From the NCBI GenBank assembly GCA_051294375.1, contig CM119271.1, positions 13,888,372 to 13,952,371 of the forward strand: 64,000 nucleotides of DNA, given 5' to 3'. A program made the translations under genes and the position numbers. Positions 1 through 64,000 of this stretch are shown one piece after another. This stretch comes from Paraspadella gotoi (taxonomy: Eukaryota > Animalia > Chaetognatha). Positions within the stretch are counted from its first letter, which is position 1. Each line of letters opens with the position of its first letter. The notes beneath the pieces are model-generated. The model searched no databases. It had not been told where the DNA came from and saw only the letters and a list, made by a program, of their open reading frames with translations.

Positions 1-167
1 ATAAGGAAGAGATTGTTTTAACTTAAAGTAAAAATATGTAAAACTTATTCGAGCAAGCTTTTTCTCCATGATTAGAATAAAGAACGAAATTGTGCCGTCC
101 GTCACTATTTTCTAGTGTTCAAGACCACGGCTGCGTTTATCTAAATATTCCCATCTTTTCGGCGTCC

Positions 168-3898
<3,731 letters not shown>

Positions 3899-4559
3899 TT
3901 TAAATGAATAAGTCCAAAGATCAATTCACCGTTGAAACAAAACGGTGAAAGTTAAAGTATATGTATTTGAATCGACTTAGTTTTGGATATGTGAAAATTA
4001 ACTGAGATATAATAACTTTCCTTTTTGAAAAATAAAATTGAACGTAAGACTAAGATTGAACGCAAAGTCGAAAAAGGTTTCGCTTTTATTCTTTCAAGTA
4101 AATAAAATTATGCCCCGTCAGGAAAGATTTGTAGTTTCTATATTTCTGGGAAATCCTGAAATCGGGACATACGTCGTGGTTGAAAGAAGAGGAGGAGGAG
4201 GAGGAGGAGGAGGAATTTAAAGGTTTGAGAGAAGAAAAGGTAACTGCACTATATATTCTCTTGGATATCTTTTCCTTTCATTTCGTTGCAATTTAAATTT
4301 GATTACAAAGTAGTAGAGTTTTTAATTGCTATTTTTACAACGAATTTGTCAATTTATTTTTACATGTTTCGGTCCTACAGACGGACCATCATCCGCGCGT
4401 TTTTGAAAAATTTATTAAGAAACCAATCGTTCTGAAGACATTGACGATGAGGAGAAGAGATAGAGAGAGGGGGGGCTCAATAACCATTAGTGGAATGATA
4501 AAAAGATTGCGCGATTGAACATTTTTTTTTGTTGCTTATTTTTTTAACAAATTTTAAAT

Positions 4560-5350
4560 CCTTTAAAAAGATTTTTTAGCATAACAGTATAATAGATTCA
4601 ATTAGAATTATAATTATAATTATTATTTAATTATAATTTAATATCCTTATAAAATAAGATATTAAATTTTAAAAGATTTTTTTTTTATTTTTAAGCACAG
4701 ATTTAGATTCATCGTAAAAAACTAAGAAACTTTTATAAAAAAGCATAAAAAGTTAAACAAGAAATATAATTGCAGCTTTTAAAAATTCTTACGTTTTCTA
4801 AGTGAAAATATAAAAAACTGATAAAATCATCGAAAGATGATGATGATGATTTTTTACGGTTTTTCTTATTTTTGACCCACTTATCATAGAAATATTTAAA
4901 AAAGAATTATACTTTGTGTAGACAACTTATTATGAGCTATCTAAATCTGATCTTAAAATTTAAAAATTCTAAAAACAATTTTTGGCCTTTCCTATCTATA
5001 AATAAATATTTAAAAAATTAATTACTAGGGTGTAGAGCCATATTAGAAATTTTTTGTCCATTGAAAGTATTCTAAAAAATGTCTAAATATTTGCTTGAGA
5101 AGATACTCGCTCTAAATTTTTGACTCACCCCATTGAGTTGGGCTACCCCTATTTAAAATGCTAAAGATGACAGAATTTTTGATAAAATGTTTTATATTTT
5201 TGATTCAACTTTTTATGAAGAATCTGAATCTGAAAAATATGAAAAAAGTTTAAAAAAACTTATTTTTAAAATTTACTATTTTAAAAAATATTACTATAAA
5301 TATTATTATTATTATTTTATTATTCTGTTCCCGAGACAATAAGAACAAAA
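4560..5350. mobile_element. Possible degenerate AT-rich fold-back/MITE remnant
   Basis: Imperfect inverted pair at ~4697-4730 (cagatttagattcatcgtaaaaaact) and ~5200-5233 (tcaactttttatgaagaatctgaatctg). A similar motif occurs in the MITE at 27216-27593. Ends are not definable. Confidence 0.3.
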
Positions 5351-5673
5351 TATTTTTTGTACTAATTAATCATACTATCTCACGTCTAAATATCCTGGAT
5401 TGGTCATTCAAATAAATGTTTTGTTCTTGTGTGCTCCACTACAGTAACCATTGTTTTCAATCCAAAACTTATAATCGTATGTTTTTTTATTTCCCTCATG
5501 CGACGATCAAATTCCGAGAGAGACAGTCGTCGACGGGAGACGAGATCGAGCCAGGGGGATCGAGTTCTGACTGAAATGAAAAATCGAATAAGAAATAAAT
5601 AATAAAAGCGAAATTGTTAAAAGATTTTCCTTAGAGATTCTCATCCATACCATGTCTCTTTTCGACGTTCCAG

Positions 5674-8147
<2,474 letters not shown>

Positions 8148-8694
8148 CGACCGCATAGACGTCGCCTGCGTCGAAACGCAATCTATCTGAGAGAAAAAAA
8201 CAAACAAAACTGCAACAAATGACGAAAACTTGGTCTCGATGCTCATTAAATGATTTAAAAAACAAATAAATCTCTTCCTAAATCGTGAAGAAATTTTATA
8301 GAAATAATAGATGTTAATTTATTGGTTGGTTTTTATTTTCTTGAATTTACGAAAAGGTTTAAACGTGTTAATGTTCTTTCCTGAAAAGTTAGCAACTTCG
8401 TTACTACAACAGTAGTATTCATATAGAATAATAGATCTGCTTTTTTGGTCATAATCCGCTACAAACATCGCAATCATCGTTCTCCGCGGCCTTCGTGGAC
8501 AAGCCTAGTTCTTTTACAGCAAATTGTCATCTCGAAAATGTTTCAATTAGACTTTATTTTAGTGCCAATTTTGCTAATTTTCACTCCCCGTTTTCGGGTC
8601 GATATCATTTTTATACCCTTTTTTGGACGATGTTTTGAAATGTTTTCTCTTTTGCTCAGTCTTAATTTGAGTCAGAAATACACAAATCCTCGAG

Positions 8695-9743
8695 ATGAGG
8701 CTGAGCCAAGTCCTCCAGAGTGGGCGGAGGTTTGGGAATCTGACGAAGGTGAGCAATACTGATTTTTCTCTTTTTCTTTTTCTCTCCCCCTTTCTCCTTC
8801 CCTCCCTCCCTCTATCTCTCTCTCTTTATTCATTTTATTCATTTTTCTCTTTCTCTCCCCCTTTCTCCTTCCCTCCCTCCCTCTATCTCTCTCTCTTAAT
8901 TCATTTCAGGTCCGCGGGATCGTCTACTACTCCCTATCCCCCTTCGAGCAAAAAGCTTTCGCCCTGTGCCTCTCCAAGGGCCTTCCTAACCTCTGGCGAA
9001 GGTCGGTCCGTCCGTCTTACTACCCTATCTTCCCCAAATCGCCAATCAATACAACCTCTTGTCTCTTGTTCAGATTTCGCGAGGAAGTATTCGTCGTGGC
9101 GCCACCCTTCGTTTTGGGCTATTGTGTGTACAATTGGGCGGAGAACAACCACGACTACCGACAGACCAAAGCCGGGATGATCCACTACGGAGAGGTAAGT
9201 TTATCTTTGCGGAATATCCACTTTATCGCTCGTTTAAGTGAAGGGGAAACCAGATTCTCTGGGAGTTTATTAAACTAGTCTGTCAGAGAGTCATGATCGA
9301 AAGCTTGCAGGGTCTTGCTGTCATTATCTTGTAAGAGGGATGGAGGCCTTACCCATCATATCCAATCAATTAGTGTCCAAAAGCCGGAGCAAAGATAGTA
9401 TGGCAACAGCCGGGTTGCCTGTGATCCCCATTGGGATGGGGCATCTCACTGTTGCCTTTGGGGGCTTCCGACCCTCAGTGACGCCTCCTGTCACTGGCGC
9501 GGTTACCCGAGGACGGTCTCGCTTTGCCAACGCAGAGGGAAGCCGTTAGGACTGTGGATGGAACGCAATGCTTGGGATGGTGCGTTCGCCTCACGTCCAC
9601 CATCGTTCAGTCAATACCATTGGCTCAGAGGGGGATGTGAATAGACCGCCACAATAGCTTATTTATTAATTTCAACTGACCTTTTATTTTAGGTGGAGCT
9701 GATTAAATACGACGACGACGAAGAAGCTTGCGACAAAAAATGA
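8695..9743 (+). CDS. UQCRQ: Cytochrome b-c1 complex subunit 8 (4 exons: 8695-8748, 8910-9001, 9074-9194, 9693-9743)
   Basis: [35 protein letters not shown]...[43 protein letters not shown] and VAPPF are QCR8 family motifs; GT-AG junctions keep the frame. Confidence 0.92.
9242..9670. mobile_element. Repeat family A, diverged copy, interrupted by a family B insertion
   Basis: Shares gaaagcttgcaggg...tcattatcttgtaagag..atggaggcctta and resumes as atagcttatttattaa after the B element. Confidence 0.75.
9399..9653. mobile_element. Family B element copy 1 (255 bp; TATGG...CCACA ends; ATAG target-site duplication); solo-LTR-like or MITE-like
   Basis: ATAG at 9395-9398 and 9654-9657; the uninterrupted family A copies have a single ATAG here. 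Homologous to 13278-13522 and 15301-15480. Confidence 0.85.
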
Positions 9744-10227
9744 TTTTAAAAAAATGAATATAAAAACTACACATGCAATATTCTTCATTAACACATTTGT
9801 CACGGACAGCGCCCAAGCGGCTAAGTTGTTATCAACTCCGCGCGACGATGGACGAACGGATTTTTTTTTTTTTTTGGGGGGGGGAAATTTATTTGTAATT
9901 TGAGACATTGAAACGATGTTGAGGTTCAGGCTGATGAGGGTCATATAATAATCATTGTATGATTGTCTCGAATCAGCTAACAACAGATTGAAATTTATGA
10001 AAAAATTGTTTTTCTATAAATATCATATTTGACTGGAGATGAACATTGACTCGAAAATGCGAGGCGCCGACTTTCGTCGATTCGCGAACCGGCTTTTTTC
10101 TCGTTTCCGGCGTCGAATTCGTCCCCGGATGGAAATATAATCGATCCGGTCTTGAACCCTTTGCCTTCGAGGATCGAAAGAACCGTCGCTACCTCTGTCT
10201 GAATATTTTTTTCTCTCCTCCGCGACG

Positions 10228-13200
10228 ATGTTGGCGTCGGGATGGAGTTCGGAACACGTCGTCGCCGTCGAGTACCGCGACCTGCAGACCAACGCCATGG
10301 CGGTGGACTGCGTGGGGAAGTTCGCTTTACTCGCCTCCAAGAGATGCATCGCTTTGGGTGAGGGAAATATATTGGACGGTTGATATTGAAAATATAGTCC
10401 CTTTTTTCTTCTATCATAAGCATTATCTGTAAGCACTTGAAGTTAGTTCTATTAGAGCTGGACCTCCCTGTACATTAAGTTAACATTAGAAGACTCAGTT
10501 TGATTTCGTTTTCACCCTCGTCCGTTTTCCAGTGGATCTGGACAATCCCGAACAGGGCGTGGGGCGCATCTCGAGATCCTCCAAGTGGGAGGTGACTTCG
10601 GCGATGTGGAATCCTCACGCCACCCACGCCGAGTATTTCGTCACCGCCAGCAATCAAAAGGTTGATCTCTACCGGTGGCACGATTATTCCGAACTCAAAC
10701 AAGAGAACAGCGGGACTCAGTTCAAGGTATTTAATGTGAAGGATCCCAAAGAAAAATGTCAGCGTCTCCAATTACCTTTCGCTTTGAACGCAAGGCCCAC
10801 ACGCGCGCCATCTCCGACGTGGATTGGTCCTACGTGGATCCCAACTACTTCGCCACCGCCTCCGTCGACACCTACGTCTTCTTGTGGGACATTCGCGACT
10901 CGCGGCGCCCGGCGCTCTCTCTTTCCGCCGTCGCCGGCGCCACTCAAGTCAAGTGGAACAAGATCAACGGCGACGTCTTGGGTGAGGGGAAAAGTGGAAG
11001 AGATTGTATACGAGGTTATTTTCACTCTTTTTCGTCTTTAATAATTCTCTTCTCATGCTTCTCCTTTCTCTCTCTCTCTCCCTTTCTCTCTCTCTCTCCT
11101 CCCTCTCTCTCTCTCTCCCTCTCTATCTCTCCCTTTCTCTCTCTCCCTCTCTCTCTTCCCCCTCTCTCTCCTCCCCTCTTTCTCCCCTCTCTCTCTCTCC
11201 CCCCTCTCTCTCCCTCCCCTCTTCCTCTCTCTTCCCCCCTCCTCTCTCCTCCCTCCTCTCTCTCTTCCCCCTCTCTCTCCTCCCCCCCTCTCTCTTCCCC
11301 CCTCTCTCTCTCTCCTCCCCTCTCTCTTTCCCCCTCTCTCTCTTTCCCCCTCTCTCCCTCTCTCTCTCTCCCCTCCTTCCCCCCGCCAGCCACTAGCCAC
11401 GACGGGGACCTCCGCATCTGGGATCAGCGAAAGGGGACGACGCCAGTCAACTACGTGACGGCGCACTTGGCCAAGATTCACGGGGTCGACTGGAGCCCGT
11501 CTTCGCCCACCATGCTAGCCACTTCCAGCCAGGACTGCACCGTCAAGTTTTGGGATCTGGAGAATTCCAAGCGGGCCGTGGATCAGTTGACAACGGGGAG
11601 TCCCGTTTGGAGGGCGAGGTACACGCCCTTTGGAACCGGTGAGAGAAGATTTGGAGTAGTCTACTACTCATCTATACATATTCATAATCATCATCATCAA
11701 TCTCACGATCCCTCTCCATCTTCATCAGGCCTCATCACCGTCGTCGTCCCCCAACTCCGTCGAGGAGAAAACACTCTTCTGCTGTGGAACGCGGAGTCGC
11801 TGCAGCGGCCCGTCCACACCTTCGTCGGACATTCGGACGTCATTCTCGAGTTTCAGTGGAGGAAAATTCCAAGGTGTCGAAGAGGGGTAGGGTAGAAGTT
11901 AGGGTAAAATTTGATTGATAAATTTTTTTATTGATTGTATCATAATTATTTCATTTCCTTTTATTTTTATTTCATTTTTTAAATATTTTATCAGGATAGA
12001 CATTGATTGATTTAATTTGTATATTTACCTTACATGCTAAATATCACAGTAAATTTCTATCAGTTAATGTTTTAACTTAATAGCCGCTTAGGAAGAAAAT
12101 CTAAATCACTCGGTATTTAATCAGATTCCGCCAATATGCGTTTTCAGAGAGGATTCCGACGTCTACCAGTTGGTGACCTGGAGTAAAGACCAGAGTCTTC
12201 GCATTTGGAAGATCGAACCGGGCCTCTTGCAACTCGTCGGGACCGACTTCGACGACGACGAGGAGGAAGAGGAGGAGGAGGAAGAAGAAGCGGCTTCAAG
12301 AAAGGAGGAGAAGAAAGAGGATGAGGAAGAGGAAAAGAAGAAGATAAAGGAGGCTGAAGAAGTCGGAGAATTCGTCGTCATCGATTCGACGGAGATTGAG
12401 AAATTGGAGAAAAGAGAGGAAGAGAGGGAGGAAGGGGAAAAGAGAAAGGAGGAAGGAAGGCGGGAGAAGAAGCCGAAGAGCATCGCTGGTCGTGAATCGC
12501 AAGGAGGAGGATGTAAGTTTGGGAATTTGTTTACGTTGTTAACATTGTTAACAATTATTAGTTATATATCCCCTCGCACTCCCCCCCCTTCCTTTTCAGC
12601 CCACTCGACGTTCTTCAAGAAGAGACATCCCGATCCGTCCTCCAACCTCTCTTCAAAGCCCCGCACGCTGAAGCAAGAGTTCGAGCTTCTCAATCGCGAC
12701 ATCCCCAACGTCTCCGTCCGCGACATGAACACCCTCAACCGGAAGTGCCGGATTTCGGCGACGGTGGGCGACACCGGGATCGACATCGACGTCGAGTTTC
12801 CGGCTCAGTATCCGGCGTTGACGGCGCCCTCCTTCGACGTCGTCAAGGCGAAGAATCTCGACTCGGCGGCGCAGAGCAACATCGTCCGCGCCATGATGGA
12901 CCGGAGTCTGCAGCACGTCAAGAAGAGTCAAGCCTGTCTAGAGCCTTGCATCAGGTGCGTGGGGTGGTAATCCAAATAAATTCGGAGGTGCGGCGACGAC
13001 AACAACAACAACAACCGCGACAATGAAACTGACATTTGACCAAGGTTAAGTTCCTGACCTTAAATCAACCTTACCTTGACTATTGTTTAGCGTTTTCCCT
13101 TATTTTCTTACTTACCATTGTTTTGTCTTTTACCTTACCTCGTTTTTGAATGATTTCGATCATTACATGTCTTATCCTTAAACTGAAAACAACTCGATAT

Positions 13201-16200
13201 TTTTCTCTACAAAAATCTACAAAGTCAGATCCCAAAGAGGTTGATTTATTCTTTCAACTAGGCCGAATATATAATATTATGGCAACAGCCGGGTTGCCTG
13301 TGATGCCCATTGGGATGGGGCATCTCACTGTTGGGGGCTTCCGACCCTCTGACGCATCCAGTCACTGGCGCGGTTACCCTAGGACGGTCTCACTTTGCCA
13401 ACGCAGAGGGAAGTCATTAGGACTGTGGATGGAACACAACGCCTGGGATGGTGTGTTCCCCCTCTGAGCCAATGGTATTGGCTGAAGGATTGTGGACGTG
13501 AGGTGGTCAATAAACCACCACAATATTGGTTTTAGTTCGATGAGACACCATTTCCTACTTTCAGGGTAAGGTCCTCAATTATTTTATTGATTTATATTCC
13601 TTCTGATACCCTTGAATTTAACGAGAAAAGAAATCACTCTAATACGTAAATTAGATTAAGGTTCTCTGATAACTCAACAACCCGTTTCTAACGACAGACA
13701 ACTCCGAGACACCCTGGACGAAGTTCAATTAGGTCACGACGACGCCGACAAATCCTCATCGCCGAGTAAGGATCAAGACGCGTCCATCAGGTATGCCACC
13801 TTGTTTCGTCATCTCGCGGTTTTGATTCATATTTCTTAATTTTTTTTTTCTTTCCCTCTCGTCCAACCTTTCCCCCGCCATCCCAAAACAGAGCAGGGAG
13901 TAGAGAGTCTTCCGTCGGCCCCCCTTCCTCCAACCCTCATCCCGACTTCCCCTACGGACCTTCCCCCGACGTCGACGCCTCCGTCCCTTTTCCCCGGACG
14001 TCGGGCGCGAGATTCTGCGGGACATTCTTGGTTATATTTCAGGTGAAAAGTTTAAAGGGGATGATTCGTCGTCGTCGTCGCTGACGGATGTTCTTTCCCT
14101 CCTGCAGCGCACCTCCGCCCAGTCTTTGGCCTCCAAGCACGGTCTCTCCTCAGCCGTGTTAACGCCGCCTTCGTTAGCGGCGTTGACGGCGTACAACAAT
14201 CTTCGCCAGTCGACGCAGAATCTGCCTCCCGGGTCTCAGTTTGCCAAGTCGATCTACAATATCGGTAAGAATCCGGTTACTAGGGGATACTTAATAATTT
14301 ATATTTAATGCTTATAGAAAGCCTTAAATACACGGAAAAAAGCAATCTTTGCTGGAAACAACCTATTCGGTTCTATATTTTCTTTTGTCGTTACATCTTG
14401 GTCCAACTTTTCCCAGGTCGAAGTTCCCCCTCCGACTTGCCGCCGCACCAATACCTCAAACATCGCAAAGGCAGTCACCGTCCGCGCGGAAAGCCCAAGC
14501 GCGGCCAGGTCGGAATCGTCGACGGCGCCATCACCAGCGGAGGTGTCAGCGGCGGCAGCGTCGGAATGCAGCACCATCATCAGCATCATCACGGAGGCGG
14601 AGCAGCGCAATGGAGGCACGTGAGTGCAGGGGGGGGGGGAAAAGGCTGTTTTGTATATTTCTTAGAAATAGGAGTCCTAATTAATCTTTTCCTCGCAGAA
14701 CGAAGTTCCCTCCGTCGACATTTTCGACGCCTCCTCCCTCTTTCCCTTCGATCGAGACTTGGCCGCCAAATACGTGATCGACTCGGCCGACGGCGACGCC
14801 ATGTGCGCCGCCAACGCCGCCGCCTGCGCCGCCGCCAACCGCCACGACTTGGCCCAATTGTGGAGCCTCGTCAGGGAAGTGGCCTTCTCCGATGAGGCGG
14901 GGAAAGAGTGAGTAAATGGCAGTTGAGTTGAGAGTGAGTTTTAAATTATCATTTATCAATGTCATCCCCACTCGACTTCATCCCCAGCCCCATCCACGAT
15001 CCGGTGCCCTGGACGATGCATCCTCTCGGACTTTCCCTCGTCGACTCGATGCTCCGCCACCTGACGGTCGCCAGCGACGTCCAGTCTCTCGCCATGATCT
15101 CGTGCGCCTTTCGTCGCTTCGAGGTGGACGACGGCGCCCGCGACGCTTCGGGTAAGTTAAGGAGAAAATGAGGAGCGTAAAGCTTAAAGACAAATAACGC
15201 TATAAAAAACCATAACTGACAGAAAGAATCAAAACACGGACCGAAAAGATTAAAATACAAAAAATTGCAATAAGAAACCAACCTGTTAAAAATGAAACGG
15301 TATAGCAACAGCCGGGTTGCCCGTGGCTGGGGCATCTCACTTGTTGGCGTTAAGGGCTTCCCACCCTCAGTGGCGCCGCCTGCCACTGGCGCAGTTACCC
15401 ATGGTCGTTAGTTCCATCGATGGAACGCCTGGTTGGGATGATGGGATTGGATGAATTGAGACGAAGGTGAGACGGCCACTAGCAAAACGAGAACGGTCAA
15501 AAATGAAACGAATTAATTCGGGTTTTGGTTGCGAATGGTAATGTTTAATAATTTATTCCATTAAAAAGACTTTCTCTTTTCTCTCGACCCCCAGGGTCAT
15601 CGACGCCACGAGGTCCGCTCGACGTCGCCGGGTTAGAAACCAGCGCCAACTCTCAGCATAGTCTCGCGGCGCTGGGTGGGGGCTCCACTCACAGGTTTGA
15701 ATTTCTGGATCGACTGCTATGGTTTCCTCGCAGGAATTATCATTTCATTAAACATACATGTATATCATTTATATTTTTCTCTCTCTCTCTCTCTCCATCC
15801 AGTCGCTTCATGCAGCGATCTTCTTCGTTGTGCGACGCCAACTTCGAGGTCTTGCGTTCCCCGCCCGAATCTGCCGCCGATGCGGCGTTCTTCGCCGCTG
15901 ATTCGCAGCATAGACTAAAGACGCTGCAGCTGCAGTTTCAGCAACAGCGGACGAAGCCGCCGCCGCCGCAGCTACAGACGATCGAAAGACCCTTGAGTGT
16001 TCTCGCTTCGCCCGGAGTGGAGACGCTGAGGCGGCAATGCGACGGATACAAGGCTGCATACGCAGAGTTGCTCCATAGATGGAAGTTTTTGGTTAAGGTG
16101 TGTGGGGGATGATGATCAATACTTTGTTATTGAATTTTAAATTCCATTTTCCCATCCCCCAGCGTTGCGAACTCCTAAAATGCACGACGCGCCCGCCCGA

Positions 16201-16718
16201 ACCTCATCACGGGCTCGAACTCGCGTCGGTCTGCCCGACATGCGATTCCTCGTCGGCTTCACCCAATCGCGACGGCCTGGGCGTCGGAGGAAAATCGAGC
16301 CTCAGCTGCACGAGATGCAAACGAGCGAGACTCACCTGCGCCGTTTGCAGACTTATAGTCAAAGGTAAGGACTCGATTGTTGAGGGTTAGTTAAGATTTG
16401 ACACTAATCCCACCCTTTTTTTTTTGTTTTCCAGGTCTCTCCACCTTTTGTCCCTCTTGCGCCCACGGCGGCCACAGTCAACACATGGTCTCTTGGTTCA
16501 AAAGTCACGACGTGTGCCCGACGGGCTGCGGCTGCCGCTGCCTCGCCTCCTCCGCGGCGGCGAGGACGACGAACAAGTCTTCGTCGTCGTCGATGTCGTC
16601 GAACGTCTCGTCGTCGTCTTCCCAGCGGAGGGAGGAAGAGGCGACGACGACGGAGTCCGTTTCCGCCGCGTCGTCGATCGCGAGTCCGACGGGGAATCTG
16701 CCTTGGATCAATTGGTGA
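10228..16718 (+). CDS. WDR59: GATOR2 complex subunit WDR59 (WD40 repeats, RWD domain, C-terminal RING-like zinc finger), ~15 exons
   Basis: MLASGWSSEHVVAVEYRDLQTNAMAVDC, SKWEV, AHTRAISDVDW, GATQVKWN, HLAKIHGVDW, PVWRARYTPFG, PVHTFVGHSDVILEFQWR, YQLVTWSKDQSLRIW, TLKQEF, CLEPCIRQL, PWTMHPLG, DVQSLAMISC, CAHGGHSQHMVSWF..CPTGCGCRC; stop 16716-16718. Confidence 0.95.
11055..11385 (+). repeat. C/T-only low-complexity tract filling a WDR59 intron
   Basis: ~330 bp of almost pure pyrimidines (ctctct/cccct). Confidence 0.95.
13278..13522. mobile_element. Family B element copy 2 (245 bp; ATAT target-site duplication) in a WDR59 intron
   Basis: ATAT at 13274-13277 and 13523-13526; same TATGG...CCACA termini as copy 1; AATAAA near the right end. 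Confidence 0.85.
15301..15480. mobile_element. Family B element copy 3, diverged and internally deleted
   Basis: Starts tatagcaacagccgggttgcc and shares ggggcatctcac, gggcttcc..ccctcagtg..cactggcgc, gatggaacgc, ttgggatg. Right end and TSD unclear. Confidence 0.7.
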
Positions 16719-16759
16719 ATGGAGGAAGGAGGTGGGTTGGAGAGGAGGATGGGGAGAGA

Positions 16760-17520
16760 GAAGGAGAATGTGAAAAGGGGAGGGGGACAGAGAAGGATTA
16801 AGAGTAGAAAAGGGGAGAAAGAGAGAGAGGAGAATGTGAAAAGGGGAGGGGGACAGAGAAGATTAAGAGTAGAAAAGGGAGAAAGAGAGGAGGAGAATGT
16901 GAAAAGGGGAGGGGACAGAGAAGGATTAAGAGTAGAAAAGGAGAAAGAGAGGAGGAGAATGTGAAAAGGGGAGGGGACAGAGAAGGATTAAGAGTAGAAA
17001 AGGGAGAAAGAGAGGAGGAGAATGTGAAAGGGGAGGGGGACAGAGAAGGATTAAGAGTAGAAAAGGGAGAAAGAGGGAGGAGAATGTGAAAAGGGGAGGG
17101 GGACAGAGAAGGATTAAAGAGTAAAAAGGGAGAAAGGAGAGGAGGAGAATGTGAAAAGGGAGGGGGACAGAGAAGATAAGAGTAGAAAAGGAGAAGAGAG
17201 GAGAGAATGTGAAAAGGGAGGGGAACAGAGAGGAAAGAGTAGAAAAGAGAGAAAGAGAGGAGAAATGTGGAAAAGGGAGGGGACGAGAGAAGGATTAAGG
17301 AGTAGAAAAGGGAGAAAGAGAGAGAGGAATGTGAAAAGGGGAGGGGACAGAGAAGGATTAAGAGTAGAAAAGGAGAAAGAGAGGAGGAGAGAATGTGAAA
17401 AGCGGAGAGGGGACAGAGAAGGATTAGAGATAGAAGAAGGGAGAAAGAGAGGAGAGAATGTGAAAAGCGGTGAAGGGGGACAGAGAAGGAGTAAGAGTAG
17501 AAAAGGGAGAAAAGAGAGGA
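16760..17520 (+). repeat. Purine-rich minisatellite, ~12 units of ~58-66 bp, just after the WDR59 stop
   Basis: Unit approx. gagaatgtgaaaaggggaggggacagagaaggattaagagtagaaaagggagaaagagagga; the aatgtg anchor recurs 12 times. Confidence 0.95.
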
Positions 17521-18142
17521 GGAAGAAAATAGGAAATGAGGAGCAGAGAGATAAAGAAGCAAGAAAAAAAGGCATGACGCTTTATTTCGCCGTAGATCAA
17601 ATGTTTTAAATTATTTTATCGCCTTTATCGTTGTTTTTGTTGAAAATTTTATCGGAACCATTTTACTGTGACTGGATTAAACGAGTTGAATTTGAGCAAA
17701 ATTTATATTTTCTGATTTATGACTGTTATAGGAAATAAATTATTTAAAAATCTATATTAAAATACGTTACTTAACTACAGTTTAAAAGTAGCGAGTCAAA
17801 TAGCGGATCATTATTGATAATAAAAAGGAGATAGCTCTTGGACGCGGGCAAGATATGTTCCATGTTGCCTACTTAAACGTTTGTTGGTTTAAAGTAAATT
17901 ATGAAAACAAGAAAAGAGAATAATTAGCTTAAGCCTAATCTACCAAAAAGGCTGAAAAGAAGCTAGGTACGCTCATACAATATGCATATTGTATAAACCT
18001 TTCATAATGTTTTGTGAGGCGTCCAATTATTCTAAATGGCAACGATCACTTTCTTCAAAATTCTTAACTAAGGCCTCAGTTTATTATTATTAATCATTTA
18101 GAGAAAAGCAAAGTGTTTTAGAATTTGTTACAACGATTTTAT

Positions 18143-18200
18143 TTTTAATAGACGGACATGTTTCGACTCTTTGAATTCGAGTCTTCATCAGCGTTTAAAA
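18143..18200 (-). ncRNA. Minimal type I hammerhead ribozyme motif (intact core, GUC cleavage triplet)
   Basis: Minus strand: ttttaaacg CTGATGA a gactc gaattcaaa gagtc GAAA catg TC cgtctattaaaa. Stem II gactc/gagtc, stem I acg/cgt plus ttttaa/ttaaaa, palindromic ACATGT stem III. Confidence 0.8.
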
Positions 18201-18810
18201 TTCACAAACTTTTCAGTTGTTATCATTGACTTTGGAGAGAGAGATGTTGGACATAACCTTTCGCCAAACAGAGAAAGAAGGAGAGAGAGATTGAGAGAGA
18301 AAGAGAGAGACTTTCCAACAAAGAATTGGGTAAAGGACAGTGGTCAGATGAGGACAGGTGAAAGTGAGGCAAGGGAAAGAGAGTAAGAAAATGTGAAATT
18401 TGGTGAAAAGAGAGACAAAAATTAATACATTTGGTAATGTACAAAAGTGAAAAAGAAATAAACTAAAATAAATAACAAAGATTAATAAATAATTGTTTGT
18501 GAAAATTTGAAATAATGAAAAATTGAAGAATTGAAATTTGAAATGGAAGAATAGGTTATGAGGGATAGATAAGATAAAGGTAAGGGGAAAAAAAGGTAAG
18601 AAAGAGCTCAAAATGAGCTGGCCCCTCTCTCTTTTCACCAAATTTCACATTTACTTACTCTCCTTCCCTTCCCTCACTTTCACCTGTCCTCACATCTGAC
18701 CACTGTCTTTTACTCAATTCTTTGTTGGAAACTCTCTCTATCTCTCACAATCTCTCTCTCCTTCTTTCTCACTCTCCAAAATCAATGATAACAACTGAAA
18801 AGTTTGTGAA

Positions 18811-18868
18811 TTTTAAACGCTGATGAAGACTCTTATTCAAAGAGTCGAAACATGACCGTCTATTAAAA
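18811..18868 (+). ncRNA. Hammerhead ribozyme motif copy with U16.1 changed to A (likely inactive)
   Basis: ttttaaacg CTGATGA a gactct tattcaa agagtc GAAA catg AC cgtc; core at 18820-18826 and 18847-18850. Confidence 0.7.
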
Positions 18869-19848
18869 ATAAAATCGTTGTCACAAATTCTAAAACACTT
18901 TGCTTTTCTCTAAATATTAAACAACAACGAAAAGAAAGGATTATCACATATTATTAATCAATACGATTAAACCTTAAACATTTCTATCTCGATGCAAAGC
19001 TTTTCTCATCGCGTCAAACAAAAAACCTTTTCCTCCCTCGTAGCTCTCTCTCTCGCCGTCGCGAATCCGAACTATCGGCTCGCCGTCTCTTGTTTCGCCC
19101 TCGAGGGGCGGCCTTACCCAATCTCTCTCGCTCTCTCTCTCTCCCCCGCACCAAAAGAACAGTGGATGTCTTACAAAATTGGGCAATGTCTGCCCTCATT
19201 CTGTCGGAACCTTGTAATGTTCTATCACCCTGTCCTGGAACTGGCTTGAAATGATGTCAACTGTTTGTCATGGATTTCATCGTCTAAGCGCGCAGTCAAT
19301 GCGACGAGAAATTGCTGATATTCCGCGACGCTTTCCGGCTTCCGTCAATTTATTCTATAAAAAAAAATTAGCCCCAGTTCGTTGAGTAAAATTGACAACC
19401 GATAATCGAGTGGATCGTAAGCATTTTCTTTTTCTCTGCGTTATTTTCTGAACGTTCTGTCTTTTTAAGAGGACACAGTAAATCCTAAGATAGATTGGTG
19501 GGAGAAATTTCATTTCGTTTAATCGATATAACGGATGTTTTGACCAAAAAAAAAACAAAAAAAATGAATCTGGCTAGAATGAGACGGCTTCTCCTCACGA
19601 ATTTGTTTTTAATAAAACTGGTTTTAAGTGGATTCACAATTATTAAGACTTATTTTATTGCGTTTTCAATTTGGTTCTTTATTTAATTTTTCCACGTTTC
19701 GATTTCACAGTGAATTAGATGATGATGATGACGGCGTCGTTTATTTTTATTAGGTTGGTGATGATCCAAAGTAATAAAAAAACCAAAAAATACATATATA
19801 AAAATTAGGAAAATAATAATAAAAACACAAACGGAAGCTAAATCTGCG

Positions 19849-19953
19849 ATGAGCGTCGTCGACGAAGACGACGACGACGAGGCGATCACGAAGGATCTTC
19901 CATCGGTCCGTCGACGCCCCGACGCCGCCGACGGCGACGCCCACCGTCCGTAA
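19849..19953 (+). promoter_or_regulatory. 34-codon upstream ORF whose TAA overlaps the next ATG (TAATG)
   Basis: ATG 19849, MSVVDEDDDDEAITKDLPSVRRRPDAADGDAHRP, TAA 19951-19953; the long STK11 5' ORF starts at 19953. Confidence 0.45.
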
Positions 19954-22900
19954 TGTGCAAGACGCTGTGCCTTCCCTTCGAGACTCCAATGGATGGCACG
20001 GTCTTCGAAAATGACAACGAGACGACGACGACGACCTCGGAGCGCGAGCTCTTCTTCAACGACGCCGTCGATGGAAACGGTTTCGCCTCCACCGCCAATC
20101 CACGCCGGCGTCTCAAAAACGGAGCGGCGCCGTTGAGCGACGACGGCGTCATTTCGACGCCGCCGAATAAACGACTGAATCCCGAAGGCGCCGTGAGGGA
20201 ACGACCCGTCGAGGATCCTCCGGCGCCGGAAAATGGAGGCGGCGTCGAGTTTAATCTTCATCACGACGGAGAGACGGACGAGGAGGAGAAAGGGGTGGAT
20301 GGGGAAGAAGGGGAGGAGGAGGCGCAGGGCGCTCAAGGGGGCGTCCCGGTTTTTGGACTCGGTACAGACGAGGATTCTATGCAACAAGGATTCAACGCTA
20401 TGAATCTTTACAACGGAGACAGGTATGTGTTTTTTATATGTTTTTTTATGAATGTCATTAAAATTAGTTCTAGATTCAAAGATGGGGTGAAAATTCTCTT
20501 TTTTGTTTACTGCTACATGCGAATTAGATTATATGGTTACATTTTAAGAGTTGACTAAGACGCGATTTTTTAGGCTTATAGAAAAAGGGGGGGAAAATAT
20601 TTATAATTTTTATTAAAACAGTGTTTCTTTGCGGATTTCAAATATTATGTATAAATTTATAAATATATTATCTCTGTAGCTTTGACAACTTCATGGATTA
20701 CGGAGACGACGGTGACATCTCCGACTTCATCCACCGAATCTCCTCCAACGAGATCGTCGAGGTCTTCAAACCCAAGCGGCCTAAACTCATCGGCGATCGC
20801 TACCTCATCGGCGACTGCATGGGCGAAGGCTCTTATGGAAAAGTCAAAGAAGTCCTCGGTACGATTCTTTAAAATGAGAATACATATTTGAGCAACCCAT
20901 TTTTACTGTGGTGTTTTTATTGACAAGTGGATTTTTTGAACTGATAAATATTAAATAGCCATCATGTAAGTCGTAACAAAAACAACAATTTTCTCACTGA
21001 CTTTGAAAGCAACAGAATCAGAAAACTACAATACGCAAAAGAGATTAATTGAATCCCTTCTCATTTGGAATAAACTTCCAAATTACTCTGCTTCAAATTC
21101 TTTGCGTTCATTTTCTTTACTTTCATCCCTTTCCTCACTTCCTCCCCCTTCCTGACCTCTCTACTTTACCCACCCTCCCTCTCCCCCAATTGTCTCAACA
21201 AGACTGCGTGACCCTGAGTCGTCGCGCGGTGAAGATCATCAAGAAAAAGAAGTTACGCAAGATTCCCAACGGAGAGCACAACGTGATGATGGAGATCAAA
21301 CTCCTTCGCAAGATGGACCACTCCAACGTCATCCGCCTCTTCGACAACCTCGTCAACGACAAAAAGGGCAAGCTCTACCTCATTCTCGAGTACTGCGTCA
21401 CCAGCCTGCAGGACCTGCTCGACTCGGGACCGGACAAGCGATTCCCCACGGCCCAGGCGCACCTCTACTTCACGCAGATCGTCCGTGGACTTGGTAAAGG
21501 GTTTGGGACGTGTCAGTGATGAGACTTTGGATCGACAGGGTGATCTTTAATGGCTTCACCCTGCAGAGTATCTCCACGGTCACAATGTGATCCACAAGGA
21601 CATCAAGCCGGGCAATCTCCTCGTCACCCTGGACGAGACGATCAAGATCACGGACTTTGGCGTCGCGGAGCAGCTGGATCGCTTCGCTCCGGACGACACG
21701 TCCTGCGCCAGCCAGGTTGCGGAATCGGGAACACGATCCCGATTTCCATTTCAGTCGGGAGAAATGGAAAATGAGACGAAAATGCCTTCAATTTTATTCA
21801 GGGGACGCCGACGTTTCAGCCACCGGAAATTGCCAACGGGACCGACAAATTTCCCGGATTCAAAGTCGACATTTGGTCGTCGGGCGTTACGCTCTTCAAC
21901 TTCTTGACAGGTTCTTCTGCTTCCGAAACCTTTTCTTTCCTCTTCTATATTTTTCTATTTTTTTTTCATGATTCATTCAATTCATTCATTCATTCATTCA
22001 TTCATTCATTCATTCATTCACATCTCCCTCACTTCTAGGAACCTACCCCTTCGAGGGTGAGAACATCTACAAACTGTTCGAGAACATCGGGAAAGGCGAC
22101 TTCGAAATTCCCACCACTGTCGACCCCATCATTCATCCTCTCCTCCGCGGGATGCTCGAGTATCGACCGGAGGACCGTTGGAACCTCATTCAGATCATGG
22201 AACACGACTGGTTTAGGTATTCTGGCGAAAAGTCTTAGCTTTCGTGGTCGTTAAATGTTTGTTTATGCTATTGGCAGTGAACAAGTTAGCTTGCCCCCTA
22301 CTGTGGACAAGCTGAGAAGATAATGAATTACCTAGCAAGTAATCAATCAATCAATCTAGTTTATTTATTTAGTTTGTCATGTATTCAATTAGTTTATTTA
22401 TTAGTCGACATTATCGTCAGGAAACGTCATTCGCGTTCCCTCGACCACGTCCCGCTTCCGCTCTCTCGATCGCCCGACGGCCTCGGGGGCATGACGCTCT
22501 TGGGTCACGTGGCGCAGTTGAATCAAGGAGAAGGCATAGACTTTCAGGGGGTAAATGTTTTTTTTTAATACAATTTATTATTAGATAATTGATTTAACTA
22601 ATTGAATTGGCAATCTCCGTCATTCTTCCGCCAGGACGAAGACGCCGGAGTTGAGGCGTCGTCTCTCCGCGCCTCCCGCGACATCCCCTACTCCGTCGCC
22701 GCCTCCCGACCCGGCGGCGGCTTCTTTCCCGAACGAGACATTTCCTTTCACGGCGCCAACGACGACGATTGGGCGCGGCGTCCTGGCGTCGACGGCGCCC
22801 TCGACCGACTCTCCATCGGCGCCCGTCCCGATAATTCGGAAATCGACGCCGGGGCTTCGGAGTCCGGAGTCCTGCCTCCCGTCGAATCGTCCGGCCTCCG

Positions 22901-23177
22901 GTCCGGTCCCGGCGCCTCCCCTCGCCTGCTCCCAGCTGCCCGTCTTCTGGAGCCTCCGCGTTCGCCGGGCGGCGACGACGCCGACTCCGCCTCCAAAGAC
23001 GCCGGCCCGGCGTCGTCGTCGTCCTTGCGAAACGGATCGTCGACGCGCAACGGCGCGACTCGATCGACGACGGCGTCGCGGGAAGGAAGTTCGGTTCGCG
23101 ACGCCGCCTCGTTGGATTCCAAATCCGGCAGCCGAGGATCCGGAATCACGAAGAGACTCACCTGTCGACAATCCTGA
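19953..23177 (+). CDS. STK11: Serine/threonine kinase STK11/LKB1, ~8 exons, with long low-complexity N- and C-terminal extensions
   Basis: [115 protein letters not shown]; ends KRLTCRQS (basophilic kinase site plus CAAX box, as in LKB1). Start codon uncertain. Confidence 0.95.
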
Positions 23178-25103
23178 CCTGTTTTTTTTTTTTTTTTTTT
23201 CCTCTTCTCCATCCCACCTTCCAAATCTCACTTCTCGAAACTCTTTAAATCTCTTTGAATATTGAAAAAAATCCCCCCGCCCCCTTTGGCGTTACATGGC
23301 AAACAATACATGGTATTTTTTTTTCTTTCTCCCTTTCCATATTTCTCTCTCCTTCCTCCCCCTCCCTTCATCTTTGAAACGATAGTAAATCGAACAGCGT
23401 GGTTTTTTTTCGGTTTTTTTCTCTTCGTGAATCAATTGATTTTTTTTCTCCCAAAATTAAAAAAAACAACAGAAAAACAACACAGAATCATTAAATTTTT
23501 AACTTAACTCAGGAATTTTTAAGTGTTATTTCGTTCGAGCCAAGTTTAGAAGAAAGAGAACTCCCCCTTTAATTCTCGATGCGAATTTGTGAAAAACGAA
23601 CTTACCTGGAAACGCGGGGAAAAATTAAAACTTGAGAGGGTACGCCTCGATCGCAAGACCGAGGAGACCGACTCGGAGGGAGAGTTCGGGGGGGAGGGAG
23701 TCGAGTCGTCGCGCAAAAAGAGAGAGAGAGAGCGAGCTCATTGTTCATTAGTATTAAGTAACAGGGCCAGTTATACTACCTTCCCCCCCCCTCTTTTTTT
23801 TTTAACCCCCTCCCGACCAGCGCTAAAAACAGATATTATTAATGAATATACAATATAAATTCACTTCTTAAATGGTCAATCATCGTTATCACAAGATAAA
23901 AAACCCATTAGCAATCACGATCCGGATCGTCGCCGTTTGTCGCTCCCCCTCGCCACCGCCTCTCCCCCCCCACCCCCACCTTCATCGGCGACGTCCTCAG
24001 TTGCACCGATCAATGTTTATTTCATAAACATAAAAAAGAGCCGATTATTTTTTCGCTTAACATTTTCCACAAAACTTGGAAATTCGCTCCTCTTTCCCGA
24101 ACTTCGCGCCATATGTACCGTTTCGCTTAGTAAAAAAAAACTATTGGTCATTTGTTAAAAACCAAAGTAACCGCCTTTTTTTATGATTTTCATGATTAAT
24201 TCTTAGTTCTTTAATCGCTAGAGCCTCGTCGCGTGATTGTCTCTCTCTCATTCTCTCATTTCGTTGCTTGACTACGATTTCCTCTCGGTCTTCCCTAGCA
24301 ATTCACCTCCTCTCCTCCCCATTCATAATTTCTTCAAATCTCTTAAAACTTTCCGTGACAAAATTCATTATCCAAAAAAAAAAAAAATCAATTATTATTT
24401 CTCTCTCCTTTTTTTTTTGTCCGCTCTCAGGTGACGCGAGTTTTTTTTGCCGACGTCGCCTCCATTTTTATTTTAACATTTCTAATTCGCCCTCTCTCAT
24501 CGCTTTTATACATTTACAAAGTGTGATACGCTCGTAGAGTTTACATAGAAACAAAAAAGAAATCTTTCTATTCGTTTTCCTAATCCAATCGTTATAGTCT
24601 ACGTAGTGTTAGGGGGGGGACAGATTTGATTTTACTAAAATCATTTTAAGAATTTTTTTTTTTTTTTTTCGCTTCTCGAAATTTTTTCAGCGTCAGCCGC
24701 TTTTTGTTTTTTGTTTTTTAATCTTCAAAGGCTTTATTGTGTCGATTGATCATTATTATTATTATTATTCTCATCGTCTGATGCAATATTATTACGATGG
24801 TTAAACATCTCGGCGAGACGCGAAGAAGCGGAAATGAGAAGCGGAAAAAGAATTTAATTTATATTTCATCATCGATTTTTTTTTCTTCTTCTTCGCCGCT
24901 AAGGATTTTCGATCGTCCGACAACCGGATGCGGGCGACGACGACGTCGCGTGGGCGGAAGACGCCGCCCGCACTTTAACCATTTTTTGGAGGACGAGTAA
25001 TAAAAAAAAAACAGAAGAAAAAAAACAACTAAAGCCGTGTACGTAACAAACGCGAAACTACTTAAGACACTGAATTGAGATAATAAGAAAAAACTCGTGA
25101 AAA

Positions 25104-25234
25104 ATGGCGGATAAAAAGTTGGGAAGGTTGATTTGTCGCGGCGTCGTCGACGTCGTCATCGTCATCGTCATCGGGGCTTTCTTCTTGTACAAAAAGTTGG
25201 CGGGAAAACCTAACATCCGCGGGTGAGTTTGTCG

Positions 25235-25272
<38 letters not shown>

Positions 25273-26359
25273 CCAAACTATTTCACCGACTCCCTGTCCC
25301 TAATCATTTTGTTTTCTCTCATTGTCTCTATCATTTTCATAATCCGCCCCATCCCCATTCCCATCCCCATCCCCATCCACGTCCCGTCCCTTCCCCGTCC
25401 CCATTCCCATCCCCGTTCCCATCCCCATCCCATTCCCGTCCCCGTCCCGTCCCATCCCATCCCCCAACCCAACCCCTTTTCATACAATTGAAACTTCTTG
25501 ACATATTATGCCACTTCATTGATAGGGAAGCCAGGTACTCTGGGAGTGAATAAACGAGACTGAGAGACAGTCTTGATTGAAAGCTTGCAGGGACTTGCTA
25601 TGTCATTATCTTGTAAGAGTGATGGAGGCCTTAAACCACAAAGCCTATTCCAAAGTCAGGGGCAAGATAGCTTATTTTTTAAATGAATGGATAATTTTTA
25701 TATTGGTTGTACCAATTTCATAAAGATTTTTCTGCGACGACGAAACCATCTCTTACCCCTACGGCGCCGACACTGTCTCTTGGGGCGCCTGCCTCGCCAT
25801 CGGCGTCGTCCTCACCGCCGTCGTCGTCTTCGCCTCCGAATTGGCGAAGGCGCTTCGAGGGCCCGACGGAAAGTGGAGCCTCTTCGGCGAGGTGAGGTTT
25901 TGCAAGAGCTGGTTAGGGGGGGGGAGTCTTAACCCTAAAAAAAAATAGATCAACTTTTCCCTTTCCTTTGTCCCCAGCGGATGTTCCTCTACTCCTTACC
26001 CTTTATCGCCGGCGCTCTCTTCGAGCACACCTTCGTGGAGATCGCCAAGTTCCAAGTCGGACGCCTCCGTCCCAACTTCCTCGACGCCTGTCATCCCACG
26101 TTCCTCGTCGACGGCGTCGTCTCCACGTGCGCCAACTCGACCGGCGACGGCGCCGCCCCCTTCCGGCGTCACGTCTCCCGCTACGAGTGCGAGCGTCTCG
26201 ACCTCAAATCCTCAATGCTCTCGTTTCCCTCAGGCCACACCTCCTTCATCTTCTTTTGCATGGTCTACCTGGCGGGCTACTTGCAGATCAGGGTGACCAA
26301 GGTGAGGATTGATAAGCTTTAAAAAAATATGTCAAGATGATTAGGTTAATCATTACAGC

Positions 26360-26390
<31 letters not shown>

Positions 26391-26685
26391 GGCAGCGCCT
26401 TCTCTCCTTTTTGCTGCGACCCTTCCTACAAATCTCATTCCTCTGGCTGGCCTGGTGGGTGGCGCTCACCAGGGTCTCCGATTTTAAGCACCACTGGAGC
26501 GACGTGTTGGCCGGTATTTTGTTAAAAATGTTTTTAACTAGACTTATTTACATTAATTAACAAAACTAGGCGGCGTCATCGGGACTTTCGTCGCTCTCGT
26601 CGCTCTCTACTTCGTCATTCGGTGGACAAAGATTTTGGAGGCGACGTCCCAGGACGACTTGGCCGACACTGGCCCCAAAGTCTGA
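25104..26685 (+). CDS. Phospholipid phosphatase (PAP2/LPP/wunen family), ~5 exons
   Basis: RGFFCDDETISYPY; C1 KFQVGRLRPNF; C2 SFPSGH; C3 TRVSDFKHHWSDV; several hydrophobic segments; stop 26683-26685. Confidence 0.9.
25345..25478 (-). repeat. Degenerate 6-bp repeat (CCCATC/CCCGTC; GGG runs on the minus strand) in PLPP intron 1
   Basis: About 20 CCC runs separated by 2-4 nt. Confidence 0.85.
25511..25721. mobile_element. Interspersed repeat family A, copy 2, ending 4 nt before the PLPP intron 1 acceptor
   Basis: Near-identical to 7660-7870; followed directly by aaag and the exon GFFCDD. Confidence 0.85.
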
Positions 26686-27215
26686 CGAGAGGTCGAATAG
26701 CAGGCGAACTTTGCGAGAGGCCGAATCTTCTTCGTGATGCCGTCTCCAATGCTCAAAAACTTTGGCAGCCGAAAGAAACAAAAAAAAAAAAACTATGTAT
26801 CTAGCGACACTTATTTATATCGGGAACTTGTAGAAATTAACTCTCCTCTGGTTGGTAGTGTTAAGTACTATCCGATTTCTTTTAATCTTTTGCTAATTTT
26901 GCGATTTTATCGTTTTTAAATTTAGCGTAATTTTTTTTTTTTTGCCGAGCTTTTTTTATTCTTTGGTTAAAATGATAATTTTAACCATTTGTTTGTAAAT
27001 GTGACACGTTTGGTATATTTTTTTTCATCACTATTCAAAAAAGATTTAAAAAATCAAAATCAAGATTTTGTTGCCTTTTTATCTAAAGAGAGTAAAGAGT
27101 AAGGCGTAGTAAAATTTCTAAATTTAACTTTAAAATTCTAAAAGTGAGGAACGAACAACATTATACTAATGAACATTTATATATAAAAAGAATTTATAAT
27201 AAACTTTACAATTTA

Positions 27216-27593
27216 TGCAGTAGGCCATATTTGTACTAATCCAATAAATGCTAAAATTTCAAAACTGTTTTTTCTAAGATTTTTTTGAAGATTTGGATTC
27301 GTCATAAAAAGTTGATGAAAAGAAATATAACTCTTTTTGAAAAATTCCTTCATTAAGTGGGACAAAAATTAGAAAACGCTATATTTTAAGCTGAAGATTA
27401 ACTTTTTATATATTAAATATAGTTTTTTTTAATTTTTAACCCACTTAATGAAAGAATTTTTTAAAATGATTTATATTTTCTTCCATCAACTTTTGACGAG
27501 GAATTTAAATTTGCAATCAAAATTAAGAAAAGCCTATTTCGAAATTTTTCGATTTTATAAGGATAGTACTATATATAAATATAGCCTACTGCA
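27216..27593. mobile_element. MITE-like palindromic element (~378 bp) just upstream of GALE
   Basis: Ends tgcagtaggccatattt / aaatatagcctactgca; inner inverted pair tcgtcataaaaagttgatg / catcaacttttgacga. Confidence 0.65.
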
Positions 27594-27705
27594 AAAATTA
27601 AAAAAACAAATTAATTTTCACCGATGGTATGTTGTTCAGAATTGACTTTTAGAATTTCCGTACATAACTTTCACTACGCTCTAGTAAAGACGCCATCCGA
27701 CGAAG

Positions 27706-30700
27706 ATGGTGATACTCGTGACCGGAGGAGCCGGTTACGTCGGCGTTCACTCCGTCATCGAACTCGTCAACGCAGGTCGAGTCTCTCTTGCCCACGTTCT
27801 TCCTTCTTATCTTTCTTGTCAAACGACATCTCCCTTTCCGCACTCCATATTCCATCTCATTCGCCGAATCCCTTCAAACGTTTTCCCCCTCTATAGGTCA
27901 CGAGGTCGTGGTGGTGGACAACCTGGCCAACTCGTCGGCGACGTCGCTCGAACGCGCGGAGAAAATCACCGGACGACCAGTTCCATTTCACCAACTCGAC
28001 CTTCTGGACAAAGAGTTGGGATTTCCTCGAGGGTTTTTTCTTGTTATTGTTATCGTTATTGTTGTCAAACTCATTTCGTTCCTCAGGAGTCTTCGCAAAG
28101 TCTTTTGCTCTTACTCCATCTCATCCGTGATCCATTTCGCGGGACTTAAGGCCGTCGGCGAGTCCTGTCAAATCCCTTTGAAGTATTACCGGTGAGGCCG
28201 GGATATAGTTTGTCCAATTCACAATCAAGTACGTATATCGCGATGCTATTTATCCCTCTATTTTCTTAGCGTCAACGTTGGCGGAACTCTCAGTCTCCTC
28301 GAAATGATGGCGGAGTTTGGAGTTAAACGCCTCGTCTTTTCGTCCTCGGCAACCGTCTACGGACAAGCGGAATATCTTCCCATAGACGAGAAACATCCCG
28401 TCGGCTCGGGTTGGTAGCGGTCGGAAAATTATTGTTCTTGTTATTGTTAGGACCCGCCGGTCCGTCCTCCTCCTAAAACGCCCCCGAGAATATTCGAAGA
28501 ATATTTGAGGAAACTCCTCAACCCCGGCGAGATGCTTCGGTATTCCAGAGATTCTTCAAAGGCATGATTTGGTGGCTTGAGCAGATCGACGATCAAATAG
28601 TCTCTTTATTTCTCTGAGTTTATGAAGAGTTTAAAAAGGGTACCTTAATAAAATAATCAAAGCATATAGATATTCAAACAGTACAATAAAGAATTATTAT
28701 TTAAACACAAAAGAATTACAAAAATCAGTATAAACTCAAAAACCAATGAATAAACTAAAGCACGAATGACGAAATGATCCAAACGATAAATCCTTGTGAC
28801 GAAGTAAAGTTCGAACTCAGATATCACGATTCGCGAGTCTTTGGATCTAACAGCTCCTCCCCCACCCCGAGTTCGATGCGTCCTCGTATCGATGGGATCG
28901 ATGGAAAAGTCTTTGGAATCGATGGAAACGTCTTTGGAATCGATGGAAACATCTTTTGAAATCGATGGAAACGTCTTTGGAATCGATGGAAACGTCTTTG
29001 GAATCGATGGAAATGTAAACTTGTAATAGCTCTTTTCCTGCCACGCGGGACTTTTTCTTCTAAAACTACTAGCGAAATCCTTCTTGTAAGTTTGGAGTTG
29101 ACAAGCGAAAGAGTAACATCTTGACGAGTGAGAAAAGTATCCTTTTTTCACCGAAACAGCAGCAGAGGGAGCAACATTCTTTAGCATTTAAATAGATCGA
29201 AATGAAATGTTTTGCCGGCAAAGAAAAAGAGGGATCGTTGTAACTCCGTGACTTCAGAAGGGCATCAGATTTAGTAAATTGAATTTTCCACCTTTATTCG
29301 CTTCGAATTCATCGTCCATTGTTTATTTCGTTAAACGAGTTTCCAATTTTCAATTTATTTTTTTAATAGTAGTTGCGAATAAAAACTTGAATTTCCAAAT
29401 AGTTTTTATTTTTTTTTTAATGATCGAGACTGAGAATAAATAGAAAGTCGCGCCGCTATTTTCCTTTACGATTTGTTTCAATCGACGCGCGTAATTTGAG
29501 AGTCGAAAGATCGTGATGAGTGAGACGTCTTGATTATCGGCGAAGAGAAAGCCGACTGTCCCGAGAGAAACGCTCGAAGTCGCGAAGATACGATTTGAGA
29601 GATTGGCGACTTCACTGCATAGTGTTCGACGTGAAATTATTTTTCCTTCGTTGTAGAATAACTCGAGAGAAAGCCATCCGAATCGATTTCCGTCGCGAAA
29701 GTCCCATTTTATTACGGATAACACGCCGCGTCGTATCAATTTCTTAAGTGCTCCGCAATTTGCGGTATGGATAGCTGAAGACGCGTCTTTTGAATTTCAA
29801 TTTATGTAAAATGTGTAAAAGTGTATTATGAATTGTAAATTGTAAATATGGTTTTATTCTGCAATGAAACTTGATTAGGCTTTGATGCTAAATAAAAAGG
29901 CTAAGAACTTATAAAGGAAGAAAAAAAAAGAAATCCCCGGGGATGAAAAGGAAAAAAAAAATTTTTTTTTTTTGTTGTTGTTTTTTTTTTTTGTATTAAC
30001 TAAAGTGCGAACTCTAATGAAATGATATAAAGTAAATTTTACATGCTATAAGGAGGTGCATTGCCTGAGGCCATTGCTTTCAAGATGTTCTTGGATGTCG
30101 TTCAACATGAGGCAGATTTTGACTTTTGGTAAAGCCAAAGACCTTAATTTTTCTGCTTCATTTTTAAACAGCATATTGAGAGTTTCTTCAAGTAGATTGC
30201 AATCCTTTTTAGTTGCTTGCGGCAGGTTTTGATACGTGGTGAAAGAGTGTCCTGGTTCCAACTTGGTTGGGATCCAGTGACAACACTCACGATCAATCTT
30301 ATTGTTGTCAAGATGATTTAGGCCAAGGGAATTGCACACATCTTCACAAAAGAAAACTTTATAAATTGACCACAGGTTCTTTGAAGTGAAATTCTTGCAC
30401 AGTATACCTTTTGGGCGCGGTGCTGATCGACTTGACTGTAGCGTTAATCTGCCATTGTTGGCCTGCATTTTGAATTTGTAATGGTAATTATACAAATGTA
30501 AAATATTTAAAAATGTGTAAAAAAATTTGTAGTTTAAAATACAGATGTGTGTTCAACTATGCTATGATAAAAACATGTAATAAAAGGTTGTTTTGAAAGA
30601 ATTTAAAAAAAAAGATAAAACCCCAAATTAAAAAGTTAAAAGGAATATCCATAAAAATACAATAGAAGGAAGAGTAAGTAATAAAATGCATAATAACTTT

Positions 30701-33700
30701 TCTTAACGTCGATTAGTGCTCTTTTGATATGGATGTGACATAAGTGTAATGTATGAGCTCGGTCAAATGATTTGTTTAAATTTTGAGCAATGAACGATCA
30801 TAGTGATACTTCTTGCTGGGTTGGTGTGACGCGTGGTCTAACTATGAACCTGAGTTTGGGCGGCGATTAACTACTTGCATAATAAATTTACGGTGCTCAT
30901 TCGTTAACCTCATGGAAACACAATTTATTATCCGCTACACTGCAATGTACCAAACGTCACTTATTTCATTTTAACCTGTGGCTTTTTAGTTTTAAAGCGT
31001 CAGAGCACAGATTCCAATCGCCTTAAATTGCCACAGTGTACGGCCTATCCAAACCAGAAGAGTTTTCTTAATTTAATTTTCCGAGATTCTTGTGCCTTTG
31101 ACGGATTTCCAGTTTTTCGAGTTTTTATTTCCGAGTTTTGAAGCTTCCAAGTTCTTTGCAAGGATGTACCTTGATCACGGCGTACGATGCACCAAGCTGT
31201 TAGGACCCGCCGGTCCGTCCTCCTCCTAAAACGCCCCGAGAATATTCGAAGAATATTTGAGGAAACTCCTCAACCCGGCGAGATGCTTCGGTATTCCAGA
31301 GATTCTTCAAAGGCATGATTTGGTGGCTTGAGCAGATCGACGATCAAATAGTCTCTTTATTTCTCTGAGTTTATGAAGAGTTTAAAAAGGGTACCTTAAT
31401 AAATAATCAAAGCATATAGATATTCAAACAGTACAATAAAGAATTATTATTTAAACACAAAAGAATTACAAAAATCAGTATAAACTCAAAAACCAATGAA
31501 TAAACTAAAGCACGAATGACGAAATGATCCAAACGATAAATCCTTGTGACGAAGTAAAGTTCGAACTCAGATATCACGATTCGCGAGTCTTTGGATCTAA
31601 CATTATCGTTCTTTTTTTGCAATTTGCTTCTCGCGCCTGTAATTGTGGGTTCGTTCACAAGATTATTATTGTGATTTCTTGGCGACGGCTGGTGACTATT
31701 AAACTATTAAACTATTAACTATTAACTATTAACTATTAAACTATTAAACTATTAACTATTAAACTATTAACTATTAAACTTATTCACTGACGCATAGGGT
31801 ATTTCGCGATAATGACCGACGTGACTAGAGTAGGATGTTGCCGGGTGACTGGTTACCTGGTAACTGGCTTCACTGGAGATTATAGAGCTGAAACTAATAC
31901 CATTAGTTATATTAATATTAATAATAATATTAATACTATTAATATATCAAGGAATAACGAATCCTTACGGCAAAACCAAGTTCTTCATCGAGCAAATCCT
32001 TGCCGACGTCGCAGCCGCCGACGAAGATTTCTCCGTCATCAATCTCCGCTACTTTAATCCCGTGGGGGCGCACCCTTCGGGGATGGTGGGAGAAGACCCA
32101 CGAGGTTGGTTGTTTGCGGTGGGGCATGTTTTAGGGAAAATGAGGGGCGAATTCTTTTTAATCTTTTTCCCTCTTTTTTCCTTCGGACAGGTCCTCCGAG
32201 CAACCTGATGCCTTTCGTGTCCCAAGTCGCCATCGGTCGTCGCCCTTTGCTCAACGTCTTCGGCGCGGACTACGACACTTCCGACGGAACAGGTGAAGTC
32301 GACGAGGAACGAGTTTGAGTCTTAGGCAATAAACAATTAAACATCCTTCTCTTACTTCTTTCCCCGACCACCCCCTGTTAGATTAGATTAGGACTCACAC
32401 TCGAACACGTACTTTCTATGATAATAAACACGATGCTCACAGAACTGAAAGGGAACAAGTAATGAATGAACAGTGAATATCAATGAATATAAATATGAAT
32501 ATCACATGTCGGAAAGTTCAGTCTTTGGAGATTCCTCTTCACGATTCCGTCTCCATCACCCCCGTCTCCGCCAGGCGTTCGAGATTACATCCACGTGGTC
32601 GATCTTGCTCGAGGTCACCTGTCGGCTGTGAATAAACTGGCCGAGATGGCGGCGGCGGAAAAGGCGGGCGCCGGTGAGGGCAAAGGTTGGTTGTTGTTGC
32701 ATGAGCATTGGAGTGGGACTTGGGTTATGAATACTTCTCTATATTGTTGCATCTTCAGATTTATTACAATAGCTAAATAACTAAATAGAAATAGAATTTA
32801 TCTTTTTAAATATAATTATTGTTTATTTAATACTATATTCAACACTTAATACATTGAGCAAGGACTTCAGATATATAGGACTCTAACATGAGAGTACTTC
32901 CCTTGATTTTTTTTGTTCGTAGTGGTTAATTACATTATTTATTGTATTATTAACTTAACATTAATAATATTACACAAGATACATAATGGTTATTATATTA
33001 TAAGTGGTAAGCTAAGAAAAGGGCTTAGTGGTTCAGACCGACCCTGAATTTTTTTTTTTAATACCAAAATCATAAACAATAACAGTGTAAAAGACTGGAA
33101 AACAAGTAAAAACTAAACTACATATTGAAATTCAATAAAAACAAAAGACACTAACGTTTAAAATCATTAATAAATGTTATGAACTAATTCATAAGAAACT
33201 ATAAAAATAACGTTCAAGAACGTTCAAGGATCAAATGTAAAAATCATAAAACCGGAAAAAGTAAAAAACGAAAAATGTCAAGTATAAAAAGGAAGCGACA
33301 TTAATAAAGTGTTTAATAAGTAAACTGTCATGGTTTCATTTTTCATAAAACGTCATTATAAGTATTTAATGCTTAGTGTATAACATATACCCAAAAATAT
33401 ATAATTATAATGTGTTAAAGTAAAGGGCAGAGGGACCACAATGCTATTAATAGAAATAAAAAACTACAATCAATATGTATATATATATTATATATATATA
33501 TACTATATAAGCACGCAAATCAACAGAAAGAGACACTAATAAAAACAAAGAGACGCTAAAAACGAAATGAGACGCTAACAAATACTCGAAAACCTATATC
33601 ACGTAAGTGTAAGAGTATATCACGTATATAAAAACTAAGAGACGCTAATAATAATAAAGACAATAAAAAACAAAGAGACGCTAATAAAAATAATGATAAT

Positions 33701-35547
33701 AATAATAAAAACAAAGACGCGAATAAACAAAGAGACGCTAATAAAAATACCACAAAAAAATATAAATGTGTTCCCTCAACACCCAATACGATATACCCTC
33801 ATTAATTAAATAAGTTCCAAAAGCCATGAATAAAATGTTATGAACTAATTCATAAGAAACTATAAAATATAACGTTCAAGAACGTTCAAAAATCAAATTT
33901 TTAAACCAAAAAATATAAAAAGTAAAAAATAAAAATACAGTAAGCAAGTTAAAACTAAACTATTAAAAATCAGCAAAAACAAAAGACACTAACGTTTAAA
34001 TGAGCTCATGAATAAAATGTTATGAACTAATTCATATTTAAATCATAAAACCAAAAAAAGTAAAAAGCGAAAAATGTCAAGTATAAAAAGGAAGCACCAT
34101 TAATAAAGTGTTTAATGCGTAAACAGTCAAGGTTTTATTTTCATAAAACTTCATTATAAGTATTTTATTTTCATGAAACTTCATTATAAGTATTTAATGT
34201 TTAGTGTATAACATATACCCAAAGATGTATAATTATAATGTTTTAAAGTAAAGGGTAGAAGGACCACATTGCTATTAATAGAAATAAAAAACTACAATCA
34301 ATATATATATATACATATACACATATACACATATATATATACATACATATATACAAGCACGCAAATCAACAGAAAGAGACACTAATAAAAACAAAAGACG
34401 CTAATAAAAACAAAGAGACGCTAAAAAAGAAATGAGACGCTAAAAAATACACAAAAAACTATATCACATAAGTATAAGAGTACATCACATATATAAAACA
34501 AAGAGTAAATCACGTATATAAAAACAAAGAGACGCTAATAAAAATAATGATAATAATAATAAAAACAAAAACTCTAATAAACAAATAAAATGATAAGGAT
34601 AATAATAAAAAAAAATAATGATAATAATAATAAAAACAAAGACGCTAATAAACAAAGAGACGCTAATAAAAATACCACATAAAAAATATAAATATATAGA
34701 GATCCAAGCTGACCATTGATTTCACCTTAGAATAATAAAGTATTTATGAGTTATGAAAAGGTCAGCCAGGATAGAGATAAACTCTCAATCATTAATGACA
34801 TAATTATTCTATCAAAATTATCACAAAATTATCTATGAATCAATTATAAACTACTAAACAACATAGAAAAGCATTGTAAAATCCAAAATATGACTAATAA
34901 TATACTGTACAAAAATCAACTGGAATTAAAATTATTTACTACTATATGCAAATGAGATTTATGCAAGTTGTTCTAAGAATCTATCTCTTTCAGTAATTAT
35001 TGTTGTAGTTTTAATTTTGTCCTTGTTGGCGAAATCAAGAGTTGTGGCTTTGAAATGCGGATTGACGTGGATTTTAAGATCTTCATTACTTAAAGAATAA
35101 AGAGTCTCAAAATTTGTAAAAAAAAATTTTCTTCCCTTAACTCTCGAATGCTTAAAGCCTCTCGATGTCTGACGTTGAATCTGGGAACGGGAAAGGGCTA
35201 CTCTGTGTTGGAGATGATTAAGGGCATGGAGGCCGCCTCGGGCAAGAACATTCCCTACAAGATCTGCCCGCGTCGTCTCGGCGACGTCGCTGTCTGTTAC
35301 GGCGACGTCCGGTAAAAAAATTATTATGTATACTATACTATACTATACATTGTATAGTTTGGAAATAATTAATTGGGTCTTTTAATCAATTGGAGTTTAT
35401 GGTCAATGCAGGCTGGCAGAGTCGACCCTCGGATGGAAAGCGGAGAAAACTCTGGCTGAAATGTGCGCAGATCTGTGGAATTGGCAGACGAAGAATCCCC
35501 ACGGATACGCAGAGGAAGCCGCCGTAAACGGGGATGTATCGCAATAA
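27706..35547 (+). CDS. GALE: UDP-glucose 4-epimerase, ~9 exons, two introns enlarged by insertions
   Basis: [129 protein letters not shown]; stop 35545-35547. Confidence 0.96.
28445..28852 (-). repeat. 3' LTR (408 bp)
   Basis: Matches 31198-31602 apart from three 1-bp homopolymer indels seen by eye; preceded on the minus strand by the purine tract ggggtgggggaggag (28854-28868). Confidence 0.95.
28888..29012. repeat. 21-bp tandem repeat (atcgatggaaacgtctttgga), ~6 units, inside the LTR element next to the PPT
   Basis: Directly visible. Confidence 0.9.
30046..30400 (-). pseudogene. Truncated gag-like remnant
   Basis: [37 protein letters not shown] resembles the LxxxLxGxAxxxYxxL...DYxxLKxxLxxxF pattern of gypsy gag capsid regions; same strand as PBS/PPT. 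Confidence 0.55.
31185..31194 (-). promoter_or_regulatory. Primer binding site TGGTGCATCG, compatible with the 3' end of tRNA-Gly(GCC)
   Basis: Begins 3 nt after the 5' LTR on the minus strand; complementary to ...CGAUGCACCA. Confidence 0.7.
31198..31602 (-). repeat. 5' LTR (405 bp)
   Basis: See paired LTR at 28445-28852. Confidence 0.95.
31696..31780. repeat. 7/8-bp tandem repeat (actatta/actattaa)
   Basis: About 11 units. Confidence 0.9.
33100..34700. repeat. A-rich tandem duplication (~840-bp period) with ~20-bp sub-repeats (aaaaacaaagagacgctaat) in a GALE intron
   Basis: aaaaacaaaagacactaacgtttaaa at ~33138 and ~33976; long blocks 33240-33770 and 34040-34690 align. Confidence 0.85.
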
Positions 35548-36747
35548 GAACCAGAAAAATTAAAAAAAAAACAACCAAAAAATGGGGAGGAAACGAATAT
35601 TGGGTTTCTTACTAGTAGACTTATTTGTCTAAATGGCATAGTCGTATATCCTTTTATTCAATTTATAGTTTGGATGAAGTTTTTGAGTTCTGTAGTACTC
35701 ATTACTCAATTCGGTGCGCTTGTAAGTGGCTTATTCGGTGTTCTTAATCGTTGCACGTCGAACGAATGCATTCCAGTCTTATTGCCTAATAGCGCGGAGT
35801 ATAAATACAAGAAATAATAAAAGACATCTTGTGCCCTCCTAATTTTTTGAAACATATGTAAAACTATTCCCTAAGATCAAAAAATTAAAAATTCGCTTGG
35901 CCAATTTTCCCGTTCTATCGATTTTATAATGCGATTAGATGCAAAAAAATTGGAAAAATAGCAAATTTAAAAATAAAATAAAAATGGTTAGTATTATTAA
36001 TTTATATAAAATATAGCTAAATCCTAGTATTTAAAACTCTTTTCAACTATATAGATATAAAAAACTTGTATTAAATAATGTTTAAATATTATTAAAAAAT
36101 TGTATTTTTTGGGGAAAAATATAAAAGAATTCAAATAATAGGAAAAATGAATAATCAAATAGTTTTAATCAAATATATATGAAATAAGAAAATATATAAC
36201 TGTTTTCATTTGTAAAAAGTTATTTTATCTATTAATATATAAAGTTTTTTTATTTTTTTGAACCACAAAAAATAAAGTAAAATAATAAACTAAGGCGATT
36301 AGGAAACTAATAAATTTATGGATCTGGGTATTTATTCAAATGGTGTTTAATACTTTCATAATATAAACAAAAAGAAAAATAAATTATTAAAAAAATCCTC
36401 TCAGGCAAGAGAGGTTATGTTTATGATATAAAAGGCATCAGGCATTTCACCTCACACTATTGTTGCCTTTAAGTCAAGTCTGATATTCTTTTTTTCTTCC
36501 ATTTTATTGAGTTTGAGATAAGAACAGCGTCAGAGAGGTTTATTTTTAATATTTACTAAATTTATTATTTGTAAATGTTAATGTCTCTCTCTCTCTCTCT
36601 CTTACCAATTGACCATTTCCCTTCTTTTCAAAACTAAATTCAATCTGTCCTTACCCTTGGCCTATTCTCACCACTGATTACTGTCCTTTCTAAACTCTGT
36701 GTTGGAAACTTTGCTCTCTCTATCTCTCTCTCTCTCTCTCACTTGTT

Positions 36748-37085
36748 ATTCGATCATAAAAGTTTCTCTGGAAAAGATCGGCTGTATGGAACCGTAGTTT
36801 TTACTTTATAAAATGTCTATTATTTTCTATGCCACGAGGGTCGCGCGTTCGTTTCGTCGGCTGTAGGTTAAACTGGCTTTAACATGGAGCAAGGTTTTCT
36901 AAATCTCGAATGACGTAAATGTCGAATAAATGACGAATAAATCGTGAATAAGTTTATTTATTGTAGAGGTAAATAAATGGCGAATTTAAAGTAGTACAAT
37001 AAGTTCATGTAGAAAATCCTTGGATTCCGTAAAAACTACGGTTTCATACAGCCGATCTTTTCCAGAGAAACGATTATGATCGAAT
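36748..37085. mobile_element. MITE (338 bp) with ~57-bp terminal inverted repeats
   Basis: attcgatcataa..gtttctctggaaaagatcggctgtatggaaccgtagtttttac / gtaaaaactacggtttcatacagccgatcttttccagagaaac..ttatgatcgaat. Confidence 0.85.
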
Positions 37086-37246
37086 TCGGCTAAAAGAAGG
37101 CGACGAGAAAGGGACTAGAACGGTGAAAAGACTGGTCTGAAAAGGTCAACTAAATGACCAGGGAAAAATGACCAGACGCGAGGTCACAAAATCTTTCACT
37201 CTCTCTCCCCTTCTTTAAATGAAACATTTGTGAATAATTCACAAGA

Positions 37247-37300
37247 CATTTTGGCGCTGAAGAGGGCTCGAATTTGAGCCGAAACATGTACGTCTATAAT
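37247..37300 (+). ncRNA. Minimal type I hammerhead ribozyme motif (intact core, GUA cleavage triplet)
   Basis: ggcg CTGAAGA g ggctc gaattt gagcc GAAA catg TA cgtc; stem I ggcg/cgtc; stem II has a compensatory change relative to the 18 kb copies; AATAAA follows. Confidence 0.8.
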
Positions 37301-38600
37301 TAAATAAATTGTTGTTGCAAAAGTATTCACACTATTCCTTTTAATCTATTTATTGTAAGAAATTAACATCCTTGTTATACAGACTAAAATGAGTCAATAA
37401 AATGTTAAACAAAATTGATAGAGGTTTATGAAAATAGTGATAAAATTAATTTTGCTGAACAAATTGTAATAGTAATTATTATTATTATTATTATGGTTAT
37501 TATTAATTGTACTAATATTTAACAGAGTAGTTCTTATTTAAAACGATTTTACCCATCTTTCATGAGAATTTTTGTCATTTTGATAAAAAAAAAAGACAGA
37601 TCGGCCAGAGCAATCTACGGAAGGGAGGGAGAGTGGTAATGGGTAAGGCCTATGGTAAGTCAAGCTGGTAAAGCTTATTATAAGCTGTATAAAGTTTAAT
37701 GTAGCTACTAAAAGCTTTTATAAGCTTTAAAAAGGATATTGACTGCGTTATGTGGCTTGGTACTTAATTTCCATTTTGCTTAATTTTTAACAATTTTTTA
37801 TGAAAATACTTATCTTTTAGAATCACTCAATATTTATATAAACATACTTTTGTGTATTTTTTATAGATAAAAATGGGTTTAAATTCTTTGTTTTAACTAT
37901 ATTTTACTTTAAAAAGTGAACTTAACCAGCTTTCTCTGATATAAAATTTTGTTATTTTTTTACAATTTTTTGCATCAAATTGCTTTATAAAATCGATAGA
38001 ACGGGAAAATTGAGCGAACGAATTTTCATTTTTTTTATCTTGGGGCATAGTATTATATCAAATACAAAAAATTAAGGGGACACAAGAGGTCATATATCAT
38101 ATATTGTATTTATGCTCCGCGCCTAAGAACCAAACTCAAGGTAGTTGTTGGAAGACAAATATTTTTGTTTAGTCGAAAGTCAAAACCGATAGTAATAAAT
38201 TTCATGCGGGTGCTAATTGACAATAATCTAGATCTAGATCTTCACTTATGTTGGAACTGAAATTTATATGTTTTACTGTTTCCGTTTACCAGCTAATTAA
38301 TAAACCATTTAACCGAGTACGTATTTAGCACAAATTATTTTTTTACCGCTTTTATATTTTTATTTTTGAACCCAACGTATTAATAATATTAATAATCTAG
38401 TTTTTATGTTATTTATCTTTTTAGTGCGCTATAAAAATGCGGGAAAGAGTGAGCGAAATATTTACTATGATGACATTCCGAATATGATATGACGTGAATC
38501 AAGAACCCATATGCGCCCATCCAAACCCACCATAAGCTAATCTTTCACAGTATCCTCCCCCTGTACTGCATTCCGTCCACGAGATCCCAGATTCTTCCAA

Positions 38601-41084
38601 ATGTCGGAAGCGTCTTCCTTTCCGACGGCGGCGTCTGCGGTTCTCTGCTGCTTCGTCGCCTACGTCTCCGCATCTTTACTTTTCCTTCGCTTCCCCCTTT
38701 GGCTGCATCGGAAGAAGCAGATTCGTATCGCTGTAAGGAGCCAAGAATGTTGTTGTTGTTTATGGCGTTGTTGTTTTTGTAAGGCCCAGAGTCGTGAGAC
38801 TGGCGCTCAAAAAATCTGGAAGCCAATTACTCTTCGTGAGTGAATGACAGAACAAAATTACCTTGTTTTAATGGTGGAAAAAAAAAATCAGAAATTATAG
38901 TTTTGGCCAGTTGTCATTTTATTATTTCCCTGGCTTGATTTCACAACCATCAACCAATCAAGCTTTCCATCCCAAAATAAACCAATTTCATCCCAAAATT
39001 TATTGATTCATTCAGGCGAAGCACATCAGCCATCGCGGAGGAGCTGGGGAAAGAGTGGAGAACACCTTGGCCGCCTTCCGACATTGTAGAGAAGTCGGCA
39101 CGGAGATGTTCGAGCTGGATTGTCGAGTCACTCGAGACGGACAGGTTGTCTGAGTTATGATGAGATAAAGCTCTGTAAGCTCAGTTAGTTAGTAAATTTG
39201 CTACTCCTCAGGCTGCAGGATCTGCTTTCTCTACGAACATATCAAAGTGATTTCGTATTAATTTTTTTTTCTCAATGGGGCCTCAAGAAACTGCAGCGGT
39301 TAACTTGCAGTGTACCCAAACGAAATTGAGGAATGACTAAAGATTATTTTTGAAGGGATAGATTAGAACTAGAAAACGTTAATGTGAAATTATTTTGGCG
39401 AAGATGAACAAATTCAATTTTTTTATATTTTCCCGTACGTCCACAACTACAGTATGTAAATTGAATGGAGTGATTTTTTGGAGGAAGCGAATAATCGGGA
39501 TTAAGAATTGCTTCGAATCCTCAGGTGGTTGTGGCCCACGACGACGACCTTTACCGCATCTCGGGCGTCGAGGGCAAAATCTCCGAAACGGATTTCGATC
39601 GACTCCCGCGAATTCGTGAGACTCAGCTCCTCACCTTCGATTCCGCATTCACACTCTCGCGTCCCGGAGGTTGATTGATTGATTTTTAGTACTCGCGGAG
39701 CAACTCTATAAGTCACTTGTCGGTCGGTATGTTCGTCCGTCTGTCTGTCCCACTTACGTTAAAAATGCATATTATTCGCCTATAGTTGCTCATTTGTTAA
39801 GATAGGAAAAAACTTCAAATCTTAGGGACTGCTAGCGCCGCCTTTCAGGAAATCCTAAAACTATAAGGAATAAAAGACGAAATTTCAATGCAGTGCATGT
39901 CATAATACAAGGGCTATGAAAGTTTTTTCGTCATGTCATGTCATATGTGATCAAAGGGAAATATACGTGAATCACCGTTCTTGTTTTACTTAAGCTTTTT
40001 TACTTAAGCTCAAAATGTGAAAATTGACTCGATAGCAATCCGAGTTGTTAATAATTTGTACATTTATAGATTTAAACAGTCCTAATCGCGAGACATTCGT
40101 TTGGGTGAGTTTCTTTAAAAACTGATCAATGAGATCGTTTCTAATGTTTTCGTAATCTCTTTGGCAGACGACGACGATGAAACCTCCTTTCTTTTGTTGA
40201 GTCGCCTCTTCAGAGAATTCCCATCCTTTCCCATGAACATCGATCCCAAAGACGCGGCCAACGTCGCGCCCGTCCTCGACATCGTCAGGCAGTTCGAAAA
40301 GGTTCGACCATAGATTGAGGGTGAGATCAAATGGGGTCCACTATCTCCACACCTACCCTTTATCCCCACACTTTCCAGGAAGACACGGTGGTGTGGGGCA
40401 GCTTCGCCGAGAGCGTCAACTCCGCCTGTTTCTCTTTGGCGCCGGAAATTCCCGTCCTCTTCGGGTTCAAACGTCTTTTAACGATCCTCTTCCTCTTCTA
40501 CGTCGGCCTTTTGCCATTTTTCCCCGTGAAGGAATCTTATTTGGAGATTCCGATGATCAGGACTCTCTTGCACCGCGTCGACGTTCCCGACGGGTTTACA
40601 GATATAATTTATTTATAACTTTGCAAGATGTTAACAATGTCCAGTGTCCAATCACCGTTTGTGTTTTCTTAATTCAAGGCTGAGGCGCCGGTCTTTCTTG
40701 ATCCGTATCTTCGATTGGCTTTTGTCGAGTCCTTGCCTTTTTAAGCATCTTCAGAGAAGAGGCCTCCAAGTAGGTTTTGTTGTAAGAGATTCATTTCTTG
40801 GGTCTAGAATTAATTAATGTTGTTAAATGTCCCAAAATCTTTAATCATTTTAATAAATTTCTATTCTAATGACAATAGTGAATTTACATTACTTTTATAA
40901 TACTTCCGTGAAGCATCATATGAATCCGCCTTAACCCGGTTTGTTATCGTTTCCAAAGGTCTACGCTTGGGTGTTGAACTACGAGGAAGACTTCGACGAA
41001 GCGTTTCGGTTAGGATTCAACGGAGTCATGACCGACTTCCCCACAAAGTTGAGGTTTTATTTGGAGAGAAATCGTGACAAGTGA
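38601..41084 (+). CDS. GDPD1: Glycerophosphodiester phosphodiesterase / lysophospholipase D, GDPD1/GDPD3-like, ~7-8 exons
   Basis: N-terminal TM, LRFPLWLHRKK, HISHRGGAGERVENTLAAF, EMFELDCRVTRDGQVVVAHD, FPSFPMNID, TVVWGSF, FYVGLLPFFPVKE, LFKHLQRRGLQVYAWVLN, GVMTDFPTKL; stop 41082-41084. Confidence 0.9.
39683..40060 (+). mobile_element. Possible Helentron-associated (HINE/DINE-1-like) non-autonomous element in a GDPD intron
   Basis: T-run start, agcaactc near the left end with inverted gagttgtt near the right end, GTCG/GTCC/GTCT microsatellite, 3' hairpin actcg..cgagt. Only one copy in the window. Confidence 0.45.
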
Positions 41085-41536
41085 TTTTCACGGATAATTA
41101 GCTGTGCAATCGCGGATCTCTTTGGCTCGAAACTTCGTTTAATTATATCGAGTTCATTTGTCAAATCTCGCTGCTCTTGATGGCCATCTTTGTCAAAATC
41201 GTGGTGTTGGGGTTTTGCTTTAGTTAATTATTGAATCAATTGTCCAAATTGTAGTAGTTTAAAGAATTGTTAACAATATCTTACAATCTTGTTGCGATAA
41301 ACGTTTTTGTTATCGCACTACGCCGAAGTCTACGGAGCTTTTTATGTTGCTTTTTGTTTCGCTAATCATGCAAAACATTTTTTTTGCACTTGTCTTTTGG
41401 TAATGTTTATTTGCTTACTGGTATACAAGGTTTATTCGTCGCCGGATCAATAATTTATTTTTTTAAAGGTTTATTCCGACTAATTAAAGGGAAGAATTAA
41501 GCGATGATGTATCGTGAAAACTGAAATCCGCAAACT

Positions 41537-42513
41537 ATGTCTTCAATCCTCGTCAATGATCTTAAAGAAAAAACGGAATCCAAGGACATTTCTGACCTCG
41601 CGACACAATTGGCTGAGTTGCGGGATTCACGCTTCTTCGGTCTTTTGCCCCGCCGCGTTGAAGTCGACGTCGAAGAGTTCGTCGACGCCGCGTCTTCGCA
41701 TTTATCGTCGCCGGAAAAACGGGAGCGGGTGGAGCGCCTTCTGCCGGCCGCCTTTAATTCCAGGGGTCTATTGAGGTGGGAGAGAGATCGAGCCTTCAGT
41801 ATAAGTTTGGTACAAATTATCCATTCGAGCTGTGTTTTGTTAAGACCTTTTAATCAAGATATCCAGCGCACCTGGCTTTCCTCACAATGATCTCATCAAA
41901 CGTAGACATTTTTAAACCATTAACAACTTGAGTGGCTTCGTTCAAAATTGTGACACGAATTAGGATTTCAGAGAAATTAGCTCCTCTGTAGATACCTCCG
42001 CGTGGAATTTGACGAAGCCGTTGAAGATTTCTCTTCGGCGATCGAGTTGAATCCCGTCGAAGCCGACTACTACTACAACCGCGCTCTCGTGCGTTACAGG
42101 CTCCAGGTTGGCCGAGGCTTTGAGTTTATGTCCAACAGTTTGGGGTTTTTCCCTTTTCTTTTTTTTTTTTTGAGAGACAATTTTATTTTTTCCACCACTC
42201 ATTTTTCATTCTTCTTTACTTTCCCGCCCCTCATCTTTACCCGTTTCTTCTTCACCAATTTATTTCTTCACTCTTTGCTCTCTATTTGCTCCATTTTTTA
42301 CGGAAAATTCACACAACATTCACATCGAGCTCGTTCTCATCCCCCCAGGACTTCTGTTCCGCGCGATGCGACGCGACGAAAGCCTTGCAGTTGAATCCAC
42401 GACACGATTCGGCCAGGCTCTGCCTCAGATCGATCGAGGAGTTTGTCCGCGAGGCGGCGACACCGAAGAGAAGCGAGGGTCCCCTATTGATCCAAGAAAA
42501 TCCGACGTCATAA
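41537..42513 (+). CDS. TTC32: Small TPR protein, TTC32-like (3 exons)
   Basis: AFNSRGLLR-YLRVEFDEAVEDFSSAIELNP..YYYNRALVRYRL..ATKALQLNP matches the TTC32 pattern (YNNRG..KY.RV.F.EA..D...AI...P....YYNRG...YRL). Confidence 0.75.
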
Positions 42514-42680
42514 TTGTTGATCTCGATATTTATTCTTGGAGAGGGAGGCGTCTCAATTTATTTTTATAATTGTTTCGACTCATATTGTTTTATCCGATTT
42601 ATTTCATTTTAGATTAAAACCAGATATTTTTCTCTTTTTTATTTTTTTTTTTATTTTTGACTCGTTTTCCGTCAAGATTT

Positions 42681-43939
42681 ATGCATTCGATTCGTCTCAA
42701 TTTTTCACAAGCAACGAGGTTCGAGAAGTTTCGAACCCTCCATATTTTGGCGCGACTCCACGACGATGTCGCAATCCCGAAATTTCCGAATCAGTTTTCC
42801 CGCGATTTCGTCCGAGATTCCGTCGACCTTTCCCCCGATCGGCGACCGACGGAGCCCGTTCGAGACGTGGGCACGGAACAATCTTTTCGCCGTGCCCTCA
42901 ACTTGGAATGGGGCTACACCGCTATCGACGGCCCGGCCCATTGGCCCGAACATTTCCCTACCGCTTCGGGCAGCATCCAATCCCCGATCGACTTGTCCCT
43001 CGCCACCTCCGTCCACGATCCCAGCCTCTCCGGAGAACCGCTCTCGTGGAGCTACGTTCCTGAAGACTTGGCGCGCGCCTTCAACAACGGACGCCATCTT
43101 CACGTCATCGCCAGTCGAAAGAGGTCGCTACTAGCCGGCGGTCCCTTGCGCGGCCTCTATCGCCTAGAACAGTTACACTTTCATTGGGGCGACGTGAAAG
43201 ACTACGACCACGGATCCGAGCACACCCTCGATGGACGCGCCTTTCCCGCCGAAGCTCATCTCGTCCACTACAACGCCGCCTACGGGGAATTCGCCCACGC
43301 CGTCGTCAAGAGCGACGGCGTCTGCGTTCTTGCATCTTTCATCCAAGATGGCGACGAAAACGAAGCCGCTCGGCCGCTGTTCGACCTTCTGCTTCGGAAG
43401 TGTCGATTTAAAGTTCGTTGTGTTTTTGTTGTATTATTCTCTTCTCTTCTCTTCTCTTCTCTTCTCTTCTCTTCTCTTCTCTTCTCTTCTCTCTTCTTTT
43501 CTCTTTTTCTTTTTCCCCTTCTGCTTCTCCTTTCCCTTACGTTCTTTTTCTTTCTTTCGTCTTTCCTCCTTCTTTTTACATTCCATACAATTTCAACCCT
43601 TTTGAAGTCAACTAACCAATAACATCCCAATAACTCACCCAACAAAACCACAAGGGCGACGTGATGGACCTTACCTCCCTGGGAGGCTTCGACGCCACCT
43701 CCCTAATCCCCTCTTCGCTCGACTACTTCACCTACTCTGGGTCCCTGACCACGCCCCCTTGTTTCGAGTCGGTCAAGTGGATCGTCTTCGTCGAGCCCGT
43801 CACTTTCTCTCGGGCGCAGCTCGACATACTCAAGAATCTGCACGCCGACAGGGACGAGCACGGGCAGCTCATCAGCAACAACTATCGCCCAATCTGCCCT
43901 TTGAATGATCGATTGCTCGTTCGAAGCTTTGGAGAATAA
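42681..43939 (+). CDS. Alpha-carbonic anhydrase (2 exons: ~42681-43412, 43655-43939)
   Basis: WGY..GPAHW, QSPIDL, NNGRH, QLHFHWG, GSEH, FPAEAHLVHYN (three Zn-ligand His intact), YSGSLTTPPCFESVKWIVF, NNYRP. Start codon inferred. Confidence 0.93.
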
Positions 43940-44085
43940 ATTAGAAATAAATTAGAATAAATTACCTTTTTTTTTCGGTAGTGGCTACTTTTTTAATGCA
44001 TAGTCCTTAAAAAAATGTTATATCCTTATGCCATGTAACTGTATTGTTTTTGACAGATAATGAAGCTGTAGCTGAATTTGGGGTC

Positions 44086-47000
44086 ATGATGGCTCCACCG
44101 CGCCGTTGTGGCGCCAACTTTAGTTTGATAGTTATAGTCGTCGTCGTCGTCGATGTTTTCTCGATTCTTCAGGTCGAGTCTAAGTCCAACTTGACCTTCA
44201 ATTCTGAATTCAAGATTGAGGTTCGAAAAACAAATAATTAAAAATAAAATCCTAAATTAAAATTTAAGTATTTATTTATCATTTACCGACTAGTTGATTT
44301 CAGGGCGTGAGCCTTGGCCAAGTGAGCGGCGTGGCTTTGACTTTGGAAGGCGACCTTCTCGTCTTTCATCGTGGCAACAGGGCATGGGGTCAAGACACTT
44401 TCAACCCGGACAATACTTTATCCCAAAAATATAGAACGCCCATTTCGCAGAATACAATTCTTCTTGTAAAGTAAGACATTTGAATTATTAGTTATGACAA
44501 TCAATTTTTATTTATTAATGTCGTCTATTTCATAAGGCAGAATACCGCGAAAATTAAGCACTTAACTGGTGCAAACATGTTTTACATGCCTCATGGTATC
44601 ACCGTCGATCACGAAGGAGCCGTTTGGCTCACTGATGTCGGCACTCACCAGGTAAGAGCATTTGTTTAATCAGATTAAATGTTGATTTATGAGAAAAGAG
44701 AAGAAAAAAGTCAAATTAGTAATATTAAAAGGAGTCTTTAGCAGAGTATCTGAATAATTTAATTAATAAGCTATCTTGCCCCTGATCAATGATGATCTGA
44801 CACATCTGATATATCTCAGTGAAAGAGTCAAATAAGAAATATTTGTAGGTCTTCAAGTTCTCATCGTTATCGGCGTCTGAGCCTGCATTGACCCTGGGTG
44901 AGAAGTTTGTTCCTGGAAATGACGACCATCACTTCTGCAAACCGACCGACGTTGCTGTTGACTCCGAGGGAAATTTCTTTGTCGGTGATGGATATTGCAA
45001 TGTTCGAGTCCTCAAATTCTCCCAGGACGGAAAGTTGATCGCGGAAATGAAGCCTCTTGGAACCAATTTTAGTATTCCTCACAGTTTGACTCTGGACAAT
45101 TACTCAGGTAAGGGGCCATTTTTATTTTTCATTTCACTTGTCTTTTTGTTTACATCTACTCTTTTCTCAATACTGAAGACGAATTGTACGTCGCGGACCG
45201 CGAGAACGGAATCATTAGAGTTTTCCACGCGTTTACGTGTGTTGAACTTCGTCGCATCGAATCCTCGCAATTCGGTCGTGTTTTCGCCGTTGCATTTTCG
45301 GCCCAGGGGAAACTGCTGTATGCCGTCAACGGTGAGATAGAGTCATTTCACGCCAGTTTGTAATTTTTAATTCCTTTATGGAATATTAATTCTATATCGG
45401 TCCACCTCGCCACGAAATGCCCTTTTGTTCGCGGTAGTCGATAGATCGCGCGTTTATCAGAGTAAGAAAAACGAACAAAATAACATCGAGAGATGCAAAA
45501 AAGAAAAACCAGGGAACGCCGTCACATGACCGGCCCTGACCAATGGAAGCCCGGCAAATCCTCCTCGGGCTCCCTCTCCCTCATCCGGGCTTGGAAGTCC
45601 TCAATCGTCTCCAGAAAGGTCCCGGAGAGGCGCCTCAAGCGACGCCCCTGTAGAAAAACCAGAAGACGGTCTTTTGCGCGCCAGAACAAAATCCAGCGCG
45701 AAGATGACGCCGAGATCCACTCCGCGAGCGTCGATCCCGGAAACTTCGAGACCTCCGAGAAGAGGTCCCCGAATGGGAGCGAAGCACCACGTCGAGGGCC
45801 GACGGACGGCGGAGCGGGGCGCAGAAGAGAAAATCGTGCGGCGGCGCAAAAAGGAGAGCTAGTGCCGTCGTCTGGGCCGCGATACGAGGGCGGCAAAACA
45901 TCAAGATGCGTGGGCGGGCCAAAAGGCCCGATCCTAAAGGTCTAAAAACGTCGATGGAACCAAACGCCACAGGACTGCCACTGAGGAAGGTGGCCCGCGT
46001 CGCAGCGAAGAGAAAAGAACTCTGAAGGGCGACGTGCCGATGCTAGAGCGACGAAGAAGCGCGAGCGTCGGAGAAAAACGCCCGGCGCGACCGGAAGTGG
46101 CGCCGTGTCGAAGCGCAAAACTGAGGCGGCGCTCCCTTCAGGGAGAGTTGCTGAGACGGCTGATCCGAGAAGGTTGATCGTGCTGTCGGCGAGACCCTTC
46201 TCGCACAACTACCCGAGGAAACGCAGGACGTCTTCAGGAGAGACTGCAGACCCTTGAGCCTCTCCATCCCGAAGGAAGACGTCAGAAGAGACTCCAAGCT
46301 CCCGCGAAGAGCTCCCTGTTAGACCTCTCCAGCATCGGCAATGATGGAGAAGGTAGAATTGTCGAGGTCAGAAAAAATGGCAACGCCTAACAACCTCCTG
46401 ACGGCGAGCTTGAAAGCGGCGGTGGAAACCCTGAATCAAGGTCTGCGACAAGGTCCTTGGACGCCGGAAAGCGTCTCCTCCAGAAACCGAAGAGGCTCAA
46501 AACCCAACTGAGCCCGCCAGAGCGTGGAGATCAGGGGAAAAACGCCCTTCGTCATCCCCTGCTTGTGGATCTCCAGCGTCAGAAGAGAAGGGTAGGCCAG
46601 GCCAAGGGCCCAGACAAGGCGCCAAGGCGTCTATCCCCTCCGCTTCCGGCGTCGCCTCCCATGCGAAACAGTTGAACTTGAGCTGAAAGGGGCGACGCAA
46701 AGAGGTTGATGCTGGAGGAGGTTGAGGACGTCGACCAACTGAAGGAACACCCTTCGGGGAAACCAGATCGCCAAGTTGCGGCTCCTCAACGCCTGACCTG
46801 TGAGGAGAACCTCCTCTGAGTAAGAAAACCCTGAGCAGCGGATCCTCAACTACGAGGCAAGAAGAGTCTCTCTGATGAACTTGAGGAGAACCCGCGACCT
46901 GCTGCAGTCCCAAAGAAGGCAGAAAAGGGTGATGAGGCTGACCATCTCCCTAAGATGGATGCGCTGTGGAGTGAGGCCCTGAACTTGAGGGGAGGCTTCC

Positions 47001-50000
47001 GGTCGTCACCTCCAGCGTGCAAAACCTGCAGAAGGTCGCCCAGGCGACGTCAAACGGCGCAAAAAGCTGGCCTGGAAAGGTCTACGGTCCTCCATCGCTG
47101 GAGAATGAGCGGGGTCAGGCGGTCAAACCTTCTTTGCCCTTTAGGCGCGAAAGAAAACTCGTCGGATCAATGAAGGCCGGCAACGCAGCGGCGGGGCTCG
47201 CCAAGGATGCCGCCGTCAAAAGCCAAAAGCTGACAAGCGCGCGGAGAGTGCGTTGGCAGAGAAGAAAAACCCCGTCTCCTTGAGCCACATCGTCCGTCGA
47301 GTGGCTCGTCGATGGTCATCGCGCGTACGCCGAGTGGCTGGTCGACAGTTCATGCGCCGAGTGCTGGTCGATCAGCAGCTGCACTGGCCGAGTGGCTGGT
47401 CGACAGTCATGCGCCGAGTGGCTCGTCGACAGTGGTCTGCCAAGTGGCTCGTCGACCGTGGTTCGCCGAGTGGCTCGTCGATAGTGGCTCGCTGAGTGGC
47501 TCGTCGACAGAGGTTCGCCGAGTCGGTCTCGTCGACAGTGTCGCCGAGTCCTCGACAGTGGTCCGCGAGTGGCTCGTCGACAGCGGACCGCCGAGAGGCT
47601 CGTCGACAGTCAATCGCCGAGTGTGTCGAGGGGTCCGACGACATCGAGAGGCTCGTCGACATTCTCCCGGCTGGAGAGCCCCGGAACCAGATGTCGTATG
47701 AGAAGGCGGCGGCGTGAAAACGACATCGAAACGCCAGTGGGGCGGAAGCGCCTGACAAGAGCGTCGACGTCCTGACGAGTGAAAAGTCCCACCAAGCGCC
47801 TCGTCGAGGCGTCCTTCGAAGGACGCGCCATCCAGCATGAAAAAGAACGGGAGATGAGGTCCAAGATCAAAAAGGGGCGCCGTCTCCGTCCATCGGAACG
47901 AGGATGATCTTGGGGAAGAAGCCCAGCGACGCCGAGACTCCCTTGAAGGCGTTGTTGAACGACGCCGCCACAAACTAAGTCGACCAACGGCGTGAGTCTC
48001 CAAAGGAAGGAGACTAGACGGGACCTCCACGCCCAGTGAGCGGGGATCCTGAAAGGCCTTGGAGGAAGGGTGACGCCCTTCCAATGAAAGATGGGCCTCC
48101 GATGGGTAAATCCGAGAGGATCGCCGGCGTAGAGAAGTCCGAGCACCCAAAAACCGGTGGCGGAGCTAAGACGTGAACGCGATGGCGGCGTTACGATGCA
48201 AGAGCCGGGGTGAATCCTGGCTAAATCCCGTGGGTCGGACATCTTGGACCACTAGCGCTTGAAAGACCGCTTGGGAAGGAAGCGAGGGCGCTTGTCGGCA
48301 GCGGATCTAGCACGGGGGTTGAAACGACGCCGCGTCGAAAAGTGGGCGCCGAAACCACCTGCGTCTCCTGACGGCGGAACTCGCCGATGGAGCGGCTGAG
48401 GGACGCCGCTAGAAAAAAACGCCGCGTCGCAGATCAGGGGCGGCGAGGACGTCAACGCTGGGAGGAGACGTCGATAGGAAAGAGTGCCGATGTCACCGGC
48501 GCCTCCTGAAAGCCGGGGCGCCGCTGAGTCTCCGATGTCGGATCTCACCGACGAAGCGGTCGAGGGACTTTGCTAGAAACGCCGCGTCGTGGAGCGGGGC
48601 GGCGAGGACGTCAACGCTAGAAAAGACGTCGTCCCTGGACGAGCCATAGCGGAGAGTAGCCTTGATGAGGTTTCGCCGATGGTCGGGTGGCTCGTCGACC
48701 AGTGTCCGGCCGAGTGGCTCTCGACAGTGGTCCGCGAGTGGCTCGTCGACAGCGATCCGCCGAGAGGTCTCGTCGACAGTCAATTCGCCGAAGTGTGTCG
48801 AGGGGGTTCCGACGACATGCGAGAGGCTCGTCGACATTCATCCCTCGGCTGGAGAGCCCGAATCCAGATCGTTCGTATGAGAAGGCGGCGGCCGTGAAAA
48901 CGACGAGTCGAAACGCCGGGGGCGGAAGCGCCTGATCAAGGCAGGCGTCCGACGGTCCTGACGAGTGAAAAGTCCCACCAAGCGCCTCGTCGAGGCCGTC
49001 CCTTCGAAGGAAACGCGCAGCATCCCAGCAATGAAAAAGAACGGGAGATGAGTACCAAGATCAAAAAGGGGCGCCGTCTCCGATCCAATCGAACGAGATG
49101 ACTGGGAGACAGCCCAGCGACGCCCGAGAAACTCCCTTGAAGGCTGTTGTTGAACGACGCCGCCACAAACAAGTCGACCAAGCGGCGTGAGTCCTCCAAG
49201 GAAGGACTAGACCGGGAACTCCACGCCCCATGAGCGGGGATCCTTGAAAGGCCTTGGAGGAAGGGTGACGCCCTTCCAATAAAGTGGCACTTCCGATGGT
49301 AAAATCGAGAGATCCGCGCGGCGTAGAAAGTCCGAGCACCCAAAAACCGAGTGGCGGAAGCTAAGACGTGAACGCGAGATGAGCGGCGTACGATGCAAGA
49401 GCCAGGGGTGATCCTGGCTAAATAAACTCGTCGGATCAATGAAGGCCGGCAACGCAGCGGCGGGGCTGCCAAGGATGCCGCCGTCAAAAGCCAAAAGCTG
49501 ACAAGCGCGCGGAGAGTGCGTTGGCAGAGGAAGAAAAACCCCCGTCTCCTTGAGCCACATCGTCCGTCGAGTGGCTCGTCGATGGTCATCCGCCGAGTGG
49601 CTGGTCGACAGTCATGCGCCGAGTGGCTGGTCGACAGTCATGCGCCGAGTGGCTCGTCGACAGTGGTCTGCCAAGTGGCTCGTCGACCGTGGTTCGCCGA
49701 GTGGCTCGTCGATAGTGGCTCGCTGAGTGGCTCGTCGACAAAGAGAGAGATGGAGAACCCGCGACCTGCTGCAGTCCCAAAGAAGGCAGAAAAGGTGGAT
49801 GAGGCTGACCATCTCCCTAAGATGGATGCGCTGTGGAGTGAGGCCCTGAACTTGAGGGGAGGCTTCCGTCGTCACCTCCAGCGTGCAAACCTGCAAAGGT
49901 CGCCCAGGCGACGTCAAACGGCGCAAAACGCTGGCCTGGAAAGGCTCTACGGGTCCATCCTCGCTGGAGAATGAGCGGGGTCAGGCGGTCAAACCTTCTT

Positions 50001-53000
50001 TGCCCTTTAGGCGCGAAAGAAAAACTCGTCGGATCAATGAAGGCCGGCAACGCAGCGGCGGGGCTTCCAAGGATGCCGCGTCAAAGCCAAAGCTGAAAGC
50101 GCGCGGAGATGCGTTGCAGAGAAGAAAACCCCCGTCTCCTTGAGCCACATCGTCCGTCGAGTGGTCGTCGATGTCATCCGCCGAGTGGCTGGTCGAACAG
50201 TCATGCGCCGAGTGGCTGTCGACAGTCATCGCCGAGTGGCTGGCGACAGTCATGCGCCGAGTGGCTGGTCGACAGTCATGCGCCGAGTGGCTCGTCGACA
50301 GTGGTCTGCCAAGTGGCTCGTCGACCGTGGTTCGCCGAGTGGCTCGTCGATAGTGCTCGCTGAGTGGCTCGTCGACAGAGGTTCGCCGAGTGGCTCGTCG
50401 ACAGTGGTCCGCCGAGTGGCTCGTCGACAGCGGACCGCCGAGAGGCTCGTCGACAGTCAATCGCCGAGTGTGTCGAGGGTCGCGACGACATCGAGAGGCT
50501 CGTCGACATTTCTCCCCGCTGGAGAGCCCGGAACCAGATGTCGTATGAGAAGCGCGGCGGCGTGAAAACGACATCGAAACGCGCATGGGGGAAAGCGCCT
50601 GACCAAGAGCGTCGACTGTCCTGACGAGTGAAAAGTCCCACCAAGCGCCTCGTCGAGGCGTCCTTCGAAGGACGCCGCCATCCATCATGAAAAAGAACGG
50701 GAGATGAGGTCCAAGATCAAAAAGGGGCGCCGTCTCCGTCCATCGGAACGAGGATGATCTTGGGGAATGAAAGCCCAGCGACGGCCGAGACTCCCTTGAA
50801 GGCGTTGTTGAACGACGCCGCCACAAACTAAGTCGACCAACGGCGTGAGTCTCCAAAGGAAGGAGACTAGACGGGACCTCCACGCCCAGTGAGGCGGGAT
50901 CCTGAAAGGCCTTGGAGGAAGGGTGACGCCCTTCCAATGAAAGAGTGGGCCTCCGATGGGTAAATCCAAGAGGATCGCCGGCGTAGAGAAGTCCGAGCAC
51001 CCAAAAACCGTGCCGGGCTAAGACGTGAACGCGATGCGGCGTTACGATGCAAAGCCGGGGTGAATCCTGGCTTAAATCCCCGTGGGTCGGACATCTTGGA
51101 CCACTAGCGCTTGAAAGACCGCTTGGGAAGAAGCGAGGGCGCTTGTCGGCAGCGGATCTTGCACGGGGGTTAAACGACGCCGCGTCGAAAAGTGGGCGCC
51201 GAAACCACCTGCGTCTCCTGACGGCGGAACTCGCCGATGGAGCGGCTGAGGACGCCGCTAGAAAAAAAAACGCGCGTCGCAGATCAGGGGCGGCGAGGAC
51301 GTCAACGCTGGGAGGAGACGTCGATAGGAAAGAGTGCCGATGCTACCCGGCGCCTCCTGAAAGCCGGGGCGCCGCTGAGTCTCCGATGTCGGATCTCACC
51401 GACGAAGCGGTCGAAGGGATTTGCTAGAAACGCCGCGTCGTGGAGCGGCGGCGGCGAGGACGTCAACGCTAGAAAGACGTCGTCCCTGGACGAGCCATAG
51501 CGGAGGTAGCCTTGATCCTGCGCGCAGCCCCGTCAGCGATCAAGAGGGAGGCGTTAACGTCCGCAACATCAAACCTGCGGCGCAAGAGGGAACGGAGAGA
51601 AGTCGTGAAACCCTTGGAAAACGCCCTCTCAAAAATCGCGGGAGAAGCACTTGAGCGGCGTCGGAACGGTGAACTCCGACAAAGTCGCGAGGACCCAGAA
51701 GCGGTTCAGCTGGCCGCCTGGCGTGCAACGCGTTCCTGCCGAGAACGTCGTCGATCCCTGCGCGGGCGAAAAGTCGCGGACCTAAAGGGTCCACCGTCCA
51801 AGTACTAACGGGCCCGACGTTGCTTAACTTCGGTGATCAGCCGAGAGCGGAGGAACCAACGTGGGATAGATGGGGGANNNNNNNNNNNNNNNNNNNNNNN
51901 NNNNNNNNNNNNNNNNNNNNNNNNNNNNNNNNNNNNNNNNNNNNNNNNNNNNNNNNNNNNNNNNNNNNNNNNNNNNNNNNNNNNNNNNNNNNNNNNNNGG
52001 AGGGACCTTCGTCAACCTGTTCGTCAGCAGTGGCTCATAAAAGCCGTTGAATTCTTTATCAGATAAAGACGGTGCTTCTCCTTCCTCCGCCGTAATCGGA
52101 GGAACATTCGGCGTCCGGATCCGGCACTTTGTGGGACCGGAGCCGCTTAGATGGAGGCGAGGCCGCTTGGCGGTCTGGGGCGTATCTGAGAGGGACGCCC
52201 ACTGGAGTCGAAACAGCTTGGAGATGCATGGAACAGCTTGGAAGGAGATCGAAGCGAGTCAGAGCGGCGAAGCGTAGTGGAGAAAAACCGGACCGATATG
52301 GAATCGTCACATGTAAAAAAACGTAAGCGGTAAACAAATTAGCGCGAGGAATTAAACGAAAAAACTCCCGAACCCCCCCCCTCCCTTCTCCCCCAACCCC
52401 CTTTCCCTACGCCACACCAAAGCCATGAAAAAAATGGTAGGTGACAAAAAAGGGGAGGACGGTGGGATCGTGGCGAGGTGGACCGATATAGAATTAATAT
52501 TCCATAAAGGAATTAAAAATTCTCATATCGGTCCACCTTGCCACGAAATGCCCCCTGCCAAGAGGCGGAGGGAAACCAGTTCTAAAAATAATTTTCGATC
52601 GAAAACGAAAAATAAGAATTTTCAAAATCACCCAAAAAAATTGAAAAAAAAGAAATAAAGGAGAAACAAAAAGAGGGAGGCGAGGCGTTCAAAAGAACGA
52701 GCTAACCCCCACTACGCCCCCAACGGGTAACAACTCACCGCTAGAGAGCGTCGAGACGCTGGAAAGACTCGCGTAGAAACTGTCGAAATCCTTCATCCAA
52801 GCTGTTCAATGACGAGATCATCGTCGTGTGGACAGACTCCAGTCCTCTGGCCCGGACAGACGGCGGCCTGTCCCGACCGGCCGCCACTTGGCCCGACAGC
52901 GGTGTAAGCAGCTGACGCGGGCGAGACCCCCACCGCTCGGCCGGGCAACGGAAAATGTCGGTTGGTACGGGCCGAGCCCCCTAAAACCGATGGAATCGGG

Positions 53001-54122
53001 CTGCCGAAAACCGCGGTTATAGGGGGGAGAAGGTGGCAGTGGTGGGGGTGGTGGCGGCGGGGGTGAGACCGCTCAGGTCCTTTGACCTCTCAAGCCCCCC
53101 TCTGAGGGATCTCCATTCCCTCTCTACGACCCAGAGACTTGTCCGAACGTGTACGGTTGACGGGCTGCCTGCCCGAACGTTCGTCTCTGATATCGATATC
53201 GATATAATATATATTTATATATATAATGAGCGGATTTCGGTCGTAAAAACCTTAAAAAATACTCGAGAGATTCACGAAATCGTGAAAAACGTGAGAAAAA
53301 ACTCGAGAAAACGCCAAAAAACGTGAGAAAAAACGCGAAATCTAATCAGTGAGAACCGAACTCGTGAGCGCGAAAAAAAGATTGAGGACTTCCAAGCCCG
53401 GATGAGGGAGAGGAGCCCGAGGAGGATTTGCCGGGCTTCCATTGGTCAGGGCCGGTCATGTGACGGCGTTCCCTGGTTTTTCTTTTTTGCATCTCTCGAT
53501 GTTATTTTGTTCGTTTTTCTTACTCTGATAAACGCGCGATCTATCGACTACCGCGAACAAAAGGCGCATTTCGTGGCGAGGTGGACCGATATGAGAATTA
53601 TGGAGTTCCAACTTTTAAGTTTTACCCAAGAAAATCCAAAACCCAATTAAAATAATACAACTTAAATGAAACCAGTTGACAAACCTTCAAAATGTAATTT
53701 TTCGCTCTTCATATCTAACAGACATGAAGACAATTTCAGACATTTCATTTCAGACAATTCACAAATTAATCTGCTACACATATACGAATGGACGTCTCTT
53801 GGCAGCCCTCGTCGGCTGCCACGAACGCCCATGCTGTTGATCAACTAAGCGCATTGAAAATCAGTGTTACTGTCAGTTTTATCAAATGTTAATCTAAAAA
53901 TGTTTATTTTTCGCGTTTTAAATTCCAGGCGGCTCGGAAAATCCAGAAATCAAAGTGAAAGGCTTCACGATTTCTGGCTCTGACATCGTCGACTCGTGGA
54001 ATCGATTCTCCTCAAAATTTCATCAACCTCACGACATCGCCGTCAGCAAAAATGGAAAAAACGTCTTCGTCGCCGAAATCGGGCCCAACCGAGTTTCCAA
54101 GTTCACCGTCTCTCGTCCTTAA
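44086..54122 (+). CDS. Monofunctional peptidyl-alpha-hydroxyglycine alpha-amidating lyase (PAL, NHL repeats), ~6 exons; last intron ~8.6 kb contains the DIRS-like element
   Basis: Hydrophobic leader, LGQVSGVAL..LLVFHRGNRAW, FYMPHGITVD..WLTDVGTHQVFKF, LGEKFVPGNDDHHFCKPTDVAV..FFVGDGYCN.RVLKFS, FSIPHSLTL, VADRENG, then after the intron FHQPHDIAVS..VFVAEIGPNRV; stop 54120-54122. No PHM domain upstream. Confidence 0.9.
45387..45606. repeat. Left ITR (3' ITR of the element), preceded by the ~25-nt terminal extension 45362-45386
   Basis: Reverse complement of 53380-53599 with only a few small differences. Confidence 0.93.
45635..46260 (-). pseudogene. Frameshifted, deleted tyrosine recombinase remnant
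   Basis: SPEDVLRFLG*LCEKGLADSTINLLGSAVS (N-terminal domain), FFVALASARRPSE (first catalytic Arg motif), PGST.., RGVDLGVI..RAG..SG..T.FWFFYR (C-terminal Tyr region), spread over several frames. Confidence 0.75.
46480..47060 (-). pseudogene. RNase H and methyltransferase-like (MT) remnants of the DIRS pol ORF
   Basis: EVTTEAS (cf. TTDAS) and IHLREM (cf. HINxLE), clearest in the duplicate at 49612-49926; PEAEGIDAL...WPGL and LISTLWRAQ (cf. ILIAPxWPxQ). No RT YxDD motif found. Confidence 0.5.
46885..51515. repeat. Internal block duplications and ~20-bp tandem repeats (cgccgagtggctcgtcgacagt) within the DIRS-like element
   Basis: 46885-48665 is repeated at 49752-51515; partial third copies at ~48690-49740. 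Confidence 0.9.
51788..51867 (-). ncRNA. 5S rRNA-derived segment (about nt 11-92 of 5S, including the internal Pol III control region); not a full 5S gene
   Basis: Minus strand atcccacgttg gttcct ccgctctcggctgatcaccgaagttaagcaacgtcgggcccgttagtacttggacggtggacc matches the invertebrate 5S pattern ATACCACGTTG..CCGGTTCTCGTCCGATCACCGAAGTTAAGCAACGTCG.GCCCGGTTAGTACTTGGATGGGTGACC (recalled, not searched). Confidence 0.85.
51878..51998. other. Assembly gap (121 N)
   Basis: Run of N. Confidence 1.
52468..52551 (-). other. Internal complementary region (ICR) of the DIRS-like element
   Basis: tcgtggcgaggtggaccgatatagaattaatattccataaaggaattaaa-AATT-ctcatatcggtccaccttgccacgaaatgc is the reverse complement of the left end joined to the reverse complement of the right end through a shared AATT. 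Confidence 0.92.
53380..53599. repeat. Right ITR (5' ITR of the element)
   Basis: Reverse complement of 45387-45606; ends gaccgatatgagAATT. Confidence 0.93.
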
Positions 54123-54745
54123 ATCTCAAATCTCAAACTCTTTGTGGGCGTCAGGGTCGGAGTGGTGTCGGCTGGTGAAGGGCTTCGAGTTTAGTGTTTT
54201 TTTTCCTCCCTTTTTTTGGTAACAGTTGGATATGTGATCTACCTCGGGTATTTGTACAAATACTTGAAAATTTCGGATCTGATTTTTTTTAATTTGACGT
54301 CGCTTTAAAAATTCACATAAAATTTTTTTACCTCCTACAAATTTAGTAACGTTATTACAATCCATATTTTACACGCATAAAATACATCAAGTATGACAGC
54401 TATTTTCTTTTTGGTGAAGGGCATAATTTTTTATACTTGAAATCAGTGTTTGTTGTTTCGGAATCATACGGTTATGGACCATTATTTTTACATCTTTTTT
54501 TTTTCTAAAAGCACTTATGTATTATCAACAATCTGCTAAATCATGTCTCATTGGGCTATATTTTTTTATATATTTATATAATTTTTAAGGACAAAATCCT
54601 CTAAAAAAAAAAACTCTTGAATGTCGACGGCGTTGATATGACTAGGAAATGAGACGCGGGCGTCGAAAGACTCGATTCGCGCCGAATTAACATCGACGAC
54701 GGCGAAACCGTCGGTCGCTTCCATCAGGGAAAGTCGTGAAGCGAG

Positions 54746-57700
54746 ATGCGTCGGCACGCAGAGTCGTCGGCGTCCTCCAACTCCTCGTCGGGGACCAATA
54801 ATAAAACTGGCGGCGTGGGGAAAACATCTGGAGGCGGCGGCAGAGGCGTTGGCGCCGGTTAGTTATTAATTTCTATTTAATGTTTTTTTAATTTTTTTTT
54901 CTCTTATCTTTACACCTCACCTCTTAACTTCATCCTCAGGACCCAAAAATTCCTCCCTCGCTCCTCACCCGGTCTCCGCCGTCGCCGCAGCCGCAGGCGG
55001 CGCTGGCGACGGCGGCGGCAGCAGCGGCGGTTCCGATCACAGCGGCAGATCCGACCGAGCCGACCGATTGGGCGTCGCTTCGACAAAAAAGGCGGCTCCT
55101 TCCGGCGCTCCCGGCGCGGTCTCGGGCTCGGCCGGCGCCACGAATCTCAGCAAGACTTACCTGAGCAAATCCCACGACAATCTGGCGTCGACGCTGCGGC
55201 GAAAAGCCAATTCGGCGGGGTCGCAGAGCGGAGGAGGAGGAGGAGGAGGAGGGCCGGGTGAGTCAAGTCATTATTAATCAGTCTTCATTTGTATTTTTTT
55301 ATATCATTTTTCAGTTGTTTATCAAATGTAAATATGTAAAATAGTTACGTAATATGTATGCTTTAAAATAGGACGATCTTATAGCAACAAGCAGGTTCAA
55401 TGCTGCCGCCACCTTATTTTTATTTATTCATTATTGCATTCATTCCTTGATTTAATCATTCATTAATTGATTTAATCATTCATTCATTTGCTCATTAATC
55501 CCTTAATCCACCCAGTCCCTTCCGCTTCTCTCTCCTCCGCCTCTCGCGCCGCCAAAAATTCTTCCAAAGACGACCTCAAAAACGTCGGCGTCAAAGATTC
55601 TCGGGGCGGCGGCGCCCCAGCCGCCGCCTTGTCCGCTTCAGCCACTGCCATCTCCGGCGCCGGGATTTCCGGTACCTATTCTTCGCCGTTATTTTTTTTT
55701 TTATTTATTTTTTTTTTGTTCTAATTAATGGCGAGATTAATGAAAAACTCTCTTCCTTCTACTCAAACGAGGCTTTTCCAACAACGCCCGAAGTCTATCT
55801 CGCGGCGCCGGCTCGTCGCATCGCAAGGCCCCGACTCCTCCCTCGTCAGTGACGATTCGAAATCGGCGCGCCGTTGAAAAGCGCGCCGGTGTGACGACGC
55901 CGCGAGTGGCGCCGCTGATGCCGTCGCTGCCGGTGACGCCCGCGGGTAAGAAACGATATTTTCGATGTTAACTTTAACCCTCTTTTGGTTTTGTTTAATC
56001 TTTCAATTTATTTCTATAGAATGATGTGACTAAATAGGCCAAATTTGATGAAAAAATTGAGACGAGTTTTCCGTATTTATTTAATGAATTGTGTAATGTT
56101 TCGAAAATCATAGACCCTAACACGTAAGTCAAGTAAAACGTAAAATATAATCAAGTCAGAACTGTCTACAAAACCAACAGAAAACGAATCGCGTAAGTTA
56201 AGTAAGTTGTTTTAACGTTCATTTGTTTTTTGGTTGCAAACTCTCTTTCCGGTTCCAGTTGACCCCGCTCCTCCGCCACCCGTCGAGGAGGGAGAACGTC
56301 GCGGATTCGAGCGACAGATTTCCGAGTTGGTGCAAAACGCGGAGACGAAGAAGGCGGAGATCGCGAGTCTCAAGATCGAAATCAGGAGACTCAAGGAGCA
56401 GGTGGATAGAAAAGACCCCGGATGTAGATCTGGAAGACGGAAGGGGGGGGGCACTGCGAGAGCTGAGTAGAGTGGATGACGGAAAATATCTCGGGGCCTC
56501 GCTACCGAGCGAGAACGACTATAGGGGGGGGGAGGTTTGATTTTTTTTTTCGACGAATTTCACGCGTGACTAACCCTCGTAAAACTTTTCCTTAATGCAG
56601 TTGGATTCTTTCAAAACGAAAGAAGAAAATATGTTCCTTTTGCAAAACGAAAATTCTCTGCTCAAGGCGAAATTGCAGGAATCGGGAATCTCCATTGAAA
56701 CCATCACCGGTGAGAATTAAGTCTCTCTCTCTCTCTCTCTCTCACAACATGACACCTTTCCAACAGCCCCTTTTTAACTTCCCCCTTTTTTCTCCAGACG
56801 CGGAAAAGGAAGTCCTCCTCCGGAAAGACTCCTCCTCCTCCACCGGAAATCCGGCGGAGGCGTCCTCCGCCCTCCTTCGCGAGCCGGACGAGGGAGGGAA
56901 GGAGGAGGAGGAAGAGGAGGAGGAAGGCAACGACGCGTTGGAGGGAAGCAGCGAAGGAGGAAGAGGAATCATGATGGTCAACGCAATGGTTTCCGGTGAG
57001 TCGATGATCACAGTTTTATCTCGCACCCCTTGACATTTGTAATTATCGCACCACTTCCGGTTTAGCAATTGTACCCGGAACTCGGCCGTGATTGCGCTTT
57101 CAATATTGCAGTAATCTTTGTAATCGTTCGCCCTGACTTTGCAGTAATCCTACCCCCGATTTTGAAATAATTACTTACCCGTCTTAGCATCAGTTTCATC
57201 CCCGCACGATTACCTTTACAATTTCCCCCCCCCCGCCCCCCGCCTTTAAATAGGCGTGACGGGAATGTTGTCTTCGCTGCCGGCGACGTTGGACGCGAAG
57301 AGCGTGGAAGGCCTTTCGCTCGACGAGTCCAACGGGTGGGAGAAACAGTCGAGCGACGCCTTGTCCGAGATTTCTGTGGCTAATCTGCAGGCAACCCAAA
57401 AAAATAAACGATTAAAAAAAAAAAATAAAACTGATATAATTTATACTTTACTTTTTTTCATCCATTCTCAGGATCGCATCATTCAAATGGAGGAAACTCA
57501 CTACAGCACCAGCGAGGAGCTTCAGGCTACTCTACAAGAATTGAGCGATCTGCAAGATAGGTATAAGAGTGGCGGGCCGCTTTAGTTAACTTTTCTATTG
57601 TTAATTCCTTTAACCCCCCCCCCTTCCCTCCCAGCCTGGCGGACTTGACGGCGGAAAACGAGCGGCTGAACGAAGAGAAAGACGTTTTGGTGGAATCGCT

Positions 57701-57822
57701 TCTCGCGCAAACGGAGAAGTTGGAACAGAGAGAGAAGAGAGAATGAAGGTGTTGCTCTTCACAACATCCACGGCGAAGCAGGTGCCGAGTTGAATCGGAG
57801 GGAATCGATTTCGGCGTCTCGT

Positions 57823-57858
<36 letters not shown>

Positions 57859-60800
57859 AAAATGTTATTTTTCTGACCATTGTCAAGCCAAATAACGTAA
57901 AAGGAAGTAAATAACTTAAAAATTCATTATCCAATAAGCAAGACTAACAGATCGTGACGTAAATTTGACTCTAAAAAATTTGACTCTAAAAAAATGCAAC
58001 GTAATTAACAATGTCAATAATGCAATAAAATAATCAGAAACAAAGGACTGATAATTGACGTAACAATAACAATATTGATGGTGAACGAAACAGTAAAAGA
58101 TCAGACCTATATAATATGGAAAATGACAATAATACAACAGTTGTACTTTTCAGGTTTCAATTCTCATTTGTATTTTTAAAGGCGCCGAAGGAGGCGGAAA
58201 TGGCGCGTCGAGGGGACCTAAATCTCCCGGCGCCTCTGGGCTCCTGTCCGACAGAGAGCAACAGTTAATGGACCTCATTAAGGTGGGACGAGGCTACGTT
58301 CTGCTTCACTTAATGCGGAACGATCATCCCGCAAGATTAGGACGTAAATTATCAATTAGTTCCATAACTACAAAATGCAAATGGAATTTTCGCATCAGGC
58401 CGCCCACGGAGAGACGGAGGAACTTCGGGCGAAGCAACGCGAATTAACTTCGAACCTTCGCGCCGCCGAACAGGAGAACAAGGAGCTCGCCGACGTCATG
58501 GCCGCGCTCAAGGACAAAATTCATCTGCTAGGTGAGTTGAATTGGTTTGAAGAGCGATTCCGGGGCGGTGATCGTCTATTCATATCGATTTCACCACCAG
58601 AGGCGCGCTCGGAGTCGATGTACGCGGAGAAGAGAGAGAGCGAGCGGCGATTGGGCGACGCCAAGGAGACGGTGACGTCGCAGCGGATGTCGCTGGACAA
58701 GATGGCGGCGTTGCTTGAGACGTCGAATGAGCGCGGCGCCGCTTTGCAGAAGCAGATAGACTCGCAAAACGCCGCCTCGGCGAATAAGTGAGAGAGAGAG
58801 AGAGTGAGAGTGAGAGATAGATCTGAATGGACATTTGGTCGTATAAAAATTGTGGAAAGAAAAAAAAATATCCATCACCCGTGCCGCTAATCCGTTGTAA
58901 GGGGAAAACTCGGCGACGATCAGCTGCTAATTCTTACTCATTCCCAAAGCCAGCAAAACCCTTATCTCTCAAAGAAGAGAAATTTGCTCGTTGGGCCATA
59001 TCTTACTTTTAATCTTTTAGTCACTAAAACGGGCTTTATCTTTTAAATCTAATTTCGTTGAGTTACGGTAAATCCGTTTTTAACAGGTTGGTTCGTATAA
59101 TTTTCTCCCATTTCCTTCCAGTTCTCCCGAGGGATCGAGTCAGAGTCACGAAGCCTGGGTCCAGTTGGAGTCCGCGAAGAAAGAGCAGGAAAACACTTTG
59201 GCGACGCTGTCAACGACGAGGGAAAGACTCAGCGAGAGCGAGGGCACCGTGGCCAGGTAGTTTGTTTGCTTGTTTTGTATGGCGAGTATTTTAAGCATTA
59301 GTGGTAACGAATTGCAATCTGCCTTTTATATAAGGCTTCGGGACAAAGTGTCGAGTTTGGAACAAATGTTGAAAGAATCGGGCGAAATCGCCAAGGCGCA
59401 GGTCTCCGATCTCGAATACAAGTTAGGTAAGGTTTCGAAGACTTATGTTTAAAATCACCGAAATCTCATTTGCATATTGCAGTAGTTTTTTTGGAATTCG
59501 TACCATTTTTTTTCCATTGACTCGTTAGATTGATGAAAGAAAAAATTACATGCATGATAATTGGGTAATAAGCATTAAGAATCTGTTTTTAGTTAATTAA
59601 AATCAATGCGAAGAAATTAGGATAATTTTGATAATTTCGATAATTGTCTGCATTTGATGTAATAATTTAGATTTAAAAAAAGACGTCATTCATCATATAC
59701 TTCTTTAAAGATTGATAAAAAAAAATATTAATAAAAAAATGACTAACCTGCCGTATTGACTTATTTTGACCTATATTTTTAACCATTAAGGCTCGTGTCG
59801 AGGTAAAAGCGAACATTTGACTCGGCCACCATTATTTTTACAAATTTGTCTTAAATAGTTTTCTTAATTGGTTCGGGCTTTTCTTTNNNNNNNNNNTTTT
59901 TGTCAACTTTTTTAGTGTTTTTCAATTTTGGTCTCGATAGCGCAGTGGAATGCGTGATTAGGAGTTTTTCAATATTCATATGGGAAAAAAAGATTTTCGT
60001 AGTTTCATTATCCTAGCTTTTGAGAATTAATTTTAAAATTTCATCCAATTTCCAGCCAACGCGACTTTAGAGAAAAGCAAAATGAAGAAGGATCTCGATT
60101 CGCTAAAGAATCACGTCATGGAAGTTGAAAGGTAGGGATTTTTTTTTTTCGCGCGCTTTCTTTATTTCACTTTTTTCCTCTTATTATTATATATAATATT
60201 ATTAATTTTTTTCCCCCTTTTTTTTTTCTCAACATGCTCGTCCTTTCTCTCTCAGATCTTGCGAGAAATACATCGAAGAGAAGGCGGAGTTCTCGATCAG
60301 CATCGGGACTTTGGAGGACGACTTGGAGAAGACGACGACGCGGGCGAGGGAGTTGGAGGCCGAGTTGGAGATGGAGCGACGGCAGCGGCAGGAGGAGCGA
60401 GACGAATGGGCGCAGTTCCAACAGGTCGTCGAGGGGTGGCTGGAGAAGGAATTGAGTGCAATGAGTATCCATCTATGTTGATTGTTAAATGACTATTTTC
60501 TTTATATAAATTATATGCAAATTAGGTTTTGAAATGAGGCTCGTAGGAAACAATCGATCATTTTTTTAAAAAATGACCACTGGTTCCCCTTAAAGAATGT
60601 CTTTCGTATATTACGACCTGCAGGATTTGCAGACGGTGGTCGTAGTTGCGAACGACATCCGCAAAGAGGCGCAGGAGGAGATGGAGAAGACGGCCATCGA
60701 AAACTCGACGTTGAAGGAGAAGTTGAGCCTGTTACAGTCGGAGCTTGAAAGGTCTTCCGCGAAGGAGTTGAAGAAAGGTCAGTGGGCGGGGAGGGGGAAA

Positions 60801-60988
60801 ATAAGGTAAGTTGTCTCCATGATAATGAATATCTTTGTTTTTTTTCTATCAGAGGGAAGTGTCTCGGTCAGTGGCATTACTTCCCCAGTTCCCAGGTCGT
60901 CGTCCCCATCGTCTTTGGGTAAGTCCAGTGGGCGAGATCTTTTCATTCAATCCCCTAAGACTCTACCTATCCATACCATTTTCTCCCA

Positions 60989-61084
<96 letters not shown>

Positions 61085-62597
61085 CGGCGGTCTCTCTCCC
61101 TCGCCCCCTTCTCCCCCGTTAGCCTCGTCTCCCCTCTCTCCCTCCGAGATTCGCGGTCGAGTCCAGTCCTACCTCTCGTCGTCGGGCGTGCCCCGCGGCG
61201 GACAGAAACGCCACGACGCCAAAACCTCGCTCAGCGTCAAAGACCTCATCCAGTCGATTGAGGGAAAGGTCAACGACGGGAACTCCGTCGCCGCCGCCGC
61301 TGGAAAGACGCAAGAAGGAGGGGTTGGAGGTAAAGGGATTAGATGGATGGATGGATCATGTTAAGACTGAAAGTTAATCAATGAATAAATATATTCGAAA
61401 AGAAAAGAAAAATATTAATTAAAATTTAATACCAGGAGAGCCACCGAAATTGACCCTCCATAACAATGTAAAAATTTCATTTATAGCGCAATACAATCAA
61501 AAATCGTGTTAGTTTTTTTTAGTGTCTGTGATTTTGGTCAGGAACAATGGCGGACGTTTTATCATCCAGATCTCGTCGAGAAACTGGCATGTTGCTGTAA
61601 CATGATTTTTGGGATGCGAAATTGTTTAAAAGCTAAAAAAAAAAGTGGGTGCTAGTAAAACTAACAAATTTTGATATCATTCGAAAGCTTGTTCATAGAA
61701 ATCGGACAAAGGTACAACTTTTTCTTTGGTGGTCAGTTTCCGTGGCTCTCCTGGTACATGTTATAAATAAATATATGTTATAAATAAATACATGTTATAA
61801 ATAAATACATGTTATAAATAAATACATGTTATAAATAAATACATGTTATAAATAAATACATGTTATAAATAAATACATGTTATAAATAAATACATGTTAT
61901 AAATAAATACATGTTATAAATAAATAGCGTTTTTCCAGAGGATTCGTCCGACGGCGTCGTCTCCTTCGATCGCAGCCTCGTGTCGCCGACTTCGCCTTCT
62001 TCGTCTTTCCCGCCGCTCGGCGCCTCCGCTCACTCGACGCTCGGCTCCGCGCGGGCTCAGGGCGCCATCCCGAAGGCGGGCGGGTTCGTCGAAACCGCGG
62101 CGCTGAAAGGTCTGGAGAGGTTTTCCATTAATTTGGTGGGTCATGTCAGACAGGAAATCCTTCAAATCCTTTCCTTTCCTCCGACAGGCGTCTTGAAGAA
62201 AAACTCTGGCGAATTCTGTCACCGATCATCGCCCGTGGCGTCGCACATCGGATCCCATCATCGACCCTCCATCAAAACCTCGACCCCGGACACCGACGAC
62301 GCCAAGTGCAGGGAGATCTCGTCTCGAGCTGCTGGAGCCGGTCAGGGGCAAAGAAAGAGAGAGTTGGAATTGTAAAAGAGGAGGAAATGAGGGATCTCTT
62401 TAATCCTCGACCTCGATCTCTCCTTCAGGCACCACCGTATCCATCGCATCCTCTTCCTCTTCGTCGGAGGGCGCCTCGACGGTTGTGGCACCGCGGCCGA
62501 AACCCACCACAACGGCGTCGTTGTCGTCGGGTTCCGGCGCCGCGCCCACCACCGCCTCCATTCCATCCATCTCTTCCATTCTCATGAACTCCTCCAG
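54746..62597 (+). CDS. SPECC1L: Cytospin-A / SPECC1(L)-like coiled-coil protein, 5' part; continues beyond the window (CH domain not reached)
   Basis: [109 protein letters not shown]. Start codon and low-complexity exons are approximate; apparent frameshift near 57740. Confidence 0.85.
59887..59896. other. Assembly gap (10 N)
   Basis: Run of N. Confidence 1.
60993..61081 (+). repeat. (CT)n microsatellite forming the pyrimidine tract of a SPECC1L acceptor
   Basis: About 44 perfect units directly followed by AG. Confidence 0.95.
61432..61754. mobile_element. Tc1/mariner-type MITE (323 bp) flanked by TA
   Basis: TA-ccaggagagccaccgaaattgacc ... ggtcagtttccgtggctctcctgg-TA; ~24-bp TIR with 2 mismatches. 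Confidence 0.85.
61755..61926. repeat. 17-bp tandem repeat (tacatgttataaataaa), ~10 units
   Basis: Starts at the right TA of the MITE and ends ~12 nt before the next acceptor. Confidence 0.95.
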
Positions 62598-62972
62598 GTT
62601 GTTGAGGGTGGCGTCGCGATTGTTGTCGTTATTGAGGATTGGGGTTTAAGTCGTTTTAAATCATAGCTTTTTTTAGAACAAGAAGTCTTTTTTTATATAT
62701 TAAATCGGATTTGGATAAAACAGGATAAAATCCGCCAACAAAGTATTTTCTGACTCCTCTTACAACATAATTAAATAAGTTAGTTTCAAATCCTGTTCAA
62801 TCGGTTCTCGAATACGCAATAATTAAGAAAAAATATTTTCAAAGAAGGAAGTCGATCAAAGCCGCCTGCTGATGAAACCGTTTCTGTTCGAATATTTTTG
62901 CTCTGGATAATGTTTCCTGAAGTTTAAAGATATTCGCTATATCGGACGACTACAATATTCAAATTAAATTAA

Positions 62973-63850
62973 GGGGACCCAGTGATAAAAATGATATCAT
63001 AAGTTTAAGGTCTATCATCAAAGGAATTTGAATGGTGATAGTCATTAATTTTTCTTTGCACGGGAAAGTGGCAAAAAAATTGTTCTCTTATTGTAGCGGA
63101 AACAAAAATTTAATAATTATGAAAAAAACATTGAGTTGACCCTACCTAAATATTCATATAATCCGTTATTTTATTTTTGCATTAGAAAGTATTTTTTACT
63201 AAATTCCAAATTTTTATTTTTTACTGTACAAAGCTACAATTTTAGGTTTAAGCCTCATTGAACAAAGGCTTTACAAGACTAATATTTTTTTATTTTATAT
63301 TTACTTAAAAGCAGACAAATCAAACCTAAATTCTATTCTTACAGAAACAAAACTGTAATAATTATTAATTAATATTCATATTCATCCTTTAAATCTATTA
63401 TTAAACTATATTGATTCTTAATTATAATAATTAAAAATTTTAGCAAAAGTACAGAATCTTTCTCTTTTTTTTATATTTATATTACTTCAAAGAGTTTTAT
63501 TTTCATTCAATTAACAGAATCATTTAAAAAGAAAGTTTAAATAAAATCAGTCGATACCTTAAATTTTGATTCATTCCTAGTTTTTTTTCTTATAAATTTT
63601 TTTAATAAAAGCTGAAAATCTTTTTAAAATTAGATCTTACCCTTTTTTGGAAAAAAAAATTTTAAACTTGAAAAAAGATTTTCTTCTTACCGATTTCTTA
63701 AAGAAAATTAAGCTCGCTGATTTTATCGAATTTTTTAACTACTTTCCCAAATGATTATAGAAGAAAAAATTATATGATCAGAACCAGCTTAAGTTAAAGG
63801 GTCAAACGTTATGTTTTCAGCTTTTTACCCCCCCTGTTCACTTGGTCCCC
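62973..63850. mobile_element. Non-autonomous DNA transposon (878 bp) with TTAA TSD and GG termini (Kolobok-like)
   Basis: TTAA-ggggacccagtga ... tcacttggtcccc-TTAA; 13-bp TIR with 1 mismatch. A similar right end (cactggttccccttaa) is at ~60578-60593. Confidence 0.75.
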
Positions 63851-64000
63851 TTAAGTGATCAGAAGGGGATAACTTTGCTAGATCCTTGGTGTGCGATTTA
63901 AAATTATTTCAAATTATCACTTCAATGATTAATTGACGATTACTAAGATATATGATTATTAATGTACGAAGCGTTTTCTTGTCTATACATTCTTAGTAAG

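What the first reader, a model, noticed from the sequence alone, without database searches (positions are those of the whole stretch)
51788..51867. 5S rRNA-derived Pol III promoter segment embedded in a DIRS-like retrotransposon
Seen: ~80 nt of 5S-like sequence on the element's sense strand, keeping A-box-like (agttaagcaa), intermediate and C-box-like (tacttggacggtggacc) parts and the acgttg/caacgt helix, but lacking both strands of 5S helix I. Known: 5S capture defines Cassandra TRIMs and SINE3. I know of no 5S-bearing DIRS. Inference: a YR retroelement using a captured TFIIIA/Pol III promoter or 5S mimic. Caveat: it lies 10 nt from the N gap and could be a separate SINE3 or pseudogene insertion.
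Basis: partly seen in the sequence, partly recalled or inferred. Interest (0 to 1): 0.8.

Follow-up and report, generated by a model that had tools for sequence, protein, structure and literature searches.

The report
5S promoter cassette inside DIRS retrotransposon
A recombinase-type (DIRS-like) jumping gene carries in its leader a worn piece of the 5S ribosomal RNA gene that has kept the gene's control signals, and related copies carry it at the same place, so it likely acts as a small separate RNA polymerase III unit rather than as the promoter that copies the element.

Summary
Observation confirmed. 51788-51867 (minus) is 85% identical over 82 nt to a full 5S gene (E 2e-20). The N gap has no real length: contigs from 4 of 6 runs laid join across it. 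The piece lies inside an element with DIRS1-type inverted termini, an internal complementary region (ICR) and a broken tyrosine recombinase on the same strand; RT was not shown. Two diverged subfamilies carry the 5S core at the same place; one relative shows none. The promoter span (5S positions 33-92) is conserved while helices I, III and V decay, and a T4-T7 run follows box C. The piece starts about 470 nt downstream of the ICR and 32 T-runs follow it, so it cannot make the replication template or the mRNA, unlike Cassandra, Ajax or SINE3. Best reading: an integral Pol III cassette kept for factor binding; transcription and purpose are untested. The ICR sits at the 5' end, which is unusual. 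Literature searches and the scan's earlier notes showed no 5S-bearing DIRS.

The parts
45362..53599 (-). DIRS1-like tyrosine-recombinase element, broken copy, inserted antisense in an intron of an NHL-repeat (PAL-like) host gene; both ends carry AATT
   Evidence: termini; host exons on both sides
53380..53599 (-). 5' (left) inverted terminal repeat
   Evidence: 222-nt alignment with the other ITR, 0 mismatches, 3 gaps
45387..45606 (-). 3' (right) inverted terminal repeat
45362..45386 (-). right extension (rE), complementary only to the ICR
52468..52554 (-). internal complementary region, matching both termini, halves overlapping on AATT at 52518-52521; lies in the 5' leader, not at the 3' end
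   Evidence: 54/54 identity to 45362-45415 and 35/37 to 53563-53599
51781..51872 (-). 5S rRNA-derived segment, about 5S positions 6-99
   Evidence: contigs
51788..51846 (-). conserved core, 5S positions 33-92: box A 51829-51818, intermediate element 51812-51808, box C 51800-51790 (box positions as in PMC3215682)
   Evidence: 55/60 to the L022 gene; at most 2/60 differences between subfamilies
51769..51772 (-). T-run, predicted Pol III terminator (T4 here, T5-T7 in contigs); may also be the pyrimidine tract of a splice acceptor ending at 51758
51873..51998 (.). assembly gap of no real length (126 letters skipped by contigs)
   Evidence: joint 51872 to 51999 in X1, X2, X3 and X1, X4
45843..46973 (-). 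broken tyrosine-recombinase ORF, with part of the long N-terminal stretch that in DIRS1-like elements overlaps pol; in-frame stops and a gap of about 34 residues
   Evidence: phmmer E 3e-7 to P0003, P0003 = PF00589 above cut-off, tblastn E 1.5e-10, own HMM E 1.2e-6 and 6.7e-9
46885..49751 (.). extra tandem copies of the element's interior, likely an assembly artefact
   Evidence: 89 gap columns against 39 substitutions, more transversions than transitions; copies mapped

Best explanation
The segment is an old, integral 5S-derived cassette in the 5' leader of a DIRS1-like retrotransposon that likely still binds TFIIIA, TFIIIC and TFIIIB and would give a short RNA of about 100 nt ending at its own T-run, not the element's genomic RNA. 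Shown: 5S origin, position between the ICR and the coding block on the sense strand, linkage across the gap, presence in diverged subfamilies, conservation centred on the internal promoter, and a T-run after box C. Inferred: factor binding and Pol III transcription. Least certain step: it is kept because the bound Pol III complex marks a boundary in the leader, holding chromatin open and helping to set a Pol II start or block just ahead of the ORFs, so that a short-leader mRNA is made apart from the long ITR-driven template RNA with its 10 upstream ATGs and ICR hairpin. The short RNA would then be a by-product.
For: Linkage: joint 51872-51999 in 4 of 6 runs laid, 38-62 letters on the short side, two studies; a third study shows matching loose ends and a variant contig bridging the place. 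Recurrence: subfamily B (X1 record 4, X4 record 13, X9 record 23) and family C (joint 51635-51809 with 185 unalignable letters, then 37/40 to the core; X2, X3, X4, X7). Constraint: at most 2/60 differences in positions 33-92 against 8/27 in positions 6-32, 9/27 in 51761-51787 and 14/104 in the leader (Fisher p 0.001, 0.0003, 0.053; hand-read, computed, descriptive only). The element's sense strand is A-poor; 6 of 8 gene A's in positions 6-32 are changed but 0 of 12 in 33-92 (p 0.0007). This points to long residence with the core held fixed. DNA rather than RNA level: helices I, III and V are broken, the fold is no better than shuffles (z -0.43), and B copies change positions 80, 94 and 96, breaking helix IV pairs, while the G's of box C stay. 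The span matches the Drosophila and Xenopus control regions 37-44, 48-61, 67-72 and 80-90 (PMC3215682 section 8). T-run: T5 and T7 in the two contigs with all differences listed, T6-T7 in two more; 9.8% of 30-nt stretches of the element hold T>=5; family D, without a laid 5S core, has no T-run there. Assembled Pol III complexes block Pol II read-through and shape neighbouring 5' ends in yeast (PMC4228148, abstract).
Against: No RNA, ChIP or start-site data. Family D (X1 record 3, X4 record 12, X7 record 18, X9 record 22) aligns at 51644-51764 and runs on 106-211 letters with no 5S core laid; it is about 9 times deeper than the window-like copy in X9 (91.6 against 9-11), so the core is not needed by every relative. 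Family C has a T9 run in loop B that would stop Pol III early. 51731-51760 is as invariant between subfamilies as the core, so low divergence is not unique to it. The leader comparison alone is not significant (p 0.053). Helix II is fully kept (8/8), which a pure promoter model explains only in part. The T-run is followed by CAG and could be a splice acceptor. Gene conversion from the host's many 5S genes could also hold the core. The boundary role is an analogy from yeast tRNA genes, not tested for 5S promoters here.
Confidence: 0.5

Rival explanations
1. Passenger: a 5S fragment captured once (for example by template switching onto 5S rRNA during reverse transcription) and carried along, its core kept similar by gene conversion with host 5S arrays.
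For: The core differs from the host gene at one place over 51810-51846, and host-type contigs are about 20 times deeper than the single-locus flank (4895 against 219). Family D lacks a laid core, family C has a T9 run inside. Earlier scan notes read tRNA-like pieces in Gypsy elements as passengers (not tested here).
Against: Conservation ends close to the promoter limits (33-92) on both sides. C at position 84, where the proxy gene has T, is shared by all four contigs over that place, so conversion is incomplete. A T5-T7 run is kept amid one-third divergence.
Confidence: 0.2
2. RNA-level 5S mimic: the piece works as a structure, either in the short Pol III RNA or in the element's Pol II leader, binding TFIIIA or ribosomal proteins uL18/uL5 as a decoy, export signal or translation aid.
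For: Helix II is intact, 8/8 pairs, and is the predicted fold. Its 5' strand (14-21), outside boxes A and C, is kept 8/8 in the window and X9 record 23 and 7/8 in family C, between decayed loops.
Against: Helix III 5' strand varies without compensation (3/6 pairs in the window, 5/6 in X9 record 23); helices I and V are lost; helix IV is broken in B copies; folding z -0.43. Positions 14-18 fall in Drosophila control region I (PMC3215682).
Confidence: 0.15
3. Cassandra-like promoter: Pol III started at the 5S piece makes the element's template RNA or its mRNA.
For: Sense orientation, just ahead of the coding block, with intact boxes. This is the role in Cassandra and the proposed role in Ajax (PMC10886601 section 3).
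Against: The start lies about 470 nt downstream of the ICR, which is essential for DIRS-1 retrotransposition (PMC7192593, passages). There are 32 T>=4 and 15 T>=5 runs downstream on the sense strand outside the duplicated part, the first 18 nt after box C. Known Pol III-driven elements are under about 1.3 kb (PMC10886601, passage).
Confidence: 0.07
4. The T-run and following CAG are a 3' splice acceptor; the ICR and the 5S piece lie in a leader intron (one consensus donor at 52738), and the 5S piece is kept for another reason or none.
For: T-rich leader between 52300 and 52760; one GT[AG]AGT on the sense strand, upstream of the ICR; CAG at 51760-51758 unchanged in contigs, and family D keeps a pyrimidine tract before it; first downstream ATG is 200 nt away.
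Against: One such donor word is about what chance gives in 1.4 kb. No splice joint was seen, but no true RNA run was available. This does not explain the box conservation and can hold together with the best explanation.
Confidence: 0.2
5. A separate SINE3 or 5S pseudogene inserted into this one copy, or an assembly chimera at the gap.
For: The window's assembly is error-prone here.
Against: The gap closes in 4 of 6 runs; diverged copies carry the piece at the same place; the longest word shared by the two flanks is 7 nt and 230 nt away; there is no body or tail. An ancient SINE3 insertion in the family's ancestor remains possible as the origin.
Confidence: 0.03

Closest known systems
Cassandra TRIMs (plants; PMC10886601 section 3 and passages, PMC10853983 passages)
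   Same: 5S-derived stretch with box A, intermediate element and box C conserved, a core of about 60-70 nt, and a Pol III terminator, inside a retroelement.
   Different: Cassandra is a short non-coding LTR element with the 5S piece in both LTRs, where it starts the template RNA. Here it is single, internal, downstream of the cis-repeats, in a coding YR element with inverted termini.
Ajax TRIMs (nemerteans; PMC10886601 passages)
   Same: Animal retroelement with a partial 5S sequence, conserved around the promoter boxes, no canonical 5S fold.
   Different: Ajax is 421-434 bp with LTRs, PBS and 5-bp TSD; none of these is present here.
SINE3 (5S-headed SINEs; PMC10886601, PMC10946416 passages)
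   Same: 5S internal promoter kept with a diverged upstream part.
   Different: No body, LINE-type tail or TSD; not an independent mobile unit in the contigs seen.
DIRS1-like retrotransposons (PMC3266345 section 3 and passages; PMC7192593 passages)
   Same: ITRs, ICR complementary to both termini with overlapping junction, right extension, ATT-type ends, YR ORF with long N-terminal overlap.
   Different: ICR is in the 5' leader instead of at the 3' end; a 5S cassette lies between ICR and ORFs; RT, RNase H, MT and gag not demonstrated in this broken copy.
tRNA genes and ETC sites as Pol II barriers in yeast (PMC4228148 abstract)
   Same: Proposed working principle: a bound Pol III complex shapes neighbouring Pol II transcription.
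   Different: Type 2 (box B) promoters in host chromatin, not a type 1 promoter carried by a mobile element; analogy only.

Membership tests
DIRS1-like retrotransposon | Inverted terminal repeats | tested here: met
DIRS1-like retrotransposon | ICR complementary to both termini, halves overlapping on the junction; terminal extension | tested here: met
   25-nt extension at 45362-45386
DIRS1-like retrotransposon | ICR at the 3' end, after YR | tested here: not met
   ICR is 826 nt from the ITR that is 5' on the YR strand; 3' position described in PMC3266345
DIRS1-like retrotransposon | Tyrosine recombinase ORF | tested here: met
   broken in this copy, and the window's own translation has no Pfam hit
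DIRS1-like retrotransposon | RT, RNase H and methyltransferase domains | tested here: inconclusive
   no RT, RNase H or methylase Pfam hit among 34 and 77 fragments; no homologue of the 213-aa candidate among 1456 candidates; only the overlap part of the YR-ORF profile matches; motif-like words seen by eye only
DIRS1-like retrotransposon | gag ORF | tested here: inconclusive
   no profile hit
DIRS1-like retrotransposon | Ends on NTT trinucleotide, no ordinary TSD | tested here: met
   AATT at both ends and in the ICR junction, flanks otherwise unlike
Cassandra / Ajax (TRIMp3) | Two direct LTRs, each holding the 5S piece | tested here: not met
   one 5S match in the window; termini are inverted
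Cassandra / Ajax (TRIMp3) | Short, non-coding | tested here: not met
   about 5.2 kb without duplicates and gap, with a YR ORF
Cassandra / Ajax (TRIMp3) | Box A, intermediate element and box C conserved | tested here: met
Cassandra / Ajax (TRIMp3) | Pol III transcription from the 5S piece | not testable with these tools
   no RNA holder listed
SINE3 | 5S head followed by body and LINE-type tail, with TSD | tested here: not met
   T-run and element sequence follow directly; longest flank repeat 7 nt, far away
5S rRNA gene (RF00001) | Gathering score and helices I-V | tested here: not met
   24 bits against 38; helix I 2/9

The most novel reading that the evidence does not exclude
A lineage of tyrosine-recombinase retrotransposons with a rearranged plan (ICR moved into the 5' leader) has domesticated the host 5S promoter as a built-in Pol III mini-gene that separates its template RNA from its mRNA or shields it from silencing, possibly also making a functional 5S-like small RNA: a use of a captured Pol III promoter in a coding retroelement that is not for making the template.
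Probability: 0.3. Interest if true: 0.8.

Novelty: new variant of a known kind. Interest (0 to 1): 0.6.

Why it matters
In the sources read, captured 5S promoters occur in short non-coding elements (SINE3, Cassandra, Ajax), where they make the template RNA. The table passages of the 2024 rDNA-TE review list no DIRS, and the word does not occur in its text. A promoter-conserved 5S cassette in a coding YR element, placed where it cannot make the template, would be a second use of such captures. It gives a compact test of whether a TFIIIA-dependent complex can act as a boundary or start-site setter for a mobile element. The 5' ICR also tests the DIRS replication model, which predicts that ICR position should not matter if the RNA contains it.

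Tried and rejected
No whole genome is held, so copies could not be counted. No RNA holder listed; X9 is only guessed to be RNA. I first considered the plus strand as sense (purine-rich; stop-codon test weak) and dropped it when the YR mapped to minus. Pfam gave no retroelement domain on window fragments; the word-based search with the RT candidate found nothing; the ESM Atlas gave no answer. DIRS loci of the YR relatives could not be fetched: none in viral contigs, one unrelated bacterial hit in genome contigs. No YR profile hit in the 126 metagenome 5S loci (best E 0.23), so no second host was found; that sample is small and truncated. The short RNA as RT primer: longest complement to the element is 9 nt, at chance level. 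The X4 loose end at 51846 is a consensus of two records (agreement 0.82), a mix of host gene and variant, and was dropped. The idea that the abundant ITR/ICR-sharing elements lack the 5S piece was dropped: their loose end before 52094 still resembles the window, and 5S-like contigs may be filtered out. A compensatory-change test in family C was not possible because its 3 differences are not listed. A reading frame runs from the leader into the 5S piece in the window, but X9 record 23 is one base longer there and its listed changes show no third-position bias; rejected. The GGACC/GGTCC hairpin (z -2.18) partly rests on the two window letters that contigs contradict. The host carbonic-anhydrase search did not place the organism (one hit, 34%). 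The original Cassandra paper is not held. Literature searches for a 5S-bearing DIRS: (listings only, 4 of 5, 12 of 13, 25 of 30, 11 of 11, 30 of 116 papers listed); none showed one by title or term counts. Searches on ICR layout and introns. Repbase and most subscription papers were not searchable, and no supplements were read; Repbase entries or supplements of PMC3266345 and PMC9210276 could hold a similar element.

Full report
Observation. The minus strand at 51788-51867 is 5S-derived. Rfam alone gives only 24 bits (E 0.23, gathering 38). A 27-nt word from the segment retrieved 126 metagenome loci. All 20 that I scanned are 5S rRNA hits above gathering, and 98 of 138 matches are at least 100/119 identical to one full gene, L022. 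That gene matches the window at 85% over 82 nt, E 2.4e-20, and 28 of 33 positions of the core outside the fishing word agree. L022 serves as a proxy for the host gene: the organism's own contigs show the same 5' sequence as a loose end and one difference over 51810-51846. The host's box C was not seen directly. Homology spans about 5S positions 6-99 (51872-51781).

The gap. Nine runs of one organism from three studies hold the region; I laid six. Contigs join 51872 to 51999 in X1, X2 and X3 and in X1 and X4, with 38-62 letters on the short side; one search lists no letters between. X9 shows matching loose ends and a variant contig that bridges the place; X7 shows no joint. The 121 N's have no real length, and the 5S piece is continuous with the element's leader. 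All 4 contigs laid over 51808 and 51792-51793 have the 5S-gene spacing and letters, so the window's departures inside the promoter are probably assembly errors.

The element. 45387-45606 and 53380-53600 are inverted repeats (0 mismatches, 3 gaps). 52468-52554 is complementary to both outer ends, its halves overlap on AATT, both ends carry AATT, and there is a 25-nt extension at 45362-45386. This is the DIRS1-like terminal plan (PMC3266345, section 3 and passages). The element sits antisense in an intron of an NHL-repeat gene whose exons lie on both sides; the PAL label is from recalled motifs. A minus-strand frame read with X at four stops hit two proteins among 1.84 billion (best E 3e-7). The best is a PF00589 recombinase. 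A profile of 13 such sequences matches only minus 46973-46137 and 46112-45987 (E 1.2e-6 and 6.7e-9; next hit E 0.62). Sense is therefore minus, the 5S piece is sense, and the ICR lies in the 5' leader, 826 nt after the left ITR. The papers read place the DIRS1 ICR at the 3' end; moved internal repeats and inverted YR genes are described for PAT elements (PMC4157794, passages). RT, RNase H, MT and gag were not shown by any profile, so I file this as DIRS1-like in plan, not as a standard member. The extra copies at 46885-49751 differ mostly by gaps (89 gap columns, 39 substitutions) and are likely an assembly artefact.

Other copies. One search shows four sequence types over the 5S position, and a further diverged type at 51574-51737 whose link to this position is not seen. 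A: window-like. B: X1 record 4, X4 record 13, X9 record 23, about 87-90% identical, with the core in place. C: joined from 51635 over 185 unalignable letters to a 37/40 match of the core (X2, X3, X4, X7), with a T9 run in loop B; its box C could not be read. D: aligns 51644-51764 in 4 of 4 runs and runs on with no core laid, keeping only a short remnant like 5S positions 86-99 (inferred from two loose ends). So three of four types carry the core. The termini and ICR are shared with very abundant elements (summed depth 700,216 against 219 in the flank, X1; not a copy number); whether these carry the core is unknown.

What is conserved. Between A and B, positions 33-92 differ at no more than 2 of 60, against 8 of 27 in positions 6-32, 9 of 27 just after box C and 14 of 104 in the leader (p 0.001, 0.0003, 0.053; different contig pairs, related sequences, so descriptive). 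Against this, 51731-51760 is also invariant. The sense strand of the element is A-poor: 6 of 8 gene A's in positions 6-32 have changed, 0 of 12 in 33-92. The conserved span covers the control regions given for Drosophila and Xenopus (PMC3215682, section 8). RNA structure is mostly lost: helix I 2/9, III 3/6, V 3/6, with II 8/8 and IV 6/7 (recalled pair positions); B copies break helix IV further; the fold is not better than shuffles. A T-run follows box C by about 18 nt: T4 in the window, T5 and T7 in two contigs with all differences listed, T6 and T7 in two with two unlisted gaps each; type D has none there. A run of five or more occurs in 317 of 3229 30-nt stretches of the element.

Mechanism. 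The DIRS-1 template must contain the ICR (PMC7192593, passages). A 5S-type start here lies about 470 nt downstream of the ICR, and 32 T>=4 runs follow on the sense strand. So the cassette cannot make the template or a long mRNA by Pol III. This separates it from Cassandra, where transcription runs from the 5S piece of one LTR to that of the other (PMC10886601, section 3). I infer a short Pol III unit kept for factor binding. I commit to a boundary role: the leader holds 10 ATGs and the ICR hairpin, and bound Pol III complexes in yeast block Pol II read-through and shape adjacent 5' ends (PMC4228148, abstract). I put about 0.85 on an old integral cassette, about 0.65 on selection at the promoter level, and about 0.4 on the boundary role. 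Rivals are a passenger held by gene conversion, an RNA mimic resting on helix II, and a splice-acceptor role for the T-run, which can coexist with the main reading.

Novelty. Five searches pairing DIRS with 5S or Pol III terms (listings) showed no such element. PMC10886601 and PMC10946416 do not contain the word DIRS, and PMC3266345 does not contain 5S rRNA. Passages of PMC9210276, PMC2685390, PMC3783388, PMC5753468 and PMC10853983 were also read. Repbase, subscription papers and supplements were not seen. The scan's notes hold no finding with all the words and no look-alike stretch. Verdict: real and shared among copies, a new variant of a known kind of capture, function untested; interest 0.6.

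Noticed in passing
window 52468-52554: The ICR lies in the 5' leader of the element rather than after the recombinase; not found described for DIRS1-like elements in the papers read.
   Followed up: partly
window 52094-53150, 53418-53599: Leader, ICR and ITR are shared with very abundant elements in this genome; one contig joins the leader at 52758 directly to a right terminus, a deletion derivative without ICR.
   Followed up: partly
window 47290-47623, 48687-48780, 49563-49740, 50153-50470: A 26-bp GC-rich tandem repeat interrupts the presumed pol region.
   Followed up: no
window 44849-45330 and about 53770-54119: NHL-repeat gene, likely the lyase part of a peptide-amidating enzyme (recalled motifs), with the element about 35 nt inside an intron.
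   Followed up: partly
L029, L048, L057, L110, L121 at the match: 5S promoter core with an altered 5' part and a shared non-5S continuation after box C; SINE3-like family.
   Followed up: no
L006 2032-2144 and L019 2600-2716: 5S sequence to about position 100 followed by related non-5S tails; possible SINE3 heads.
   Followed up: no
L016, L007, L019: 5S genes linked to U1, U3, U4, U6 snRNA or tRNA genes.
   Followed up: no
X9 contigs at window 51809: Two records match the 5S core only to about position 71 and continue with unrelated pyrimidine-rich sequence; truncated 5S copies or another family.
   Followed up: no
window 18090-18920, 27210-27599, 35792-38122, 33055-34617: Inverted-repeat pairs and AT-rich direct repeats that look like MITE or other non-autonomous elements.
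   Followed up: no
window 950-1468, 8763-9275, 10735-11892, 42618-43619: Host gene pieces: HA2 helicase domain, UcrQ, WD40 repeat, alpha carbonic anhydrase.
   Followed up: no
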